Shown in pieces: positions 1 to 64,000 of a DNA stretch of 64,000 nucleotides (its first letter is position 1; each line of letters starts with the position of its first letter). This DNA is from an uncultured Gammaproteobacteria bacterium (GTDB lineage: Bacteria; Patescibacteriota; Microgenomatia; Levybacterales; GWA1-39-11). The DNA lies in NCBI GenBank assembly GCA_964627245.1, contig CAZVGS010000001.1:89256-153255 (forward strand), given 5' to 3'. Under the pieces are notes generated by a model that was not told where the DNA came from, did no database searches, and saw nothing but the letters and a program-made list of their open reading frames with translations. The position numbers and the translations under genes are program-made.

Positions 1-132
1 ACAGAACCAGTATCAGGAGCACGCTACATTGATATTCTAGAATGTGGCATTACAATAATAAGAAAAAACGGGGATAAATATGAACTACTGAAAATCGGTG
101 ACATTTCCCATCTCTCTATTCCACTGATTTAA
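1..132 (+). CDS. 3' end of a plus-strand ORF running in from upstream (partial, C-terminal 43 aa); hypothetical
   Basis: Frame 1 is open from base 1 to the TAA at 130-132; there is no start inside the window. Confidence 0.3.
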   Translation, partial: TEPVSGARYIDILECGITIIRKNGDKYELLKIGDISHLSIPLI

Positions 133-226
133 GCAATTGCTGCAAATGAATATTTGTAAAACTCAATCTCTTTCAGTGGTAGTTTGCTATAATAAGTTCG
201 AACATCGTTCTGTAGCTGACCCCAAT

Positions 227-967
227 TTAGTTCTGATCAGTGAATAGAAAAACTTTCCCTGGAATTTCCCTCAATATCCTAGCAGGTGTTGTAGCCAGAT
301 CTCCTTCTTCAGAAAGCAAACGCAAAACTGCTTCCTTTTTATTATTTCCCGCAACATAACATACCGCCACATCAATTTTTCTTATTAAATTCATTGTTGT
401 TGTTGCCCGCAATGGATACTGGTTTTTATCTCCAGCATCATACCCCACAACCAATTTTTCAGTGTTCCCACCATCAAACATCTCATAGAATTTTTGCGGA
501 TTTTCAGGATACGGCATCATGCCCGATACATGACCGTCTGCACCTACACCTACTGTTGCAACAATTTTCCCATCAGGATTTTCTTTTAACCAATCTAAAA
601 GTGCTTGGTTAAAGCGCTTTGCCAGATTTTCTTGACTCTCACCCTGCAAAACTCTAGTGTCTATCATGCCCGCCCCATTTTCGCGTGCTTTTCTAAAAAA
701 ATCCGTCTGGTCAATTTGCCCCATATTATTCTCTTCAGGATTTGTGCTGTACCTTTCATCGAAGGGACATATAGTAACAGCAGGAGAAATAAGGTCTTCA
801 TTTATTCCCGCTAAAATTTCCAACGACGATCCCCCCGATAGCAGAAGGAGAATTTTTTTTTGCTCCTCACCAGCCTCCTCAAGCAAGGCATTCATGCAAG
901 CTTTTGCCCCGTCTAATGGCCCCACTTTTTCTTTAATTTCGGGATTTTCTGTAGTTACTATAATCAT
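227..967 (-). CDS. 6-phosphogluconolactonase / glucosamine-6-phosphate deaminase family protein
   Basis: 246 aa; LSGGSS motif and overall length are typical of the Pgl/NagB sugar-phosphate isomerase fold; last gene of a minus-strand operon. Confidence 0.5.
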   Translation of the reverse strand: MIIVTTENPEIKEKVGPLDGAKACMNALLEEAGEEQKKILLLLSGGSSLEILAGINEDLISPAVTICPFDERYSTNPEENNMGQIDQTDFFRKARENGAGMIDTRVLQGESQENLAKRFNQALLDWLKENPDGKIVATVGVGADGHVSGMMPYPENPQKFYEMFDGGNTEKLVVGYDAGDKNQYPLRATTTMNLIRKIDVAVCYVAGNNKKEAVLRLLSEEGDLATTPARILREIPGKVFLFTDQN

Positions 968-970
968 GAC

Positions 971-2449
971 CTAAAAGCTGAACTTAATAAAAGAACAATT
1001 GTCCGTAGTAACACCCTGGGCAGGCGTAAAGGTCTTTAGCTGAAGCTGTTTTCTTTGAGCTTCTGTCAGAGTAGGAGTTGGCGTCGGAGCGTCTACATTA
1101 TTCTGCACATTCTGCTGACCAAAGCCGAATAACCCGGCAAAGAAATTAACAATTCTTCCCCATAGACTAACCGGCTTGACATCTTCCGCTGCAAGCACAA
1201 CCTTGGTTGGATAAGCGTTAAATATTGCGGCGGTTTTTCTGGAACAGTCGGGCTTTGCTTGTATTCTGTACGTTTGGGAAGTATCAAGATCTAAAGGTAA
1301 ATCCAAATTCCAAATAGCCTGATAACGCGCCAATGTCGGCGTGTCCTCAATAACGGTTGTTGGAACAGTTTCTTTCTTTACTTGGTCAACCACCGTCCCG
1401 CTGCCTTTATAAAAGACGAAGGTAAATGTCGGAATCTTTGCATAATTTGTATTCTCGCCTTCTACTTTCCCGTATGCAGTAACTTTTGTAGTTGTTCCTA
1501 GTGCTATCGAACCAAAATCAAGGCTGTCGCATTTGCACATCGACTCATCAAAAGGCAATGGTGTTGGTGTTGCTGTTGGAGTCGGGGTTGGACTCGATGT
1601 AGGTGTTGGTGTTGCTGTTGCAGTCGGAACCGGCGTTGAAGTTGGGCTTGGAGTCGAAGTAGGCGTGGGAGCATCAGTTGGTGTCGGAGTTGGTGTGGGG
1701 GTTGGCGACTTTGGGACAGTGGGTGTCGCCGATGGCTTTGTGGTTGGAGTCGACTGTGGAGGATTTGTCGGACAAACTCCGCAGTCCTGAGGACACGTGC
1801 TGCATGTTTCACCGCCGCTGCAAACATTATTTGGACATGTTTGAGAAGGTGTTGTTGGCGTAGGAATATTAGGCGGAGTTGTGGGAGTGGGTGTGTTGGG
1901 CTTGCACTGTGTAAAACAATAACCTGCTTGAGCGTTATTTGAATTATACTTTGATGAAGAACACCAATCGTCTCCGGCAGGATTCCAATTCGTAGCTCCA
2001 TTTGGACACGCTTTTGAAAAATTTCCATTTGAATCGGCGCAATAACCGGAACCTCCGGGACAAGGGGTTGGAGGAGCGGGACAAGTCAATTTTAACTGCA
2101 TGCTGATTGCATTACCGTTAGTACCGCATGTCGGACCGCTTAGCGTTGAGGTGCATCCGGGAGGAAATTGTGAAGTGGGAATGTTGACACATCCGGATGC
2201 ATAAGGCGGACAACTGCACCGGGTCAAATTTATTGTACCCCCGGGCCCGGCAGAACCTGACTCCCCTATGCAGTTTGCACCGTTGTCTCCGGGACAGCTT
2301 GCCGTAATCACCCCTCCGGGCCAATTCGTAGCCGAAACAGTAACACTCATTTTTAAGCAATTTGCCAAATTTTGAGCATTGGCGCTTTCGACTCGCAAAA
2401 AACCAAACAAGAATGCAGAAATTATAACTAGAAAAATTTTTAATTTCAT
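971..2449 (-). CDS. secreted Cys-rich surface protein with a long Pro/Thr-rich linker
   Basis: N-terminal signal peptide (MKLKIFLVIISAFLFGFLRVESANA); many Cys; PTPTPTPT low-complexity linker; start overlaps the upstream gene's stop (ATGA). Confidence 0.6.
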   Translation of the reverse strand: MKLKIFLVIISAFLFGFLRVESANAQNLANCLKMSVTVSATNWPGGVITASCPGDNGANCIGESGSAGPGGTINLTRCSCPPYASGCVNIPTSQFPPGCTSTLSGPTCGTNGNAISMQLKLTCPAPPTPCPGGSGYCADSNGNFSKACPNGATNWNPAGDDWCSSSKYNSNNAQAGYCFTQCKPNTPTPTTPPNIPTPTTPSQTCPNNVCSGGETCSTCPQDCGVCPTNPPQSTPTTKPSATPTVPKSPTPTPTPTPTDAPTPTSTPSPTSTPVPTATATPTPTSSPTPTPTATPTPLPFDESMCKCDSLDFGSIALGTTTKVTAYGKVEGENTNYAKIPTFTFVFYKGSGTVVDQVKKETVPTTVIEDTPTLARYQAIWNLDLPLDLDTSQTYRIQAKPDCSRKTAAIFNAYPTKVVLAAEDVKPVSLWGRIVNFFAGLFGFGQQNVQNNVDAPTPTPTLTEAQRKQLQLKTFTPAQGVTTDNCSFIKFSF

Positions 2450-3381
2450 AATTTTGAAATCTCTGAGGTATTATATATCACACCGGTTTCGATTTTAGAC
2501 TTCAGCCAAGAATCATAATCCACACTTTCGCCTTTTGTTACATCTATTACATTAATTACAGCCCCTCCTGAACCGTCCGGCCAAATCCCTTTTGCAACTT
2601 GTCCCTTTTGAGAACTAAAAAGAAGTGTAAAAAATGGCTTATCTTGATCATCCGCCTCGGCCTGCAAAACCCTTGGCTGGGCAGCATCTTCAGGCTTAAG
2701 GTTAGATACCAAAGCTCCATTTAGTCCCAATATTCCTTGAAAAAGAGGATACTTTTCAGCAGTGTCCTTTACTATTGAATACGGGTCATCGCCATTTCTA
2801 AAACGGGTTTGTATCTCATTTGCCATTTCGTTTTGCACCTTCCTTTGCTCCTCAAACTCAGGCAATTGCTCGTAGGGTTCGGGAGGAATCCACCAGCTGA
2901 TATCGTACTCCGTAACCGAAACAACTTTTCCTTGAGTCACTTCACTCTTAAGTTTTTGGTAAAACTCCGCGGGCTCACCCTCAATCTTAGTGTTAAGTCC
3001 CATTAGTTGAGCTTCATTTTCCAATATTGCTCTTTCAACAGCCACCGGAATCATTTCTTTAATTACAGAACTTGTTACTGCAGACCCCAGGTATGATTCG
3101 AGAGCTATCTTTTTTACGTCAGTGTATCTGACCTCTTTATCTCCAATAGTAGCTAAGAGTACGTTTGCGGGTTCAGGCGGGGGAAGGTTGGTTGTTTTAC
3201 TATTTGTAAAAAATATAAATGCAGCAACTGCGAATACCAATATTGAAACTAAAATTCCCGCAATTACAAACATTTTTTTGGACTTTTTTGTTGGCTGCTT
3301 TGGGCTTGTGGAACCGCCGTTTTCTAATGGTGTTTCAATTGCTTCTACATCAGTTTGAGGTTTTTTTACATCATTTTCCAT
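2446..3381 (-). CDS. membrane-anchored protein (single N-terminal TM), function unknown
   Basis: 311 aa; Lys-rich N-terminus followed by a TM helix (FVIAGILVSILVFAVAAFIFF); weak SurA-N-like feel only. Confidence 0.45.
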   Translation of the reverse strand: MENDVKKPQTDVEAIETPLENGGSTSPKQPTKKSKKMFVIAGILVSILVFAVAAFIFFTNSKTTNLPPPEPANVLLATIGDKEVRYTDVKKIALESYLGSAVTSSVIKEMIPVAVERAILENEAQLMGLNTKIEGEPAEFYQKLKSEVTQGKVVSVTEYDISWWIPPEPYEQLPEFEEQRKVQNEMANEIQTRFRNGDDPYSIVKDTAEKYPLFQGILGLNGALVSNLKPEDAAQPRVLQAEADDQDKPFFTLLFSSQKGQVAKGIWPDGSGGAVINVIDVTKGESVDYDSWLKSKIETGVIYNTSEISKL

Positions 3382-3387
3382 AAGAAC

Positions 3388-3948
3388 TTATAACACAAAT
3401 AACAAGAAACCGCCTACTAGAAGGATTGCAATTCCCCCAATTATAGAAACAGTTTGAAAAATGCTTCCCGGAGGCTCTATTGTGGGGGTTGCTGTCGGGG
3501 GGACAGGTGTTGCGGTTGGCGGAACCGGGGTCGGTGTATCAATGATGGCATCAGCCTCACAGAGAAGCTGGTCGGTTCCTGCAGCAGACAACCCCCCGCA
3601 AGAGCTGACAGCAACAACATCACACTTGTAAGTTCTCCCTTGAGTTATAGCAAAACTAACCTTTGCCGTGGAAGATGTTTGGGACGCATTATTTATGATA
3701 ATAGTACCTGTCTCAACTTCGGTTACCGTCACATTGAAAGACGCAGCATCAGCCTGAGTACTCCACGCGCAACTTGCGGTAGTCAAATCACAACTCTCAC
3801 CATTACAGCCCGGGTATTCAACCGTAACGCCTGTAGGGGTTGCAGGCGCTGCGCAAGCTTGAGCGTATGAAGAGTCAACTTTGGTAAGAAAAAAAATAAT
3901 TCCAAAAAGAAATATTATCAAAAACTTTTTTAGCATAAACTCTAACAC
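3388..3948 (-). CDS. secreted Cys-rich protein with PT-rich linker and C-terminal TM anchor
   Basis: Signal peptide; Cys-rich domain; TPTPVPPTATPVPPTATPT linker; C-terminal hydrophobic helix GGIAILLVGGFLLFVL. Confidence 0.6.
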   Translation of the reverse strand: MLEFMLKKFLIIFLFGIIFFLTKVDSSYAQACAAPATPTGVTVEYPGCNGESCDLTTASCAWSTQADAASFNVTVTEVETGTIIINNASQTSSTAKVSFAITQGRTYKCDVVAVSSCGGLSAAGTDQLLCEADAIIDTPTPVPPTATPVPPTATPTIEPPGSIFQTVSIIGGIAILLVGGFLLFVL

Positions 3949-3971
3949 ATAAATGTATGTGTGCTTCCTAT

Positions 3972-4001
3972 AATATACTCAGAAAATAACTTGAAGGTCA
4001 A
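3972..4001 (-). promoter_or_regulatory. candidate sigma70-like promoter (TTGACC-N18-TATATT) for the 3948->227 minus-strand operon
   Basis: Reverse complement of 3972-4001 reads cTTGACCttcaagttattttctgagTATATT, placed about 25 nt upstream of the ATG at 3948. Confidence 0.3.
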
Positions 4002-4137
4002 GAGGAAATGGAAAAAATTTGTGAGCATGATGAGTATAGAATGGAACACCTTAGAATCCTCATTCATGCGAATCTATAATACTCTGAATAAGTATAACAT
4101 AGCGGTTCCTGCGTTTGCGTCTGTAGTATAATGCCGT

Positions 4138-4809
4138 ATGGAACTCCCATACAGTGAATATGTCTGGTTCTCTCCGCGATTCGCGATGAATTACCTCACA
4201 GACTTGATGAGAAAATACACTCCTGATGTTGTACTGAGAAGCCCCAAATACAAGAAAGAAAAAGAAGCATGGATTATGGGCGTAGCACTCTTCGGGGTTA
4301 TTAAAATCACCCGTGTTAGGTGGTGGTTACAAGTGCCAACTGATGACCCACCAGACATGAAGGCTATGATGTTAACGCCAGACCATGATAAAAACCTCAA
4401 TATCATGAATTATCGTGAAGTTGAAATAATGCAAATCACCAAACATACTAACGGAACTATTGTTGAGGAGATTTTGAGAAAGTTAAAGGGTAATTCATAC
4501 CCCAAGGAATGGGCACTAGTCGTCTACTTAAACCGTGCAATGTTTATAGAAGATATGCGAAAAATATCAAACGAACTCGTTGAGGCAAAACCGAAAATCG
4601 CAGATATATGGGTAGTTGCCAGCACTACACCAAATGCGAATAAATACATACTATTTTCTCTTTTCCCAGAGGTTCAGACAGTTACATACGATATTGATGA
4701 GGAGATGAGAAATTTAGAAATTGGAGACTCTATTGACCTCATGCCATACCATAAAGGTACGACAATGACATTAATCCGCAATGTTAAACGCACAAAATTT
4801 ATTCCCTGA
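4138..4809 (+). CDS. hypothetical protein (223 aa), leftmost gene of the putative element
   Basis: Intact ORF with GC content like the element block; no recognisable motif. Confidence 0.45.
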   Translation: MELPYSEYVWFSPRFAMNYLTDLMRKYTPDVVLRSPKYKKEKEAWIMGVALFGVIKITRVRWWLQVPTDDPPDMKAMMLTPDHDKNLNIMNYREVEIMQITKHTNGTIVEEILRKLKGNSYPKEWALVVYLNRAMFIEDMRKISNELVEAKPKIADIWVVASTTPNANKYILFSLFPEVQTVTYDIDEEMRNLEIGDSIDLMPYHKGTTMTLIRNVKRTKFIP

Positions 4810-4839
4810 CCTCTGAATTAGCTACTGCAAACCTCAAAA

Positions 4840-4862
4840 AAAACTTGACTTCCTGCCCGTTA
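4840..4862 (+). promoter_or_regulatory. promoter/operator-like motif AAAACTTGACTTCCTGCCCGTTA (copy 1 of 2)
   Basis: Contains a TTGACT -35-like hexamer; 22 of 23 nt identical to 10587-10609; both copies lie upstream of plus-strand gene blocks. Confidence 0.35.
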
Positions 4863-4881
4863 TCCGATTACGGTTATCAGT

Positions 4882-5037
4882 ATGAAGTCAACACGTGCGA
4901 CAATCATACTCTCTTCAGACGTTCATGAAGCCTTAAGACGAATGGCGTTTCAAAGACGGCTAAGCATCTCAAAACTGGTCCGACTTTCCCTCATTGACTT
5001 CCTTTTGAAGCATGGGGAGAAAAGACCGGAGGAATAG
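4882..5037 (+). CDS. ribbon-helix-helix (CopG/Arc-like) DNA-binding protein, 51 aa
   Basis: MKSTRATIILSSDVHEALRRMAFQRRLSISKLVRLSLIDFLLKHGEKRPEE; N-terminal beta strand then two helices is the RHH pattern; below the ORF-track size cutoff. Confidence 0.45.
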   Translation: MKSTRATIILSSDVHEALRRMAFQRRLSISKLVRLSLIDFLLKHGEKRPEE

Positions 5038-5209
5038 TATGACAGGGGTGAGATTGTCCATCCTTGCCCCGCATACTAATGATTAGCTATGAGCGCAAAA
5101 GATTTAACAATGATTATAGAAATACTGGTACAGATGGATTACATCAGGATTAAGCTCGATGAAAATCAGCGGGTACTTGAGATACTGGCCAAGAGACTGA
5201 AACGATAAT

Positions 5210-5509
5210 ATGAATTTAGAATTTAACAAAACATGCGAATTATGCAGGGATGAGTTTACCCTTACCCACAGGCCACACAGAGGCGGAACAATAGTCTCAC
5301 GGTTGTGTCCTAATTGTGAATCAATCAAACCTGAGATTGAAAAGGTAATGTACGGCAAATCCTACTCAAGCGCAACGGATGAGGATAAAGCCAGAATCTT
5401 CGAACGCGCACGGGAAAACAGAACAGTCAGACGCGGACCGTTCTTCAATCCCAAAGACAACGGAACGGGCGGAAAAGTTCAGTCAGAATACGAAAGGAGA
5501 AAAAGGTAA
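5210..5509 (+). CDS. zinc-ribbon protein (CxxC...CxxC), 99 aa
   Basis: CELCRDEF...CPNCES; the motif C-E-x-C-x-[DE]-x-F-T-[LI]-T is shared with ORF 16194-16553. Confidence 0.5.
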   Translation: MNLEFNKTCELCRDEFTLTHRPHRGGTIVSRLCPNCESIKPEIEKVMYGKSYSSATDEDKARIFERARENRTVRRGPFFNPKDNGTGGKVQSEYERRKR

Positions 5510-5712
5510 TGCCGACAAGAAATAATACAGAAGGAAAGGTATTCGGTGATATTGAGGGACAGACAAACCACCCTGAGGGACTGGACATGACAAAACAGTT
5601 AAAAATGAGGGAAGGACAGCGCAGCGGATTGGTCAGAATGGGAGTACCGAAAAGCATCGTCAGAGCAAGTATCAATCAGGCTCAGTTTAAGCCTACAAGA
5701 AAGGGTAAATAA
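5509..5712 (+). CDS. hypothetical small protein, 67 aa
   Basis: Start overlaps the upstream stop (translational coupling). Confidence 0.4.
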   Translation: MPTRNNTEGKVFGDIEGQTNHPEGLDMTKQLKMREGQRSGLVRMGVPKSIVRASINQAQFKPTRKGK

Positions 5713-5795
5713 TGATCACTTACTGTTCGGAATGCGGGTACAGACTTTTCCGGGGTAAATACCGATACTACTGTATTAACAAAGAATGCTTATGA
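5712..5795 (+). CDS. tiny zinc-ribbon ORF, 27 aa (MITYCSECGYRLFRGKYRYYCINKECL)
   Basis: Four Cys arranged as CxxC...CxxxC; overlaps neighbours at both ends (ATGA-type coupling); below the ORF-track size cutoff. Confidence 0.25.
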   Translation: MITYCSECGYRLFRGKYRYYCINKECL

Positions 5796-5968
5796 TAGAT
5801 GAATTACTTGATGATATGGCAATTGAGATTGAACGGCTAATGGTAAGCGATGCGGTTAAAGCCCGCCTGAGATTACAGCTTGCAGAGCTTGCGGATAATA
5901 CCCAGGAGCTACGGCTGAAAGCACTATTTGACTGTATTCTGTTCGAGGCCAAAAAACTAAACACATGA
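5786..5968 (+). CDS. hypothetical small protein, 60 aa
   Basis: Coupled chain of small ORFs. Confidence 0.4.
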   Translation: MLMIDELLDDMAIEIERLMVSDAVKARLRLQLAELADNTQELRLKALFDCILFEAKKLNT

Positions 5969-6264
5969 AACTATACGAAAAAGCAATAAAACAACTGGAG
6001 CGGGATAAACCTAAGGTAACTATTGAGGATAACACAGCCAAGAGAATAGAAATCCTGAACAAACTGTTACAGGCAGAATACGGATTCATTGAGCAGAACA
6101 AAGATGAAGTAACGAAAGAGCTGAAAGGACGGTTCAAAGAAACCCTGATAAATGAAGTACTTGAAGAGATTAAGAATCACAGCAATACCGGTAAAACACC
6201 GTACTATGTAGGACTACAGATCGCCAGCGATACGGTACAAAAACGAAAGGGAAAACAGCAATAA
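5965..6264 (+). CDS. hypothetical protein, 99 aa (Lys/Glu-rich, helical)
   Basis: ATGA overlap with the upstream ORF. Confidence 0.45.
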   Translation: MKLYEKAIKQLERDKPKVTIEDNTAKRIEILNKLLQAEYGFIEQNKDEVTKELKGRFKETLINEVLEEIKNHSNTGKTPYYVGLQIASDTVQKRKGKQQ

Positions 6265-6265
6265 T

Positions 6266-6613
6266 ATGAAACAAAATAAGACCATTTCCCCCTTAGAAGG
6301 AAATAATGAGGAAGCCGAACAGGCTACAAAAGAGATACGGTCAGGCAAGTCAGCTAGTGGAAAGAAATCTTCCCCCCCCGTTCCCCGTCCCCAACAAACA
6401 CCGTTTAAGATAAACAAACTCTCGGATATCCGCAAAGCAAGTAAGGTACTCATGACTGATTTAATCAACAAGGAGGGCAGGTTCACGGTTGCAGAAAGCA
6501 GAGTATTCAAGGACATGGCAGAGCTGTACTTTAAGGCGGAGGAGAACATTACAACCAAGAGACTAATGAATAAGCTGAAGAAAGAAAACGACACGGACAG
6601 AAAGGGGCGGTAG
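6266..6613 (+). CDS. hypothetical protein, 115 aa (basic)
   Basis: Starts immediately after the stop of the previous ORF. Confidence 0.45.
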   Translation: MKQNKTISPLEGNNEEAEQATKEIRSGKSASGKKSSPPVPRPQQTPFKINKLSDIRKASKVLMTDLINKEGRFTVAESRVFKDMAELYFKAEENITTKRLMNKLKKENDTDRKGR

Positions 6614-6760
6614 CGCAGGGGTATGGGTACTGAATAAACTGTACGGTATTTCAATGATGCTACACCACCCCCCACCTATACCTACACCCCGCGCGGTGGG
6701 ACACGGGTAAAGGGAGTGACATATAGAGGAAGTACTTAACGGTGTACAGAAGGTAACCCA

Positions 6761-7006
6761 TTGAAGCGAACTCTTATAAATTTTTTGGGAGATTTTTGTC
6801 ATAATAACTGTATGAATGATACCAACTTTCTAATTTCTCTGGCTATTGGTTTTGTTATATTTTTACTTTTTTCATTTAGTGGCCCAAAAACGCATCGCGA
6901 TCCATTCTATGGTGATATTGATAACATTTCGCATAGTATTGCTGTTGGATTGATCTGTATGGGGGCAACGTACAGTATTTTGCAAATTATTAGTAGTATG
7001 TTTTGA
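6761..7006 (+). CDS. small membrane protein (2 TM), start uncertain
   Basis: Hydrophobic helices LISLAIGFVIFLLFSF and IAVGLICMGATYSIL; lies in an AT-rich segment. Confidence 0.3.
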   Translation: MKRTLINFLGDFCHNNCMNDTNFLISLAIGFVIFLLFSFSGPKTHRDPFYGDIDNISHSIAVGLICMGATYSILQIISSMF

Positions 7007-7042
7007 TGTCCCAATTTGACAAAGATTGATTAGCACGATACG

Positions 7043-7399
7043 GTGTATAAGCTTGGTAAAGGATACTATGGCAGTATTCTAATCTACAAAGGAGCATCTC
7101 TCAGGAGGTGCTTTTTTGTGTCTATTTGGTATAATGAATTAATGGATTATAAAACTGCCAGTGAGCTACTTAGAGAACTTTCTCTACTTTGGATATGGGA
7201 AGCCGGAAACTATAATAATAAAATTCCATCCAACTTGCTTACCCGGGATCTTTGTTATTATGACCAGGCGTGCGACTATTTACGACGATTTCCTAAAACA
7301 GGTGATCTTGAACGTGTGGCCCTCGCTCAAATGCAGATGAATTACATTGACGATATTGAGGGGAATAATGAAATGGAAAAATTATTTTCCATCCTCTAA
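7043..7399 (+). CDS. hypothetical protein (118 aa as called; possibly starts at the internal Met, MDYKTASELL)
   Basis: ORF in an AT-rich segment. Confidence 0.3.
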   Translation: MYKLGKGYYGSILIYKGASLRRCFFVSIWYNELMDYKTASELLRELSLLWIWEAGNYNNKIPSNLLTRDLCYYDQACDYLRRFPKTGDLERVALAQMQMNYIDDIEGNNEMEKLFSIL

Positions 7400-7528
7400 C
7401 CTTTTAATTACATCAGCTCTTCTCTTCCGTACTTCATCAAGGAGTTTCTTACGTCTTTCACGGACTTCATTGTACATGGGTTTTACTACTACTCGTGGCT
7501 TTCTAAACTTCCCGTATTCAGTCATACG

Positions 7529-7822
7529 TTAGTACTCTCCTACGCGTTCAGCCCATTGAGGAGGTGTTCTTTCGTCCTCTTCGCTATGTAATTGAGTTTC
7601 AAATGATATTTTCGAGGCGTGTTCTATAGTGGAATCTTTACCTACTTCGCCACCTATTCCGAGTACGGTAATTCCTACTTTTCCGCCTCCCTTGTCACTC
7701 TTGGTAACTGCAATATCAAATTTAACGGAGCTTGAAACATAATTACCGCCAGTGTGAGCGTCCTTTATCTGCCTGAGGCTTTCTTGTATGAAGTCTTTTA
7801 GTTCGTTATTTTCGTCTGCCAT
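7529..7822 (-). CDS. small Gly-rich beta-type domain protein, 97 aa; reminiscent of Trypco2-like conflict-system domains (tentative)
   Basis: KFDIAVTKSDKGGGKVGITVLGIGGEVGKDSTIEH pattern; last gene of the minus-strand cargo operon. Confidence 0.4.
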   Translation of the reverse strand: MADENNELKDFIQESLRQIKDAHTGGNYVSSSVKFDIAVTKSDKGGGKVGITVLGIGGEVGKDSTIEHASKISFETQLHSEEDERTPPQWAERVGEY

Positions 7823-7823
7823 A

Positions 7824-8291
7824 TTATACGGTTACCTTCTTTTTCTTGAACCTTCTGTATCCTAAATATCCCAATCCCCCAAGTAGTGCCATTGCCACAA
7901 CCCCACCACCTCCACTATCTTCACTCGCTCCCTGAACGGCTATGGTTGGTGTAGGCTCTTTGGGCGAGGGTGTATTCGTGGGTTCATCCGTAGGTTCAGC
8001 GGTAGGAGTAGGAGTATTGGTAACAGCACGGGTTGGTATTCTCGAGGGTGCGGTTGTGTTTATCGGTGCAAATTGTTTTACGGGTGCGGTTGTTGCAACG
8101 GGTGCACTTTCAACCCTTTTTACGCTTCCGTCTGGGTTATGGTGGTGATATTCTCCAGAGCCTAAACCCCATTCTTCGCAATTAGTACGGCATCTATGAC
8201 CACCGCTCCCGTCGGTCCCTCCAGGATGGGCTTCTATAGGGGAAACAGATATATAGAAGAGCAGGGATAAGATAAGTAAAGTTTGATACAT
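7824..8291 (-). CDS. small secreted Cys/His-rich protein with PT-rich linker and C-terminal TM anchor
   Basis: Signal peptide MYQTLLILSLLFYISVSPIEA; GGHRCRTNCEEWGLGSGEYHHHNPDG; PT linker; C-terminal VVAMALLGGLGYLGYRRFKKKK. Confidence 0.55.
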   Translation of the reverse strand: MYQTLLILSLLFYISVSPIEAHPGGTDGSGGHRCRTNCEEWGLGSGEYHHHNPDGSVKRVESAPVATTAPVKQFAPINTTAPSRIPTRAVTNTPTPTAEPTDEPTNTPSPKEPTPTIAVQGASEDSGGGGVVAMALLGGLGYLGYRRFKKKKVTV

Positions 8292-8310
8292 TAACCAGTA
8301 TTATACTCCT

Positions 8311-10227
8311 TTAATCGTGCCAAATGTCATTACCTCTCGCATCCATACCTAACCACTGCTGAGATTTTTCTAATTCCTCACGCCAGTACCACCCGCCGGG
8401 AACTTTTTCTTCTGTCTTTTTCTTAATAGCTGGTTTCCGTGTTGGGGTCGGAGACGGAGCTTCAGTTGTTATCGGGCTAGGGGTAACTGATGGTATTGCG
8501 TTTACCGTTGCTACCGGAGAAAGAATTTCGAGAGCACTCACTTCTTTTATCTTTGTTGCCGAATCAAATAAATAGTAAGTAGTAAATCCAGATACAGTTG
8601 CAAATACAGAGATGAAAATAATGATTTGACTTACAGTGAGATAATTAGCTCTAATGTGTGAAAATGCATAATTAATCCGTTTTGATAGGGGTGGGATTTC
8701 ACTTAACCGTCTTTTGGTATTTCTCATCTGTACAACCAAAATAAACGTTATTATGAAATTCCAAAAAATCCAGAATTGAATAGAAAAATAATCAATATCA
8801 AATAAATGAATATCCCCTGTCCTTAGCCCAATCAGAATTAGAATAGTATAGAAAGTGAAATATATGGTTACAAACCGTGTCGTTTGTGAGAAAGCATGAG
8901 AGACAGATTTGTGTTTCGCGTTAGTTGAAACCCATCCGACAGATTTTTTGAACAATGCGGTTTTTACTGCGTGGGAATACGCATAAGTTCGAGCCATGAG
9001 AATTCCAAAATACCCGAATCGAAATTTAGCGACTGGGAATAACCACAGGTAAACAATTGCAAAAATTAAGTGAGGGTAAAAGAGCAAACTCTTACCGAGA
9101 GGAATATATTCATTGTATAAGAACAGTGTCCAAAAGAGATGGAAAGAGAAGAGGATCATCAAAGGGTGATGTAAATAGAACATAAACCCGGTAATAAAGC
9201 AGAATTTGGTTTTCCACGATGTCTTACCTTTCCAGAAAAATTTTGAAAGCATTAATCGCAAACTACCCATACACCATCTATGTTGTTGGTGGAAAAAGGC
9301 GTATTGATTATCCGGGCATAATCCAATAGATAGAAGTATCGGTACAAATAGAACCCTTAAACCTACTCTTGAAATAGCGTACCCAGTATGAGCATCTTCA
9401 CTGTATTCAATCTGATAGGGTCCGCCGATTGCCTCGATTGCACTTCTCCGATACAATGCACACGAACCACAGCATATAGCCCCCCCGAATCGACTTCTCG
9501 TCACTTGAATAAATCGGTAAAATGGCTCTTCGGCAAATGCTGCGTTATATGCGAATTTTGATTTTTTATATGCATTATCTGACAAATCAAAGTATTGAGG
9601 CGTTTGAACAATTCCGACAGTTGGATCATCCATATACGGGAGCGTTTCTTTTATAAAATCGGGATGGGGTGCGAAATCAGCATCAAAGATTGCGATAAAA
9701 TGACCATTAGACCTCTCAAAAGTATGTTTCAAATTTCCAGCCTTTTTCATATGTCCCTTATTCGGCCGTTCCATATAAACGAATCCAAAGTGTTGAGCCA
9801 ATTCTTTATGCGCCTCGAAATTTTCCTTCGAATCATCCAATACGTATACGGTTTTATTTTTATAGTTAATGTTTGATACGTGTTCCCAGGTATTTCTGAG
9901 TACGTCAACTTCTTCACCACAAATAGGCAAGAAAATATCAACGGGGGGTTCTTTGTCATATGATTTTACAAGTGCAAAGTGTTTCAGCAAGTCAAATTGA
10001 CGGTAAAACAAGTTAAGGCCAAAGCTGGCAAGGTGATAAATAGAGAGTAGTATAAAAATTGGAATGACAAAAAATGAATAAAACGGGTCTATCCCTATGA
10101 CGTTCCAGTACCCAAGCATAATCAAGATCCATGAGAAAATCCCAAATCCATACAGTAATCTAACTTTCCAGGTGGGAGTTTTTTCAATATACAGGTACTT
10201 ATTAATTGTCGAGGGGTTGGGGAGCAT
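8311..10227 (-). CDS. processive family-2 glycosyltransferase (cellulose/chitin/hyaluronan-synthase-like), multi-TM
   Basis: 638 aa; N-terminal TM helices, DD and DxD-type motifs (LDDSKEN, IFDADF), QQHRW (QxxRW) motif, C-terminal TM bundle, then a PT-rich tail. Confidence 0.8.
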   Translation of the reverse strand: MLPNPSTINKYLYIEKTPTWKVRLLYGFGIFSWILIMLGYWNVIGIDPFYSFFVIPIFILLSIYHLASFGLNLFYRQFDLLKHFALVKSYDKEPPVDIFLPICGEEVDVLRNTWEHVSNINYKNKTVYVLDDSKENFEAHKELAQHFGFVYMERPNKGHMKKAGNLKHTFERSNGHFIAIFDADFAPHPDFIKETLPYMDDPTVGIVQTPQYFDLSDNAYKKSKFAYNAAFAEEPFYRFIQVTRSRFGGAICCGSCALYRRSAIEAIGGPYQIEYSEDAHTGYAISRVGLRVLFVPILLSIGLCPDNQYAFFHQQHRWCMGSLRLMLSKFFWKGKTSWKTKFCFITGFMFYLHHPLMILFSFHLFWTLFLYNEYIPLGKSLLFYPHLIFAIVYLWLFPVAKFRFGYFGILMARTYAYSHAVKTALFKKSVGWVSTNAKHKSVSHAFSQTTRFVTIYFTFYTILILIGLRTGDIHLFDIDYFSIQFWIFWNFIITFILVVQMRNTKRRLSEIPPLSKRINYAFSHIRANYLTVSQIIIFISVFATVSGFTTYYLFDSATKIKEVSALEILSPVATVNAIPSVTPSPITTEAPSPTPTRKPAIKKKTEEKVPGGWYWREELEKSQQWLGMDARGNDIWHD

Positions 10228-10232
10228 ACGAA

Positions 10233-10532
10233 CTAGTTACCACCATTTCGTACACGGGACACAAAATCTCTAATTCTTTGTTGAAAGTCATTGTTATATT
10301 CTTTGAATTCTGGATTACGAACAGCTTTACAGCTTGGATAAGAAATTTGTCGATTAAATGGAAGTTCGCGTGTTACAGTCTGACAAACAATAGTTACAGG
10401 TGTATGAGGATTATCATAAATTGGCGGTGTTACTCCACCTCCACCATAAGCAGAAGCTGTTGGAACGTTAAATAAGAATACGGAGAGAATAAATGTGAGT
10501 ATAAATAACTTTTTCATCCTTAAAAGCATCAT
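10233..10532 (-). CDS. small secreted protein, 99 aa (possibly starting at the internal MKKLF)
   Basis: Signal peptide ...FILTFILSVFLFNVPTASA; first gene of the minus-strand cargo operon. Confidence 0.5.
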   Translation of the reverse strand: MMLLRMKKLFILTFILSVFLFNVPTASAYGGGGVTPPIYDNPHTPVTIVCQTVTRELPFNRQISYPSCKAVRNPEFKEYNNDFQQRIRDFVSRVRNGGN

Positions 10533-10544
10533 AACAGATGCATC

Positions 10545-10572
10545 TTATAATATCAATACCCATTTCTTACAA
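10545..10572 (-). promoter_or_regulatory. candidate promoter for the minus-strand cargo operon (TTGTAA-N16-TTATAA)
   Basis: Reverse complement reads TTGTAAgaaatgggtattgataTTATAA just upstream of the ATG at 10532; AT-rich divergent control region. Confidence 0.3.
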
Positions 10573-10586
10573 TATTTTAATTTTTG

Positions 10587-10609
10587 AAAACTTGACTTCC
10601 TGTCCGTTA
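10587..10609 (+). promoter_or_regulatory. promoter/operator-like motif AAAACTTGACTTCCTGTCCGTTA (copy 2 of 2)
   Basis: Near-identical to 4840-4862; precedes the second plus-strand gene block. Confidence 0.35.
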
Positions 10610-10684
10610 GTACGATAGGGTTTCATCATAAGCTAAACAGCCAAGCACTAGCACTTAGCGACTAATCGTATTTTCGAGAGGTCG

Positions 10685-10730
10685 CTTTTTTTGTGGCTGG
10701 AATGTTGAAAAGCGGGGGTTCCTCCTTCAA
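10685..10730 (+). promoter_or_regulatory. bipartite conserved element CTTTTTTTGTGGCTGGAATG ... GTTCCTCCTTCAA (copy 1; copy 2 at 17196-17247)
   Basis: Both halves recur in the same order and spacing upstream of the 17336 ORF; preceded by an AGCGAC/GTCGCT inverted repeat. Confidence 0.3.
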
Positions 10731-10789
10731 CAAGGGGTCCATAATGCCCCCGCCTTTGAGCCTTTCAGTTAAATGATACAAGGTTAAAT

Positions 10790-11062
10790 ATGAAGAAAGT
10801 AAGCAGAAACAATTTATACAGAGAGATAGACAAATTATTCCTTTGGTTAATTCAGTTACCCGATACTGATGCCGATGAGGATAAGTCTTTGCGTGAAATT
10901 CAGAAACATCTTGTCAGGTTATCAAATCTGAAAAGTGAGGAATACACTCAGGAAGCTCCTGAACAGCCGGAACAACCGCAACAGCAGGAACCGCAAAAGC
11001 CGTTAACCGATATGCAACGAAAAATTATGAGCGGGGAAATCTCGATAGGAGGACAGGAATAA
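10790..11062 (+). CDS. hypothetical protein, 90 aa (acidic, PEQPEQPQQQ repeat)
   Basis: First ORF of the second plus-strand block; the next gene starts 2 nt after its stop. Confidence 0.45.
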   Translation: MKKVSRNNLYREIDKLFLWLIQLPDTDADEDKSLREIQKHLVRLSNLKSEEYTQEAPEQPEQPQQQEPQKPLTDMQRKIMSGEISIGGQE

Positions 11063-11063
11063 A

Positions 11064-12101
11064 ATGGCTTGGGGCGAACAGGGACAGAAAATTACATGGA
11101 CACCGAACGTAGTTTCAGACGATAAGAAACAACACGGCGGATGGTATGACAATCCTTCAACGGGATATAACCAACGGTGGTACTCAGGCGGTGCAACCAG
11201 TGAAAACGGTAACTCTTCCTCTAGTGGCTTCTCAATTCCTCAACCTGATATGGAAGCAATCAATCGGGAGTATCAGCCTATTTATGAGAATTATGCCCGT
11301 GATGAGCAGTTCTTAAAAGAATCCCAGGCAAGTGAGCAGGAAATGCTTAATGACAATTTTACTCTTGCCGATACCCGACTTGATAGGAATAAAACGGAGC
11401 GCGAGTTACACAACAAGGAACAGGAAACTACACTTAATAATCAATACCGCTCAGCGTACGAGGAAGTAGTACGCGCACAGAACGCATTAACACAGCAGGG
11501 AAATGTACGATTCGGAGGCACATCTTCAGCGGGTCGGGCTATGGGAGAAATCGCACAAAGTGAATTCTTCCGACAGTCAGGAAAAATACAGAATACCCAT
11601 CTTGAGAATATAGGCAGAATTCAGTCCGATTGGAGAAAATATCTTTCTTGGCATGCGGACGAAGAGCAAAGACTGGTCCAGGAGAAAAGACACGAAACCA
11701 CAAAACTTCAAAACACGTACAAACAGATGTATGTTCAGATTGCAAATAACCGTAACATCACAAAATCAGAACAGGCACGGGCACAGCGCAACGCTCAGGA
11801 AACATACCAGGCACGTAAGGCAGACCTTGAGAACTCTATCAAACTCAGACAGATGGCAATGGATGAGTACGCCCAAAAACTCAGAATGGAACTTGATGCG
11901 CAAATTGAGTTAGCGGGTAAAACAGCCTATTCGGTATCGGATAACACGTTTGCAAGTGATACTCAGTCAGATGTTGACGGTGTAAGTTATGTTCCTTCCG
12001 AGAACGGCAGTCTTATGAATATGAATACCAGTTATGTAAATCCGTTCGCACGCGCACGATACAGCGATGATGAATTTGAGGATAATCCTTATTTCGCTTA
12101 A
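11064..12101 (+). CDS. hypothetical Gln/Asn-rich coiled-coil-like protein, 345 aa
   Basis: Long ORF with coding-like composition and no recognisable catalytic motif. Confidence 0.5.
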   Translation: MAWGEQGQKITWTPNVVSDDKKQHGGWYDNPSTGYNQRWYSGGATSENGNSSSSGFSIPQPDMEAINREYQPIYENYARDEQFLKESQASEQEMLNDNFTLADTRLDRNKTERELHNKEQETTLNNQYRSAYEEVVRAQNALTQQGNVRFGGTSSAGRAMGEIAQSEFFRQSGKIQNTHLENIGRIQSDWRKYLSWHADEEQRLVQEKRHETTKLQNTYKQMYVQIANNRNITKSEQARAQRNAQETYQARKADLENSIKLRQMAMDEYAQKLRMELDAQIELAGKTAYSVSDNTFASDTQSDVDGVSYVPSENGSLMNMNTSYVNPFARARYSDDEFEDNPYFA

Positions 12102-12106
12102 TAACT

Positions 12107-15100
12107 ATGGAATTAAAATCACTGCTCAGAGACGTTTCACGCCGTTATAACGAATATAACCGTAAACAGAAAAAACCACGCATACAGCCGAGTCTTATTG
12201 AAGATGTCGGGAACCGATTCCGCTCATTCGTAAAAGAACAGTCTCAGGAAGGCCAACCGCTCCACAAAATAACCCGCACCATTCAGGAATTACCGTTAGT
12301 TACACAACGCGAAGTAGATGAGGTCGGGACCCGCTTTCGCTCTTTCGTGGATGAAAGACAAAAAAATGTTGATGATGTGGGTAAACGATTCGGGGAATTC
12401 AAAGTAAAGGCTTCTCAGTTTTCAAAGGATTATGACCCGTTCAACTTTGATGAAAAAGCCCCGATAAATCAGCTTCCCGTTCTCGGCGATATCCGCAGAA
12501 CATTACAGCCGTATACAAATCCTTATAAATTAGGTCCTATGGAACTGATGCGCAGAAATACGGAACTCATGCAAAAAGAGAGTAAAGGAATTGCATTGAC
12601 CGATGAGGAAAAGGAATTTCAGAAGTATTACATGACCGAACAGGCTTCTATGGTTATGCCGATGGGTACGGTCGGTAAAGTGGCAAAACCCGCATTAACC
12701 GCATTGCAGAAAGAAGCCGTAAAGAAATTACCTAAAATACTCTATGAATTTGATGCTAAGACCGCAAACAAGGTAATTGATGAAGCAAAAGGAGCCTCTA
12801 AAGAATGGGTTGATGAATTCAAATCATGGGTAAATACCAGAGCATCCGCACAGCTTCAGGGACTGAATCAGCGGATGAAATTCAAGGATATGGATTCTGA
12901 GGGAATTGCAGGTATTTTTAAGTTCCAGGCAGGAGACAAGACGGGACGGTTTGCCGATGTGAAGAAATTTTTTGATTCCCGCTATTCAGAACTTCAGAAA
13001 GCAGGAGTTGAATTCAGATATAAACAGGAGTATCTACCGCAACTATGGCTTAATTCAAAAGAAGAGGTTGAGGAACGGCTCGGACGAACTCTTACTTCCC
13101 GTCCTTCCTTCTCTCTTCGATCAGTAATTGAGAATTATCAGAAAGGAATAGCTAACGGACTAAAACCGCGCTTTCAGACATTATCGGAACTTATCGGATG
13201 GTATGAGGCAAAAACGGCCAAAGTTATAGCGGATCAGAATTTTTACAACTACATGAAGAAGGCAAAGTATATTCTTCCTGAGGATACGGCTCCTGCATGG
13301 TGGAAAACGATAGATTCCGAGAAGTTTCCGAAGTTCACGGTTAAAGTAGGTTCGGAGGTTAAGAATCTGAACTATAAAGCTGAGGGAAGAATTGCGGATG
13401 CTATTAACAATTATCTTAATGACCCTGAAGGAGCATTACCAGCTTTTGCTGACTTTGCCACGAAGGTTAAGAATCTGGGATTATCGGCAGGCGTACCCCA
13501 TACTTCAATTAACTTTCACGGCTATAACATCTTCGTCCGTTCGGTCCTGGCAAGTAATAACCCCGTATCTTCTATTTTCAGAACAGGCCAATGGATGCTT
13601 AAACCCAAAATTGCGGAACGGTTTGTTATGAATAACCTTGAGGATGCGCAGTATTTTGTTAAAAACGGCATGACCATGAGTACCGAGGATTACGGACTGT
13701 TCGAGGCGGTTGAGAAGGTTAAAAAAAGCGGTGTAATTAATAAGACATTAGATAAATATGAGGAATGGTTCGGGGACCCTCTGTTTAAGAAATCCCTTCC
13801 CGCAATCAAAATTCAGTATACCCGCGCATTGTTTGATGATTTACTCAAAACATTGCCTGAAGAGGAAGCGGTAAAGATAGCCGTAAAAAGCGCAAATGAT
13901 GTATTCGGGGGAATTAATTTGAATGAACTGATGCGCAACAAACAAACACAAAATGTACTCCGTTCCGTTCTGCTCGCGCCAGACTGGGCTGAGTCTACAA
14001 TCAGAATGGGTAAAGGAATTGTTAAAGGAGTTGCCAACCCGTTAAGCCCCGAGTACAAAGCATACCGTACTTTTGCCAAAAACATGGTATTCGGGTATAT
14101 CACGGCCAACGTTGTGAATAAAGCTCTGTCAGGTCACTGGATGTTTGAAAATGAAGGTAACAATAAATTCAATATTGATACCGGTACATATACGGGAGAC
14201 GGTAAGAAACGGTACTTCAGAATCTGGGGTACGGCCGTTGATTTTGCCAGACTTCCTGTTGATATCGTTAACGGTCTCTCAAAAGGCGATCCGTCAGCAT
14301 TTGTCAGAACCTTCACTAACCGCTTATCCATGCCTGTAGGTTCAGCAGGACATTTACTATTCAATAAAGATTATCTCGGACGGCCCGTATACGGAAAAGA
14401 CCAATGGGGAAATGAAATCGACCCTATACAGTCAGCAGGAGGCATAACAAATGAAGTATTACGCGGTGTCGGAACTCCTACTCAGGTAATGGCGGGTATT
14501 GATTTACTTACAGGGCGTTCAAATCCCGAACAGGCTCTTGCTCAGTCACTTGAACTTCCGATGCGATATCAGGGAGGAGCAAGCTCGGACACACAGAAAA
14601 GAAGAAATGCAGCGTTTCAGTCTCTCGGCTTTGAAGGCGAAGCATTAGCCCGCGAAATGGAGAGAACAAAGGGTATGAGATATTCGGGAAGTCAGGGAGA
14701 AGAAAAGTCACTGCTTGACCATATCGGAGAAAAGTTCATGAGCGTATTCGGTAAGAAAGAACCTAACAGACCTCAGCCGAATGACCCGCTTACAAAGGCT
14801 TTTCTTGCGGATATCGAAAAGGATGAGAATGCTACCCGTGTAAGAGAAGTATTCAAATTAGGTTTAAGCAAGGAACAGACAGAACAGTTACTTGAAAAGG
14901 AAGGATTAGGTACGTATGAAGAAGCTGAATTGATAATTATGAAAGCTCTCGGTGTTGAGAACGGAACTCGTGGAAATTACATTCAGGAGATTACAAAGGG
15001 AATGGATGATGAAAGTAAAGAGGCCACTCTTTCCTATCTGGCCGAGAACGAAATTCTGACTACCTCAGTTATATCCCAATGGGTTGATGACGGGGAAATA

Positions 15101-15391
15101 ACAGACGAGGAAGCCGATTATCTGAAGGACCTGATTAAAAAAAGTAAAGGAACGTACAAAGGTCCGAAGGCAAAAGGCGGTAAGAAAGCGGGCGCAAAGA
15201 AAGTAACGGCAGGAAGTATCCCGACAATTAAGATTCCTACTTTTGCGGGCGGTACGGTTAAGAGTGTCAGCAAGGCATATTACAAACCGATACCAAAGAT
15301 TACCTATGAAAGACCTACGCCTACTTCAAAACAAAAAGTATCAGCTCCGAAGCCTGAGACTAATTTTAAATCATACGGAGGGAACAACTAA
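12107..15391 (+). CDS. large hypothetical protein, 1094 aa, with N-terminal repeats [DE][DE]VG-x-RF-x-[SE]F and a Lys-rich C-terminus
   Basis: Repeats DVGNRFRSFV / DEVGTRFRSFV / DDVGKRFGEF; C-terminal KAKGGKKAGAKK; could be an ejection/pilot, tape-measure-like or DNA-associated protein. Confidence 0.55.
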   Translation: MELKSLLRDVSRRYNEYNRKQKKPRIQPSLIEDVGNRFRSFVKEQSQEGQPLHKITRTIQELPLVTQREVDEVGTRFRSFVDERQKNVDDVGKRFGEFKVKASQFSKDYDPFNFDEKAPINQLPVLGDIRRTLQPYTNPYKLGPMELMRRNTELMQKESKGIALTDEEKEFQKYYMTEQASMVMPMGTVGKVAKPALTALQKEAVKKLPKILYEFDAKTANKVIDEAKGASKEWVDEFKSWVNTRASAQLQGLNQRMKFKDMDSEGIAGIFKFQAGDKTGRFADVKKFFDSRYSELQKAGVEFRYKQEYLPQLWLNSKEEVEERLGRTLTSRPSFSLRSVIENYQKGIANGLKPRFQTLSELIGWYEAKTAKVIADQNFYNYMKKAKYILPEDTAPAWWKTIDSEKFPKFTVKVGSEVKNLNYKAEGRIADAINNYLNDPEGALPAFADFATKVKNLGLSAGVPHTSINFHGYNIFVRSVLASNNPVSSIFRTGQWMLKPKIAERFVMNNLEDAQYFVKNGMTMSTEDYGLFEAVEKVKKSGVINKTLDKYEEWFGDPLFKKSLPAIKIQYTRALFDDLLKTLPEEEAVKIAVKSANDVFGGINLNELMRNKQTQNVLRSVLLAPDWAESTIRMGKGIVKGVANPLSPEYKAYRTFAKNMVFGYITANVVNKALSGHWMFENEGNNKFNIDTGTYTGDGKKRYFRIWGTAVDFARLPVDIVNGLSKGDPSAFVRTFTNRLSMPVGSAGHLLFNKDYLGRPVYGKDQWGNEIDPIQSAGGITNEVLRGVGTPTQVMAGIDLLTGRSNPEQALAQSLELPMRYQGGASSDTQKRRNAAFQSLGFEGEALAREMERTKGMRYSGSQGEEKSLLDHIGEKFMSVFGKKEPNRPQPNDPLTKAFLADIEKDENATRVREVFKLGLSKEQTEQLLEKEGLGTYEEAELIIMKALGVENGTRGNYIQEITKGMDDESKEATLSYLAENEILTTSVISQWVDDGEITDEEADYLKDLIKKSKGTYKGPKAKGGKKAGAKKVTAGSIPTIKIPTFAGGTVKSVSKAYYKPIPKITYERPTPTSKQKVSAPKPETNFKSYGGNN

Positions 15392-15393
15392 TT

Positions 15394-15579
15394 ATGAATA
15401 AAAAGTGTCTTACATGCGGGACGGAATTACAGAAACGAAAACATGAAAGCCGGGCAAGATTTGAAAAAAAGCAGTTCTGTACGGCCGAACATGCCAGGAC
15501 ACATATGAAGGAAACAGGGCGTGGCTGGTGGAATCCGGAATTTGATAGAGGAAAACTCAGAGCAAAGGGGGTGAATTAA
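15394..15579 (+). CDS. zinc-ribbon protein, 61 aa (CLTCGTE...CTAEH)
   Basis: CxxC plus C/H pair; strong SD upstream. Confidence 0.45.
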   Translation: MNKKCLTCGTELQKRKHESRARFEKKQFCTAEHARTHMKETGRGWWNPEFDRGKLRAKGVN

Positions 15580-15581
15580 AT

Positions 15582-15776
15582 ATGAACAAAGACCAATTAA
15601 GAGATGAAATGCAACAGGTAGCTTATGACACTATTCGGGGCGTTTCAGGACAACAGGTAAACGAGATTGATTACAAGAACGCGCTTGTATCAAAAACTCA
15701 GGAAGTCGTTGACGGAGCATATCAGCTCGGTTATAACGCGGGCTTTGAGGCGGGCAAAAACGCGCCACAAGGTTAA
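15582..15776 (+). CDS. hypothetical protein, 64 aa
   Basis: SD AAGGGGGTG upstream; coupled to the preceding ORF. Confidence 0.45.
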   Translation: MNKDQLRDEMQQVAYDTIRGVSGQQVNEIDYKNALVSKTQEVVDGAYQLGYNAGFEAGKNAPQG

Positions 15777-15808
15777 GAAATATTAAAAATGAAAGGAGGT
15801 GTAAAAAT

Positions 15809-16201
15809 ATGATTCGCAGAGATAAAACAAATTACGATCCTAACAAGGATAAATACAACTGGACGAACGACATGTACCGACAGGATGAGCTTTCTAACAG
15901 GGATTTAGAAGAACAGAAAGCGATAATCAATAACTGGCAGGCTATGAGTGAAAGTAAAAATGAAGCTGAAAAAGCCGAATGGGAACTGAACAGAAGAATT
16001 GCAGCGGTTACCGAAACGGATAATGCAGACATCAGACAGAAAGAGGCAATTAAGAGATACAAAATAGCCCAAAAATATGACGAGATAATCCGTAGCAAAA
16101 TGACAAGAGGCCAGACAGAGGAAGAATTTGAAGAAGAACGTCATGAATACGGAGCATTGCATCGCAGGGCTTTAAAAGAGGCTATGCGGTCAATTGAATA
16201 A
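15809..16201 (+). CDS. hypothetical charged helical protein, 130 aa
   Basis: SD AGGAGGTG, 8 nt upstream of the ATG. Confidence 0.5.
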   Translation: MIRRDKTNYDPNKDKYNWTNDMYRQDELSNRDLEEQKAIINNWQAMSESKNEAEKAEWELNRRIAAVTETDNADIRQKEAIKRYKIAQKYDEIIRSKMTRGQTEEEFEEERHEYGALHRRALKEAMRSIE

Positions 16202-16553
16202 TATGAGGGACGAGAAATGTATTGAATGCAGTGAGCAATTCACGATTACGGAAAGTGAACAATCATTTTATGTAAAGATGGGGTTCTTTCTTCCGAAAAG
16301 ATGCGCTGATTGCAGAAGAAAAAGAAAAGCTCAATTCGGGCAGGAAAGGAGGTTTAACTTAATGAATAATTCAAAACTTACAACATCAAGAATTACAAAG
16401 GCCACGAAGCAGGAAGCACCTAAAAATGCTATAGATTTTGCTTCTGACCAGAGAAAGGGAGTAACCAACTCTCAGGCTCCTGAAATTCGTGCGAATAACG
16501 GAACCATCTCTAGCAACGGCGGACGGTTCGGCGGATTCCTTAAGAACCGCTAA
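16194..16553 (+). CDS. zinc-ribbon protein, 119 aa; paralogue-like to ORF 5210-5509
   Basis: CIECSEQFTITESEQ ... CADCRRKRK; shares the C-x-E-C-x-[DE]-x-F-T-[LI]-T motif. Confidence 0.5.
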   Translation: MNNMRDEKCIECSEQFTITESEQSFYVKMGFFLPKRCADCRRKRKAQFGQERRFNLMNNSKLTTSRITKATKQEAPKNAIDFASDQRKGVTNSQAPEIRANNGTISSNGGRFGGFLKNR

Positions 16554-17043
16554 CGGTAATTGGAGGGCAGGTTGTTGTTCGTGAGTTCAAACGGAAACGA
16601 GCAGTTTCCGGGTAATGTGTTCCTCATGAGCAACGCTCTGTCCTTCAGGACGGAATGGCTTACAGCCTGAGATTTCATAGCTCTCAGTCAACACCAACGG
16701 GCGGAGCGGGTAAAGAATGTGCAGGAAAATCAGTCTCACAATAATAACTTTACCTGCCCGCTACGAAGTGCATACTCTACGGCTCTGTAATGCCTCAAAA
16801 ACGAGAGGAAATGCCTGAATCATACACATATACCATTAACGGGGTAAGACACGAAAAACGAAACTATACGGCCTTCTGGACCATAGATGAATAATAAATA
16901 TATTATGTATGTACAGGCACATAATTAGTTAAGATAACAGTAATTACTTAACGTACTATAAGCTTGACAAGTCACTTCCAGCATGATACAAATAATATGT
17001 AGCAATAAAAAAGCTATCGGGTAATAAGTGTTTGAGCAAATGA

Positions 17044-17112
17044 CCCTTTTCGGGTGCTGTTGTTCTAACTGCTTCAAACACGGCACAGCACTACCCGAAA
17101 GGGGTTTTTTAT
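17044..17112 (+). terminator. rho-independent terminator (long imperfect hairpin plus T-run)
   Basis: CCCTTTTCGGGTGCTGT ... ACAGCACTACCCGAAAGGGG followed by TTTTTTAT. Confidence 0.5.
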
Positions 17113-17195
17113 TGGCTTACTACTAGCCCTATTAGTAGTGCACATACGGTAGAGGCAATCAGATGAATCGCGTAAAAGCGGAAAATCGGTTGTCT

Positions 17196-17247
17196 CTTTT
17201 TTTGTGGCTTGAATGAGGGGAATCGTCAGCGCGTTCCTCTCCTTCAA
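17196..17247 (+). promoter_or_regulatory. bipartite conserved element CTTTTTTTGTGGCTTGAATG ... GTTCCTCTCCTTCAA (copy 2)
   Basis: See 10685-10730; lies about 90 nt upstream of ORF 17336. Confidence 0.3.
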
Positions 17248-17335
17248 TTCGCAAGAATTGAGGTAAGTAGTTAAGTCCTTTGTCTGGCTGGCATTTGCTT
17301 CTTTGTCAGTCAGTCAAAGCATTTAAGGAAAGGGG

Positions 17336-17608
17336 GTGAAAATTATGGACAAAAGTAACGAAAACAACCTATGCAATCATTCATTCGGCGAAATAACTGA
17401 ATCAACTGACGGAGTATTTTTTATTGACTGTGAACTTTGCGAAAAGAGAGTAAGAATGACTGATGAACAGTCTGAAGAATTCATGAAATTTAGAGAAAGT
17501 ATGTGTCAGAAATGCAAATCGAATACGGCCGATTGCGGTGATTTATGTAAACGTTGTGACGGTATTTACAAAATTTTAGAGGCTACAAGAACGGAAGAAT
17601 CATGGTAA
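17336..17608 (+). CDS. Cys-rich (multi-CxxC) zinc-binding small protein, 90 aa
   Basis: CNHSF...CELCEKR...CQKCKS...CGDLCKRCDG; strong SD AAGGAAAGGGGGTG. Confidence 0.5.
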   Translation: MKIMDKSNENNLCNHSFGEITESTDGVFFIDCELCEKRVRMTDEQSEEFMKFRESMCQKCKSNTADCGDLCKRCDGIYKILEATRTEESW

Positions 17609-17689
17609 GAGCTGAGAGTTTGTGAGTTTTGCCTGGAGTGGTCCCGGATCACTTCAGACAAAGAACATAAGAGAAGGAGGTGTATTAAT

Positions 17690-18106
17690 ATGGAACACAA
17701 AATATTTAATAAAAAGCATGGATTTACGCAGATTGAAAACTGTATTCTGCGCAGTTCTGTTTTAAGCCAGTCAGCAAAGTTGGTTTATGCTGACCTCGTT
17801 TCTTATGACTTTAATAGTAAAGGAGTTTTCCCGGGACAAGACAGAATGGCATGGGATTTGAGAATGTCACTTAGAACCATCATCCGCGCAATTAAAGAAC
17901 TGGAATCCTGGGGTTTGATAACCGTTGAGCGAAGGGGTAGGAACAAACCCAACTTTTACATTATTGAAGAGGTCCCCCAGAAATTAAAAGATATGTTCAA
18001 CTTTACCCAGCTCGAATGGAAAATACAAAAGGATATGTCACCGGAACAAAGAGCTGAAAGAAACAAAGTTGTGAAAAAACAATGGAAAGAATTCGGCTGG
18101 ATTTGA
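17690..18106 (+). CDS. winged-helix DNA-binding protein, phage/plasmid replication-initiator or regulator-like
   Basis: 138 aa; LSLRTIIRAIKELESWGLITVERRGRNKPNFYII resembles wHTH initiator/regulator domains; SD AGAAGGAGGTG; followed by direct repeats. Confidence 0.5.
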   Translation: MEHKIFNKKHGFTQIENCILRSSVLSQSAKLVYADLVSYDFNSKGVFPGQDRMAWDLRMSLRTIIRAIKELESWGLITVERRGRNKPNFYIIEEVPQKLKDMFNFTQLEWKIQKDMSPEQRAERNKVVKKQWKEFGWI

Positions 18107-18108
18107 GC

Positions 18109-18143
18109 GGGATGTGACAAATGGGATACTTCAGGATGTGACA
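18109..18143 (+). repeat. two direct copies of GGATGTGACA, 25 bp apart (iteron or operator-like)
   Basis: 18109-18118 and 18134-18143, immediately downstream of the wHTH gene. Confidence 0.3.
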
Positions 18144-18345
18144 CCAGAGTAACCGAAGAATACTAAGATCTAATAATACTAAGTCTCACACTCACTCGCT
18201 TTCGCTCGCTCGTTGGCGCAGCAGAAATAATTGTTTTACCACGAATGATTACTATTAAGTTTTCTTTCGAGGCTTTTCTTATTCTCGGCTATAACGACAA
18301 GAGGTTTTCGCTTATCATTAACTCTCACAAAAATGATCAATAGTG

Positions 18346-18422
18346 TTGAGTATATAAGATAAAAGTGCTATATTGTATATATCTTTTCTGATAGAACGTG
18401 AGAGGTTCTACTTACTCACGTT
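18346..18422 (+). promoter_or_regulatory. candidate promoter (TTGAGT-N17-TATATT) followed by a perfect 8-bp inverted repeat AACGTGAG-N12-CTCACGTT (operator-like) ahead of the small-ORF/recombinase operon
   Basis: -35 at 18346-18351; -10 at 18369-18374; inverted repeat at 18395-18422 ends 1 nt before the ATG at 18423. Confidence 0.35.
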
Positions 18423-18560
18423 ATGACTATTCAGGAAAAAGAACAATTAAAAAATTTACCTCCCTTACCTGAAGAGGTTGAAGCTAAATTGCGTGCATTC
18501 GTTAATCTGATTATCGACCGCGTGCAGGAAGAACAGGCCAAGGGGGTAGTAAAAAAATGA
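18423..18560 (+). CDS. small ORF (45 aa) translationally coupled to the recombinase; candidate directionality factor or accessory protein
   Basis: MTIQEKEQLKNLPPLPEEVEAKLRAFVNLIIDRVQEEQAKGVVKK; its TGA stop overlaps the recombinase ATG (ATGA); below the ORF-track size cutoff. Confidence 0.3.
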   Translation: MTIQEKEQLKNLPPLPEEVEAKLRAFVNLIIDRVQEEQAKGVVKK

Positions 18561-20233
18561 AGTATCAGGCAGTTGCTTTACTCCGTGTATCATCGACAAA
18601 ACAGGGCCTTCAGGGCGATTCTCCAGACGACCAAAAAGTTCAGATTATAATCAAGGCTTCCACCTTCAACATCTTACCCGAACAGATTAAATTCTTTAAG
18701 CTCATACAGTCAGCATCGGGCGAAATTCAGCCCGCACAGGACGTTATAGACTTCTGTAAAACAAATCAGGTTGAATACTGCTTTATTAAATCCATTGACC
18801 GATTTACGCGCGGTGGTGCCGATTTTTATCCATATCTTAAGAATCAACTTATAAAAGTAGGTGTTCAGTTAGTAGATGTATTCGGTGTGATCAATCCGAC
18901 AGAAGTGAATACTCTTGAACATCTCGGAATGTCATTCAAGTGGAGCAAATACCACCCTTCCTATACCTCCGAATTACTGGAAGCCGAACGCGCAAAGTCT
19001 GAGGTCCGGGATATTCTTTCCAGACTTATCGGGGCGGAAATCCGTTATATCCGTATGGGTTATTGGGTAGGTCCACCGCCACAGGGATTAGTTACCGATA
19101 AGATAGAGACTGACTTTGACGGAAAAAGAACAATTCTTTCCCCTGACCCGAAGCGAAGCATCTTCTTTAAGCGGATGTTTGAACTTCGCGCTCAGGGTAA
19201 TCTTACCGACCATGAAATAGTTACCGCAATCAATGAAATGGGATATAAATCCCCTGAAAGACGAAGAAGAAAGAGCAAGCACGACCCGACCGTTATCGGA
19301 ATAATCGGTGGTACGCCGTTAACCTGCAAGCAGATGAGAAACTTTATCGAAAACCCCATATACGCGGGAATAATCGTTCACGGATTCTCACAATTCAAGC
19401 CCGTAAAAGCGAAGTTCGAAGGACTTGTGAGTGTTGGTACATGGAACAAGGCCAATAGAGGCAGAGCTACAATCGTAACAGACGGAGATACGATCAGAAT
19501 TCTCAGACAGGAACCTGAATCGTGGCAATTAACCAAGCAGAAGCAGAATCCTGAATTTCCGTACAGGGAGTTCGTATTATGTTCTGAGTGTAAACACCCG
19601 CTGAAAGGTTCATTCTCTACCGGGAAACTCGGCAAAAAGTATCCGGGATATCATTGTTCGCTCAGACATAAGCTTTATAGAATCCCGAGGAAGGACTTTG
19701 ATAAAACCATAGAGAAATTTGTATCAGAGGTAAAGTTCTCCGACCGATTCAAACTATATCTCAAAAAGTACGCGCTTGAGGAAATGGAGAAACGAAGAAT
19801 GCTTGCGGTTGATGATTCGCTGCATTTCCAACAACTCACGGCAAACCTGACGGCCGAGAAAAAACTAATCCTTGAGAAAGTGAAAATCCTCTCAAATCCT
19901 CTCATGCTCAAAGAACTTGAAAAACAGCTTGAAGATGTGGAGGCAAAGCTTATTCAGGCCAAGCAGAAGCGCAATAATAAGGAAGAAGCTGAGGTTCAAA
20001 TTGACACTTTAATTGCACATGCGAATTATTACATGGAACACCTCAAGGAATTACTCTTTTCAGGCACGAATCCGATACGGGACGCGGAGTTTTTCAGCCT
20101 GTTATTTGAAGAATTACCTACCTATAAAGAACTGGAGGATGGAACACCTAAATTAGATTGTCTGTTCAGGCTAAATGAAGCATTCAATACGCCTCAAAGT
20201 GATGTTGTGAGCGGCCAGGGACTCGAACCCTGA
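18557..20233 (+). CDS. large serine recombinase (phage-integrase type)
   Basis: 558 aa. N-terminal resolvase-type catalytic motif (ALLRVSSTKQG), central recombinase domain, Cys-containing zinc-ribbon region (CSECKHP...YHCS) and C-terminal coiled-coil region. Its 3' end overlaps tRNA-Lys. Confidence 0.85.
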   Translation: MKYQAVALLRVSSTKQGLQGDSPDDQKVQIIIKASTFNILPEQIKFFKLIQSASGEIQPAQDVIDFCKTNQVEYCFIKSIDRFTRGGADFYPYLKNQLIKVGVQLVDVFGVINPTEVNTLEHLGMSFKWSKYHPSYTSELLEAERAKSEVRDILSRLIGAEIRYIRMGYWVGPPPQGLVTDKIETDFDGKRTILSPDPKRSIFFKRMFELRAQGNLTDHEIVTAINEMGYKSPERRRRKSKHDPTVIGIIGGTPLTCKQMRNFIENPIYAGIIVHGFSQFKPVKAKFEGLVSVGTWNKANRGRATIVTDGDTIRILRQEPESWQLTKQKQNPEFPYREFVLCSECKHPLKGSFSTGKLGKKYPGYHCSLRHKLYRIPRKDFDKTIEKFVSEVKFSDRFKLYLKKYALEEMEKRRMLAVDDSLHFQQLTANLTAEKKLILEKVKILSNPLMLKELEKQLEDVEAKLIQAKQKRNNKEEAEVQIDTLIAHANYYMEHLKELLFSGTNPIRDAEFFSLLFEELPTYKELEDGTPKLDCLFRLNEAFNTPQSDVVSGQGLEP

Positions 20234-20279
20234 ACCGATTCCTTAAGAGGGAATTGCTCTACCATTGAGCTAGCCGCCC
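20208..20279 (-). tRNA. tRNA-Lys (anticodon CTT)
   Basis: Hand fold: acceptor GGGCGGC/GCCGCTC (one G-U), D arm GCTC-AATGGTA-GAGC, anticodon loop CTCTTAA, T arm CAGGG-TTCGAGT-CCCTG; no encoded CCA; the 3' 26 nt lie inside the recombinase ORF. Confidence 0.75.
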
Positions 20280-20319
20280 GCGTAAAACTCACTGCGTTCG
20301 TCACGCGGTGAACCCTACT

Positions 20320-20607
20320 CTACATCTCACCGACCTTGTCACTGTGTGAATGATGTATTATATAATTTTTAAGTTGCTTTTTTAAGTAATTTCTTCCTGA
20401 ACCACTTTTTAAGAATTTTTCCTTTGAAGTGGCATCGGATCTGTTCAAATAGGCCTCACAGTATATAAGCTTCCAAGGCTTATAAGATTTAGTTGATTGA
20501 ACTAAACCCTTGTTATGTTTGCCCAAACGAACTATCACATTTGATGGTGTGAATCCGATATACCACTTTTTCGTGCTTATACTTTCTAGAACGTAAACTT
20601 TATACAT
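20320..20607 (-). CDS. GIY-YIG nuclease family small protein (YhbQ/UPF0213-like), 95 aa from the internal Met
   Basis: MYKVYVLESISTKKWYIGFT...LGKHNKG...KPWKL matches the GIY-YIG core; the longer called ORF (to 20682) would overlap tRNA-Arg, so start at 20607. Confidence 0.6.
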   Translation of the reverse strand: MYKVYVLESISTKKWYIGFTPSNVIVRLGKHNKGLVQSTKSYKPWKLIYCEAYLNRSDATSKEKFLKSGSGRNYLKKQLKNYIIHHSHSDKVGEM

Positions 20608-20655
20608 TCCGCTCTTGCTTGCAACGTGATCCCGCAATTGCGGGATTTTACGCTG

Positions 20656-20728
20656 CGCGCCCGAAGGGAGTCGAACCCCCAACCGTCTCGTCCGAAGCGA
20701 GATGCTCTATCCATTAAGCTACGGGCGC
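20656..20728 (-). tRNA. tRNA-Arg (anticodon TCG)
   Basis: Hand fold: acceptor GCGCCCG/CGGGCGC, anticodon stem TCTCG/CGAGA with loop CTTCGGA, T-loop TTCGACT; T-stem has two G-U pairs; ends are +/-1. Confidence 0.7.
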
Positions 20729-20852
20729 CCGAACTCCTTCACTAAAAAAGCTATAGGTTTGAATGAACTTACTTATTTTACCAGAAAGTATGTTTTACCT
20801 CAATTCGTATATTTTTGGACTTTTTTTTGCTATACTCAGTTTGAGGTCAAAT

Positions 20853-21800
20853 ATGAATCCTGAATTTTCAGTTATAGTTCCTGTTTTTAACGAAGAAGAA
20901 AGTCTTTCCGAGCTTATAGCGCGTATTGGATCTGGTTTTAAGAGTTTTGGCAGAACTTACGAGATAATTTTTGTTGATGACGGATCAACAGATGCGTCAC
21001 TTGAGCTTTGCAAAAAATATGCACGTGATCACAAGAATATTCATGTGCTTTCATTTAGAAAAAATCTCGGAAAGTCTCCTGCATTAACAGTAGGTTTTGA
21101 GCATGCAAAAGGCGATTTTATTGTTACAATGGATGCCGATTTGCAAGACGATCCTAACAATATTCCCAAGTTGTTTGCAAAACTTGAAAAGGACAATTTA
21201 GATCTGGTGTCAGGATGGAGAAAAGAAAGACGTGACAGTTTTACAAAAAAAATCTCATCAAAACTATTTAATAAAGTTATTATTCCTGTTCTTTTTAACG
21301 TTAACTTTCATGATATGAATTGCGGACTCAAACTTTATAAAAAAAGCTTGGCAAAAGAGTTGAGGATTTACGGAGGAATGCACAGATTTATCCCTGTATT
21401 GGCATCTGAGATGGGATACAAGGCAGCAGAGGAAGCCATAGTCCATCATGCCAGAAAATACGGCTACTCAAAATACAAACCAACTAAAATACTAACGGAC
21501 ATCCCCGATATTTTTACGATGTTTTTCTTAACAAAGTACACAAGACGTCCTCTTCATTTCTTTTTCCAACTGGGTGCTATTTTGCTTTTTTTAGGATTTT
21601 CAATACTTTTATATTTAACATTTATCAAGTTGTTTCTTGGGGAAACTATTGGAGGTAGACCTCTTTTAATATTTGGCGTACTTTTTGTAATCGGAGGAGC
21701 ACAAACTATATTTACGGGTCTTCTTGCCGACTTGATAGTAAAAGTAAATGAAAAAAGCATTAATAACTATCTCATAAAATTTAAGTCGCCTTCTTTATGA
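20853..21800 (+). CDS. family-2 glycosyltransferase, polyprenyl-phosphate sugar transferase type (DPM1/ArnC/GtrB-like) with C-terminal TM helices
   Basis: SVIVPVFNEEESL, FVDDGSTD and TMDADLQDDP motifs; two C-terminal TM helices; SD GAGG 5 nt before the ATG at 20853 (the called ORF's upstream 30 codons are probably not translated). Confidence 0.75.
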   Translation: MNPEFSVIVPVFNEEESLSELIARIGSGFKSFGRTYEIIFVDDGSTDASLELCKKYARDHKNIHVLSFRKNLGKSPALTVGFEHAKGDFIVTMDADLQDDPNNIPKLFAKLEKDNLDLVSGWRKERRDSFTKKISSKLFNKVIIPVLFNVNFHDMNCGLKLYKKSLAKELRIYGGMHRFIPVLASEMGYKAAEEAIVHHARKYGYSKYKPTKILTDIPDIFTMFFLTKYTRRPLHFFFQLGAILLFLGFSILLYLTFIKLFLGETIGGRPLLIFGVLFVIGGAQTIFTGLLADLIVKVNEKSINNYLIKFKSPSL

Positions 21801-24079
21801 ATTTGAAGAATCTGCTCCGTTTTTTCTTAGGAATTCCTCTAACAATAATTGCGTTCATTTTTATAGGAAAAATTTTTGTTGACGGACGCTATCAAATATT
21901 TGACTCAATCAAAACAATCAAGCCAGAGCTTTTTTTTCTTGGATTTTTATTTTATGCTACCTTTTTTGCGGTTAAGTCTTTTGCTTGGATTAAGATTTTA
22001 TCCGCGCGCGGACACAGCCCAGATCCCAGACAAACCATTTACCACTACTCTCTTTCCGAAATAAGAAGATACATACCCGGTAGTATTTTTGCATTCATCG
22101 GCAGGGTTGACACACACAAAACAATTCCTAAAAAAGAAACCCTGAAAGGAATTGGCATTGAAGCAATTCTTTTAGTAAGCTCTGCACTAATTGTTTCAAT
22201 GCCGGCACTTTTTTTCCTTGTACAAAAAACTCTTCCGCAGATATTGCTGGGTATGAAGATTTTAGTTATATCCCTTACTGTTTTTTTTATATTTTTGTCA
22301 TTATTTAAAAAGAAAGTTGGTACTATAGTAATAAAGTATATAAACTTATTTTTTATCTTCGTGATTGCCTGGTCCTTCTATGCTATTGGCAGTCTTCTTA
22401 TTTTTTTATCTCTCACTTTTGTAAATCCGCAAGATTATATAACAATAGCATCAATTTTTACGCTTTCATGGATGGGAGGATACTTACTTTTTATAACCCC
22501 TATGGGTCTTGGGGCAAGGGAACTTATTACGACTTTTGCACTCTCTTTTTATATTTCGCCTGCACTTGCAGGAGCGCTAGCCGTTATTACAAGACTTTCA
22601 ATGATATGCGGTGAATTATTTTACCTTGCATTTTCTTACTCTTTCTCAAAAGTAAAAAACAATTCTTTTATTGTTAAAGTAAATCCTTTTCTTACAATAG
22701 TTGTTGCGATTGCATTTCTTTATTTTATTTTTTTCTCCTACTACAGCATCGCAAAACACGACACTTTCTTGACTGGACGGTTTGATCTGGGGAATATGGA
22801 TCAGACCGTTTGGAATACTCTACACGGGAGATTTTTTGAACTTACAAATCCTGACGGGGTGAATAATATTTCAAGACTTGGAGTACATTCCGATATTTTT
22901 CTCATTTTTCTAGCTCCTCTTTATCTGCTTTGGGAAAGCCCAAAAATACTTCTTATCTTTCAATCATTATCTTTAGCCACAGCTGGAATTTTGATTTATC
23001 TAATCGCAAAAAAAATAACCGGTAAAGAAATAATTTCTTTTATCTTCGCCCTGTCTTTTTATTCAAATTTTTGGATTCATGAACAAAATCTCTTTGATTT
23101 TCATGCCGTATCAATTGCAACCATGCTACTGCTTGCTGCGTTTTACTTTCTTATTGAGAAGAAAGCACGGTTGTTTCTGTTTTTTCTTCTGCTTGCAGCA
23201 TCCACAAAAGAAAATATATTTTTTATTCTTTCTATATTCGGATTGTTCTTTCTCAAGAAAAAAGCCTGGGGTATTGGTCTAGTTTTAACCATTGTACCAA
23301 TTATAATTTTTTTCTTTCTGATAACTTATGCCATACCTGTAGCAAGAGGAGAAGAGCATTTTGCTCTTGATGCTTATCAATATCTCGGAAATTCACCGAT
23401 AAATATGCTAAAAAATGCAATACTAAATCCTTCAATAATAAGTCGTCAAATATTCAATTATTCTACTTTTGAGTATCTTAATAATCATTTTTTCCCTACT
23501 GGATATTTAACATTGCTTTCCCCTTTTTATATTCTTTTTGCATTACCCGATATGGCAATTTATCTATTCTCCGCAAATTTTGGCTACAGATCATACCAGT
23601 ACCATTTTGGAGCAGCAATTCTTCCCTTTATCTATATTGGCGCTATGTTTGGTTTTAATAAACTCATCACCAAATTTAAGAATTATAAATCAGAAAACAT
23701 TATTTACTATTACTTAGTATTTATAACCTTATATACTCTTTACTATTACTCGCCAATTCCGGGAATGAAGAATGGAGACGCCTCACCGCTTTATGTTAAA
23801 AACGCGGAAGTTATTGAAAAATATCTTACTTATATTCCGTCAACTATCGATGTTGCCGCGTCAAATTCGCTTGGAGCTCATTTATCCCAAAGAGAAAAAA
23901 TTTATGTTATCCCTTACGGAATAAATCGATCTACATATATAGCCCTGTATAAGGAACAGCAGGCAATACTTGACATGGTAGACTGGACTAAGTATGACTT
24001 TGTTATACGGGATGAAAAAAATAATTTTTTTATACTTAGGAGAAAATTCAATTTAACATGCGCGGACTGCATGCCCTAA
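21797..24079 (+). CDS. polytopic membrane protein: N-terminal flippase-like (lysyl-PG synthase TM-region-like) part fused to a DUF2079-like putative glycosyl/mannosyltransferase membrane domain
   Basis: 760 aa with more than 15 TM segments; GRFDLGNMDQTVWNTLHGRFFE resembles the DUF2079 N-terminus; ATGA overlap with the upstream GT2 gene. Confidence 0.5.
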   Translation: MNLKNLLRFFLGIPLTIIAFIFIGKIFVDGRYQIFDSIKTIKPELFFLGFLFYATFFAVKSFAWIKILSARGHSPDPRQTIYHYSLSEIRRYIPGSIFAFIGRVDTHKTIPKKETLKGIGIEAILLVSSALIVSMPALFFLVQKTLPQILLGMKILVISLTVFFIFLSLFKKKVGTIVIKYINLFFIFVIAWSFYAIGSLLIFLSLTFVNPQDYITIASIFTLSWMGGYLLFITPMGLGARELITTFALSFYISPALAGALAVITRLSMICGELFYLAFSYSFSKVKNNSFIVKVNPFLTIVVAIAFLYFIFFSYYSIAKHDTFLTGRFDLGNMDQTVWNTLHGRFFELTNPDGVNNISRLGVHSDIFLIFLAPLYLLWESPKILLIFQSLSLATAGILIYLIAKKITGKEIISFIFALSFYSNFWIHEQNLFDFHAVSIATMLLLAAFYFLIEKKARLFLFFLLLAASTKENIFFILSIFGLFFLKKKAWGIGLVLTIVPIIIFFFLITYAIPVARGEEHFALDAYQYLGNSPINMLKNAILNPSIISRQIFNYSTFEYLNNHFFPTGYLTLLSPFYILFALPDMAIYLFSANFGYRSYQYHFGAAILPFIYIGAMFGFNKLITKFKNYKSENIIYYYLVFITLYTLYYYSPIPGMKNGDASPLYVKNAEVIEKYLTYIPSTIDVAASNSLGAHLSQREKIYVIPYGINRSTYIALYKEQQAILDMVDWTKYDFVIRDEKNNFFILRRKFNLTCADCMP

Positions 24080-25426
24080 TTAGTCTTTCAAAACATTATA
24101 CTCTTTCGGAAAATATAAAAAAGAAGCAGGAACATCATCTGTTAAATACTTCTGAAAATCGGAATATATCTTTTTTCTCTCCTCAACATCTGTAATTGAT
24201 CTTCCGTCTTCAAGTAATTTATCTATTCTAAGATTTTTATAGAAAGTTATGTTATTAACTTGATCGGAATGCCAAAGTACGTATTGATCGGGATCCTTAG
24301 GAAGCTTAATTTTATACATGAAGGCTTGAAAGTCGGAAGGCATATCTCCCACAATTTTTATTTTTGAATCTATTCCAATTTTCTTCCAAGCTTTTTGCAC
24401 CTCTTCAGCAACCTTGTGATATTCATCTGTTGTTGAAATTTCGATAGGCTCTATCGGCTTATCCTCAACCATATCAAGTATAGTTTTTGCAAGCTCAAAA
24501 TCAGCAATTTTATAAGAGGGAGGCTGACTAAAATATTGGGAGGTCGGCGGTATGGGACCAAAAGCTCTCTCGCCTGCATCCAGGCCCCCCGGAAGAGCAT
24601 AATTTAAGGCTTGACGTATTTTTTTATTATTTAACACTGAGTCATTGCTGTTATAAAAAATTGCAACAAGGGAATCGTAATTAATGTAAGCCTCCGACTT
24701 AACCTTTCCCCACTTTGAAAGATCAGTATTGTCAATAAGAGTATTTGAAACTCCATAGATCCTGCTGACTTCACCTAACATAAAAGCAATTTTTAAGGCC
24801 CTTTGGGTTGGATAAAAGTATATTTTCTGCTTTTTTTCTTTTGACTTAGGATCCGACAAAGTCAAACTCCTGACATAACCTCCATTAAGATCAACGTCAG
24901 ATACCTTATACTTGCCTATTCCCGATAAATTTTTTCCGAATATAGGCCTGGAGGTGCTTACAAGAAAAGGTGAGTATGCGTTTTTTAGAGTATAAGAAAT
25001 AGTATATTTATCTACAGGTTTTACCAAAACATCCGCAAAATTGAGGTCAACATTCTCACTGGTTAGTTCTTTTCCATCATGAAATTTTATACCTTTCTTC
25101 AGCTTGAATGTATAAGTTTTTTCGTCTTTAACTGTCCATGACTCAGCAGCGCCCGGCTGAATTTCTCCTTTTTCGTTCACTTTGGTAAGTCCATAGCTTA
25201 CATTTTCCAATATGTCATCAGGCAGTGTTTGAATAGTATAAGTTCCGGCATAACCAATATCCTGACTCGTCTTGAAGATTAGTGGTCTGAAGTAATAATT
25301 TAGAAGCCCAATGAATGCAAAAAAAACAAATATCCCAAGAATCGCAGAACTTATTATAGTTTTGCTCATTTTCCTGAAATACGCCTTGATAAGCCACGCG
25401 TAGTAGCGCCTCTTTAAACTTGCCAT
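24080..25426 (-). CDS. membrane-anchored solute-binding protein, family 5-like (Opp/Dpp-type)
   Basis: N-terminal TM; WTVKDEKTYTFKLKKGIKFHDGKELTSENV resembles the SBP_bac_5 signature region. Confidence 0.5.
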   Translation of the reverse strand: MASLKRRYYAWLIKAYFRKMSKTIISSAILGIFVFFAFIGLLNYYFRPLIFKTSQDIGYAGTYTIQTLPDDILENVSYGLTKVNEKGEIQPGAAESWTVKDEKTYTFKLKKGIKFHDGKELTSENVDLNFADVLVKPVDKYTISYTLKNAYSPFLVSTSRPIFGKNLSGIGKYKVSDVDLNGGYVRSLTLSDPKSKEKKQKIYFYPTQRALKIAFMLGEVSRIYGVSNTLIDNTDLSKWGKVKSEAYINYDSLVAIFYNSNDSVLNNKKIRQALNYALPGGLDAGERAFGPIPPTSQYFSQPPSYKIADFELAKTILDMVEDKPIEPIEISTTDEYHKVAEEVQKAWKKIGIDSKIKIVGDMPSDFQAFMYKIKLPKDPDQYVLWHSDQVNNITFYKNLRIDKLLEDGRSITDVEERKKIYSDFQKYLTDDVPASFLYFPKEYNVLKD

Positions 25427-25433
25427 ATAAAAA

Positions 25434-25649
25434 CTACTGCAGTACGAGAGCTAAGATGGAGTTGGCCGCAAAAAGAACAGCTAGTATTATTGTTGCGTAA
25501 AATAAGAATTTTTCAAGACCCCGCTTGCTCCGAAAACTCTCTCCGCCGCCGCCAAATGCAATTCCTGCTTCACTTCCCCTTCTTTGAAGGGTAATGACCA
25601 GAACTAAACCTATTGATAAGAATACCTGAACAATAGCAAAAATATTCAT
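25434..25649 (-). CDS. secG: preprotein translocase subunit SecG
   Basis: 71 aa; two TM helices flanking a Gly-rich loop IAFGGGGESFRSKRGLEKFL, typical of SecG. Confidence 0.7.
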   Translation of the reverse strand: MNIFAIVQVFLSIGLVLVITLQRRGSEAGIAFGGGGESFRSKRGLEKFLFYATIILAVLFAANSILALVLQ

Positions 25650-25650
25650 T

Positions 25651-26055
25651 TTATTTCCCGAAAAGCCAGTTTATGACCTTAGTGATGAGGTATATTGTAA
25701 CAGAAATGAGCACGTAAGACAAAAGGGTTGTTACGTAAAATCGGTGGACTTCAATTCCCCAAAAACTATATCCGGAAAAGGTAAACGGCCTTATTTCAAT
25801 CGGAGGATATATAAGGGTTATTAGAAAGAGTATAAAAGCAATTATAAGCACGCTGAATAATCCAAGGCTTATTAAATTGAAAGGTAAAGAGATAATAGAC
25901 AATACAGGCTTTAACACTTTATAGCCTATTGCAAGAAGTATTCCCCCAATAAAAAGCGTGTTAAATCCTCCGTGAAGCACCAATCCCTCAAAAATAATTT
26001 GAGTTAAATAAAGAGCGAATGCGTAAAGCAGGATGTTTTTTAGAATTGCTTTCAT
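25651..26055 (-). CDS. small polytopic membrane protein (4 TM), unknown
   Basis: Hydrophobic helix pattern only. Confidence 0.4.
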   Translation of the reverse strand: MKAILKNILLYAFALYLTQIIFEGLVLHGGFNTLFIGGILLAIGYKVLKPVLSIISLPFNLISLGLFSVLIIAFILFLITLIYPPIEIRPFTFSGYSFWGIEVHRFYVTTLLSYVLISVTIYLITKVINWLFGK

Positions 26056-26085
26056 CTATATAGAATAACATAAATGAAGGTGAAA

Positions 26086-27378
26086 TTATTGCTTCTTGGC
26101 TATAAAATTTCTCTTTCTGAGCAACCTATGATATGTAATTGCAAATCTGTGCGCTTCATCTCTAATCCTTCTTACTAAATTTATTCCTGGTGTTGATTTA
26201 GGAAGTCTGACTTCGGCAAATTCAAGACTCCTAATATTTTTAAGCGGTACTATTATTGTTTCTTCTTTTTTTGCGAGCCCAACAAGAGGAAATTTTACAC
26301 TTTGTGAAGCAAGAGACTTTAGCGCAGCACTTACTTGACCCTTTCCACCATCAATTATTACAAGATCTGGACTTGGCCAATCCTGTTTCTTAAATCTTCT
26401 TGCAAGCATTTCGCTCATCATAAAAAAATCGTCAGGAGTATCTTTTGTTTTTATCTTAAAACGTCTATACTCTGATGACTTTTTATCTCCGTTTTCAAAA
26501 ACAACCATGCTACCTGTAGCGTTTTTTCCCGAAATGTTTGAAATATCATAGCACTCAATTCTTGTAAGTTTTTTAAGATCGGGAAAATAAGGCTTAAGCA
26601 GCTCAACTAGAGATGTTAATTCATTTCTTATCCTTTCATAGTAAAAATCCGGCTTTTCAATGTAATGGAACGGCTCAAAGGTAGAACTCGTTATAAGATT
26701 TATCCTATCTATTCTTTCTTGAACAGCTGATGCATTTTCAAACTCTTCCTTCTTCGAAAAATCATCCCGCTCTTTTACAAGATTATTTATAACAAGCTCT
26801 TTCTTGCCCATCAAAAACTTTTCAATTGAGGAAAGATTTTTTTTGTAAACCTGAAGGTTTTGAGGCTCTGCAGGCACACACGGACAAAGACCAATATGAT
26901 AGTAAAGGCATTTTCTTTTTGGATGATTTTTTACGGATTGATAAGGAAATATTCTTCGGAGTAACCTTAACACTGCTTTAAGAGCCGAAGCATCGGAATA
27001 CGGTCCAAAATACTTTGCATTTTTATCAATTTTTTTTCGTGTAAGTGTAACTGATGGATTTCCATTATTTGTTACTTCAATCATCGGATAAGACTTGTCA
27101 TCAACTAGCTTGATATTGTAAAAAGGTCTGTGCTTTTTTATAAGCTCGGATTCCAGTAAAAAAGCTTCAATCTCAGAGGCTACACTGATAGTTTTAATAT
27201 CCCTAATTTGGCTGACAAGCGTAATGGTCTTTGCATCAAGTGCCTTATTTGAAAAATAGGAAGATACCCGCTTTTTAAGGTCCTTAGCTTTACCTACGTA
27301 TAGAATTTTTCTTTTTTCGTCTTTGAACAAGTAAACTCCCGGTGTGGAAGGTAACTGCCGCAGTAATGATTGATACAC
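26086..27378 (-). CDS. uvrC: excinuclease ABC subunit C, short form (GIY-YIG plus RNase-H-like endonuclease domains; no recognisable C-terminal HhH)
   Basis: PGVYLFKDEKRKILYVGKAKDLKKRVSSYF (GIY-YIG); ECYDISNISG...SMVVFENGDKKSSEYRRFKIK and PDLVIIDGGKGQ (UvrC endonuclease domain). Confidence 0.75.
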   Translation of the reverse strand: MYQSLLRQLPSTPGVYLFKDEKRKILYVGKAKDLKKRVSSYFSNKALDAKTITLVSQIRDIKTISVASEIEAFLLESELIKKHRPFYNIKLVDDKSYPMIEVTNNGNPSVTLTRKKIDKNAKYFGPYSDASALKAVLRLLRRIFPYQSVKNHPKRKCLYYHIGLCPCVPAEPQNLQVYKKNLSSIEKFLMGKKELVINNLVKERDDFSKKEEFENASAVQERIDRINLITSSTFEPFHYIEKPDFYYERIRNELTSLVELLKPYFPDLKKLTRIECYDISNISGKNATGSMVVFENGDKKSSEYRRFKIKTKDTPDDFFMMSEMLARRFKKQDWPSPDLVIIDGGKGQVSAALKSLASQSVKFPLVGLAKKEETIIVPLKNIRSLEFAEVRLPKSTPGINLVRRIRDEAHRFAITYHRLLRKRNFIAKKQ

Positions 27379-29128
27379 CTATAATTCCTCCTAATATCAA
27401 AAGAAGTTTTATATCAGGAATAAAAGAAACACTTATATTCTTTTTATATCCCTTCTTTCCAACCTGAATTGTAATTATATATTTATCTTTTGTCAAAATA
27501 GGCGTATCCGAAAATGAGGTGGTTATCTCTTTGTGGCCATAAGGCGGAATATAGCCAATACTGAATTGTCTTTTTGAGCCCGTTGATGTCGTAATGTCTA
27601 CGGTCAAGTCCGAAAGAGGCGTATTCCCCGAGTTCTTAATTGAAACTGTTCCCTGAATTCCAAATTTGGGAAAAACAGCATTTGGAAAAGTATCACTAAT
27701 ACTTACTCCCTCAATCTTCTTAAACTCCTCAGCCGAAGCAAATTCTATTCCAACGTCCTTCGACTCTTTACTAAATTTGTAACCGCCTGCAGGAATTGGA
27801 TATTCACTGTCTTTCCCCTTTATCGCAAAAGCTACATGGGAAAAATCAAGTGAATTAAAATAGTCCATGCCATTTGTCGTATTCCCCCACGTTGGGTCTA
27901 TCATTATCCACTTTTTGCCTTTTGAATCGTAATACTCAGGCCATGCATGCAGTATGTCACTTACCAAAGAAAGCGGTCTTAGCTTCGAGTTGGTTGTATA
28001 AGCAAATCCCTCAACAGCTCTTGCCGGAATTCCGCTGGCTCTTGCGAGAGATATGAAAAGGTCGGTAAATTCTAGACAAACGCTATTTTTTGAGTCAGAA
28101 AGCGCTCCTTTCCCACCCAAGCGCAAATTGTCAGTCGCTATCTTATTTTTGTTATATAAAAGATTTGTTCTGACAAATTCATAAATCTGCTCAGGTGTTT
28201 TAAGGTCTCTGGACACCTCAATTATATCCGGATCGGATGCATCCCAGAATTTTTTACCCACAGTAAATTCCTGCTTTTTTTCATTATCAATATCTTCCAT
28301 CTTTGCCTCTGCAAGAACTTCAACTACACCCTTCACCTCAACCGTCTTTTTTTGCTGTGGCAACAGATTGTATTCCGCTATCCAATTACCATCATAATCT
28401 GCAGTTACGTTAAGCGGGTCTTCTGAGAAGGACGTAACTATAGTATTCTGGTAATTCGTTGTAGGGGGAAGTGCAATCTCAGTTGTTACTGGAAATAAAT
28501 TAGGGTTTGAAATATTGTACTTAAGGTGGAACTTGTAGTATTGCCTTAATCCAAAAAGGATATAAATACCCGACTTTCCAATTTCATTTTTGTCATATTT
28601 CAAAATTTTTGAATTAGCAACTTTTGAAGGTTTAGAAATTTTCGCTACCCCAAAAGTCTCAGGTACAGTAATTTGCGCGTAGTAAGAGTCAAATTCCGAA
28701 AGGTCTTCAATCCCGGGAACAGTAACCTCCCAAACCGACCCCTGTTTTTTTGCAATATCCTTTGTTACGAATTTAATTGTAAATTTATGGGTCTCACCAA
28801 GACCTGCGTACCTTTCCTGAAATGTTAACTTGATACTCTTGTTGTCGGGGTCTTTTGCATCAAAAGTTGCAGGTATTATACCGTCGTCATTGAATGCCTG
28901 AATATTTGATACATCTGAAAAACCTACCTTCATAGTGTAGCTTGGGGTGTAATAAAATTCGGTTTTGTTAGTTATTGATATATCTTGTGTAACCTCAGTT
29001 GACCCTTCTTCATCCACTTCATACAATGCCTCTACGTCAATTTCAAATTGTTCAGCAGCATATGAATTTTGGGGTAAAAAAACAAAAAGAAAAGCAAAAA
29101 GAAAAATTAGATAAAACTTCTTTGCCAT
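27290..29128 (-). CDS. secreted, C-terminally membrane-anchored transglutaminase-like (Cys-His-Asp) domain protein
   Basis: Signal peptide; SVCLEFTDLFISLARASGIPARAVEGFAY ... HAWPEYYD ... WIMIDPTWG core; C-terminal TM; overlaps the uvrC start by 89 nt. Confidence 0.65.
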   Translation of the reverse strand: MAKKFYLIFLFAFLFVFLPQNSYAAEQFEIDVEALYEVDEEGSTEVTQDISITNKTEFYYTPSYTMKVGFSDVSNIQAFNDDGIIPATFDAKDPDNKSIKLTFQERYAGLGETHKFTIKFVTKDIAKKQGSVWEVTVPGIEDLSEFDSYYAQITVPETFGVAKISKPSKVANSKILKYDKNEIGKSGIYILFGLRQYYKFHLKYNISNPNLFPVTTEIALPPTTNYQNTIVTSFSEDPLNVTADYDGNWIAEYNLLPQQKKTVEVKGVVEVLAEAKMEDIDNEKKQEFTVGKKFWDASDPDIIEVSRDLKTPEQIYEFVRTNLLYNKNKIATDNLRLGGKGALSDSKNSVCLEFTDLFISLARASGIPARAVEGFAYTTNSKLRPLSLVSDILHAWPEYYDSKGKKWIMIDPTWGNTTNGMDYFNSLDFSHVAFAIKGKDSEYPIPAGGYKFSKESKDVGIEFASAEEFKKIEGVSISDTFPNAVFPKFGIQGTVSIKNSGNTPLSDLTVDITTSTGSKRQFSIGYIPPYGHKEITTSFSDTPILTKDKYIITIQVGKKGYKKNISVSFIPDIKLLLILGGIIGVSIITAAVTFHTGSLLVQRRKKKNSIRR

Positions 29129-32010
29129 TAGGTCATCTCCTTCGCAAGATATTGCCCCGTGTATGATTCCTTAATTTTTGAAACTTCTTCTGGGGTTCCG
29201 GATGCAATGATATTTCCCCCCTGATCTCCGCCTTCAGGACCCAAGTCGATAATGTAATCCGAATTTTTAATTAAATCCAAATTGTGCTCAATAACAACAA
29301 CCGTATTTCCTTTATCAACTAACCGCCTAAGAACAAGTATTAGTTTTTCGAGATCTGCAAAGTGGAGACCGGTTGTTGGCTCATCCAAAACGTATAGAGA
29401 CCCGCCTCCTCCTTTTTTCGAAAGCTCCGAAGCAAGTTTTATTCTTTGAGCTTCTCCCCCTGATAAGGTTGTAGCAGGCTGACCAAGTCTAATGTATGAA
29501 AGCCCTACCTCTTTAAGAGTTGTCAATCTTGAGGAAAGCGGCTCATGGAAGGAGAAAAAAGGGATAGCTTCTTCAACTGACATGTTGAGTATTTCTGAGA
29601 TATTTTTTCCCTCAAACTGAATTTCCAAGGTGTCTTGAGTGTATCTCGTTCCGTTGCATGATTCGCATTTAACATAAACGTCAGACAAAAATTGCATTTC
29701 TATTTTTATCTGACCTTCACCCTCGCAAGTCTCACATCTTCCTCCTTTAACGTTGAATGAAAACCTCCCTGGACCATACCCCCTCATCCTTGCATCTCTT
29801 GAATTTGCAAATATATCTCTAATATATGTGAATGCTCCCGTGTACGTTGCAGGGTTTGACCTTGGAGTTCTACCTATAGGACTTTGATCTATCATAAATA
29901 TTCTTTTTATCTCATCTTGTCCTGTAATCTCATCGAATTTACCCGGTCTTTCTTTATGGAACGGATTTTTGTAATGCGCAATCGCATGATAAAAGACATC
30001 ATTTATAAGCGTTGACTTTCCGCTTCCCGAAACACCGGTTATACAGATGAATTTGCCTAAAGGAAACTTTACGTTAACATTCTTTAAGTTGTGCTCGGAT
30101 ACTCCCGTTAAGGTTATATACCTTTGACTCTCGGGCTCAATAAGCTTTTCCTTTTTTATTTTTATCTTTACCTTTCCGGATAGATACTGACCGGTAATAG
30201 ACTTGTCGTCATTGATGATTTGTTTTGGAGTACCGTGCGCGATAATATGTCCCCCATGTTCTCCCGCCCCGGGGCCGAAATCAAATATATAATCGCTCTC
30301 TTCCATCATTTCTTTATCATGTTCCACAACCAAAACACTATTTCCAATATCCCTCAAGTGCTTTAGTGTGCCTATCAATTTAGTATTGTCTCTCGGATGA
30401 AGTCCTATGGAGGGCTCGTCCAAAACGTACAAAACACCCGACAGACCGCTTCCTATCTGCGACGCTAGCCTGATCCTTTGCGCTTCTCCTCCTGCCAATG
30501 ACTCGGCTGATCTTGAAAGTGTCAAATAGGAAAGACCGACATCGAATAAAAATTTAAGACGGGAATTGATCTCCTTTAGAATTATTGTCGCTATTTCAAG
30601 CTCCTTTCCGCTTAGCTTTTTATCAAGATTTTTCATAAAATCATAACAATTCTCAATAGACATATCCGATACTTCAACAATTGACTTGTCAAGTATAGTC
30701 ACAGCCAGTGATTCGACCTTTAGTCTGGCACCAAGACACATATCGCATATTTTTGCTGTCATAAATTTTTGGATTTCTTTTTTAATAAGCTCACTGTCAG
30801 TCTCTAAATACCTTGCCTGCAAATATCCGACAACTCCGGGATAAGGCTCATAAATGGAAGTGTTTTCCCCAAACCTGTTGCGCCCCTTAACCTTGTAAAC
30901 CCTATCCCCTGTGCCGTAAAGAATTATTTTCTTCTGCTCGTGAGTTAATGTCATGATAAGATCAGTCATCGGTATATCATTTTCCTCAAATGCGGTTTTT
31001 AGAGTTCTTGTAAGCCAGGTGTCTCTATCATATAGATTGGCAAAAGCCAAAATCCCGCCCTCTGCAATCGTCAGGTTGGGATTTAAGACCAAATCTTCAT
31101 CAACAGTCATAATAGTCCCAAGACCGTTACACTCGGGACACGCACCAAAGGGGGAGTTGAAGGAAAAAATCCTCGGCTCAATTTTTGGCATAGGCGTAGC
31201 ATCATACGGGCATGCAAACTTCTCAGAATAAAAAGTGTCCTCCATTTCAGCCGGATACTCGGGAAAACTAAAGCTTTTATCGTTTACTTTTGCAACTATT
31301 ACCTCGCCATTTCCAAGTGCTAAAGCCTGCTCCACAGAATCCAGTATCCTTTGTCTTTCATAATTTTTATCCAAAATTATCTTGTCAACAACCGCTTCAA
31401 TGCTGTGCTTGTTGGTCTTTATGAGGGAAATGTCCGAAGAAAGACTTAATACTTTTCCGTCAATTCTTACTTGCTGAAAAGATCTTTTCCGAAGATCCTT
31501 AAATAAATCAACGTACTCTCCTTTTCTTCCGGATACAATTGGAGACAGAATCATGATCTTGACTGGATGAACAAGCGCAAATTTCGAAATTATTTCTTCA
31601 ACTATTTTTTCCTTTGTAGTTCTTGTAATCTCACGCCCGCACTTAGGACAGTGAGGGTGTCCGATACGGGCATATAAAAGTCTTAAATAATCATATATCT
31701 CAGTAACCGTTCCAACTGTTGATCTGGGATTGTGTGAAGTTGTCTTTTGATCGATTGAAATTGCAGGGGACAGACCTTCAATAAAATCCACATTGGGCTT
31801 CTTCATAATACCCAAAAACTGCCGGGCATATGACGAAAGACTTTCAACATATCGGCGCTGTCCTTCCGCATAAATCGTGTCAAAAGCAAGGGACGACTTT
31901 CCGCTTCCTGAAAGTCCTGTAAAGACGACTAATTTGTCTTTGGGAATTTCGATATCGATATTTTTAAGATTGTGTTCCCTTGCTCCTTTAATTATTATTT
32001 TTTTCTCCAT
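29128..32010 (-). CDS. uvrA: excinuclease ABC subunit A
   Basis: Two ABC ATPase modules ([14 protein letters not shown]; second Walker [11 protein letters not shown]), zinc-finger Cys clusters, LSGGEAQR signatures; start taken at the internal Met ([17 protein letters not shown]) by analogy with other UvrA proteins; the called ORF begins 13 codons earlier. Confidence 0.9.
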
Positions 32011-32085
32011 GAAACGAGAGGATGATCCGGCAAAGTGTCCGGACAAAGTTAACTATTGTACACCCAAATGAGGACAAACTTCAAG

Positions 32086-33360
32086 CTATGCTGCGTGATC
32101 CCAGGTGTATCCGCGGAATTGGATCTGTGGTTTATCAGTTATTTCTCCAGCTATTGCCGCTTCTTGTCCTTCATCTTCCGCCATGTTTACCACTTTTCTT
32201 GCTTCCGCAATATTTTCTGTAACTACCAAAAGTCCAATCCCTCTATTCCATTGCTGACATGCAATTCTATCATTTAGATTAACTTCTTCTGCAAGTTTTG
32301 CGGGCAACTCGCTCGCAAGCTTCATAAGTGAAACAACAGCTGGGGGATCAGGAAATACAGCATCCACCGCAGCTCCAAGTCCATGCGGTTCGACCATCCT
32401 TTTGGCTTTTTCAGGAACTCCACCTCCCGAGATGTGCGCTACTCCGGTAATATTTACATTTGAAGGTTCGTCAATATTGCCTAACAAAGAATACATCACT
32501 CTCCCATAAAGTTTTGAGGGTAATAAAAGCTCTCTTGCTATTTCAGGATTTTTAACATGCCAAGGAGTCAATACCTGCTCAATTGTATCATGTCCAAAAA
32601 CTCTTTCCAAAGTGCCCGCAAGCCTATCCCTATCATTTACAGTAACAGCCTCATCGCGTTCTAATTCTTGAACGATATAATCAAGCTTTTCATCTAACCC
32701 AAGACTTGCTAAAAAAACTGCTTCTGCAATGCTTCGTGCTTTTGTTAATCCATTAGATCTTATTGATTTTTCTCCAAATGCAACAATGGGTTGCCCTGGT
32801 TTTAGCCTATCACCCAATATCAGTTTATCTTTGTTAAAAATACTGATAGCAACAGCATTCCAGTTGAGTCTGTCTTTCCCATATCCGCTGGTTCTGTAAC
32901 CAAGCTCAGCAGTCTCTCCATTTAAGATAGCGACTTGTTCTTCATTTGCTGCTTCACGCAAACCTCTCGCAGCATTTGAAGCAATATCGGGATTTTTAGC
33001 ATTGTTTACGTCAAAAATATTTGCAACTCCAACCGGGTATCTGCCAAATCGCCACTCGTCTGTAGTTACCATTGCGAGCAGATCCCTTGCAACTGATCTA
33101 AATAACTCAGGCTCTGGCTTGCCTGTCAACAAACTTAAATCATAAAGTCTTTCAGCCATTTCAGGCTTTGTACCTACACCATCTGCTGTTGGCCAAAATT
33201 CATAAGGAAAAAGGTTTATTCCAGCAATTGTGTAGTGAGGTGTTTCTAGATAAATGTTTGGTCGAAATCTTTTATCAGGAAAGTTGTTTGCGGTCTGTTT
33301 TATAACACCCCCAAATGTAATAGAGGCCAGCGCCTTCTCGTCATGTTGAATCTCATTCAT
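32086..33360 (-). CDS. PurM-like superfamily (AIR-synthase-related) protein
   Basis: TADGVGTKPEMAERL (DGVGTK motif) and HISGGG motif. Confidence 0.5.
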   Translation of the reverse strand: MNEIQHDEKALASITFGGVIKQTANNFPDKRFRPNIYLETPHYTIAGINLFPYEFWPTADGVGTKPEMAERLYDLSLLTGKPEPELFRSVARDLLAMVTTDEWRFGRYPVGVANIFDVNNAKNPDIASNAARGLREAANEEQVAILNGETAELGYRTSGYGKDRLNWNAVAISIFNKDKLILGDRLKPGQPIVAFGEKSIRSNGLTKARSIAEAVFLASLGLDEKLDYIVQELERDEAVTVNDRDRLAGTLERVFGHDTIEQVLTPWHVKNPEIARELLLPSKLYGRVMYSLLGNIDEPSNVNITGVAHISGGGVPEKAKRMVEPHGLGAAVDAVFPDPPAVVSLMKLASELPAKLAEEVNLNDRIACQQWNRGIGLLVVTENIAEARKVVNMAEDEGQEAAIAGEITDKPQIQFRGYTWDHAA

Positions 33361-33417
33361 CGCAAAGGGGCAATTTGGAGTTAGTATAGATTATTGATAA
33401 TTCTTTGTAAATAGCTC

Positions 33418-34392
33418 TCATTTCCAAATTTTTTCAGTCGCGGCTAAACCTTTTTTACCAAGATTTAACCAGTGGTTATTTTCTTTAGAATCACGGCCTT
33501 CTTCTTTTTCCCTGGTTGCACGAATAACGTGCATAGCATGGGAAAGCTTTATAAATAAAGGCAAAACTTCTAATTCTTTTTTTGTCAGCTTTTCGTATTT
33601 TTGATATTCTTCAAGAAGCAATTTGTAATATTTTTCAACTCCTATTTTACCTGTTGGATCAAACATAACATCGCACATAAGCACTGCAAGCTCAACAATT
33701 CTTGGATAGAAATTCGCGACAGAATAATCGACGAAGTATATTTTTTCTTTAGATTTTATGATATTCGTACTTATTAAATCACCATGCACTAATGCGTGGG
33801 GCAGTGCTTTCACATCAAACTTATCAAACTCATCCTTCAACTTATCAAGAACTGCCAAATCATCCTCAGACAAATACTTTCTTGCCTTTTTCAATTCGTT
33901 ATTAAAATTAATAAGTGCCCAGCTGTCATAAAGAGGCGCCGGTTTATAATCAATTTTATTTGAGATAGCAGCCATTTTTATTATTTCTTTAAGATCGTCT
34001 AAAGCCGGGTTCTTTTTTAATTCATAGTAAGTTTTTCCTTCAATCCATTCAAATACTGCAAGCCTTATATTGAATTGCTCATATTGGTTTCTAAAAATAT
34101 AACCCACATCTCTTTTCAAAAATTGCGGATGGGAAATTCCCTTATCAAGGGCACTTTTTATGACATTAATAAGCCGTAGGCATTCTGCATCATCACGGTT
34201 GTCCGCGAAAATTTTTACAAAGTAGTTACCTTTTGAGGTAATAAGCTTTATATTTACGTCTTCGTATCCTGCTTTTATAAATCCAAAATCCAAAAAACTC
34301 CCGATTTTATAAGAACTTGAAACATCACTCAGAAGCTCGCTAAATTCTCCTTGAAAATTTATTCTATTACGAAGATGTGGGGGTATATTCAC
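33418..34392 (-). CDS. aminoglycoside-phosphotransferase / choline-kinase-like small-molecule kinase
   Basis: HGDLISTNII (catalytic-loop HGDxxxxN) and downstream FVDYS (DxS-like) motif. Confidence 0.55.
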   Translation of the reverse strand: MNIPPHLRNRINFQGEFSELLSDVSSSYKIGSFLDFGFIKAGYEDVNIKLITSKGNYFVKIFADNRDDAECLRLINVIKSALDKGISHPQFLKRDVGYIFRNQYEQFNIRLAVFEWIEGKTYYELKKNPALDDLKEIIKMAAISNKIDYKPAPLYDSWALINFNNELKKARKYLSEDDLAVLDKLKDEFDKFDVKALPHALVHGDLISTNIIKSKEKIYFVDYSVANFYPRIVELAVLMCDVMFDPTGKIGVEKYYKLLLEEYQKYEKLTKKELEVLPLFIKLSHAMHVIRATREKEEGRDSKENNHWLNLGKKGLAATEKIWK

Positions 34393-34416
34393 ACTCCATT
34401 ATAGCATACTTTGAAG

Positions 34417-36390
34417 CTAATTTTGCTGCAGGAATTTAACCTTATCACGAATAAGCGCTGCGGTTTCAAAATCAAGGTCTTTGGCGGCTGCTATCATTTC
34501 TTTTCTCAAACTCTTTATCAGCTTCTCCTTTTCGTCAGGAAGCAAAACATCTTTTTCAATTAATGGCTTTAGGTCTTCCAAAATTCTTTCGCGCTCAATT
34601 AATTTTGCCCGTATCTCCTTTTCGACTGTTTTGGCAGTTATCCCATGGTCTTTGTTGTACTTTAGCTGATACTCCCGCCTTCTATTAACTTCCCCAATTG
34701 CTTCTTCCATGGATCCTGTCACATTATCCGCATATAGAATAACGTGTGAATCAACTCTTCTTGCCCCCCTTCCCATTATTTGAATGAGTGAACTTTTTGA
34801 ACGTAAAAACCCTTCCTTGTCAGCATCCAAAATTGCAACTAACCCCACTTCAGGAAGATCAAGACCTTCTCGAAGCAGATTTATACCGACCAATACGTCA
34901 TACACACCGGATCTCAAATCATCCAAAACGTCCTGTCTTGATAAAGTATCAACATCCGAATGAAGATAATTAACCTTTATTCCTTTTTCCTCTAAATATG
35001 TCGTCAAGTCTTCAGACATCCTTTTGGTCAATGTGTTGACGAGCACTCTTTCACCTTTTTTAATTACTCTTTCAATCTCTATTATCAAATCCTGTATCTG
35101 CCCTTCTGTTGATCTGACTTCTATTTCCGGGTCTACAACACCTGTCGGTCTTATCAATTGCTCCGCAATATTTTCTTTCCCCGATTTTTCGATTTCATAA
35201 TCACTTGGGGTTGCTGACATATAGATTGTCCGCTTCACTTTCGGCCAGAACTCCTCTGCCTTAAGAGGTCTGTTGTCGTATGCTGCAGGAAGCCGGAAGC
35301 CGTAATCAATCAATGTCGTTTTTCTTGCTCTATCCCCGTTATACATTCCTCTAACTTGCGGAATAGTCATGTGGGATTCATCCATTACAAGCAGCCAGTC
35401 TTTTGATACTTGGTTGAAGAATTCTAAAAGGGAATATGGAGGATCACCAGGGGATCTCCCGTCAAAATACCGTGAGTAATTTTCAATACCGTTGACATAG
35501 CCCAATTCTTTGATCATCTTAAGGTCATATTCAGTTCTTTGTCTGATTCTTTGCGCCTCAACCAATTTACCTGCTTTTTCAAACTTTTTGACCTGTCCTT
35601 TCATGTCAGATCTTATTTCATCAAACACCCTCTCGTATGTCGATGCATCCGTTACATAATGCTTGGCCGGATAAATAATGACTTCTTTTTCTTCTTTTAC
35701 TATGTCCCCTGTCAAAGGGTCTACCTGCTCAATTTTTTCAATAAAATCCCCATTGAAAGTAATCCTGAACGACTTGTCTTCATAGCCCGGTATTATTTCA
35801 ACAACATCTCCCCTGACCCGAAAAGTGCTTCTTGTGAAATTGTAATCATTTCTTTGATACATCAGATCCAAAAGCCTGTCTACGACTGAAGTGCGTGTTA
35901 TTTTCTCACCTATTGCGACGCGAAGAGTTAGCTTGCCGTATTCATCAGGAGAACCTAGATTGTATATGCACGACACTGATGCAACAACAATTGTGTCAGG
36001 TCTTGTCATTAGATTGGTTGTTGCTGCGAGCCTGAGCTTGTCAATCTCGTCATTTATTTCTGTCTCCTTTGCAATATATGTATCGGTTGTCGGAATATAC
36101 GCCTCTGGCTGGTAGTAGTCATAGTAAGAAACGAAATATGATACAGCATTATTGGGAAAAAAATCCCTCAACTCCTGATAAAGCTGAGCAGCAAGCGTTT
36201 TGTTGTGAGACATGACCAAGGTCGGTCTCCCGTAATTTTTGATGACATTAGCGATTGTATAAGTCTTTCCGCTTCCCGTAACCCCAAGGAGAACTTGATC
36301 TTTTTTATTTTTTTCCAAACCAGAAGATAATTTTGCAATGGCATTTGGCTGGTCTCCGGTTGGCTTGTATTTGCTTACTAAGTCAAACAT
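34417..36390 (-). CDS. uvrB: excinuclease ABC subunit B
   Basis: GVTGSGKTYT Walker A, helicase motifs, C-terminal UVR domain (LRKEMIAAAKDLDFETAALIRDKV). Confidence 0.9.
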   Translation of the reverse strand: MFDLVSKYKPTGDQPNAIAKLSSGLEKNKKDQVLLGVTGSGKTYTIANVIKNYGRPTLVMSHNKTLAAQLYQELRDFFPNNAVSYFVSYYDYYQPEAYIPTTDTYIAKETEINDEIDKLRLAATTNLMTRPDTIVVASVSCIYNLGSPDEYGKLTLRVAIGEKITRTSVVDRLLDLMYQRNDYNFTRSTFRVRGDVVEIIPGYEDKSFRITFNGDFIEKIEQVDPLTGDIVKEEKEVIIYPAKHYVTDASTYERVFDEIRSDMKGQVKKFEKAGKLVEAQRIRQRTEYDLKMIKELGYVNGIENYSRYFDGRSPGDPPYSLLEFFNQVSKDWLLVMDESHMTIPQVRGMYNGDRARKTTLIDYGFRLPAAYDNRPLKAEEFWPKVKRTIYMSATPSDYEIEKSGKENIAEQLIRPTGVVDPEIEVRSTEGQIQDLIIEIERVIKKGERVLVNTLTKRMSEDLTTYLEEKGIKVNYLHSDVDTLSRQDVLDDLRSGVYDVLVGINLLREGLDLPEVGLVAILDADKEGFLRSKSSLIQIMGRGARRVDSHVILYADNVTGSMEEAIGEVNRRREYQLKYNKDHGITAKTVEKEIRAKLIERERILEDLKPLIEKDVLLPDEKEKLIKSLRKEMIAAAKDLDFETAALIRDKVKFLQQN

Positions 36391-36497
36391 AATTCTTTAT
36401 AAAGTTAACTTATAATTATAGCACAAATTTGAGGCTATACTACATTTGGTAAGATACCAAACTCAATACTGATATAGTTTGTAGTAATTTGCATATC

Positions 36498-36527
36498 TTG
36501 ACATACTTCTACTTTTTTTCGTATAAA
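36498..36527 (+). promoter_or_regulatory. candidate lexA promoter TTGACA-N18-TATAAA
   Basis: -35 at 36498-36503; -10 at 36522-36527; about 45 nt upstream of the lexA ATG. Confidence 0.4.
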
Positions 36528-36533
36528 TTTAGT

Positions 36534-36556
36534 GTAGTTTACTAATAATTAACTAC
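36534..36556 (+). promoter_or_regulatory. inverted repeat GTAGTT-N11-AACTAC, candidate LexA operator (SOS box) in the divergent lexA/uvrB control region
   Basis: Perfect 6-bp arms immediately downstream of the -10; additional ACTAC/GTAGT half-site-like copies at 36439-36444 and 36480-36485. Confidence 0.35.
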
Positions 36557-36571
36557 AACTTTTTTCTAATT

Positions 36572-37225
36572 ATGACAGCAGTTCTTTACAGACGAGAGCG
36601 TGAACTTTTAACATTTATCTGGCAATTCCAGGAAAGGAATGGGTACTCTCCTACTCTTCGTGAAATGGCAGATGCCATGAACAGACGGGCACCTTCAACA
36701 ATTCATTCACTCATTAGAGGGTTGGTGGAAAAAGGTTATCTTCAAAAAGTCGACGGAAATATGCGTACCCTAAAAATTCTCAAGAAAGAACAAATCGGTG
36801 CGCTCATTGGAGAAAAACTCAAAGGAGTAGGAACAACCATATCGCTACCTTTAATGGGCTATATTGCCGCGGGAGCACCCCTAGAACCCCATTCTGACCC
36901 TGAAGCCTCACTTGACGTAGCGTCATCAATGATATCGGGCAAAAAAACCTCATATGCTCTCCAAGTAAAAGGAAATTCTATGATAGAGGATGGGATATTT
37001 GACGGGGACTTTGTAGTTGTTGAGAAGACCGATGTCTGTAGCGAGGGAGATATTGTTGTAGCGTTGGTGGATGACAGCCTGGCGACTTTAAAAAGGTTTT
37101 ATAAAAAAGACGGCAGAATAGTTCTTATGCCTTCAAATAGCGAAATGGATCCAATTTATCCGAATGAATGCCGAATACAAGGAGTTGTTACAGGGCTTGT
37201 CAGGAAGTTTGGAACAGTCAACTAA
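36572..37225 (+). CDS. lexA: LexA repressor (S24 peptidase)
   Basis: N-terminal wHTH (YSPTLREMADAMN); cleavage-site region; Ser/Lys catalytic dyad context (GNSMIEDGI ... TLKRF). Confidence 0.85.
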   Translation: MTAVLYRRERELLTFIWQFQERNGYSPTLREMADAMNRRAPSTIHSLIRGLVEKGYLQKVDGNMRTLKILKKEQIGALIGEKLKGVGTTISLPLMGYIAAGAPLEPHSDPEASLDVASSMISGKKTSYALQVKGNSMIEDGIFDGDFVVVEKTDVCSEGDIVVALVDDSLATLKRFYKKDGRIVLMPSNSEMDPIYPNECRIQGVVTGLVRKFGTVN

Positions 37226-37917
37226 CTCTTTTGTTTTTCTTTAACGGCTTTTTTTATTTCCTTATATGACGTTGCTGCCTCTTTCTCTTTTCTTTTTTGA
37301 AGTCTGTGCTTTATTACTTCAAATATCATCGGTAATAAAGAGACAAAAATAATTAAATAAATTGCATATTCGAAATTATCTTTCACTATTGGCAAATTTC
37401 CAAAGAAATAACCGGCAAAAACAAGACTTGTTACCCACACAAACCCACCAATGATATTGTAACTGAGAAAAACACTGTATTTCATATTCCCTATTCCAGC
37501 CACAAAGGGAGCAAATGTTCTAACAATTGGCACAAACCGTGCAATTATAATAGTTTTACCTCCGTATTTTTCATAAAACTCTTCAGTTTTCTTCAGATAT
37601 TTCCTGTTAAATATCTTTGAATTTTCATTTTTAAAAACTTTAGCACCGAGTTTGTTCCCAAACCAATAATTTGCTGTGTCTCCTAATACAGCCGCTATTA
37701 GCAAAATTACATAGGCAACCCAAATATTTAAGTGTCCTAGCCCAGCAAAAGCACCCACGATAAAAAGAAAAGAGTCTCCGGGTAAAAATGGAGTAACCAC
37801 AAAACCGGTTTCGGCGAATATCACTAGAAAAAGAATTATGTATGTCCAAACTCCAAAAATAGATATGATTTGCGTAAGATAATCACCAAGGTGCAAGAAG
37901 AGATCGATAATTTGCAT
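37222..37917 (-). CDS. DedA/VTT-domain family membrane protein
   Basis: FLPGDSFLFIVGAFAG motif typical of DedA; multi-TM. Confidence 0.75.
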   Translation of the reverse strand: MQIIDLFLHLGDYLTQIISIFGVWTYIILFLVIFAETGFVVTPFLPGDSFLFIVGAFAGLGHLNIWVAYVILLIAAVLGDTANYWFGNKLGAKVFKNENSKIFNRKYLKKTEEFYEKYGGKTIIIARFVPIVRTFAPFVAGIGNMKYSVFLSYNIIGGFVWVTSLVFAGYFFGNLPIVKDNFEYAIYLIIFVSLLPMIFEVIKHRLQKRKEKEAATSYKEIKKAVKEKQKS

Positions 37918-37975
37918 TGTAAAATTTTATCAAGAGTCGCTGGTAAATAGCAATCAGTTAAATTAAAATACAAAA

Positions 37976-38653
37976 ATGCACAACAAAGAAAATTTATACA
38001 TAGTTGCAACGCCGATTGGAAATCTCATGGACATAACTTTACGTGCCTTAGAAATCTTAAAAGAGGTCGGCACAATTGTCTGCGAAGACACTAGGGTGAC
38101 TTCAATACTCCTGAATAAGTACGGAATTAAAAAACCGCTTGTCCCGCTTAATGAATACAACGAAGAACAGACAGTTTATTCCATTCTTGCAAAACTTGAG
38201 ACTGAAAGCGTAGCACTGGTAAGTGATGCCGGAACACCGCTTATATCAGATCCAGGATTTAGACTTGTTTCAATGGCCAAAAAGAAGGGATTTAAGGTAA
38301 TACCAATACCCGGCCCCTCAGCACTTATTGCCTCGCTTAGCGCATCAGCACTTCCTACAGATAAATTTATTTTCTTAGGTTTTTTGCCAAAAACTCCTTC
38401 AAAAGCAGAAAGCGTACTTATGTCAGTCAAGAATCTTGGCATGACTGTTATTATCTACGAATCTCCGCATAGAATTCTTCAGACCTTAAAAGTCATTCAG
38501 GAGATTTTTGGAGACATAGAAATAACACTTGCGAGGGAGCTGACAAAAAAATTTGAAGAGATAAAAAACCTTAAGGTATCTCAACACTTACTAGAGTATG
38601 TATCCAAAAATCCGAAGGGAGAATTTACTATACTTTTTTCCTCCAAACCCTAG
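37976..38653 (+). CDS. rsmI: 16S rRNA (cytidine1402-2'-O)-methyltransferase RsmI-like (tetrapyrrole-methylase fold)
   Basis: LYIVATPIGNLMDITLRALEILKEV...VCEDTR N-terminal signature. Confidence 0.75.
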   Translation: MHNKENLYIVATPIGNLMDITLRALEILKEVGTIVCEDTRVTSILLNKYGIKKPLVPLNEYNEEQTVYSILAKLETESVALVSDAGTPLISDPGFRLVSMAKKKGFKVIPIPGPSALIASLSASALPTDKFIFLGFLPKTPSKAESVLMSVKNLGMTVIIYESPHRILQTLKVIQEIFGDIEITLARELTKKFEEIKNLKVSQHLLEYVSKNPKGEFTILFSSKP

Positions 38654-39915
38654 ACAAATTTTCCCTGAGATAACTCCATAGAGATTGCGGAAAGCCTATT
38701 GTATTTTGCAATTCTTTCACGGGCCGGAGCTCCGAATTTAACATAGTCTGCATCAATTGCCGCCGCAAAATCAACAATAAAATCATCATCTGTTTCCCCG
38801 CTTCTGCCACTTACGATTATCTTTAACTGCTTAAACCTTGCGATTTCGGCAACTGCCAATGCTTCACTTACTGTCCCTATTTGATTTGGCTTTATCACGA
38901 TAGCATTCAAAATATTACTATTAAGTGCTGCCTGAAGTCTATAAGGATTTGTACTAGTCACTTCATCTCCTGAAACCAATACTTTTGAAGAAAATGCAGT
39001 GTACATTTTTTTCCAGCCGTCCCAATCGTCTTCAGCAAATGGATCCTCAAAATAAACCAACGAAAATTCATTCTGTAAATCCTGATAAATTTGTATCAGA
39101 TCATCTTGATCCAATTGACCATTCTTGTCTTTGATAACATATTTTTTGTTGGAAAGAATTGAATTTGCGCCAACATCTAGGCCCAAAAATACGTCTTTAA
39201 GAAATCCGAATTTGGATTGCTCAATAACTGTCTTAAGCATTTTCAAGGCATCCGCATTTGAAGCAAAAGAGGGAGCAAACCCTCCCTCATCCGCTACAAG
39301 AACCGACTGATTATTGTCGATCAAAAATGACCTTGTCTTTTTGTATATCGTAACCCCTATCTCCAATGCTTCGGAAAGCGTATGAGAAGTAGCAGGAATT
39401 ACCAAAAACTCCTGAAAATTTAGTGTATTTTCAGCATGTTTCCCTCCTTCAACGATATTAAACATTGGAGTCGGTATTTTATGCCTTGCGGAAGCTAGCG
39501 ATATAAACTGTCTTATATGAAGAACTAACGGAAGAAGCGAACTTTTTGCAGCTGCTTTGCAAACGGCTTGGGATATTGGAAGGATTGCGTTACTCCCCAA
39601 TTTTACTTTATTCTGTGTTCCATCAAGCTCTATCAATGCCTTGTCGATACTCTGCTGTTCATGCGCCTCCATGCCAACTATTTTAGGAGCAATAATTGTA
39701 TTAATATTATCAATTGCGCGCATAACCCCAAGTCCAAAATATCTTTCCGGATCTGCGTCTCTTAAGGGTTGAGCCTCATATGTTCCCTGGGATGCACCGG
39801 TTGGAACGCTTGAAGAAGCAACAGTCCCGTCATCGAGCGATACTATTGCCTCGACGGTAGGGTTACCTTTTGTATCAAGAATTTCTCTTGCTGTTATTTG
39901 TTCAATTTTTGCCAT
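38650..39915 (-). CDS. eno: enolase
   Basis: MAKIEQITAREILDTKGNPTVEA N-terminus and conserved enolase motifs throughout. Confidence 0.9.
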   Translation of the reverse strand: MAKIEQITAREILDTKGNPTVEAIVSLDDGTVASSSVPTGASQGTYEAQPLRDADPERYFGLGVMRAIDNINTIIAPKIVGMEAHEQQSIDKALIELDGTQNKVKLGSNAILPISQAVCKAAAKSSLLPLVLHIRQFISLASARHKIPTPMFNIVEGGKHAENTLNFQEFLVIPATSHTLSEALEIGVTIYKKTRSFLIDNNQSVLVADEGGFAPSFASNADALKMLKTVIEQSKFGFLKDVFLGLDVGANSILSNKKYVIKDKNGQLDQDDLIQIYQDLQNEFSLVYFEDPFAEDDWDGWKKMYTAFSSKVLVSGDEVTSTNPYRLQAALNSNILNAIVIKPNQIGTVSEALAVAEIARFKQLKIIVSGRSGETDDDFIVDFAAAIDADYVKFGAPARERIAKYNRLSAISMELSQGKFV

Positions 39916-39916
39916 T

Positions 39917-41095
39917 TTATGAAACGAGCATGCTGCCTCTTTTTATCTCTCCGGTTGTAGCGTTTAGACTGACCACGTCCCCTGTTGAGTAAAGCAGAGG
40001 TTTTTTATTTTTTCTTACTAGAGTTGGAATTCCGGCATTTTTCAACACGTCTGCTACTTCGGGCTCGGGTTCCTCACCCAAAACAATTCCCTTTGCCCTC
40101 TTTACTGTTTCGATCATTTTCCTGTCAAGTCTTTGTAAAACAACAATTTCATCACTGAGAATAACTCCTGAATGCTTTACCTCATCGATAACCTTGAGTT
40201 TTCCGACGGTTACCCCAGGATGAACGGTGATGTTCTCGATCAAAGAATTAAATGTATCTTTATAGTCTATCAGGTCACTATTTGCCAAGATTTTTGTTAC
40301 AAAAAAATTGTTCTCAAATTTTTCCCAAAATGCCGTATGGGGGTGATAAAATACCTCTTCTACCTTTTTTGCAGTATCAAGAAGCAATTTTATTTCGGAG
40401 GGCGTTAACGCGTCCTTAATTCCCCCAGGCAGTACTTCGCCTTTTTCAATTTTTCCGGAATGCTTATTGAAAGAAAATTTTACCATCGAATAAGCCTCAA
40501 TTTCATATTCATGCTTAGATAAAATCTTCACATGCCCCGAAAGAGTGTAATTAAACACAGGGAAAATGGCGATAACAACTCTGAACTCATGGTGATTTTG
40601 ATGATGTATTTTGTATGAAGCTAAATTCTTGACCGTAAATAAATCACTCCAGGCCTCTCTTACTTTTTCAACTACTGAAGCGTCCCCCTTCAAATCATTA
40701 AATTCTGCCGCTGAAATAAGTTTCTTTCCTTCATAATAATACGCCTTCAAAGAGATGCTCCTGTCTTCAAATGCCTCAAGTTTTTTATACATAGGCTTGT
40801 ATACTTCTTCAGGAATTTTTGATTTTAGAATAAGCTTTCGTATGTGATTTGAAATTTGCGAAACTGAATCGTGCCTATCGTGGTTGATTGATCCTAAAAG
40901 ATGCTTTATTTGCTCGTTGATATTATTAACTTCCTTAAAATAGATAAAAGAACTTGCAGTAACTACAAGGCGGGGCAAACATTCAATATTATTTCTCAAC
41001 AGTTCTCCAAATCCAGCCAACTCTTCACCGACTTCGTCTTTGTCATTAAATGACAGTTCTTTATCCCACACTACATAATCTCCGGGCAGAAGCAT
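39917..41095 (-). CDS. hypothetical protein with a possible PEP-utilising-enzyme-like (PPDK_N / mobile-domain-like) arrangement
   Basis: Weak resemblance only (GIPTLV...GDVVSLNATTGEIK C-terminal); called by eye. Confidence 0.25.
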   Translation of the reverse strand: MLLPGDYVVWDKELSFNDKDEVGEELAGFGELLRNNIECLPRLVVTASSFIYFKEVNNINEQIKHLLGSINHDRHDSVSQISNHIRKLILKSKIPEEVYKPMYKKLEAFEDRSISLKAYYYEGKKLISAAEFNDLKGDASVVEKVREAWSDLFTVKNLASYKIHHQNHHEFRVVIAIFPVFNYTLSGHVKILSKHEYEIEAYSMVKFSFNKHSGKIEKGEVLPGGIKDALTPSEIKLLLDTAKKVEEVFYHPHTAFWEKFENNFFVTKILANSDLIDYKDTFNSLIENITVHPGVTVGKLKVIDEVKHSGVILSDEIVVLQRLDRKMIETVKRAKGIVLGEEPEPEVADVLKNAGIPTLVRKNKKPLLYSTGDVVSLNATTGEIKRGSMLVS

Positions 41096-41159
41096 ATAGT
41101 TCTATTGTGGAGAATTTACAAGAAAAAAGCAAGAACAGATGAGGCTACATAACAGTGGT

Positions 41160-42092
41160 TTATGTTTGTGATTCAGATCCGGGAACTATGAGATCAAAGG
41201 ACTTCGTATCCGATCCATAAGCCTTAGGACCATAATCGCTAACATAATTTCCAATATTGTCTCTGAAATATTGCGGCTTCGATGCTTGGATTTTTCCTAC
41301 TATATAGTAGGTCATAGCCATCATGCCCGCAAAATTGATGTTCCCGCTTGGGAAAATATCCCAACGGCTCTGGGTTTCCCCAAAGAAGTCATTTTTACTG
41401 CCAATTGAAATTACAAGCTCATCTTTATCTCTTATAACAAATTTTGCATGTCTTGCATGTCCCTGGCTGAAAGCCCTTAAGGACAATTTTGGACCAAATA
41501 ACTCACTTTTTTTAATCTCTAGCATCGGGCAGATAGGCATAAATTTGTCAGGCAATACAAAAGCATATGAACTATAACTGCCGAAATTCTCAGGAAAACC
41601 AAGCGCTAGAACTTCTTCTTTAATCCCAGTAGGGTTTTCTTTTGTTGATGCCATAATCATGCCCATATATGTAGAAGTGTTATATGTGTATGGTTCTGCT
41701 ATTGATTTGAATACGTATACCTTATCCGCAATTTTAGCAGCATCTGACTCTCCTTTTGTAGTTAAGAGAGATGTTGTAAGCCCATGCTTCTTCGCAAGCT
41801 CAATCTCCCAGACCGAATCTTTGCCTCCTGAAGCTGAGATAACAACAGCTTGGGTTATCATTTTGTTTTCAATTGCTTTTTCATAAGAGACAATAATTTT
41901 TTTGAAATTGCTTTCATCGGCAAATATTGCAGAGCTTTCAGAAAAAAGGATAAGTCCGGTATTGTAAGCGTTGCCTGAACCGACAACAAACGGCAAATTA
42001 TAGTCAGACACTTCGAATGGAGGTGGGGTATTACCTGCAAAAAAATCTAGTGCCTTGATTACAACTTCATCTAAATTTAATATATTATCCAT
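41160..42092 (-). CDS. hypothetical protein with an internal PP-loop-like SGGKDS motif
   Basis: ISASGGKDSVWE at about residue 88; otherwise unrecognised. Confidence 0.3.
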   Translation of the reverse strand: MDNILNLDEVVIKALDFFAGNTPPPFEVSDYNLPFVVGSGNAYNTGLILFSESSAIFADESNFKKIIVSYEKAIENKMITQAVVISASGGKDSVWEIELAKKHGLTTSLLTTKGESDAAKIADKVYVFKSIAEPYTYNTSTYMGMIMASTKENPTGIKEEVLALGFPENFGSYSSYAFVLPDKFMPICPMLEIKKSELFGPKLSLRAFSQGHARHAKFVIRDKDELVISIGSKNDFFGETQSRWDIFPSGNINFAGMMAMTYYIVGKIQASKPQYFRDNIGNYVSDYGPKAYGSDTKSFDLIVPGSESQT

Positions 42093-42094
42093 AA

Positions 42095-42934
42095 TTAGTC
42101 ATCCCCCAAATACTTACTTCTCTCAGCCCTTCTTACCTCATCTGTCTGATCACCTCTAGCGTATTTATCGTGAATTCTCCATGTGGTACTTCCATCCTCT
42201 GGTGTCGATACTTCATATACATCCATCTTGGATACCCCTTTATGCCTATGTCTTTGTCCAACTTTAGTAGTATATCCCTTATCATACTCTAACGGAAATT
42301 CAACAAGCTCCCTCTTCTGATTTTCCATAACCATCATGCAGCTGCCGTATGACATATAGTAGCTTTCAACTTTTACTGCGTGCGCCTGGAGTGAAAGCCA
42401 ACCGTCTTGCTCGATATGAAGTATCTTCATTGCTATCGGATCTCCTTCAGATTTTTTAGAGAATATAGGCTCATTACCCCATGGCTTGCTATAATCAACA
42501 GCTACAAATGGTTCGGCGGTAAATTTCCCGCTTTCAACTTTTTGACTTGGATTTTTTTCACTTCCCTCAATAATACGTGTTTTACCTTCTGTCTCAATGC
42601 CGTAGTTTTGCCCTGATTGAATTCTAAAACCGACAGCATATTCCATAGGCAGTCTTTGCATCACTCCATTTGCGTCTTCAAGAATAATTGTTCCTTTCCC
42701 ATCCCGAAGCGTTAGGATGCGGAATCTATCGCTCACATTAACCGGAATACTCCTTCCTTCATCGATTTGAAGTTCCTTTCCTAAATAATTAACGCTTTCA
42801 GGAGTCCAGGTAACGATTTTACCCCATTCAATTGCGTCTTCATGGCGATAGGGATCATTCGTAAAAGTAGAAGGATCATACTCATTCTTGTGATTTTCGT
42901 AGTCGGATAATGATTGCGCGGTCTTAGGATCCAT
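42095..42934 (-). CDS. cupin-domain protein, mannose-6-phosphate-isomerase type II-like (paralogue A)
   Basis: KILHIEQDGWLSLQAHAVKVESYYMSYGSCMMVMEN cupin motif; tandem with a 278-aa paralogue. Confidence 0.5.
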   Translation of the reverse strand: MDPKTAQSLSDYENHKNEYDPSTFTNDPYRHEDAIEWGKIVTWTPESVNYLGKELQIDEGRSIPVNVSDRFRILTLRDGKGTIILEDANGVMQRLPMEYAVGFRIQSGQNYGIETEGKTRIIEGSEKNPSQKVESGKFTAEPFVAVDYSKPWGNEPIFSKKSEGDPIAMKILHIEQDGWLSLQAHAVKVESYYMSYGSCMMVMENQKRELVEFPLEYDKGYTTKVGQRHRHKGVSKMDVYEVSTPEDGSTTWRIHDKYARGDQTDEVRRAERSKYLGDD

Positions 42935-42938
42935 ACCT

Positions 42939-43775
42939 CTAAAAACTCTGCCCTCTCTCTAATTTTCTTTGTTCATCTGTTTCATCCGGTCTTTCATAAT
43001 CATCCTGAACCCTCCATGTCTTGCCGTGCTCGGGTGTACTTACCTCAAAAACAGCACAATCAGTCATTCCCTGCTGTCTATGCCTTTGACCGACCGCAGT
43101 TGTATAACCTTTATCGTACTCCAAATTAAATGTAACCATTTGCCTGTCCGAATTCTCAGCTATCACATCGCACTGCCCATCAAGTATCCAATAGCTCTCT
43201 CTTTTTACTCTATGCGCCTTTTCGGATAGTCTGTCACCGGCGTTTATATGCAAGATCTTTACCATCAAAGGATCATCCTCTTTAGCAAAGTGAAGTTCGT
43301 GTCCCCAGGGTTTTCCTATACGCAAAACGTATTCCTCCGACTGGAAGTGATTGCGGTGCACCTCTCCATCCCAAGCCTCAGACATGGTACCCTCTAAAAT
43401 TCTGCTCACTACATGTGCCTCTATACTAAACCTTTGACCCTTGTGAAGTCTGTACCCAAGACCGGTCTCCATTTGTTCCTCAACAATATTTCCCTGCGGG
43501 TCTTCCATTCGAAGCGTTGCACGGCCGTCACGGAAAACAAGTATTCTAAATCTGTCATTTATCTGCTCGTCCATTTTCCCTCCTTCGTTAAACCTCAACT
43601 CAGAACCAATATACGGAAGCCCTTCGGGAGTAAAAAGATGTCTTTCTCCCCACGGGGCTGTTTCAACTTTTACAAAAGGGGTAACTGAAAAAGTTGAAGG
43701 ATCAAAATACCTTGCAGCATCCTGATAATTCAAGTTGTTAATGTCTATCTCTTCTTTTGTAGAATCCATGTTCAA
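42939..43775 (-). CDS. cupin-domain protein (paralogue B)
   Basis: KILHINAGDRLSEKAHRVKRESYWILDGQCDVIAEN; same architecture and length as the neighbour. Confidence 0.5.
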   Translation of the reverse strand: MNMDSTKEEIDINNLNYQDAARYFDPSTFSVTPFVKVETAPWGERHLFTPEGLPYIGSELRFNEGGKMDEQINDRFRILVFRDGRATLRMEDPQGNIVEEQMETGLGYRLHKGQRFSIEAHVVSRILEGTMSEAWDGEVHRNHFQSEEYVLRIGKPWGHELHFAKEDDPLMVKILHINAGDRLSEKAHRVKRESYWILDGQCDVIAENSDRQMVTFNLEYDKGYTTAVGQRHRQQGMTDCAVFEVSTPEHGKTWRVQDDYERPDETDEQRKLERGQSF

Positions 43776-43851
43776 AATACGTCCACTCTTATCGTTGCAA
43801 GAATATCCTCAATTTTTTTTGGTTAAGAATTTTTCTGATCTCAGCCATGAG

Positions 43852-45234
43852 TTATTTAATAAGTGACTCTATGAGAGCTTTTAATTTATCTCTTTTTGCT
43901 TCCATCTCATTTTTATCAAAAGACTCAACATTTAACCTTAGAAGCGGCTCCGTATTTGACGTTCTGACAGACATTCTCCATGTCGGGTAAGAAATTGCGA
44001 CTCCATCCATTGTTTCAATCTCGCCGTCTGAATATTTCTCCTTCAGTGCATCAAGAATTTCCGGCGCATTTGTAACCTTAAAGTTAAATTCACCCGACTC
44101 AAAACTTCTTCTATTTTCCTCAACTATCTCAGAAAGCGGCCGCGCTTCTTCAGTCATGACCTGTAGAACGGTCAAAATCATAGGCATTTGACTTTCTGCG
44201 TTTCCTGTATTTCTAAAAAAGTAATGGCCTGAGGATTCGCCTGCAAAAATACCACCCGAATCATTCAATCCTTCAGTAATGTAAGCGTGTCCGACTTTGG
44301 TAACCATCATTTTTCCGCCATTCTCCTCAATGATTTTTTTAGGGGTAAGAAGGTACCTAATATCAACCAGTATCTGCTCACCCGGATTTTCCTTAAGAAG
44401 CTCTTTTGCAACTATTGAGGTAATTATTGTAGGAGGAATTATCTGGCCCTTTTCATCTATAAAAAATAGCCTGTCCCCATCCCCATCCGGCGCAAGACCA
44501 AGATCGGCATTTTCTTCTATAACTTTTTTCTGAAGATCAACCAGAGTCTCAGATTGCAACGGATCAGGCTGGTGCGCAGGGAAATTTCCATCTAAATCAA
44601 AGTTCATCTTGACTAAATCTGCATCAACTTTAGAAAAAATTGCGCCTATGTATTGTGCTCCCATAGCATTTGCGGTATCGGCAACAATCTTAAATTTATT
44701 AAAATTCGGATTACCTACAATTTTTAAGGCATTTTCCACTTCCTCCTCTAAGAAACCGTCCTTCTTGTCAACTTTTCCTCCTTCTTTTTCAGGCAAACTC
44801 TCTCCGGAAAGGGCCATCTTCTTTATTTCTTCCAGGCCTTGAGATCTTCCAATTTTCAACAGCCCTTTGGGACTGTTTTTTACGATTTTAATACCGTTCC
44901 ATTCTTTAGGATTGTGTGATGCCGTAACCTGAAAGCCCGCTTCGTATCCATAGTGACTGACACAAAAATAAAAGGTGGGAGTTGAGACAACCCCGATATC
45001 AATCACATGCGCTCCTAAAGAAACTAGTGTTTTAATAGCTGCTTCTGTTAATGACGGTGAGGATGTGCGCATATCCGTACCGACAACCAATTTTAACGGC
45101 TCGTTTTCGTCTTTTCCTTCGTGTAAAAATTTATAAATTGCCTTAACAATCGGAACTATTTTTTCTTCGTCCATCTCGTCCGGATATATTGCGCGGATAT
45201 CGTAACCTTTGAAGATGTGTTCGGGTATATTCAT
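43852..45234 (-). CDS. phosphomannomutase / phosphoglucomutase (alpha-D-phosphohexomutase)
   Basis: Active-site TASHNP; GTDMR and GDGDR(L) metal/sugar loops. Confidence 0.85.
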   Translation of the reverse strand: MNIPEHIFKGYDIRAIYPDEMDEEKIVPIVKAIYKFLHEGKDENEPLKLVVGTDMRTSSPSLTEAAIKTLVSLGAHVIDIGVVSTPTFYFCVSHYGYEAGFQVTASHNPKEWNGIKIVKNSPKGLLKIGRSQGLEEIKKMALSGESLPEKEGGKVDKKDGFLEEEVENALKIVGNPNFNKFKIVADTANAMGAQYIGAIFSKVDADLVKMNFDLDGNFPAHQPDPLQSETLVDLQKKVIEENADLGLAPDGDGDRLFFIDEKGQIIPPTIITSIVAKELLKENPGEQILVDIRYLLTPKKIIEENGGKMMVTKVGHAYITEGLNDSGGIFAGESSGHYFFRNTGNAESQMPMILTVLQVMTEEARPLSEIVEENRRSFESGEFNFKVTNAPEILDALKEKYSDGEIETMDGVAISYPTWRMSVRTSNTEPLLRLNVESFDKNEMEAKRDKLKALIESLIK

Positions 45235-45242
45235 TCGGTAGA

Positions 45243-45920
45243 TTATGTTAACTTTGAAAGTATTAAGATGTCAAGATGCTTTGATAAACTGGTTGGTAAA
45301 GCCCCGGTCTTGAGTTTGATTTCCGTCTGCTTGAGCGCTTCGTAGAATGAAAAGAGACTTTCTTTCTTCCACATCTGAATTTGTCTTTTAAGATTTGATA
45401 GCTGCCATGGGGACATTTTTTCGGTTTCCTCGGTTCTTTCGCCTTTTGAGATCACAACCAGCTGTCTTACTCTTTTAAGTAGTGAATAGAAAACCTGCTC
45501 CGGTGCGTAGCTTTGTAAAAGCTCATGGTAAAGCTTAAAAGATTCTTTTTTACTTCTTGGGGAAAGTGTATCCAAAAATCTAAAATAATAGCTTGGAAGT
45601 AAAAATTCCTCAATTTTTGCGTTCTTAAGGGACGAAAAGCTGGTTTTTAATGCTTTTTTATCCTCCCATAAAATAATTGGAAATGTGGATTTTTCTGTAC
45701 TTAAATAGGAAAGGATTTCTTTTTTTTTCGGATTTTTAGTAATGTTTTCGACAACAACTGCCTTGTTCTCTTCAAAAAGCCCTGATGATAAAATGCTTTC
45801 CTCAAGTTCTTTTAACTGTAAATATTTACCGTCAAAAGTATTTGTGATCAATCCTTCACAAAGCGCAATCAAACGTTTGCGTGAGCTGGTTGTGTCGTCT
45901 CCATGCAGTATATAAATCAT
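45243..45920 (-). CDS. holA: DNA polymerase III delta-subunit-like protein
   Basis: N-terminal YILHGDD pattern and overall helical C-terminus; short (225 aa). Confidence 0.4.
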   Translation of the reverse strand: MIYILHGDDTTSSRKRLIALCEGLITNTFDGKYLQLKELEESILSSGLFEENKAVVVENITKNPKKKEILSYLSTEKSTFPIILWEDKKALKTSFSSLKNAKIEEFLLPSYYFRFLDTLSPRSKKESFKLYHELLQSYAPEQVFYSLLKRVRQLVVISKGERTEETEKMSPWQLSNLKRQIQMWKKESLFSFYEALKQTEIKLKTGALPTSLSKHLDILILSKLT

Positions 45921-46360
45921 AATTTTGCCGAATTTTTATATCTATCAAACAATGTATTAACCTCCCTGTCAATTCTTGTGTTTCCGTACTTATGGGGAAG
46001 AAGACTCCCGGAAAAGTTTTTCGGTATGTGTAAAAGCTCATGAATAATAACTTTTTTTCTGTCTTCATGATTTAGCCTGTCAAATTTTTCAGATATTATT
46101 TCCATGACATAAGCGGGATCTATCTCAAGCGCTGTCTGGAAGATCTTTGGAAATGACCAGATCCTGGCGTAAGCCCGGGCTTTTGAACCGGTAGTCCTGT
46201 AGCAAAAAACCCTCTTTGAATCTATATGAGACATATCAAGAGCGTCTATTATTTCTTCCATCTCCTTTTGAATTGCATGATCAACCTCCCATTCGAGCTT
46301 AACCGTTTTTTTTCTTTTAATAACTTTCTTTTTGGGTTTTGATGTAAAGAAAAATGTCAT
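45917..46360 (-). CDS. putative zinc metallopeptidase (HExxH)
   Basis: VIIHELLHI motif; 147 aa; ATGA overlap with the downstream gene. Confidence 0.4.
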   Translation of the reverse strand: MTFFFTSKPKKKVIKRKKTVKLEWEVDHAIQKEMEEIIDALDMSHIDSKRVFCYRTTGSKARAYARIWSFPKIFQTALEIDPAYVMEIISEKFDRLNHEDRKKVIIHELLHIPKNFSGSLLPHKYGNTRIDREVNTLFDRYKNSAKL

Positions 46361-46361
46361 C

Positions 46362-47507
46362 TTAAAAGAACAGCTTAACGAATTCTACTACAACAATTTT
46401 TGATATGTCAGTATCATTCCTATTGCTTTCGAGTAATTTCCTAAATTCTGATATCTTTTCAACGGCTGCCCCTTTAACGGCCTCAAGAAGAGGCTGGCCT
46501 TTCTTCTTTTCCATCTTTTGACTTTGTTCATAATATTTTGTCTGCCTGCCATCCTTCACAAATGAAAATGTGTCAAACACTCCTCCCTGGGAACTCAAAA
46601 GAAAAGGGGTAATTGCAACGATTTTGTCACTGTCGTTATTCCAAAAATTCTCATAAGCAATTTTATAGTAATTGGCTATTAGACTTTCAGGGAGCTTGGT
46701 GCTGTCCCATCCGGTCTCCGTAATAAAGGCGGGTTTTTTACCATTTGTGTGCGAGTTTATGAGGTTGTATTCGAATTGATACGTTGTTATTCCGACTGGC
46801 TTATTTTTTAAGGGAGGCGCTACAAACCCGGGATTAGGATATGAATGAGAAGCAAAACCGTCAATTTTGTTAAAAATTTCCGGATTATACTCAACCATTT
46901 CTTCCAGAAAAACCATATTATCCATATACTTCACCCTGTCATTTGGCGACGCATTATCAAGCCCCGCCATGATCATGTAGAAATTTGTATTTCTATTTTT
47001 AAATATCTCTACTGCATAAGAAAGGATGTCAGCATATTCTTTCGGATTTGGAGGCTCACCGGACCATTCATCAAACCTGTTTACTTCGTTGAAAAGTATC
47101 ACATACCTATTCTCAACCGGCCACGAAAGACTATCTAAAAAATTGGCAAAGTCCAAAACATCAAGCGTTGTGGGCTTAGACCAAACCGAGGTATTTTGAT
47201 AATCCGCTTGAGTTGCAAGCCTAATAATCGGTATCAACTTATAAGTCTTACAATCGTTCATGAATTTTTGCCATTTCTCAAGATCTTTGTCTCCTGCCTG
47301 AATGGGAATCGTTACATAACCCCATTCGCCTGTTTTGGAATTAACAAGATTTGCGGCATCAGAAAGCTCGGAAGGAAATAAAATGTGAATGCCGTGGAAA
47401 TTATTCGGACGCGACAAAGGATCAAAAAAAGCTCTTGAGTAATTCTTAGGGTAAAAAAGAAAAAGAATTAGTAAAAATAACCATACAAAAAAAACTATTT
47501 TTCTCAT
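46362..47507 (-). CDS. secreted glycoside-hydrolase-like (clan GH-A/TIM-barrel-like) protein
   Basis: Signal peptide; ILFNEVNRFDEW (NE acid/base-like) and AFITETGW (ETG nucleophile-like) motifs. Confidence 0.4.
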   Translation of the reverse strand: MRKIVFFVWLFLLILFLFYPKNYSRAFFDPLSRPNNFHGIHILFPSELSDAANLVNSKTGEWGYVTIPIQAGDKDLEKWQKFMNDCKTYKLIPIIRLATQADYQNTSVWSKPTTLDVLDFANFLDSLSWPVENRYVILFNEVNRFDEWSGEPPNPKEYADILSYAVEIFKNRNTNFYMIMAGLDNASPNDRVKYMDNMVFLEEMVEYNPEIFNKIDGFASHSYPNPGFVAPPLKNKPVGITTYQFEYNLINSHTNGKKPAFITETGWDSTKLPESLIANYYKIAYENFWNNDSDKIVAITPFLLSSQGGVFDTFSFVKDGRQTKYYEQSQKMEKKKGQPLLEAVKGAAVEKISEFRKLLESNRNDTDISKIVVVEFVKLFF

Positions 47508-47549
47508 CGTGAATAATCATAAAGGAATTGAGGCTTGAGGTCAAACGTA

Positions 47550-47810
47550 TTAGCTTTTTTTCCTTGAGCTTTTTTCAGGTAAAAACCAAAGGATAACTCC
47601 GCCGACAGCAAAAAGTGCGCCGGTCAACTGACTTCCTTCTGAGGTAAATTGCTGAAATTGGGGGTAAAAATAAATGATAACTCCAACTACTACTAAAATT
47701 AGGGCAAGATTGCGCTTGTTCATATCCCATTTAGCGTACCACCTTTCAAAAAAAATTGTCAATAGGTAAAAAAAGATAAAGTATAATACAGTATGAAATT
47801 TTCTTGGCAA
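47550..47810 (-). CDS. small membrane protein (2-3 TM)
   Basis: Hydrophobic helices only; overlaps the dus start by 18 nt on the opposite strand. Confidence 0.35.
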   Translation of the reverse strand: MPRKFHTVLYFIFFYLLTIFFERWYAKWDMNKRNLALILVVVGVIIYFYPQFQQFTSEGSQLTGALFAVGGVILWFLPEKSSRKKS

Positions 47811-48770
47811 AATATAGAAAAACCCTTTTTTGTACTAGCTCCCATGGAGGGAGGGACAGACACTGTTTTTAGACAAATCGTCGCTTCTTGCGGCAGACCT
47901 GATGTGATGTTTACTGAATTTACGAATGTTGAGGGGCTTATGTCCAAAGGCAGGGATGACGTTGCAATAAGACTTAAATTTGAAAAATTTGAAAAACCTT
48001 TGATTGCACAAATCTGGGGAAAAGATCCCAATTCTTATTTTGAAGTTGCAAAACAGCTGGTTGAAATGGGGTTTGACGGGATAGATATCAATATGGGATG
48101 CCCGGAGCGCACGGTTGTTAGAAATGGATGCTGCTCTGCCCTTATTGAAAACCACGCACTTGCTAAAGAAATAATTGACGCAGTCAAAAAAGGAGCAGAA
48201 AACCTACCCGTTAGTGTCAAAACACGCATCGGATTTAAAACTATCCAAACAGAAGAGTGGCTCGGTTTTCTTCTGCAACAAAATCTCGATGCCCTGACGA
48301 TCCATTTCCGTACTCAAAAAGAAATGTCATTGGTTCCTGCCCACTGGGAAGAAGCGAAAATGGCTGTGAGCATGCGCAATAATATCTCAAAACAAACTGT
48401 AATTATTGGAAATGGAGACGTAATGAGCCGTAATCAAGGCATAGAGTTGGCACAAAAATACAGCTTGGACGGGATCATGATAGGACGCGGAGTTTTTCAC
48501 AATCCATACGTATTTGACGAATCGGTAAATTATGAATTACAGACTAAACAGGAGAAAATAGAACTGTTAAAAAAACACCTGAATCTTTTTGAAAAAACCT
48601 GGAAAGATAAGTACAAAGTCGATGAAAAAACTTATAACAAGCTTTATCCTCCCCTAAAAAGGTTTTTCAATATATATATAAGTGGATTCGACGGAGCAGC
48701 TGAGCTTAGAGGTGAATTAATGTTTACCACAAATATCGAAGAGGCAAGACTGATTTTTTCTAAAATGTAA
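47793..48770 (+). CDS. dus: tRNA-dihydrouridine synthase
   Basis: LAPMEGGTDTVFRQI, INMGCP and TIM-barrel Dus motifs. Confidence 0.85.
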   Translation: MKFSWQNIEKPFFVLAPMEGGTDTVFRQIVASCGRPDVMFTEFTNVEGLMSKGRDDVAIRLKFEKFEKPLIAQIWGKDPNSYFEVAKQLVEMGFDGIDINMGCPERTVVRNGCCSALIENHALAKEIIDAVKKGAENLPVSVKTRIGFKTIQTEEWLGFLLQQNLDALTIHFRTQKEMSLVPAHWEEAKMAVSMRNNISKQTVIIGNGDVMSRNQGIELAQKYSLDGIMIGRGVFHNPYVFDESVNYELQTKQEKIELLKKHLNLFEKTWKDKYKVDEKTYNKLYPPLKRFFNIYISGFDGAAELRGELMFTTNIEEARLIFSKM

Positions 48771-48783
48771 TCAAGCGATATGC

Positions 48784-49287
48784 TTGTGCTATTATTTACA
48801 GGTGAGAATACTCGGAATCGACCCCGGAATTGGGCGTATGGGGTGGGGAATAATCGACAAGGAGGGACAAAAAGTAGCCCCGGTTGATTTTGGCTGCTCG
48901 ACAACCGAGTCGACAACCGATATAGCCACAAGGCTCAAAGAGATACACAGATGTGTTGCCGATTTGATCGCAAAATACGAGCCTACTGAATTTGCAATTG
49001 AAGAGCTCTTCTTCAATACCAATGCAAAAACAGCTTTTGTCGTTGGCCAAGCACGGGGAGTTATACTTCTTGCCGCAGGGCAAAACAATCTTACGCCTGC
49101 CATATACACCCCCCTGCAAGTAAAAATTGCGCTCACAGGATACGGCAGAGCCGAAAAAAGACAGGTGGGAGAGATGGTCAAAAACAGTCTCAAGCTTGAA
49201 AAAATACCAACCCCCGACGACACGGCGGACGCATTAGCAGTAGCCCTTACCCATGCCTTTTCAGTTAAGCAGAAAAGGGTGCTATAA
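48784..49287 (+). CDS. ruvC: Holliday junction resolvase RuvC (true start may be the GTG at about 48802)
   Basis: ILGIDPGIGRMGWG with catalytic Asp; acidic residues downstream. Confidence 0.85.
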   Translation: MCYYLQVRILGIDPGIGRMGWGIIDKEGQKVAPVDFGCSTTESTTDIATRLKEIHRCVADLIAKYEPTEFAIEELFFNTNAKTAFVVGQARGVILLAAGQNNLTPAIYTPLQVKIALTGYGRAEKRQVGEMVKNSLKLEKIPTPDDTADALAVALTHAFSVKQKRVL

Positions 49288-49294
49288 TCACTTC

Positions 49295-49867
49295 ATGATC
49301 GGACTTGTTAAAGGAACAGTTGATACCATACGCTCATCATTTATCCTGATTGATACCGGACCTGTTGGCTACAAAGTACTCGTAACCCAAAATATCCTGG
49401 CAAAAAAAAAGGTAGGAGACAGCATCAAGTTATATACATATACCCATGTCAGGGAAGACGCTTTGGATCTTTTCGGATTTAGTACCGTTGAAGATTTATC
49501 TCTTTTCGAACTTTTCTTGACTGTTCCAGGAGTAGGACCCAAAACTGCACTCGGCATTTTTTCAGCAGGAGATTCAAAGCAGATAACAAACGCGGTACTG
49601 ACCGCAGATGTTGCCTTTTTTGCAAAAGTGCCCAGGCTCGGAAAAAAGAACGCTCAAAAGGTAATTCTTGAGCTGAGAGGCAAATTGGGAGACACCGAAT
49701 CAACTTTGGACTTTGCAGCGCAAGACGAAGAAAAAGAGATATCAGCGGCTCTGAAAGGCTTTGGATTTAAGCCTGAGGAAATTTCCGAAGTTCTCAAAAA
49801 AATCCGCGGACACGACGGGACAGTCGAGCAAAAAATGAAACTGGCTCTCAAGCAATTGGCAAAATGA
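49295..49867 (+). CDS. ruvA: Holliday junction branch-migration protein RuvA
   Basis: MIGLVKGTV... OB fold, two HhH motifs, C-terminal RuvB-interaction domain; start set at the internal Met. Confidence 0.85.
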   Translation: MIGLVKGTVDTIRSSFILIDTGPVGYKVLVTQNILAKKKVGDSIKLYTYTHVREDALDLFGFSTVEDLSLFELFLTVPGVGPKTALGIFSAGDSKQITNAVLTADVAFFAKVPRLGKKNAQKVILELRGKLGDTESTLDFAAQDEEKEISAALKGFGFKPEEISEVLKKIRGHDGTVEQKMKLALKQLAK

Positions 49868-50892
49868 CACAAGATACAAAACCCAAAAAAAAGGCAGACG
49901 TCATAGACTCAGAGGAAGAAGTGGTATTTACCTCTCTTCGTGCCACTTCGTGGGATGAATTTTGCGGCCAGGCGACTGTCAAAAAATCCCTCCAGATAGC
50001 AATTGCAGCAGCACAAAATAGATCGGAGGCGATCGAGCACGTACTTCTTTACGGCCCTCCCGGTCTTGGAAAAACGAGCCTTTCACACCTGATCGCCCGC
50101 GAGATGAATTCAAATATCAGAATGACTTCAGGACCTGCGATCGTTAGGGTCGGGGATTTGGCAGCAATTTTAACCAACCTTGAAAAGGGAGATGTGTTAT
50201 TTATCGATGAAATCCACCGGCTTAATACGGCGGTTGAGGAAACACTTTACTCTGCTATGGAAGATTACGCTCTTGATGTAATTATGGGAAAGGGTCCCTC
50301 CGCCCGTACTTTACGCCTTGATCTTCCTCAATTTACCGTAATAGGTGCAACGACTAGGGTAGGCATGCTCTCCGCTCCCCTCAGAGACAGATTTGGTGTT
50401 ATTCATCACCTCACCTTTTACAATCCGTCAGAGCTTTCGGTCATCATAAAAAAGGCCGCCAAAAAACTCACCATCGGAATCGATGACGATGCTGTGGGGG
50501 AATTAGCAAAAAGAGCGCGGGGCACACCTAGAATAGCATTAAGACTACTCAAAAGGGCACGCGACTACGCAAGCGTGCACGAAAAAACAACGGTTAACTG
50601 CGATGTGGTAATCGATGCTTTAGATCTTATCGAGATCGACCCACTAGGACTGGATCCCATCGACAGGCACTATCTGAATGCTGTTATCAACAAACACGGT
50701 GGAGGGCCTGTGGGAGTGGAGACAATAGCTGCAAGCATTTCAGAGGATGTAGAGACAATCGAGGAAGTAGTCGAGCCGTATCTCATGCAGATAGGGTTTA
50801 TTAAGAGATCCCCAAGAGGAAGAGTAGCAACTGACGCTTCCTATTATCACTTGGGAATAAACCTGCCGAAAGAGAGAGTTAGCGAAAAATAA
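49864..50892 (+). CDS. ruvB: Holliday junction ATP-dependent helicase RuvB
   Basis: GPPGLGKTSL Walker A, DEIHRL Walker B, sensor motifs; ATGA overlap with ruvA. Confidence 0.9.
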   Translation: MTQDTKPKKKADVIDSEEEVVFTSLRATSWDEFCGQATVKKSLQIAIAAAQNRSEAIEHVLLYGPPGLGKTSLSHLIAREMNSNIRMTSGPAIVRVGDLAAILTNLEKGDVLFIDEIHRLNTAVEETLYSAMEDYALDVIMGKGPSARTLRLDLPQFTVIGATTRVGMLSAPLRDRFGVIHHLTFYNPSELSVIIKKAAKKLTIGIDDDAVGELAKRARGTPRIALRLLKRARDYASVHEKTTVNCDVVIDALDLIEIDPLGLDPIDRHYLNAVINKHGGGPVGVETIAASISEDVETIEEVVEPYLMQIGFIKRSPRGRVATDASYYHLGINLPKERVSEK

Positions 50893-50939
50893 AGCAAAGA
50901 TAGACAGCAAAACCTGTCAATAGCCTCCACAGTATCTGT

Positions 50940-51671
50940 TTATTTTTTGGAAATATTGAGGACTTTTTTTACAGGTGTTGCTTTTTTTGAAAGTGTTTTT
51001 TTAACAATCTCATTAATTATTATTCCATCTTTAAGCTCAATATTTCTCTGAGCTAATTTAGCGTACTCAGATTCATGAGTAACCATAATAATAGTTTGAC
51101 CCTGCCGATGCAAATCTAAAAAAATATCCAGCACTTTTTCAGAGGATTCGGAATCAAGATTTGCGGTAGGCTCATCGGCAAAAAGAATTTTTGGATTGTG
51201 AACAATTGCCCTTGCAATACTTACGCGTTGTTGCTGCCCGCCGGAAAGTTGGCTTGGAAGATTATCCAACCTATCCTGAAGATCAACCTTCATAAGAGCA
51301 TCTATAGCTTTTTTTTGAGCCACGCTTTCATCTAAACCCTGCATGAGAAGTGGCATCATGACATTTTCTTTGGCAGTAAGCATAGGAAGGATGGCATAGT
51401 CTTGGAAGATATATCCCAAATTTTTTAGCCTAAATGATATTTTTTCCTCACTCGTCAGTTTAGTTGTGTCTATGTCCTCAATAGTAACAGTGCCCTGATT
51501 TGGTGTGTCAAGCAAGCTAAGCTGATATAATAATGTGCTCTTGCCGGACCCTGACATGCCTGTAATTGCTAAGAACTGTCCACCCGGTACACTAAAGCTA
51601 ATTTTTTTTAATGCCGTTAGTGTGTTGTCACCGATTGTAAATATTCTCGTTACGTCTTTTACTGTGATCAT
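50940..51671 (-). CDS. ABC transporter ATP-binding protein (MacB/LolD/FtsE-like)
   Basis: [25 protein letters not shown] and ILFADEPT motifs. Confidence 0.85.
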   Translation of the reverse strand: MITVKDVTRIFTIGDNTLTALKKISFSVPGGQFLAITGMSGSGKSTLLYQLSLLDTPNQGTVTIEDIDTTKLTSEEKISFRLKNLGYIFQDYAILPMLTAKENVMMPLLMQGLDESVAQKKAIDALMKVDLQDRLDNLPSQLSGGQQQRVSIARAIVHNPKILFADEPTANLDSESSEKVLDIFLDLHRQGQTIIMVTHESEYAKLAQRNIELKDGIIINEIVKKTLSKKATPVKKVLNISKK

Positions 51672-51674
51672 ATA

Positions 51675-52949
51675 TTATCTTCCTAAAATCGCATCTAACG
51701 TATTTTGTTTGGTTACCATTCTTGCCGGAACATACCCCGAGATAAATGCGGTTAGAGTCAGGATAAGGCCTCGCATAACAAGCCCGCTTGTGGTAACTGC
51801 TAACTTCCCTTCCGTTACCGGGAATTTGAGAGGGTGAATATCAAACCAAGGCGCTAAAAACCAGATAATAATAAGACTTGAAAAAATTATTCCAGATAAG
51901 GCATAAAATAGTGACTGCATCACATACGAGACCTCAATTGACCGAGCTGATATCCCAATACCCTTCATGATACCTATATATTTTCTTCTTGTTATGGCAT
52001 TTACAAAAATTACAATAAAAATTGTAATAGCGCCTACAATAAGAGAAATTACACCCACAATATTACCCAGCATTGAAAAAGTCTTTTTCATATCAGATAT
52101 AGCTTTTGGCAATGTTTCTTCTGCGGTTTCGACAATAACGTCGGTGTCATAAGAGAAATTTTTTAGTATATACTCCTTTGCTTCTTCCCTGCTTGAGTCA
52201 GGGTTCAACAATACTGCAATTTCACTAGCATTAAGACTATGATTGTTGATAAGTGGACGCATTGTACTTTCAAGCATGAATGCACGGCCGTCGACCGTGC
52301 TATTTCCTGTATCAACTATTCCCCTCACAAAAACGTCGATATCCTCATTGCCAATAATCAGCTTTAGTCGAGATCCAATGGTTATATCCTTCAACCGTGG
52401 CTCTGTTGAGGAGCCCTGAGAGTATTCTACAAGAAGACTTTTTCCCAGTATAATTCCATCCGTGTCATATTCCTTCAAATATTCGCCTAAAATAATTTCA
52501 GAGGATATTCCCGTAACTGCATCTTCATCTTTCGGATTAATTCCAACTATCGTGCTGTTTACTCTCTGTCCAATATCAATAGCGCGGATTTTTACTTTAT
52601 TTTCATTTTCTAGTATTGCTGGTGTCGTGTATCTGCTTGAAGACGCCTGATAAGAAGGCAGGCTTTTTATCACAGAATTCAACATGCTAGACTGCGATAT
52701 TGAGACGTACTGAGTAGCTGGTTTTATTAAAATGTCTGACGAATAATAAGTCTTAAAAGAATTCATCATACCTTCAGCCAAACCGGTCAAAATTCCACCC
52801 ATCAACACCATATTAAGGAAAGTTAGTGACATTACAAAAATAATAAGAGCAGTTGACCAGGGATTATTACGTTTTAATTCTCGGAAAGCTAAGAATTGAC
52901 CTACAAATATATCTTTCTGAAATTTACTGAAGAGATCTAGTATTTTCAT
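51675..52949 (-). CDS. ABC transporter permease, FtsX/MacB-type
   Basis: N-terminal TM, large extracytoplasmic domain, C-terminal FtsX 3-TM bundle. Confidence 0.8.
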   Translation of the reverse strand: MKILDLFSKFQKDIFVGQFLAFRELKRNNPWSTALIIFVMSLTFLNMVLMGGILTGLAEGMMNSFKTYYSSDILIKPATQYVSISQSSMLNSVIKSLPSYQASSSRYTTPAILENENKVKIRAIDIGQRVNSTIVGINPKDEDAVTGISSEIILGEYLKEYDTDGIILGKSLLVEYSQGSSTEPRLKDITIGSRLKLIIGNEDIDVFVRGIVDTGNSTVDGRAFMLESTMRPLINNHSLNASEIAVLLNPDSSREEAKEYILKNFSYDTDVIVETAEETLPKAISDMKKTFSMLGNIVGVISLIVGAITIFIVIFVNAITRRKYIGIMKGIGISARSIEVSYVMQSLFYALSGIIFSSLIIIWFLAPWFDIHPLKFPVTEGKLAVTTSGLVMRGLILTLTAFISGYVPARMVTKQNTLDAILGR

Positions 52950-53899
52950 GGACTTTTACTATCTGGCCTTGCAAGAACTTCTGTTCCATTATTAAGACCG
53001 GATAGTATTTCGGCTTTTACAAATCCTTTTTCACCAATTTTTACTTCTGTAAGCTGACCGTCTCTGTCTTCAGCTTTTTGTACATATATTTTTCCGTCTC
53101 TATAAATTAAAGCACTCATAGGAACAGTAAGCGTATCTTCTTTGCGGATAAGTTGAATTGTAGCTATTGCAGTCATATTTGGTTTTACACTTGCAGGCAG
53201 GTCGTTAACTTGAATTTTTGATTCAAAAGTCACAACTCCTCCATCGATGGCTCCAGCTGTATCGATAGATTTGACTTTTCCCGACAAAGACAAGTCTTTA
53301 ATCGCATCAAAAGTGATATCCACTTTTTGTCCGGAAGAGATTTTTGGAGCATATATCTCATTGATATAAACAGTTAAATATGGCTCATCTTCCAAAGTAT
53401 CTTCATACGCAATCTTTGCCAGATTTACTTGAGCTTGAGCTGCTGAAATAGCAATGTCTGCCTCCTTGTACTTTGTTTCTGCTGATCGGAAATCTTTTTC
53501 TGCTTCAACAAGGACAGAGTCTATGCTTAATTTTTCGAGGGTTGTATACTCATCCTTAGTAGCCGGATTGGTCGTATTATCATTTTTATAATTCACACTG
53601 TTTTCTGCATCCAAAACTGCCTGTCTTTTCACCCACATCGCAGCATCTGCAGCCTGTTTGTTTTGCTTTGCGGTAGCTAATGAGTTAATTGCGCTTTGAT
53701 ATTCTGCGTATGCTGACGCTTTTTCTGTATCGGTTGCTGTCTTATGAAATGTGCCGCTTACCTGAACAGTTTCAAGAAAGGTTTCTTTTTGTACCGTATG
53801 CAACAGACGGGTATCAGGCTTTTGCAATACCAGAAATTTAAATCCGATGGCAGATATTACTATAAAAGCGACGACAAAATAAATTTTACGTAGTTTCAT
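52946..53899 (-). CDS. periplasmic adaptor (HlyD/MacA-type membrane fusion protein)
   Basis: N-terminal TM, coiled-coil hairpin region, beta-barrel C-terminus; overlaps the permease start. Confidence 0.65.
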   Translation of the reverse strand: MKLRKIYFVVAFIVISAIGFKFLVLQKPDTRLLHTVQKETFLETVQVSGTFHKTATDTEKASAYAEYQSAINSLATAKQNKQAADAAMWVKRQAVLDAENSVNYKNDNTTNPATKDEYTTLEKLSIDSVLVEAEKDFRSAETKYKEADIAISAAQAQVNLAKIAYEDTLEDEPYLTVYINEIYAPKISSGQKVDITFDAIKDLSLSGKVKSIDTAGAIDGGVVTFESKIQVNDLPASVKPNMTAIATIQLIRKEDTLTVPMSALIYRDGKIYVQKAEDRDGQLTEVKIGEKGFVKAEILSGLNNGTEVLARPDSKSP

Positions 53900-53900
53900 G

Positions 53901-54338
53901 TTATTTAATTTTAGCTTGAGAGTCCAATATGCTGGTAAATATTCTTATCATCTCTTTGATGTCATTTTCAGGAATGGCTTTAAAGACATTAAAATGAGTT
54001 TTTTGTAGTTGATCTTTAAACACTTTTGTCTGTTTTACCCCATCTTGAGTAATAGAAAGACAAATAATTCTGCGGTCGGATGAGCTATTTTCTCTTTTAA
54101 TGAAATTTCCCTCAGCAAGACGATTGGTAAGTTGAGTTGTTGCGGATATTGACATCGATAACTCATCTGCAAGAGACCCGACAGAAGCATTAGGATTCTC
54201 GTAGATGAATGAAAGTGCCTGGGCTTGAAGAAGCGTTACTGCCTTGTCTTCAAAAGAACTTGTTTGCTCGATGAGCTTTCGGACCTTGATTGCTTTGCTA
54301 AAAAATTCAGACAATAATTTTGGGTTAATATTTTTCAT
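53901..54338 (-). CDS. MarR-family transcriptional regulator
   Basis: wHTH with LTxxQ...LS pattern; first gene of the efflux operon. Confidence 0.7.
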   Translation of the reverse strand: MKNINPKLLSEFFSKAIKVRKLIEQTSSFEDKAVTLLQAQALSFIYENPNASVGSLADELSMSISATTQLTNRLAEGNFIKRENSSSDRRIICLSITQDGVKQTKVFKDQLQKTHFNVFKAIPENDIKEMIRIFTSILDSQAKIK

Positions 54339-54545
54339 TCTTTTAAGAAGATAGTTTATGACATAAATATTTTATAGTATAAACTATATTCTGTCAAGGA
54401 ACGATTTCATAATACAGATTTTAAATTCAAACCTTTTTACCTAAATACTTATTTGTAAGCAGTGCTTTCGAATATAGAAATTCAGGTATATCCTAAATGT
54501 AATCTTATTGGAGAAAGACTGTCAACCTAAGTAATCAAAAAAAGT

Positions 54546-54575
54546 TAAGATATTCCGCCAATGTGGTATAATTTG
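54546..54575 (+). promoter_or_regulatory. candidate promoter TTAAGA-N17-TATAAT upstream of the kinase gene
   Basis: gTTAAGAtattccgccaatgtggTATAAT, about 45 nt before the ATG at 54618. Confidence 0.3.
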
Positions 54576-54617
54576 TCCACAAAAATACCAAAGAAGTACT
54601 CAGACCAGTAATATTCT

Positions 54618-55601
54618 ATGGAAAGACACATTAGTGAATTGGACTCTCAATATACTCCCGAAGTTCTAAAAACTGTAAGGCAGGACCCATTTCTTGCGAA
54701 TTTGAAGGAAATTAATGAAATCACTCCTGTTTCAAATGGTGTTTCTCATTACGTATATAAAATTACTACAGACAAAGATAATTTTTTTTTGAAGATACGA
54801 GAGAATCACTTTTCAAGGCTTCCTGAAATTGCAATAAGACCAGAGGACATTAAGAGTGAATATAAAGCACTAACCATTTACGAATCTTTCATGCCAAATA
54901 ATTTCCCCCAAATAGTCTCTTTTAGTGACCAAAAACACTACCTAATAACTACAGACGCAACATTCAATGGTATGTTGTTCCAGGAAACTTTAATAAGTGG
55001 AGACGCTACAGGAGAAATGGTTTATAATCTTGGATCAACATTGAAGGAGATTCATACTTCAACTGCAGCATACACGGATGATATCAGGGAAGAGGGGGAT
55101 AGCACCCATTATGATCTGAAGCTATTGCATAGATTTGAATTCGCTAAAAACGATGGACTCGATGAGGTAGTTGAGAAATTAAAAAAACAAAAAAAACAAT
55201 TAATTTTGGGGGACCCAGCCCCTAAAAACATTGGCATCAATAATAATGGACTACTCTTTATCTTCTTTGATCTCGAAGATGCTCATCAAGGTAATCCCAT
55301 CTTTGACTGTGGCTATTTGCTTGGTCATATATTATTACATAATCTTTTGGATCCAAAAAAAGCGAGCGAATTAGCGGATGACTATACAAGCGGTTATGGA
55401 ATAGAAAAGTTTGATGAAGATATGCTTAAAAAAATTGCATTGGGAATAGTAAGATACCGATTAGGAGGTAAAATTCCATATCCGGCACCAAATATTCCGC
55501 AAGACATGAAAATACCGATAATGAATAGAATCGAAAACATTTTTCAGGTAAATCTCAAAACTTCAGATTGGACTACAATATTTACTTATTTGAAAGCGTG
55601 A
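54618..55601 (+). CDS. aminoglycoside-phosphotransferase-like kinase (protein-kinase-like fold)
   Basis: GDPAPKNIGI (HGD-equivalent loop) and IFFDLEDAHQG (DxE/D metal site). Confidence 0.5.
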   Translation: MERHISELDSQYTPEVLKTVRQDPFLANLKEINEITPVSNGVSHYVYKITTDKDNFFLKIRENHFSRLPEIAIRPEDIKSEYKALTIYESFMPNNFPQIVSFSDQKHYLITTDATFNGMLFQETLISGDATGEMVYNLGSTLKEIHTSTAAYTDDIREEGDSTHYDLKLLHRFEFAKNDGLDEVVEKLKKQKKQLILGDPAPKNIGINNNGLLFIFFDLEDAHQGNPIFDCGYLLGHILLHNLLDPKKASELADDYTSGYGIEKFDEDMLKKIALGIVRYRLGGKIPYPAPNIPQDMKIPIMNRIENIFQVNLKTSDWTTIFTYLKA

Positions 55602-55615
55602 AAAAATTAAATTTA

Positions 55616-57040
55616 ATGCTTATTGGCGTGGGTCCGCATGCAAAGCGGATTTATTATCCAATTTGCAAACAGGAAAAGTCTTTAGGCGTTAAAATTGTAT
55701 GTGGGGTTGATTTAATAGAAAAAAGGAACGACATTGAGGAATACTTTGAAAAATATCAAGATAGAATGCCCATGCATTATGTGGCTAAGAATGCATATTC
55801 TAAAAAACTAACAAAACAAACAGCAGCAGCACTTAACAAGCTTGTACGAAAATATCAAGTCGATGGAGTAATCATTTCAACTGATCCTTTAGCTCACCTT
55901 CGCTATGGCTTGTGGGCCATTAGCCAAAATCTTCACGTATTGATGGATAAACCTATCTCTGCAGTCCCAGGATCATCAGTAAATGAGACAGCAGCAAGTG
56001 AAATTCTTTCTGATTTTTATTTACTGAAGAAAGCTCATATCAAAACAGGTAAAGATGCAATATTTAGTATCATGGCTCAAAGGCGGTTTCATCAAACATA
56101 TATAAAAGTACGCAAAATGGTAGAGGAAATTTTCAAAAAAACTAATTGTCCTATTACTTCTATTCAAACCGCTCACTCTGACGGTCAATGGAGACTTCCA
56201 TCGGAAATAATTGATATGGATTATCATTCTTTTGATCAGGGCTTAGGCAAGATTTCTCATTCTGGGTATCACTTCCTAGATATGATTTGCTGGCTTATAA
56301 GCGCTGCTACTACAGAGAAGAAGAAGGTAAATAATGTTGACATTTTTGCGCAAGCAATGCGTCCTACTGATTTTATCTCTCAAATAAATTTTTCTGATTA
56401 CAAAAATTTATTTGCAGATTTTTCCAAAATAAACAAATATTCCGAAAAAGAATTTAGAGAAATAACAAAAAAATACGGAGAAATTGACACATTTATCAAT
56501 TTCGCTTTCAAACATAATTCTGATGTAATTACTTTGAGTAGCTCAAATTTAATGCATAATGGTTTCTCTCAGCGAGGTTGGCTATTACCTAAGAAAGATT
56601 TGTACAAGGGAAATGGAAGAGTGAGACAGGAAGCAATGTTCATCGAACAAGGCCCCTTTCAGTCTATTTCGCTCGTCTCTTATCAGTCAAATGAAATAAA
56701 TAAAAATTCTAATAAAAAAGTTTATGATATAGGCGGTGAGTACCACTTGGACGTACATGTTTTTAGAAATAACAATTATAATCCAGAGTGGAAAGACTAT
56801 GAAAAGTTCTCGGTTGAGGATTTATCAGAAAATAGACTAAGAGGTTATTCTAGGGGTCATCAAGAAGATGCACGAAGAAACTCGATTATTGAATTTATAG
56901 AATGCGCGAAAGGTAATCACATAAAACAAAAATCTAGTCTGCTATCTCATGAATCTACTGTTAAACTTATGAGTGGAACATATCTTTCAATGGCGAAAAA
57001 ATTTAATTCTGAAAATCCTGTTGTAAATATCAGGCTCTAG
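55616..57040 (+). CDS. Gfo/Idh/MocA-family NAD(P)-dependent oxidoreductase-like protein with a long C-terminal extension
   Basis: MLIGVGPHAK Rossmann N-terminus and DGVIISTDPLAHLRYGLWAISQNLHVLMDKPI matching the Gfo/Idh/MocA consensus; start moved to the internal Met to avoid overlap. Confidence 0.55.
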   Translation: MLIGVGPHAKRIYYPICKQEKSLGVKIVCGVDLIEKRNDIEEYFEKYQDRMPMHYVAKNAYSKKLTKQTAAALNKLVRKYQVDGVIISTDPLAHLRYGLWAISQNLHVLMDKPISAVPGSSVNETAASEILSDFYLLKKAHIKTGKDAIFSIMAQRRFHQTYIKVRKMVEEIFKKTNCPITSIQTAHSDGQWRLPSEIIDMDYHSFDQGLGKISHSGYHFLDMICWLISAATTEKKKVNNVDIFAQAMRPTDFISQINFSDYKNLFADFSKINKYSEKEFREITKKYGEIDTFINFAFKHNSDVITLSSSNLMHNGFSQRGWLLPKKDLYKGNGRVRQEAMFIEQGPFQSISLVSYQSNEINKNSNKKVYDIGGEYHLDVHVFRNNNYNPEWKDYEKFSVEDLSENRLRGYSRGHQEDARRNSIIEFIECAKGNHIKQKSSLLSHESTVKLMSGTYLSMAKKFNSENPVVNIRL

Positions 57041-57043
57041 TCC

Positions 57044-57739
57044 ATGAGATTTCAAATACTAGGAAGGAATACTATTGAGAAGGCTTCAGGTCTCGTTGTG
57101 GTAATAGACGTCCTCAGAGCGTTTACAACAGCATGCTACATATTTTCAAAAGGAGCAAAAGAAATCGTGCTTGCATCAACTCCCGAGGAGGGACTTCTTT
57201 TGAAAAAGCAGTATCCTAAATATCTTTTAGTAGGTGAGCGTAAGGGGCTAAAACTCACAGGATATGATTATGGAAACTCTCCATTTGAAATAAAACAAGC
57301 CAGTCTTTTAGATAAGACTGTCGTGATGACAACTTCCCTGGGGACCTCAACTCTTCTTGATTTGTACACATTATCAAAAGGCAAAGAATTTATTACTGGA
57401 AGTTTTGTTAATGCATCGGCCATTATTAACTACATAAAAAAAAGCAAATATGAAATAGTGAGCCTTATATGCACAGACGACTCCTTCAATGATAACGAGG
57501 ATTACATGTGTGCAAAATATATAGTAAGCAACTTTATAGGAAAATCTCTTGACTTTCAAAAAATAAAGGAAGATTTGACCAAACATCCAATATCTGAAGG
57601 GTTTCTTAAAAAACCTTTAACTAAATACGCACCAGATGATTTCAATCTGTGTTTGCAAGTGAATAAATTTAGGTTTATTATAATGTCAAATAGATCAGCT
57701 GAGAGAATACTTTTGAAGCCTATAAATTATGAGCGCTGA
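57044..57739 (+). CDS. 2-phosphosulfolactate phosphatase (ComB) family protein
   Basis: VVIDVLRAFTTACY motif and the family-typical 231-aa length. Confidence 0.65.
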   Translation: MRFQILGRNTIEKASGLVVVIDVLRAFTTACYIFSKGAKEIVLASTPEEGLLLKKQYPKYLLVGERKGLKLTGYDYGNSPFEIKQASLLDKTVVMTTSLGTSTLLDLYTLSKGKEFITGSFVNASAIINYIKKSKYEIVSLICTDDSFNDNEDYMCAKYIVSNFIGKSLDFQKIKEDLTKHPISEGFLKKPLTKYAPDDFNLCLQVNKFRFIIMSNRSAERILLKPINYER

Positions 57740-59201
57740 AAGAAGTCAAGGTGCACCCAATAGATTTACGCTCCGAAAAGAATACTTTGGCGGTCTGGTC
57801 CTTGATTCCCATTCACCCAAGAATGAATTTATCCAGCCAGATGAATATGAGTTTTTAAGCGAATTAAAAGAAACAGAAGCGGCTATATATGATCAAGTCG
57901 CCCAAAATAATCCCAATTTAGCCCAAAGAGTTGATGCTTTTGCCCAGACTGGATTTGTGGAAAAAGGTCCTAATGGTGAAATTCTTTTGACAAACATCAG
58001 ACTTGTGGATCCTCCTCAAACAATCCGCGAAGGCGTTCTTACCGCTCCCATACGTGTATACGATATGTATACCAGAAAATGCAATCTCACCTGCGAACAT
58101 TGCTACGCTGCAAGCAATCCATTTATTAAAGAGGATAGACGCACCTTAGATCAGACAGCAGATATCATGAGGAAGTTTTATGATGCCGGAGCTATAGAAT
58201 GGCGCTTCACGGGTGGGGAACCCACAGTTTACCCTGACTTATTTGACGCTATTGATGTTGCGCAAGGATTAGGTATGAATGTTAGCCTGAATTCAAATGG
58301 ATGGTGGAGCGAAAATACTGCAAAAAAAGTACTTAGTGCTGGAATATCAGAAATGGTAATTAGCATTGAAGGTGAACCAGGAACAAATGACTTAAGAAGA
58401 AAGGTGGGTTCTTATGATCATGTAGTCGACACTCTCGATAAAGTGGCGCATCACAATAAATTATATCCGGATAAATATATGAATGTAATTATAAATACCG
58501 CGGTAGGCAGGGATAATATAAATGACGTAGAATTTGTGGTAAGACTGGCTGCAAAATATGGACACGATATGAACTTTCTTCCATTAAAACCCAGCGGAAG
58601 AGCAAGACATGGACTGCAAACCACGATGCTAAGCCCAAGGGAATGGATGGAATTTTCAAGAAAAGTAAACGAACTTAGATCGGATCCCGAAATAAAAGAT
58701 TCAGGAATTAAACTCAGTCATAAATATAAAGATCTGTTCTGCCCTACTGCTCCTGATCAATCCAATAAACCTTATCCCTTTAACTATGCTGAGTGTGGAG
58801 CAACAACCACAGCTATAAGCATGTTTCCAGATGGAAGGGTTTTCGCATGCCCCTTCGTAATAGAATTTGATGTTAATAATAAATTCGTTGGCCCCAATAT
58901 GATTACGTCATCAGTGGAAGACGCATGGAACGACTTACATATTGACACATTCAGAACTGCCGAGAAAACGCAAGGCTGCTCTAATTGCGGACATCTATCA
59001 AAAGGGTGCAGGGGTGCATGCAAGGCAACAGTTCTTGGGTATGGAGGAGAAATATCGGACGGTAAATTAAAAGGAGAAGATCCGTATTGCTATGCAAATC
59101 TCATGAACGAGAATGGCAAAAACATAGTAATTCCTGAAGACAAAAAGCAAGGACGCCAAATGCTCCCACTTATTGCAATAGATGATATCCCCACACTATA
59201 A
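57729..59201 (+). CDS. radical SAM enzyme with C-terminal SPASM/twitch Cys cluster and an N-terminal extension of about 115 aa
   Basis: CNLTCEHCY (CxxxCxxC) at residues 118-126; C-terminal CSNCGHLSKGCRGACKA; 11-nt overlap with the ComB-like gene. Confidence 0.8.
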   Translation: MSAERSQGAPNRFTLRKEYFGGLVLDSHSPKNEFIQPDEYEFLSELKETEAAIYDQVAQNNPNLAQRVDAFAQTGFVEKGPNGEILLTNIRLVDPPQTIREGVLTAPIRVYDMYTRKCNLTCEHCYAASNPFIKEDRRTLDQTADIMRKFYDAGAIEWRFTGGEPTVYPDLFDAIDVAQGLGMNVSLNSNGWWSENTAKKVLSAGISEMVISIEGEPGTNDLRRKVGSYDHVVDTLDKVAHHNKLYPDKYMNVIINTAVGRDNINDVEFVVRLAAKYGHDMNFLPLKPSGRARHGLQTTMLSPREWMEFSRKVNELRSDPEIKDSGIKLSHKYKDLFCPTAPDQSNKPYPFNYAECGATTTAISMFPDGRVFACPFVIEFDVNNKFVGPNMITSSVEDAWNDLHIDTFRTAEKTQGCSNCGHLSKGCRGACKATVLGYGGEISDGKLKGEDPYCYANLMNENGKNIVIPEDKKQGRQMLPLIAIDDIPTL

Positions 59202-59483
59202 GTTCTATTAAAAATCTTGATACTTTCAGATTTTATATTTGGATTAATCCAGACAATTCCGCATAATAACTTCAATCTCGTAGAATAACTAGGTTAATAA
59301 CCTTGAATAGTCACCCATTCAACATGTTAATCAAATTAATATTATATGAAAAACTGATTGGGAACGAGAAAATATACTAAAATTAGGCTATCTAAGGTCA
59401 ATTACTTAAATTTTGTTATTAAATCCTGATTTGTTTGAGGCATTAATTTAGTTGGTCGCATAACTGTTGTGAGCTACCCGACC

Positions 59484-59633
59484 CTATTTTCGAACGGATT
59501 GTTTCTCACGCTTTAAAGGTTTGGGAAGTGTACCAGCAGCTTCTCTAGCTAGGAAATCATCAGCTAGTAATTCTGCAAGCTCATCTAATATTTCATCTTC
59601 AGTTTTCTTTTTCTTAACTACCTGACGGGACAT
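59484..59633 (-). CDS. small acidic ORF, 49 aa (MSRQVVKKKKTEDEILDELAELLADDFLAREAAGTLPKPLKREKQSVRK), speculative
   Basis: Overlaps the 3' end of the 161-aa ORF by 16 nt in another frame; below the ORF-track size cutoff. Confidence 0.2.
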   Translation of the reverse strand: MSRQVVKKKKTEDEILDELAELLADDFLAREAAGTLPKPLKREKQSVRK

Positions 59634-60103
59634 AATATAAAAGCATGATGATGAACAATAGTATTTTTATATTCTATTGATTCAAGAGAGGTAGTAACAC
59701 TTGTTTCAGGGTAACTACCGGTTAGTTTATATCTGTATTGCCAATCTCCCTCAGGTTCAGGTTCACAATCTTCCATTAATCTAGTCTTCTCTCCAAGTTC
59801 TAATATCATATGTTTTAAATATGAGCCCACTTCTTTATCAGATATACCTAATGACGATAAAACTTCATCATTTGGTGTTCCGCCAGCATACAAACGAGTA
59901 AAGGTTTCATCTCCTACACGGACCAGTTCCTGTCCCCCACCAGAGCTACTAGCAAACCACTCGTCATGATAAGTTGCACCCTCTGGAAGCTCAACATGAC
60001 TCACATTACCAGAAAAATCTCCACGATTTATACTTTCAGGTTTGCCTCCAGCATACCCAGCGTTTAGACCGTTTGTTAAAGCTGATTTAAATTCCTGTTT
60101 CAC
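59618..60103 (-). CDS. hypothetical protein, 161 aa
   Basis: Intact ORF; no recognisable motif. Confidence 0.4.
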   Translation of the reverse strand: MKQEFKSALTNGLNAGYAGGKPESINRGDFSGNVSHVELPEGATYHDEWFASSSGGGQELVRVGDETFTRLYAGGTPNDEVLSSLGISDKEVGSYLKHMILELGEKTRLMEDCEPEPEGDWQYRYKLTGSYPETSVTTSLESIEYKNTIVHHHAFILCPVR

Positions 60104-60221
60104 TAAGTTGATTATACACCACAGCCATAAGGGACTCGAACGAAAAGTGAAGCTATAAATTAAAAGTTAAAAGTGGAAATAGTGTTTTCGAACCAAGTTT
60201 TGAGGTCAAAAAGAAATGTTG

Positions 60222-60293
60222 TGATCCGGCAGGGACTCGAACCCTGAACCCAAAGCTTAAAAGGCTTTTGCTCTACCATTGAGCTACCGGACC
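60222..60293 (-). tRNA. tRNA-Lys (anticodon TTT)
   Basis: Hand fold: acceptor GGTCCGG/CCGGATC (one G-U), anticodon loop CTTTTAA, T arm CAGGG-TTCGAGT-CCCTG identical to that of tRNA-Lys(CTT). Confidence 0.75.
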
Positions 60294-60441
60294 ATTCGGC
60301 TCAACCTTGGCCTTGTTCCACATAACCTCAATTGAACCGACCCTAATTTTACCAAATTTAGCCTTGTCTACGCAAATACCCCGTTAATTTGACAAAAAGT
60401 AAAAAGTTGCCCATACTATGCGTGAAAGGAGGTGAAAGATA

Positions 60442-61098
60442 ATGAATAGTGTTAATGACATTTTAATTAACACCCTCAACGGCTCGGTCACAACAATAAT
60501 ATCTTTTATTCCGCTCTTTCTATCAGGCTTCATAATTCTTCTAATTGGAGTAATAGCTTCAACTTTTTTAAGACAAATTGTAAGAGAAAGCTTGAAATTT
60601 ATTAAGTTCGAGAGTTTTCTAAGAAAATACGGAGTACCGCAAACAAAAGAAGCAGCCGACTGGAGCACAATCCTATCAGAAATCGCCAGATGGTTTATTA
60701 TAATTGTCTTTCTGATACCAGCAGCTCAAATCTGGGGACTTGGAAAATTTGGAGATGTTTTGAATAACTTACTTCTCTTCTTACCAAATGTTTTTATATC
60801 TGTATTACTGCTTTTGGTAGGATTTGTTGTATCAAAGCTTGTTTATGACCTTTTGATTGCATCTGTACAAGGGCTTTCTAGAGACGGTGCCAAGAGCATT
60901 GCTTTAACCGGGAAATGGGCTGTCTTGGCATTTGTTTTTTTGATAGTATTAAATCAGCTTGGTATTGCAAGCGATCTAATACAAATTCTCTTCTCTGGAA
61001 TTGTAGCAATGATCGCTATTGCAGGAGGTCTGGCTTTTGGGCTTGGAGGTAAAGATACCGCCAAAGATATTATCGAAAAATTTAAAAAAAGACTTTGA
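60442..61098 (+). CDS. membrane protein with repeated conserved TM-helix modules (MscS-associated TM_helix-like)
   Basis: Four TM segments with the GxxxG-rich repeats ISFIPLFLSGFIILLIG and VLNQLGIASDLIQILFSGIVAMIAIAGG. Confidence 0.45.
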   Translation: MNSVNDILINTLNGSVTTIISFIPLFLSGFIILLIGVIASTFLRQIVRESLKFIKFESFLRKYGVPQTKEAADWSTILSEIARWFIIIVFLIPAAQIWGLGKFGDVLNNLLLFLPNVFISVLLLLVGFVVSKLVYDLLIASVQGLSRDGAKSIALTGKWAVLAFVFLIVLNQLGIASDLIQILFSGIVAMIAIAGGLAFGLGGKDTAKDIIEKFKKRL

Positions 61099-61142
61099 TT
61101 TGAGTTGAAACAAAATTTTTCGTATAATACGATTGCAACAAA

Positions 61143-61216
61143 AGGCCCCATCGTCTAGTGGCCTAGGACGTCGGGCTTTCATCCCGAAAATCGCGGGTTC
61201 GACTCCCGCTGGGGTC
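61143..61216 (+). tRNA. tRNA-Glu (anticodon TTC)
   Basis: Hand fold: acceptor GGCCCCA/TGGGGTC, anticodon stem TCGGG/CCCGA with loop CTTTCAT, T arm GCGGG-TTCGACT-CCCGC; lies inside the 5' extension of the called 466-aa ORF. Confidence 0.75.
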
Positions 61217-61257
61217 ACAATTAACTTGCTCACTTTGGTTGAGATTTATTTTGTCAT

Positions 61258-62533
61258 TATGGGTGTAGTACTTATTTTAGGAACTCAGTGGGGAGATGAG
61301 GGAAAGGGAAAAGTTATCGATGCGCTGAGCAAAAACTCGGAATTCGTTGTCCGCTTCCAGGGCGGTAACAACGCAGGACATACGGTCATAAATCCTCTTG
61401 GAGAATTCAAACTTCACCTAATTCCTGCTGGTGTATTTGAAAAAAAATCAAAAGTAGCAATAGCAAATGGTGTTGTAATTGATCCTGAAGTACTTGTTGA
61501 AGAAATTGAAAGTCTTGAAAAAGCAGGAATTGATCTCAAAAATAGGCTATACATATCTCCAAGATGCCATATTATTTTGCCTTATCATAAGCTTTTGGAA
61601 AAGGTGTATGAGGAGGCAAAAGGAAAAGGCAAAACAGGAACCACGGGGCGTGGAATAGGTCCTGTCTATTCGGATAAAGTCGGCTACAACGGCATCAGAC
61701 TTTATGACTTAATGGATCCTAAAAAATTTAAGAACAAGCTTGAAATTCAGCTTGGGTTAAAAAATGCAATTCTTAAATCATACGGAATAAAACCTTTGTC
61801 ATTTAGCACCATAGAAAAAACAATGAAACCTATACGAAAAAAGTTGCTGCCGTATATTAATGAACCCTTTCCCTTCATCCAAGAAGCATTAAAGAAAAAT
61901 AAAAAAATTATGATCGAGGGCGCGCAAGCTGTTTTTCTTGACAACGACTGGGGAACCTACCCATTCGTGACTGCTTCAACCATCGTTTCTGGCGGCATAA
62001 CGGGAGGTGCGGGAATTGCACCTAAATACCTGAAAGAAATTATTGGAGTAATCAAAGCATATACCACAAGAGTTGGTGAAGGACCTTTTCCGACTGAATT
62101 TGATGCTAGCGAAAGTGAGCATATCAGAAACCTTGGCCTGGAATTTGGAGCAACGACAGGAAGGGCAAGAAGGTGCGGATGGCTTGATTTGGAGATGGTA
62201 AGATTTGCAGTCGAGTTGAATGGAATTACTGACCTTGCACTAACCAAAATTGATGTCCTAGATACATACAAAGAAATAAAGCTCTGCACCGGCTACAAAT
62301 TGGAAGGCAAAATCCTGAGGTATTATGACGGTGATGAAATCTTTCTTGATAACGTAGAACCTGTATACAAGACGATGAAAGGCTGGCAATCAAGCACAAA
62401 AGGCGTAACCTTATTTGATAAGCTTCCTAGAGAAGCAAAAGCTTACATCGCGGAGATTGAAAAGCAGACAGGAGTAAAAGTCGCATACATCTCAACAGGT
62501 CCTTCAAGGGAAGAGATGATAGCAAGAAGCTAG
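61258..62533 (+). CDS. purA: adenylosuccinate synthetase
   Basis: MGVVLILGTQWGDEGKGK P-loop, GGNNAGHT and later PurA motifs; start placed at the Met after the tRNA (coordinate +/-1). Confidence 0.85.
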
Positions 62534-62994
62534 TCTATTTTTATAATCATATAGAAGACTTCGCCTTTCGGAGCATTTAGCACTGCCATATCTCCAACTT
62601 TTTTACCAATAAGTACCTTTCCCAAAGGTGAATGCTGAGAAATTTTTCTATTTGAAGGATCAGCTTCATAGTCTCCTACTATTGAAAAGACCGCTTGGTT
62701 TTTATTGTTTTCCACGGTAACTTTTGACCCTATACATACTCTATCCGAACCTGCTGTATCAGAAACTTCAGCAAGCTTTATCTGAATATCGAGTCTGAAT
62801 ATTTGGTTGTCAATTGACCTAAGCCTTGCTTTAGCAGCAGTATATAGCCCGTTTTCCGAAAGATCCCCCATACCTCGAGCATCAGCCAAGGTTCTGACTG
62901 CCTCAGGTCTTTCTTTTTTGAGTTTTTGAAGCTCATCTTGAAGTTTTTGGTATCCCTCCTTTGTTACGGGAATTCTTTTAATTTTCTTAATCAC
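62530..62994 (-). CDS. greA: transcription elongation factor GreA
   Basis: N-terminal coiled-coil then FKBP-like C-domain (VCIGSKVTVENNKNQAVFSIVG). Confidence 0.8.
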   Translation of the reverse strand: MIKKIKRIPVTKEGYQKLQDELQKLKKERPEAVRTLADARGMGDLSENGLYTAAKARLRSIDNQIFRLDIQIKLAEVSDTAGSDRVCIGSKVTVENNKNQAVFSIVGDYEADPSNRKISQHSPLGKVLIGKKVGDMAVLNAPKGEVFYMIIKID

Positions 62995-63044
62995 AATAAA
63001 GTGTATTATACCCTATTCTGTGGTATAATTAACACATACTACAG

Positions 63045-63070
63045 GACACGAGCAACTCGTGTCTTTTTTT
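63045..63070 (+). terminator. hairpin GACACGAG-caa-CTCGTGTC plus T7 in the 5' leader of typA, downstream of a TGgTATAAT extended -10 at 63021-63029
   Basis: Perfect 8-bp stem followed by TTTTTTT; possible leader attenuator. Confidence 0.3.
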
Positions 63071-63077
63071 GACTAAC

Positions 63078-64000
63078 ATGGACAGCGATCAAATAAGAAA
63101 TATTGCAATAATTGCTCACGTCGACCACGGCAAAACAACCCTTGTCGATTCTATGCTCAAGCAAACTCATACATTCAGGGATAACCAAAAAGAAATGAGT
63201 GAAAATCTTATCATGGACTCAAATGATCTTGAGAAAGAAAAAGGTATTACAATTCTGTCAAAAAATAACTCGGTTAAATATAACAATGACAGTATGCCAC
63301 ACGGTGTAAAAATAAATATTATCGATACTCCAGGGCATGCCGATTTTGGCGGTGAAGTTGAGAGGATACTCAATATGGCGGATGGAGCAATTCTATTGGT
63401 TGACGCAGTTGAAGGACCTCTTCCCCAAACCAAATTCGTACTTAAAAAAGCTCTTGAGAGACATCTTAAAATAATTCTTCTTATTAATAAAATAGACAAA
63501 AAAGACGCACGCCCCAATGAAATTATTCAGGAAGTCGAAGGACTTTTTCTAGAATTAGCAACACACGATGACCACCTAAATTTCAAAACCCTATATGCTG
63601 TGGGCCGTGATGGCAAGGCTTTTGACAAGCTTCCTCAGAATTACGACACAAATACGCAAGGGGATCTCAAACCATTGTTTGAAGCGATTGTTTCAGAAAT
63701 TCCGAACAGTATTAAAGATCAGAATAAACCTTTTCAAATGCTTATCTCAACACTTGATGCAGATCCTCATGTCGGAAAGATATGTATCGGAAAGGTAACT
63801 CAGGGAAAATTGAAAAAAGGAGACATGGTAGCGCTGGTTGATGAGGATAGAGTAATTGGAACCAACAGGGTCCAGAAATTATTTACAAGCATCGGTCTTG
63901 AGAGGGTTGAAGTTGATGAAGTAACTGCAGGAGATATTGTAGCAATTGCAGGAATTCCAAATCTTACAATTGGCCAAACCGTCGCAGACCCTTCAAATCC
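63078..64000 (+). CDS. typA: translational GTPase TypA/BipA (N-terminal part; runs off the window end)
   Basis: IAIIAHVDHGKTTLVD (G1), DTPGHADFGGEVER (G3), NKIDK (G4); the LIMDSNDLEKEKGITI context matches BipA better than LepA. Confidence 0.75.
   Translation, partial: MDSDQIRNIAIIAHVDHGKTTLVDSMLKQTHTFRDNQKEMSENLIMDSNDLEKEKGITILSKNNSVKYNNDSMPHGVKINIIDTPGHADFGGEVERILNMADGAILLVDAVEGPLPQTKFVLKKALERHLKIILLINKIDKKDARPNEIIQEVEGLFLELATHDDHLNFKTLYAVGRDGKAFDKLPQNYDTNTQGDLKPLFEAIVSEIPNSIKDQNKPFQMLISTLDADPHVGKICIGKVTQGKLKKGDMVALVDEDRVIGTNRVQKLFTSIGLERVEVDEVTAGDIVAIAGIPNLTIGQTVADPSN

Follow-up and report, generated by a model that had tools for sequence, protein, structure and literature searches.

Two divergently transcribed gene groups lie back to back across a 279-nt intergenic region in the 64,000-nt stretch of DNA analysed here (the window). 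On the plus strand, a cassette of four genes opens with an APH-fold small-molecule kinase (54618-55601; Pfam APH), continues with a Gfo/Idh/MocA-fold NAD(P) sugar dehydrogenase or reductase (55568-57040; assigned by AF2 and Foldseek) and a ComB-family phosphomonoesterase of the 2-phosphosulfolactate-phosphatase fold (57044-57739; Pfam 2-ph_phosp), and ends with a radical SAM-SPASM enzyme (57729-59201; Pfam Radical_SAM and SPASM). The dehydrogenase gene starts at a TTG (55568), the ATG at 55616 being an alternative that is used in public assemblies, and the spacing along the cassette runs from a 14-nt gap or 34-nt overlap through a 3-nt gap to an 11-nt overlap. The minus strand carries an efflux operon composed of a MarR-family regulator (53901-54338; Pfam MarR 1e-11), an HlyD/MacA-like membrane-fusion adaptor (52946-53899; HlyD_3 1.6e-4, and RND_mfp 1.6e-12, under cut-off), an FtsX/MacB-type permease (51675-52949; Pfam FtsX 2.7e-10) and a LolD/MacB/FtsE-type ABC ATPase (50940-51671; ABC_tran 6e-35) that matches the LolD and MacB models at ~1e-62, under their cut-offs. 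All eight ORFs, with the domains that an earlier note on this DNA had assigned to them, were recovered at these positions by ORF calls and Pfam plus NCBIfam searches (AF2/Foldseek for the dehydrogenase), and the tight spacing of the four plus-strand genes was confirmed from the ORF coordinates. Between the two groups, a consensus scan picked out a plus-strand promoter-like site upstream of the cassette (TTAAGA, 16 nt, TG-TATAAT; 54545-54572), which is a pattern match only, at 10/12 with an extended -10. A repeat search found an inverted repeat with 22-nt arms that are 82% complementary (54346-54392); it lies over the marR promoter-like site, overlapping the minus-strand -35/-10 at 54397-54369. 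As this palindrome sits over the marR promoter and ~150 nt from the cassette promoter-like site, it suggests that MarR controls its own operon, and it is probably the MarR operator of the efflux operon, not of the cassette.

The plus-strand genes make up a genuine operon that is conserved across many Patescibacteria. The order kinase, Gfo/Idh/MocA-like (GFO-like) dehydrogenase, ComB-like phosphatase, radical SAM enzyme recurs in ~20 independent CPR (Patescibacteria) loci (L004, 7, 8, 11, 13, 22, 24, 25, 27, 30-34, 45, 50, 53, 60), and the pair of GFO-like and radical SAM genes stands alone in 12 others (L010, 14, 35-42, 47, 49). Because the same gene order is kept in many divergent genomes, the cassette is not a chance arrangement, and this ordered co-occurrence marks the four genes as a compact functional unit. 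Such co-occurrence, on which the earlier note had staked its interpretation beforehand, was thus found. Among non-redundant loci the commonest partner of the radical SAM gene is the GFO-like dehydrogenase (23/31), followed by the ComB-like gene (19/37, directly upstream) and the kinase (11/25). In the closest genome, a Candidatus Levybacteria, similarity is limited to 54610-59111, precisely the four cassette genes. Some cassettes contain inserted accessory genes (HIT, NTP_transferase, a second APH/fructosamine kinase, a methyltransferase, a 2H phosphoesterase and a HAD hydrolase), a set that also surrounds a ribonucleotide reductase (RNR)-like gene in one Levybacteria genome.

The kinase exceeds the Pfam APH cut-off (2e-11) and retains residues invariant in 13 orthologues: the ATP lysine K59, the catalytic loop GDxxPKN (D199, N204) and the Mg-binding D218. 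Its PDB relatives are all weak (PsiK, E 1e-3; MtnK, E 0.5). By sequence the dehydrogenase scores merely 0.0018 against GFO_IDH_MocA; its confident AF2 model (pLDDT 89.5) matches Gfo/Idh/MocA sugar dehydrogenases at a Foldseek E of 3e-15, the best being glucuronide-3-dehydrogenase, levoglucosan dehydrogenase, 1,5-anhydrofructose reductase, scyllo-inositol dehydrogenase and WlbA, at ~12% identity. A Rossmann GxGPHA, DKP and HSGYHxxD are invariant in 30 homologues. The structural alignments cover the entire protein, and the C-terminal extension described previously is not a separate domain: ~100-130 extra residues are inserted within the C-terminal substrate domain. The phosphatase (Pfam 2-ph_phosp 7.6e-43; PDB 2yyv and 1vr0, ~1e-19) belongs to the same fold family as the coenzyme M enzyme ComB, but it scores well under the NCBIfam ComB equivalog cut-offs (115 vs 235 bits), the locus has no ComA, ComC or ComDE genes, and ComB is a methanogen enzyme whereas the host here is a CPR bacterium.

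The radical SAM enzyme (Radical_SAM 1.1e-16; SPASM 1.8e-5, residues 356-420) carries a CX3CX2C motif (C118/C122/C125; 58080-58103, plus strand) and, in its SPASM region (58794-59090, plus strand; homologue alignment and Pfam SPASM), seven cysteines (C356, 374, 417, 420, 427, 431, 454), all invariant in 26 homologues; the seven would be enough for two auxiliary 4Fe-4S clusters. Residues 13-93 (57765-58007, plus strand) are predicted by AF2 to fold as an RRE-like winged helix of three strands, three helices and three strands (pLDDT mostly 83-96; 84 for the whole model), and an N-domain motif, RFTLRKEYFGG..D, is invariant in the same 26 homologues. The recognition element sought in this N-terminal extension therefore appears in the predicted fold but not in the sequence, as the domain searched alone matched neither PqqD nor a PDB RRE. 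Foldseek ranked SuiB first (E 5e-18), then SkfB, CteB and PqqE, and the family profile aligns full length with SuiB and CteB. Among NCBIfam models the mycofactocin maturase MftC fits best (1e-28, residues 102-454, under cut-off), and viperin models match just the generic core. A housekeeping identity, raised earlier as a possible objection, is excluded: 0/61 NCBIfam matches reach their own cut-off and anSME is distant.

The most recurrent cassette neighbour is an atypical class II-like RNR homologue: among 132 non-redundant neighbour proteins two RNR domains lead (12 and 11 proteins), the next families having 4 each. The gene is divergently paired with the cassette in many lineages and stays beside it despite rearrangements in L006, L026 and L029; this pairing points to deoxy-sugar or nucleotide chemistry. 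In its 120 best homologues PPC[ASG]E (APC in two) replaces NPCGE, with Pro for the catalytic Asn, and none of the 120 has the C-terminal Cys pair, so the protein may need another initiation or reduction system. No RNR-like gene was found in the window, in the flanking sequence retrieved for the nearest relative or in loci with only the GFO-radical SAM pair, and more distant members are paired with a PfkB kinase and adjoin no radical SAM gene. The GFO-like family, with ~1,750 homologues against ~200 for the radical SAM enzyme (about ninefold), also occurs without the latter, and all seven such contexts examined adjoin a kinase and/or a phosphohydrolase. In L061, L063, L065 and L067 the partners are a TMK/dNK-like kinase and NUDIX (L061 additionally has a weak HD match), and in L069 a TMK-like kinase, CYTH and a methyltransferase. 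In L068 an orthologue of the cassette kinase (hhalign E 2e-40) and a His_Phos_1 phosphatase stand beside the GFO-like gene, together with ComC-like Ldh_2, PIG-L, WbqC and NAGPA-like genes, a set that points to amino or acid sugars.

What might such a cassette do? Building on the observed gene families, catalytic motifs, operon conservation and partner genes, we tentatively propose a phosphorylate-redox-dephosphorylate pathway whose target is a sugar moiety, be it that of a nucleoside, of a nucleotide or of a phospho-sugar, and to which the radical SAM enzyme adds a radical step; with the same caution, we regard the cassette as a self-contained CPR metabolic operon rather than a cluster that makes and exports a peptide natural product. 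The triad would work on the sugar portion of a phosphorylated carbohydrate, most probably a nucleoside, a nucleotide, or a sugar that is acidic or linked to a nucleotide. Substrate, step order and product we infer, each chemical step by analogy. The APH-type kinase would activate a hydroxyl group and the radical SAM/SPASM enzyme would generate a 5'-deoxyadenosyl radical for a step beyond polar chemistry, candidates being elimination of a hydroxyl or phosphate at the vicinal position (cf. RNR, viperin, AprD4), epimerisation or rearrangement. With NAD(P)(H), the Gfo/Idh/MocA enzyme would then oxidise or reduce the secondary alcohol or ketone so formed, and the ComB-type phosphatase would take the phosphate off. 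In favour are the conservation of the four genes as a unit in which the efflux genes never share, the RNR-like gene as top recurrent neighbour, the kinases and phosphohydrolases beside GFO-like genes that lack a radical SAM partner, the accessory genes inserted in some cassettes, the resemblance of the dehydrogenase model to sugar, cyclitol and NDP-sugar dehydrogenases, and the precedents of cordycepin, oxetanocin and AprD4/AprD3. The phospho-sugar or cofactor-type product that the earlier note had entertained as its alternative is the better fit to this context of RNR-like protein, nucleotide/sugar kinases and phosphohydrolases. Against the proposal, GFO-like contexts are mixed, some being of nucleotide type and L068 of amino/acid-sugar type, the RNR-like gene is missing from the loci named above, and the radical SAM architecture, an RRE-like N-domain with a two-cluster SPASM, is typical of peptide or protein maturases; we know of no small-molecule radical SAM enzyme bearing an RRE.

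It is on this architecture that another explanation builds, one that we consider rather unlikely but weigh seriously: the radical SAM enzyme would modify an unlinked ribosomal peptide or partner protein, giving a RiPP or a redox cofactor that, like mycofactocin or PQQ, would serve the dehydrogenase, while kinase and phosphatase tailor or regulate. The enzyme shares winged helix, CX3CX2C barrel and complete 7-Cys SPASM with the RiPP maturases SuiB, CteB, SkfB, PqqE and MftC, which are its best structural and profile matches (the top Foldseek matches are all RiPP maturases), and Gfo/Idh/MocA enzymes can keep NAD(P) firmly bound, as do the nicotinoproteins that mycofactocin serves. Unlike those maturases, the radical SAM enzyme adjoins neither a precursor peptide nor a peptidase nor an RRE protein of its own, its identity to them is just ~14-18% with NCBIfam scores well under every curated family cut-off, and it shares its operon with a sugar dehydrogenase, a kinase and a phosphatase. 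No conserved small ORF of at least 12 aa lies beside the cassette in 41 non-redundant loci, the intergenic gaps within the cassette are mostly just 3-70 nt, no peptidase or MftB/D/E/F-like genes were seen, and the dehydrogenase family mostly occurs without a radical SAM gene; the RiPP reading is weak. The compact unit, the non-housekeeping radical SAM enzyme and the RRE-like domain of the first interpretation have thus held, while the modified peptide and the dedicated export have not. The eight-gene biosynthetic locus of that interpretation, exporting its product through a MarR-controlled, MacAB-like pump, has in its favour the common intergenic region of the divergent operons and the MacB- and DarD-type ABC models that match ATPase and adaptor, under cut-offs. 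The MarR, adaptor, FtsX and ABC genes adjoin the cassette in none of the other loci compared, nothing beyond the four genes is common to the nearest relative, and the palindrome lies on the marR side; already contradicted by these comparative data, the export model is scarcely credible, and the efflux operon is an independent chance neighbour, by conservation unrelated to the cassette. It resembles MacAB/YknXYZ-type systems in its separate ATPase, FtsX-type permease, adaptor, upstream MarR and putative palindromic operator, but falls under all curated equivalog cut-offs; CPR bacteria are not known to have an outer membrane, so a TolC partner is not expected.

Two further explanations turn on radical chemistry itself. 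The radical SAM enzyme might generate a radical for, or mature, the RNR-like protein of other genomes, its RRE-like domain docking on that protein or its conserved QPxKL tail, while kinase, dehydrogenase and phosphatase feed in substrate or reductant or recycle by-products. The recurrence of this neighbour, its altered motif and missing Cys pair, and the radical SAM activase of class III RNRs speak for such a partnership; we hold it improbable, as the gene is in neither the window nor the GFO-radical SAM-only loci, its distant members adjoin no radical SAM gene, and the known activase NrdG, a small protein, is not known to have a SPASM or an RRE. Salvage of the by-products 5'-deoxyadenosine or 5-deoxyribose, with the kinase acting like a methylthioribose/5-deoxyribose kinase before oxidation and dephosphorylation, would account for the link to a radical SAM gene and the faint similarity of the APH profile to PsiK and MtnK. 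It is very improbable: the MtnK similarity is non-significant, the triad is widespread without any radical SAM gene, and the cassette has no nucleosidase, isomerase or aldolase Pfam domains.

The logic of the proposed sugar pathway has precedents elsewhere. The Cns1-Cns3 mechanism of cordycepin achieves net deoxygenation of a nucleoside sugar, and the cns3 product contains a kinase domain. The cordycepin cluster joins an oxidoreductase and a phosphohydrolase to cns3 (PMC10710699). The likeness of this 3'-deoxyadenosine pathway lies in its oxidoreductase/phosphohydrolase/kinase combination; it is fungal, uses an HD-domain phosphohydrolase instead of ComB and is not known to involve a radical SAM enzyme. 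The oxetanocin plasmid locus presumably also holds an RNR homologue. The synthesis of oxetanocin A (OxsB/OxsA) resembles our model in joining a dehydrogenase and an HD phosphohydrolase to a radical SAM enzyme, whose substrate there is a deoxynucleotide (PMC9204698). OxsB is B12-dependent, unlike the cassette enzyme, OxsA is an HD-domain protein and the pathway is that of a plasmid-borne Bacillus antibiotic. AprD4 and AprD3 are the radical SAM dehydratase and the reductase of apramycin C3' deoxygenation; in this pair, and in viperin with nucleotide kinases, a radical SAM enzyme removes a sugar hydroxyl beside an NAD(P)H reductase or kinase. AprD4 and viperin differ from the cassette enzyme in that neither is known to have an RRE or a full SPASM, but the logic of AprD4/AprD3 is the same as that of the minimal pair of GFO-like and radical SAM genes in 12 loci.

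The four plus-strand genes at 54618-59201 form a compact cassette, as the earlier note proposed, and they co-occur in other genomes. They encode an APH-fold kinase (APH; 54618-55601), a Gfo/Idh/MocA-like oxidoreductase (GFO; 55568-57040 and 490 aa, or 474 aa if read from 55616), a ComB-family protein (ComB; 57044-57739) and a radical SAM-SPASM protein (rSAM; 57729-59201). The open reading frames originally called in the cassette and its neighbourhood are borne out, and their families are confirmed by Pfam and NCBIfam, with the exception of GFO, which is sub-threshold by sequence and is placed by AlphaFold and Foldseek. More than 100 cluster-level homologues of rSAM were found at 40-80% identity, nearly all in Patescibacteria (CPR). 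Sixty loci around such homologues, taken from genome and metagenome collections and designated by L numbers, were searched with the window proteins. The order APH-GFO-ComB-rSAM is repeated in approximately 20 of them, a two-gene GFO-rSAM core is present in 12 further loci, and ComB-rSAM variants exist too. When near-identical loci were collapsed into 41 groups and presence was counted only where the flank was long enough, GFO was found beside rSAM in 23 of 31 cases, ComB in 19 of 37 and APH in 11 of 25. In the nearest genome, a Candidatus Levybacteria MAG, rSAM is 81% identical. Six-frame comparison with the Levybacteria locus yields similarity at 54610-59111 only, which corresponds exactly to the four cassette genes, and both flanks are unrelated. 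In a ComB-rSAM-ComB variant the contig ends at that point. Several Parcubacteria-type loci (L035-L039 and L014), in which prolyl-tRNA synthetase is always upstream, have conserved DNA directly 3' of the rSAM gene; it shows up as spurious short ORFs that resemble one another, in both orientations, and could be a non-coding RNA gene.

Divergent from the cassette, on the minus strand, lie genes for an ABC ATPase (50940-51671), an FtsX/MacB permease (51675-52949), an HlyD-like membrane-fusion adaptor (52946-53899) and a MarR regulator (53901-54338). The ATPase, permease and adaptor genes overlap or abut in one operon and constitute a MacAB-type tripartite set. An inverted repeat with 22-nt arms (54346-54392) sits on the marR promoter-like site, and the promoter-like site of the cassette itself (54545-54572) lies approximately 150 nt away; a palindrome on its own promoter is typical of an autoregulated MarR operon. 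The suggestion that these genes provide dedicated export for a cassette product is not sustained: adaptor, permease and marR genes are absent beside the cassette in all other loci compared, the pump genes adjoin it in this genome only, and similarity to the nearest relative ends at the cassette. We treat the efflux genes as an independent MacAB/YknXYZ-like pump. The wider flanks comprise phosphoglucomutase, a holA-like gene, Dus, RuvC/A/B, an MscS-like channel, tRNAs, PurA and GreA, and these housekeeping genes place the locus within the core chromosome. The presence of the purine-salvage gene purA 2 kb downstream of the cassette is probably a coincidence. Its mechanically called ORF (61133-62533, plus strand) overlaps tRNA-Glu (61144-61218), and since the Pfam adenylosuccinate synthetase match begins at residue 48, the true start is probably near 61274. 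Farther away, between the holA-like gene and a 381-aa ORF with no family match, an ORF at 45917-46360 (minus strand) encodes 147 aa and has a ‘putative phage metallopeptidase’ domain (5e-25). The stretch at 20000-28000 has a G+C content of 0.34-0.37 vs 0.39-0.44 across the first 20 kb, adjoins two tRNA genes (20207-20728) and may be a foreign or surface-glycan region.

Is the cassette a RiPP locus? The architecture of rSAM invites the question. Both the Radical_SAM and SPASM models of Pfam match, and in an alignment of 26 homologues the CX3CX2C cysteines C118, C122 and C125 and seven SPASM cysteines are invariant, while an N-terminal motif, RFTLRKEYFGG..D, is strikingly conserved. The family profile matches SuiB (5v1q) and CteB (5wgg) starting at their N-termini, and the best Foldseek matches of the AlphaFold model (pLDDT 84) are SuiB, SkfB, CteB and PqqE, with a full-length alignment to SuiB. 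The predicted fold of residues 13-93 runs from three strands through three helices to three more strands, which is the winged-helix topology seen in RiPP recognition elements (RREs). However, the N-domain alone retrieved neither a PqqD nor an RRE match from Pfam and the PDB, so that the RRE that the earlier note sought in the N-terminal extension is putative and assigned by predicted structure only. Sixty-one NCBIfam models match rSAM, all far under cut-off. The best is the mycofactocin maturase MftC (TIGR03962, 100.5 bits vs a cut-off of 265), and a mycofactocin system was rejected on this score and because the MftA/B/D/E/F partner families are missing from the cassette by Pfam. A housekeeping anaerobic sulfatase maturase, the other identity that had been considered, is a distant relative: anSME (4k37) matches the rSAM profile at E 1.3e-9, behind SkfB, BlsE, MoaA, SuiB, CteB and PqqE, and does not appear in the top 25 NCBIfam models. 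Searches against defence-system and phage libraries gave nothing beyond viperin models that match the generic radical SAM core.

The partners expected of a RiPP maturase are not conserved alongside rSAM. When ORFs of at least 25 aa were clustered across the 60 loci, nothing recurred except the large genes and the shadow ORFs opposite them, and ORFs of at least 12 aa downstream of rSAM had nothing in common between loci, in agreement with the original report of no precursor peptide in the flanks. Gaps between adjoining cassette genes are usually only 3-70 nt. No recurrent peptidase appears in the 25 commonest Pfam families of 132 non-redundant neighbour proteins (Peptidase_S51 is present in 2 proteins). 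The SPASM radical SAM architecture behind the modified-peptide reading stands, but with no co-conserved precursor, peptidase or exporter in these loci, that reading is unlikely. Between the rSAM gene and tRNA-Lys there are two minus-strand ORFs, of 49 aa (59484-59633) and 161 aa (59618-60103), neither of which was found outside contigs identical to the window; the longer has no match in Pfam, NCBIfam, PADLOC or PHROG, and the shorter, scanned against PADLOC alone, has none there. The rSAM family itself displays several variations. A tail of approximately 30 aa at the C-terminus (residues 461-490; 59112-59201), modelled with low confidence, is common to the window protein and its Levybacteria-type relatives, with the motif L(I/L)P(L/V) in all of these, and most homologues are devoid of it. 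In one homologue, P0108 (787 aa), two rSAM-SPASM modules are fused in tandem, and it offers no Rosetta-stone hint. Another (L012:173-2901) is split, with residues 10-93 at 173-424 and residues 91-463 at 1786-2901, by an insertion of approximately 1.3 kb that carries an IS256/Mutator-family transposase (Pfam 2.6e-62). More distant paralogues with 38-47% identity (L016, L018, L043 and L044), of the kind doubled in P0108, are clustered with two or three more rSAM/SPASM genes, together with a B12-binding-type rSAM, a 200-aa protein that Pfam does not match and a borderline DUF4922 (HIT-like) protein.

The other three cassette proteins also belong to known families. APH exceeds its Pfam cut-off (44.6 vs 23.2 bits), and the ATP-binding lysine K59, the D199 and N204 of the catalytic Asp/Asn loop and the Mg-binding aspartate D218 are invariant. 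GFO falls short of the gathering cut-off of Pfam GFO_IDH_MocA (19.4 vs 24 bits, E 0.0018), and searches of the PDB by sequence retrieved nothing for either kinase or dehydrogenase. The GFO structure is confidently predicted (pLDDT 89.5), and Foldseek aligns it over its whole length with Gfo/Idh/MocA sugar and cyclitol dehydrogenases (E 3e-15 to about 1e-12, approximately 12% identity), among them glucuronide-3-dehydrogenase, levoglucosan dehydrogenase, 1,5-anhydrofructose reductase, scyllo-inositol dehydrogenase and WlbA. The motifs GxGPHA (Rossmann), MDKP and HSGYHxxD are invariant in 30 homologues. By its predicted structure GFO is a Gfo/Idh/MocA oxidoreductase with a Rossmann fold and a C-terminal substrate domain. 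The ‘large C-terminal extension’ described initially is real as extra length, but the model resolves it into insertions inside the substrate domain and not into a separate C-terminal module. ComB passes its Pfam cut-off (146.7 vs 26.4 bits) and misses every NCBIfam equivalog cut-off, the best scoring 115 vs 235, which argues for a paralogous subfamily.

The GFO-like family extends well beyond the cassette, with approximately 1,757 homologues vs approximately 200 for rSAM, which makes it about nine times larger. In each of the seven rSAM-free contexts inspected, members of this 480-aa family are accompanied by a kinase and/or a phosphohydrolase. The kinases are TMK/dNK-like or of the cassette APH type, and the phosphohydrolases are NUDIX, a weak HD match, CYTH or His_Phos_1. 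Four of these loci (L061, L063, L065 and L067) combine the GFO-like gene with a thymidylate/deoxynucleoside-kinase-like P-loop kinase and NUDIX; L061 additionally has the weak HD phosphohydrolase match, a ThyA-like gene and a SLOG gene, and L063 has MazG. In L069 the partners are a TMK-like kinase, CYTH and a methyltransferase. In L068 they are a His_Phos_1 phosphatase and an APH kinase orthologous to that of the cassette (hhalign E 2e-40, 31% identity), adjoined by Ldh_2, NAGPA-like, WbqC and PIG-L genes. These arrangements suggest a general CPR module of kinase, GFO-like dehydrogenase and phosphohydrolase, and the contexts without rSAM indicate that rSAM and the ribonucleotide reductase (RNR)-like gene described next are additions in a subset of such units.

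Among the 132 neighbour proteins, RNR domains are the commonest, in 12 and 11 proteins, and the next families reach 4 each. The RNR-like protein of these loci has approximately 570-594 aa. Its gene is divergent and upstream of the kinase in 12 loci (L007, L013, L022, L024, L025, L030-L034, L050 and L060) and is still near the cassette despite rearrangements in L006, L023, L026 and L029. The 64-kb window does not contain it, and neither do the flanks retrieved for the nearest relative. The protein has the barrel and the N-domain (4e-61), its closest match in the PDB is the class II NrdJ of T. maritima (E 2.5e-35), and the three catalytic cysteines and the glutamate are in place. Among the 120 best homologues, the finger loop is PPC[ASG]E in 118 and APC in 2, vs NPCGE, so that the catalytic asparagine is replaced by proline or alanine, respectively. 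This asparagine is considered essential for ribonucleotide reduction. The C-terminus ends 8-13 residues past YRDGS with a conserved QPxKL and contains no cysteine and hence no redox pair. With the asparagine replaced and the C-terminal cysteine pair missing, a canonical class II RNR was rejected. The clade is large and apparently undescribed, with proteins of approximately 570-600 aa; members assigned to it include L025:1418-3172 (minus strand) and homologues in L006, L007, L013, L022-L024, L026, L029-L034, L050, L060 and L070-L074. More distant members do not lie beside a cassette; they overlap a PfkB kinase gene, in one instance fused to NUDIX. A further Levybacteria genome has the RNR-like gene facing genes for a methyltransferase, an APH/fructosamine-type kinase, a HIT protein and an NTP-transferase, the same accessory set that is inserted in some cassettes. 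In the RNR-kinase intergenic regions (26-82 nt) only a TATAAT-like element is common, and inspection by eye disclosed no convincing NrdR box.

What chemistry might the cassette perform? The gene neighbourhoods suggest small-molecule chemistry in which a phosphorylated sugar is the substrate, and we tentatively propose a pathway, inferring its substrate, step order and product, in which the kinase would phosphorylate a sugar moiety, rSAM would carry out a radical step on the phosphorylated sugar, GFO would reduce a keto group or oxidize the sugar moiety, and ComB would remove the phosphate last. Nucleosides or nucleotides are the substrates most often implied, given the RNR-like gene, the TMK/dNK-like kinases and the NUDIX, HIT, NTP-transferase, CYTH, MazG and ThyA-like genes. 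The L068 context and the glucuronide- and sialic-acid-type structural neighbours of GFO raise amino or acid sugars as a second option. The main evidence that runs counter to a sugar pathway is the maturase-type architecture of rSAM, which would fit a peptide or protein substrate, including a peptide-derived cofactor for the dehydrogenase. We consider such a substrate rather unlikely; the survey of the 60 loci brought up no recurrent precursor. A separate and narrower model, with the atypical RNR-like protein as the target of rSAM, would draw on the frequent proximity of the two genes; the window and its nearest relative carry the cassette with no RNR-like gene nearby, and we regard this model as very improbable. 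A bolder version of sugar chemistry, which we judge improbable, is that rSAM and the triad of kinase, dehydrogenase and phosphatase form, with the PPCxE-type RNR-like clade, an undescribed radical-SAM-linked CPR system that makes or remodels deoxy-sugar nucleotides. Here rSAM might be a new radical initiator or maturase for the RNR-like enzyme, and this would constitute a new class of RNR, or the system might provide a parallel deoxygenation route independent of RNR chemistry.

The components of the cassette each belong to a known enzyme family, and their conserved combination is in no curated model; none of the four proteins reaches the cut-off of a curated family model. A description of the operon was not found in the literature on radical SAM enzymes, CPR/Patescibacteria, RNR and phosphosulfolactate phosphatase, and an RNR phylogeny paper makes no mention of Patescibacteria, Candidatus or asparagine (PMC9531940). 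The intact four-gene operon is present in Levybacteria, Roizmanbacteria, Pacebacteria, Parcubacteria and others, and is widespread in a bacterial radiation that is still poorly understood. The genomes of CPR bacteria are tiny, and these organisms are believed to rely on nucleotides and sugars obtained by salvage; an operon kept across so many of their lineages is unlikely to be dispensable. The pairing of a maturase-type radical SAM enzyme with sugar/nucleotide-type enzymes is unusual, and it led to a large RNR-like clade without a residue deemed essential for ribonucleotide reduction. Once known, the chemistry could reveal a CPR source of deoxy-sugars or deoxynucleotides and extend the scope of SPASM enzymes past peptides. 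Rule-based genome mining keyed on rSAM-SPASM could wrongly annotate loci of this type as transporter-equipped RiPP clusters. The logic that we propose for the cassette resembles that of several known pathways. AprD4/AprD3 combine a radical SAM diol dehydratase with a reductase, and cns3 of the cordycepin cluster carries a kinase domain. That cluster employs an oxidoreductase and a phosphohydrolase together with cns3 to yield a deoxynucleoside (PMC10710699), and oxetanocin synthesis relies on a radical SAM enzyme, an HD phosphohydrolase and a dehydrogenase that act on deoxyadenosine nucleotides (PMC9204698).
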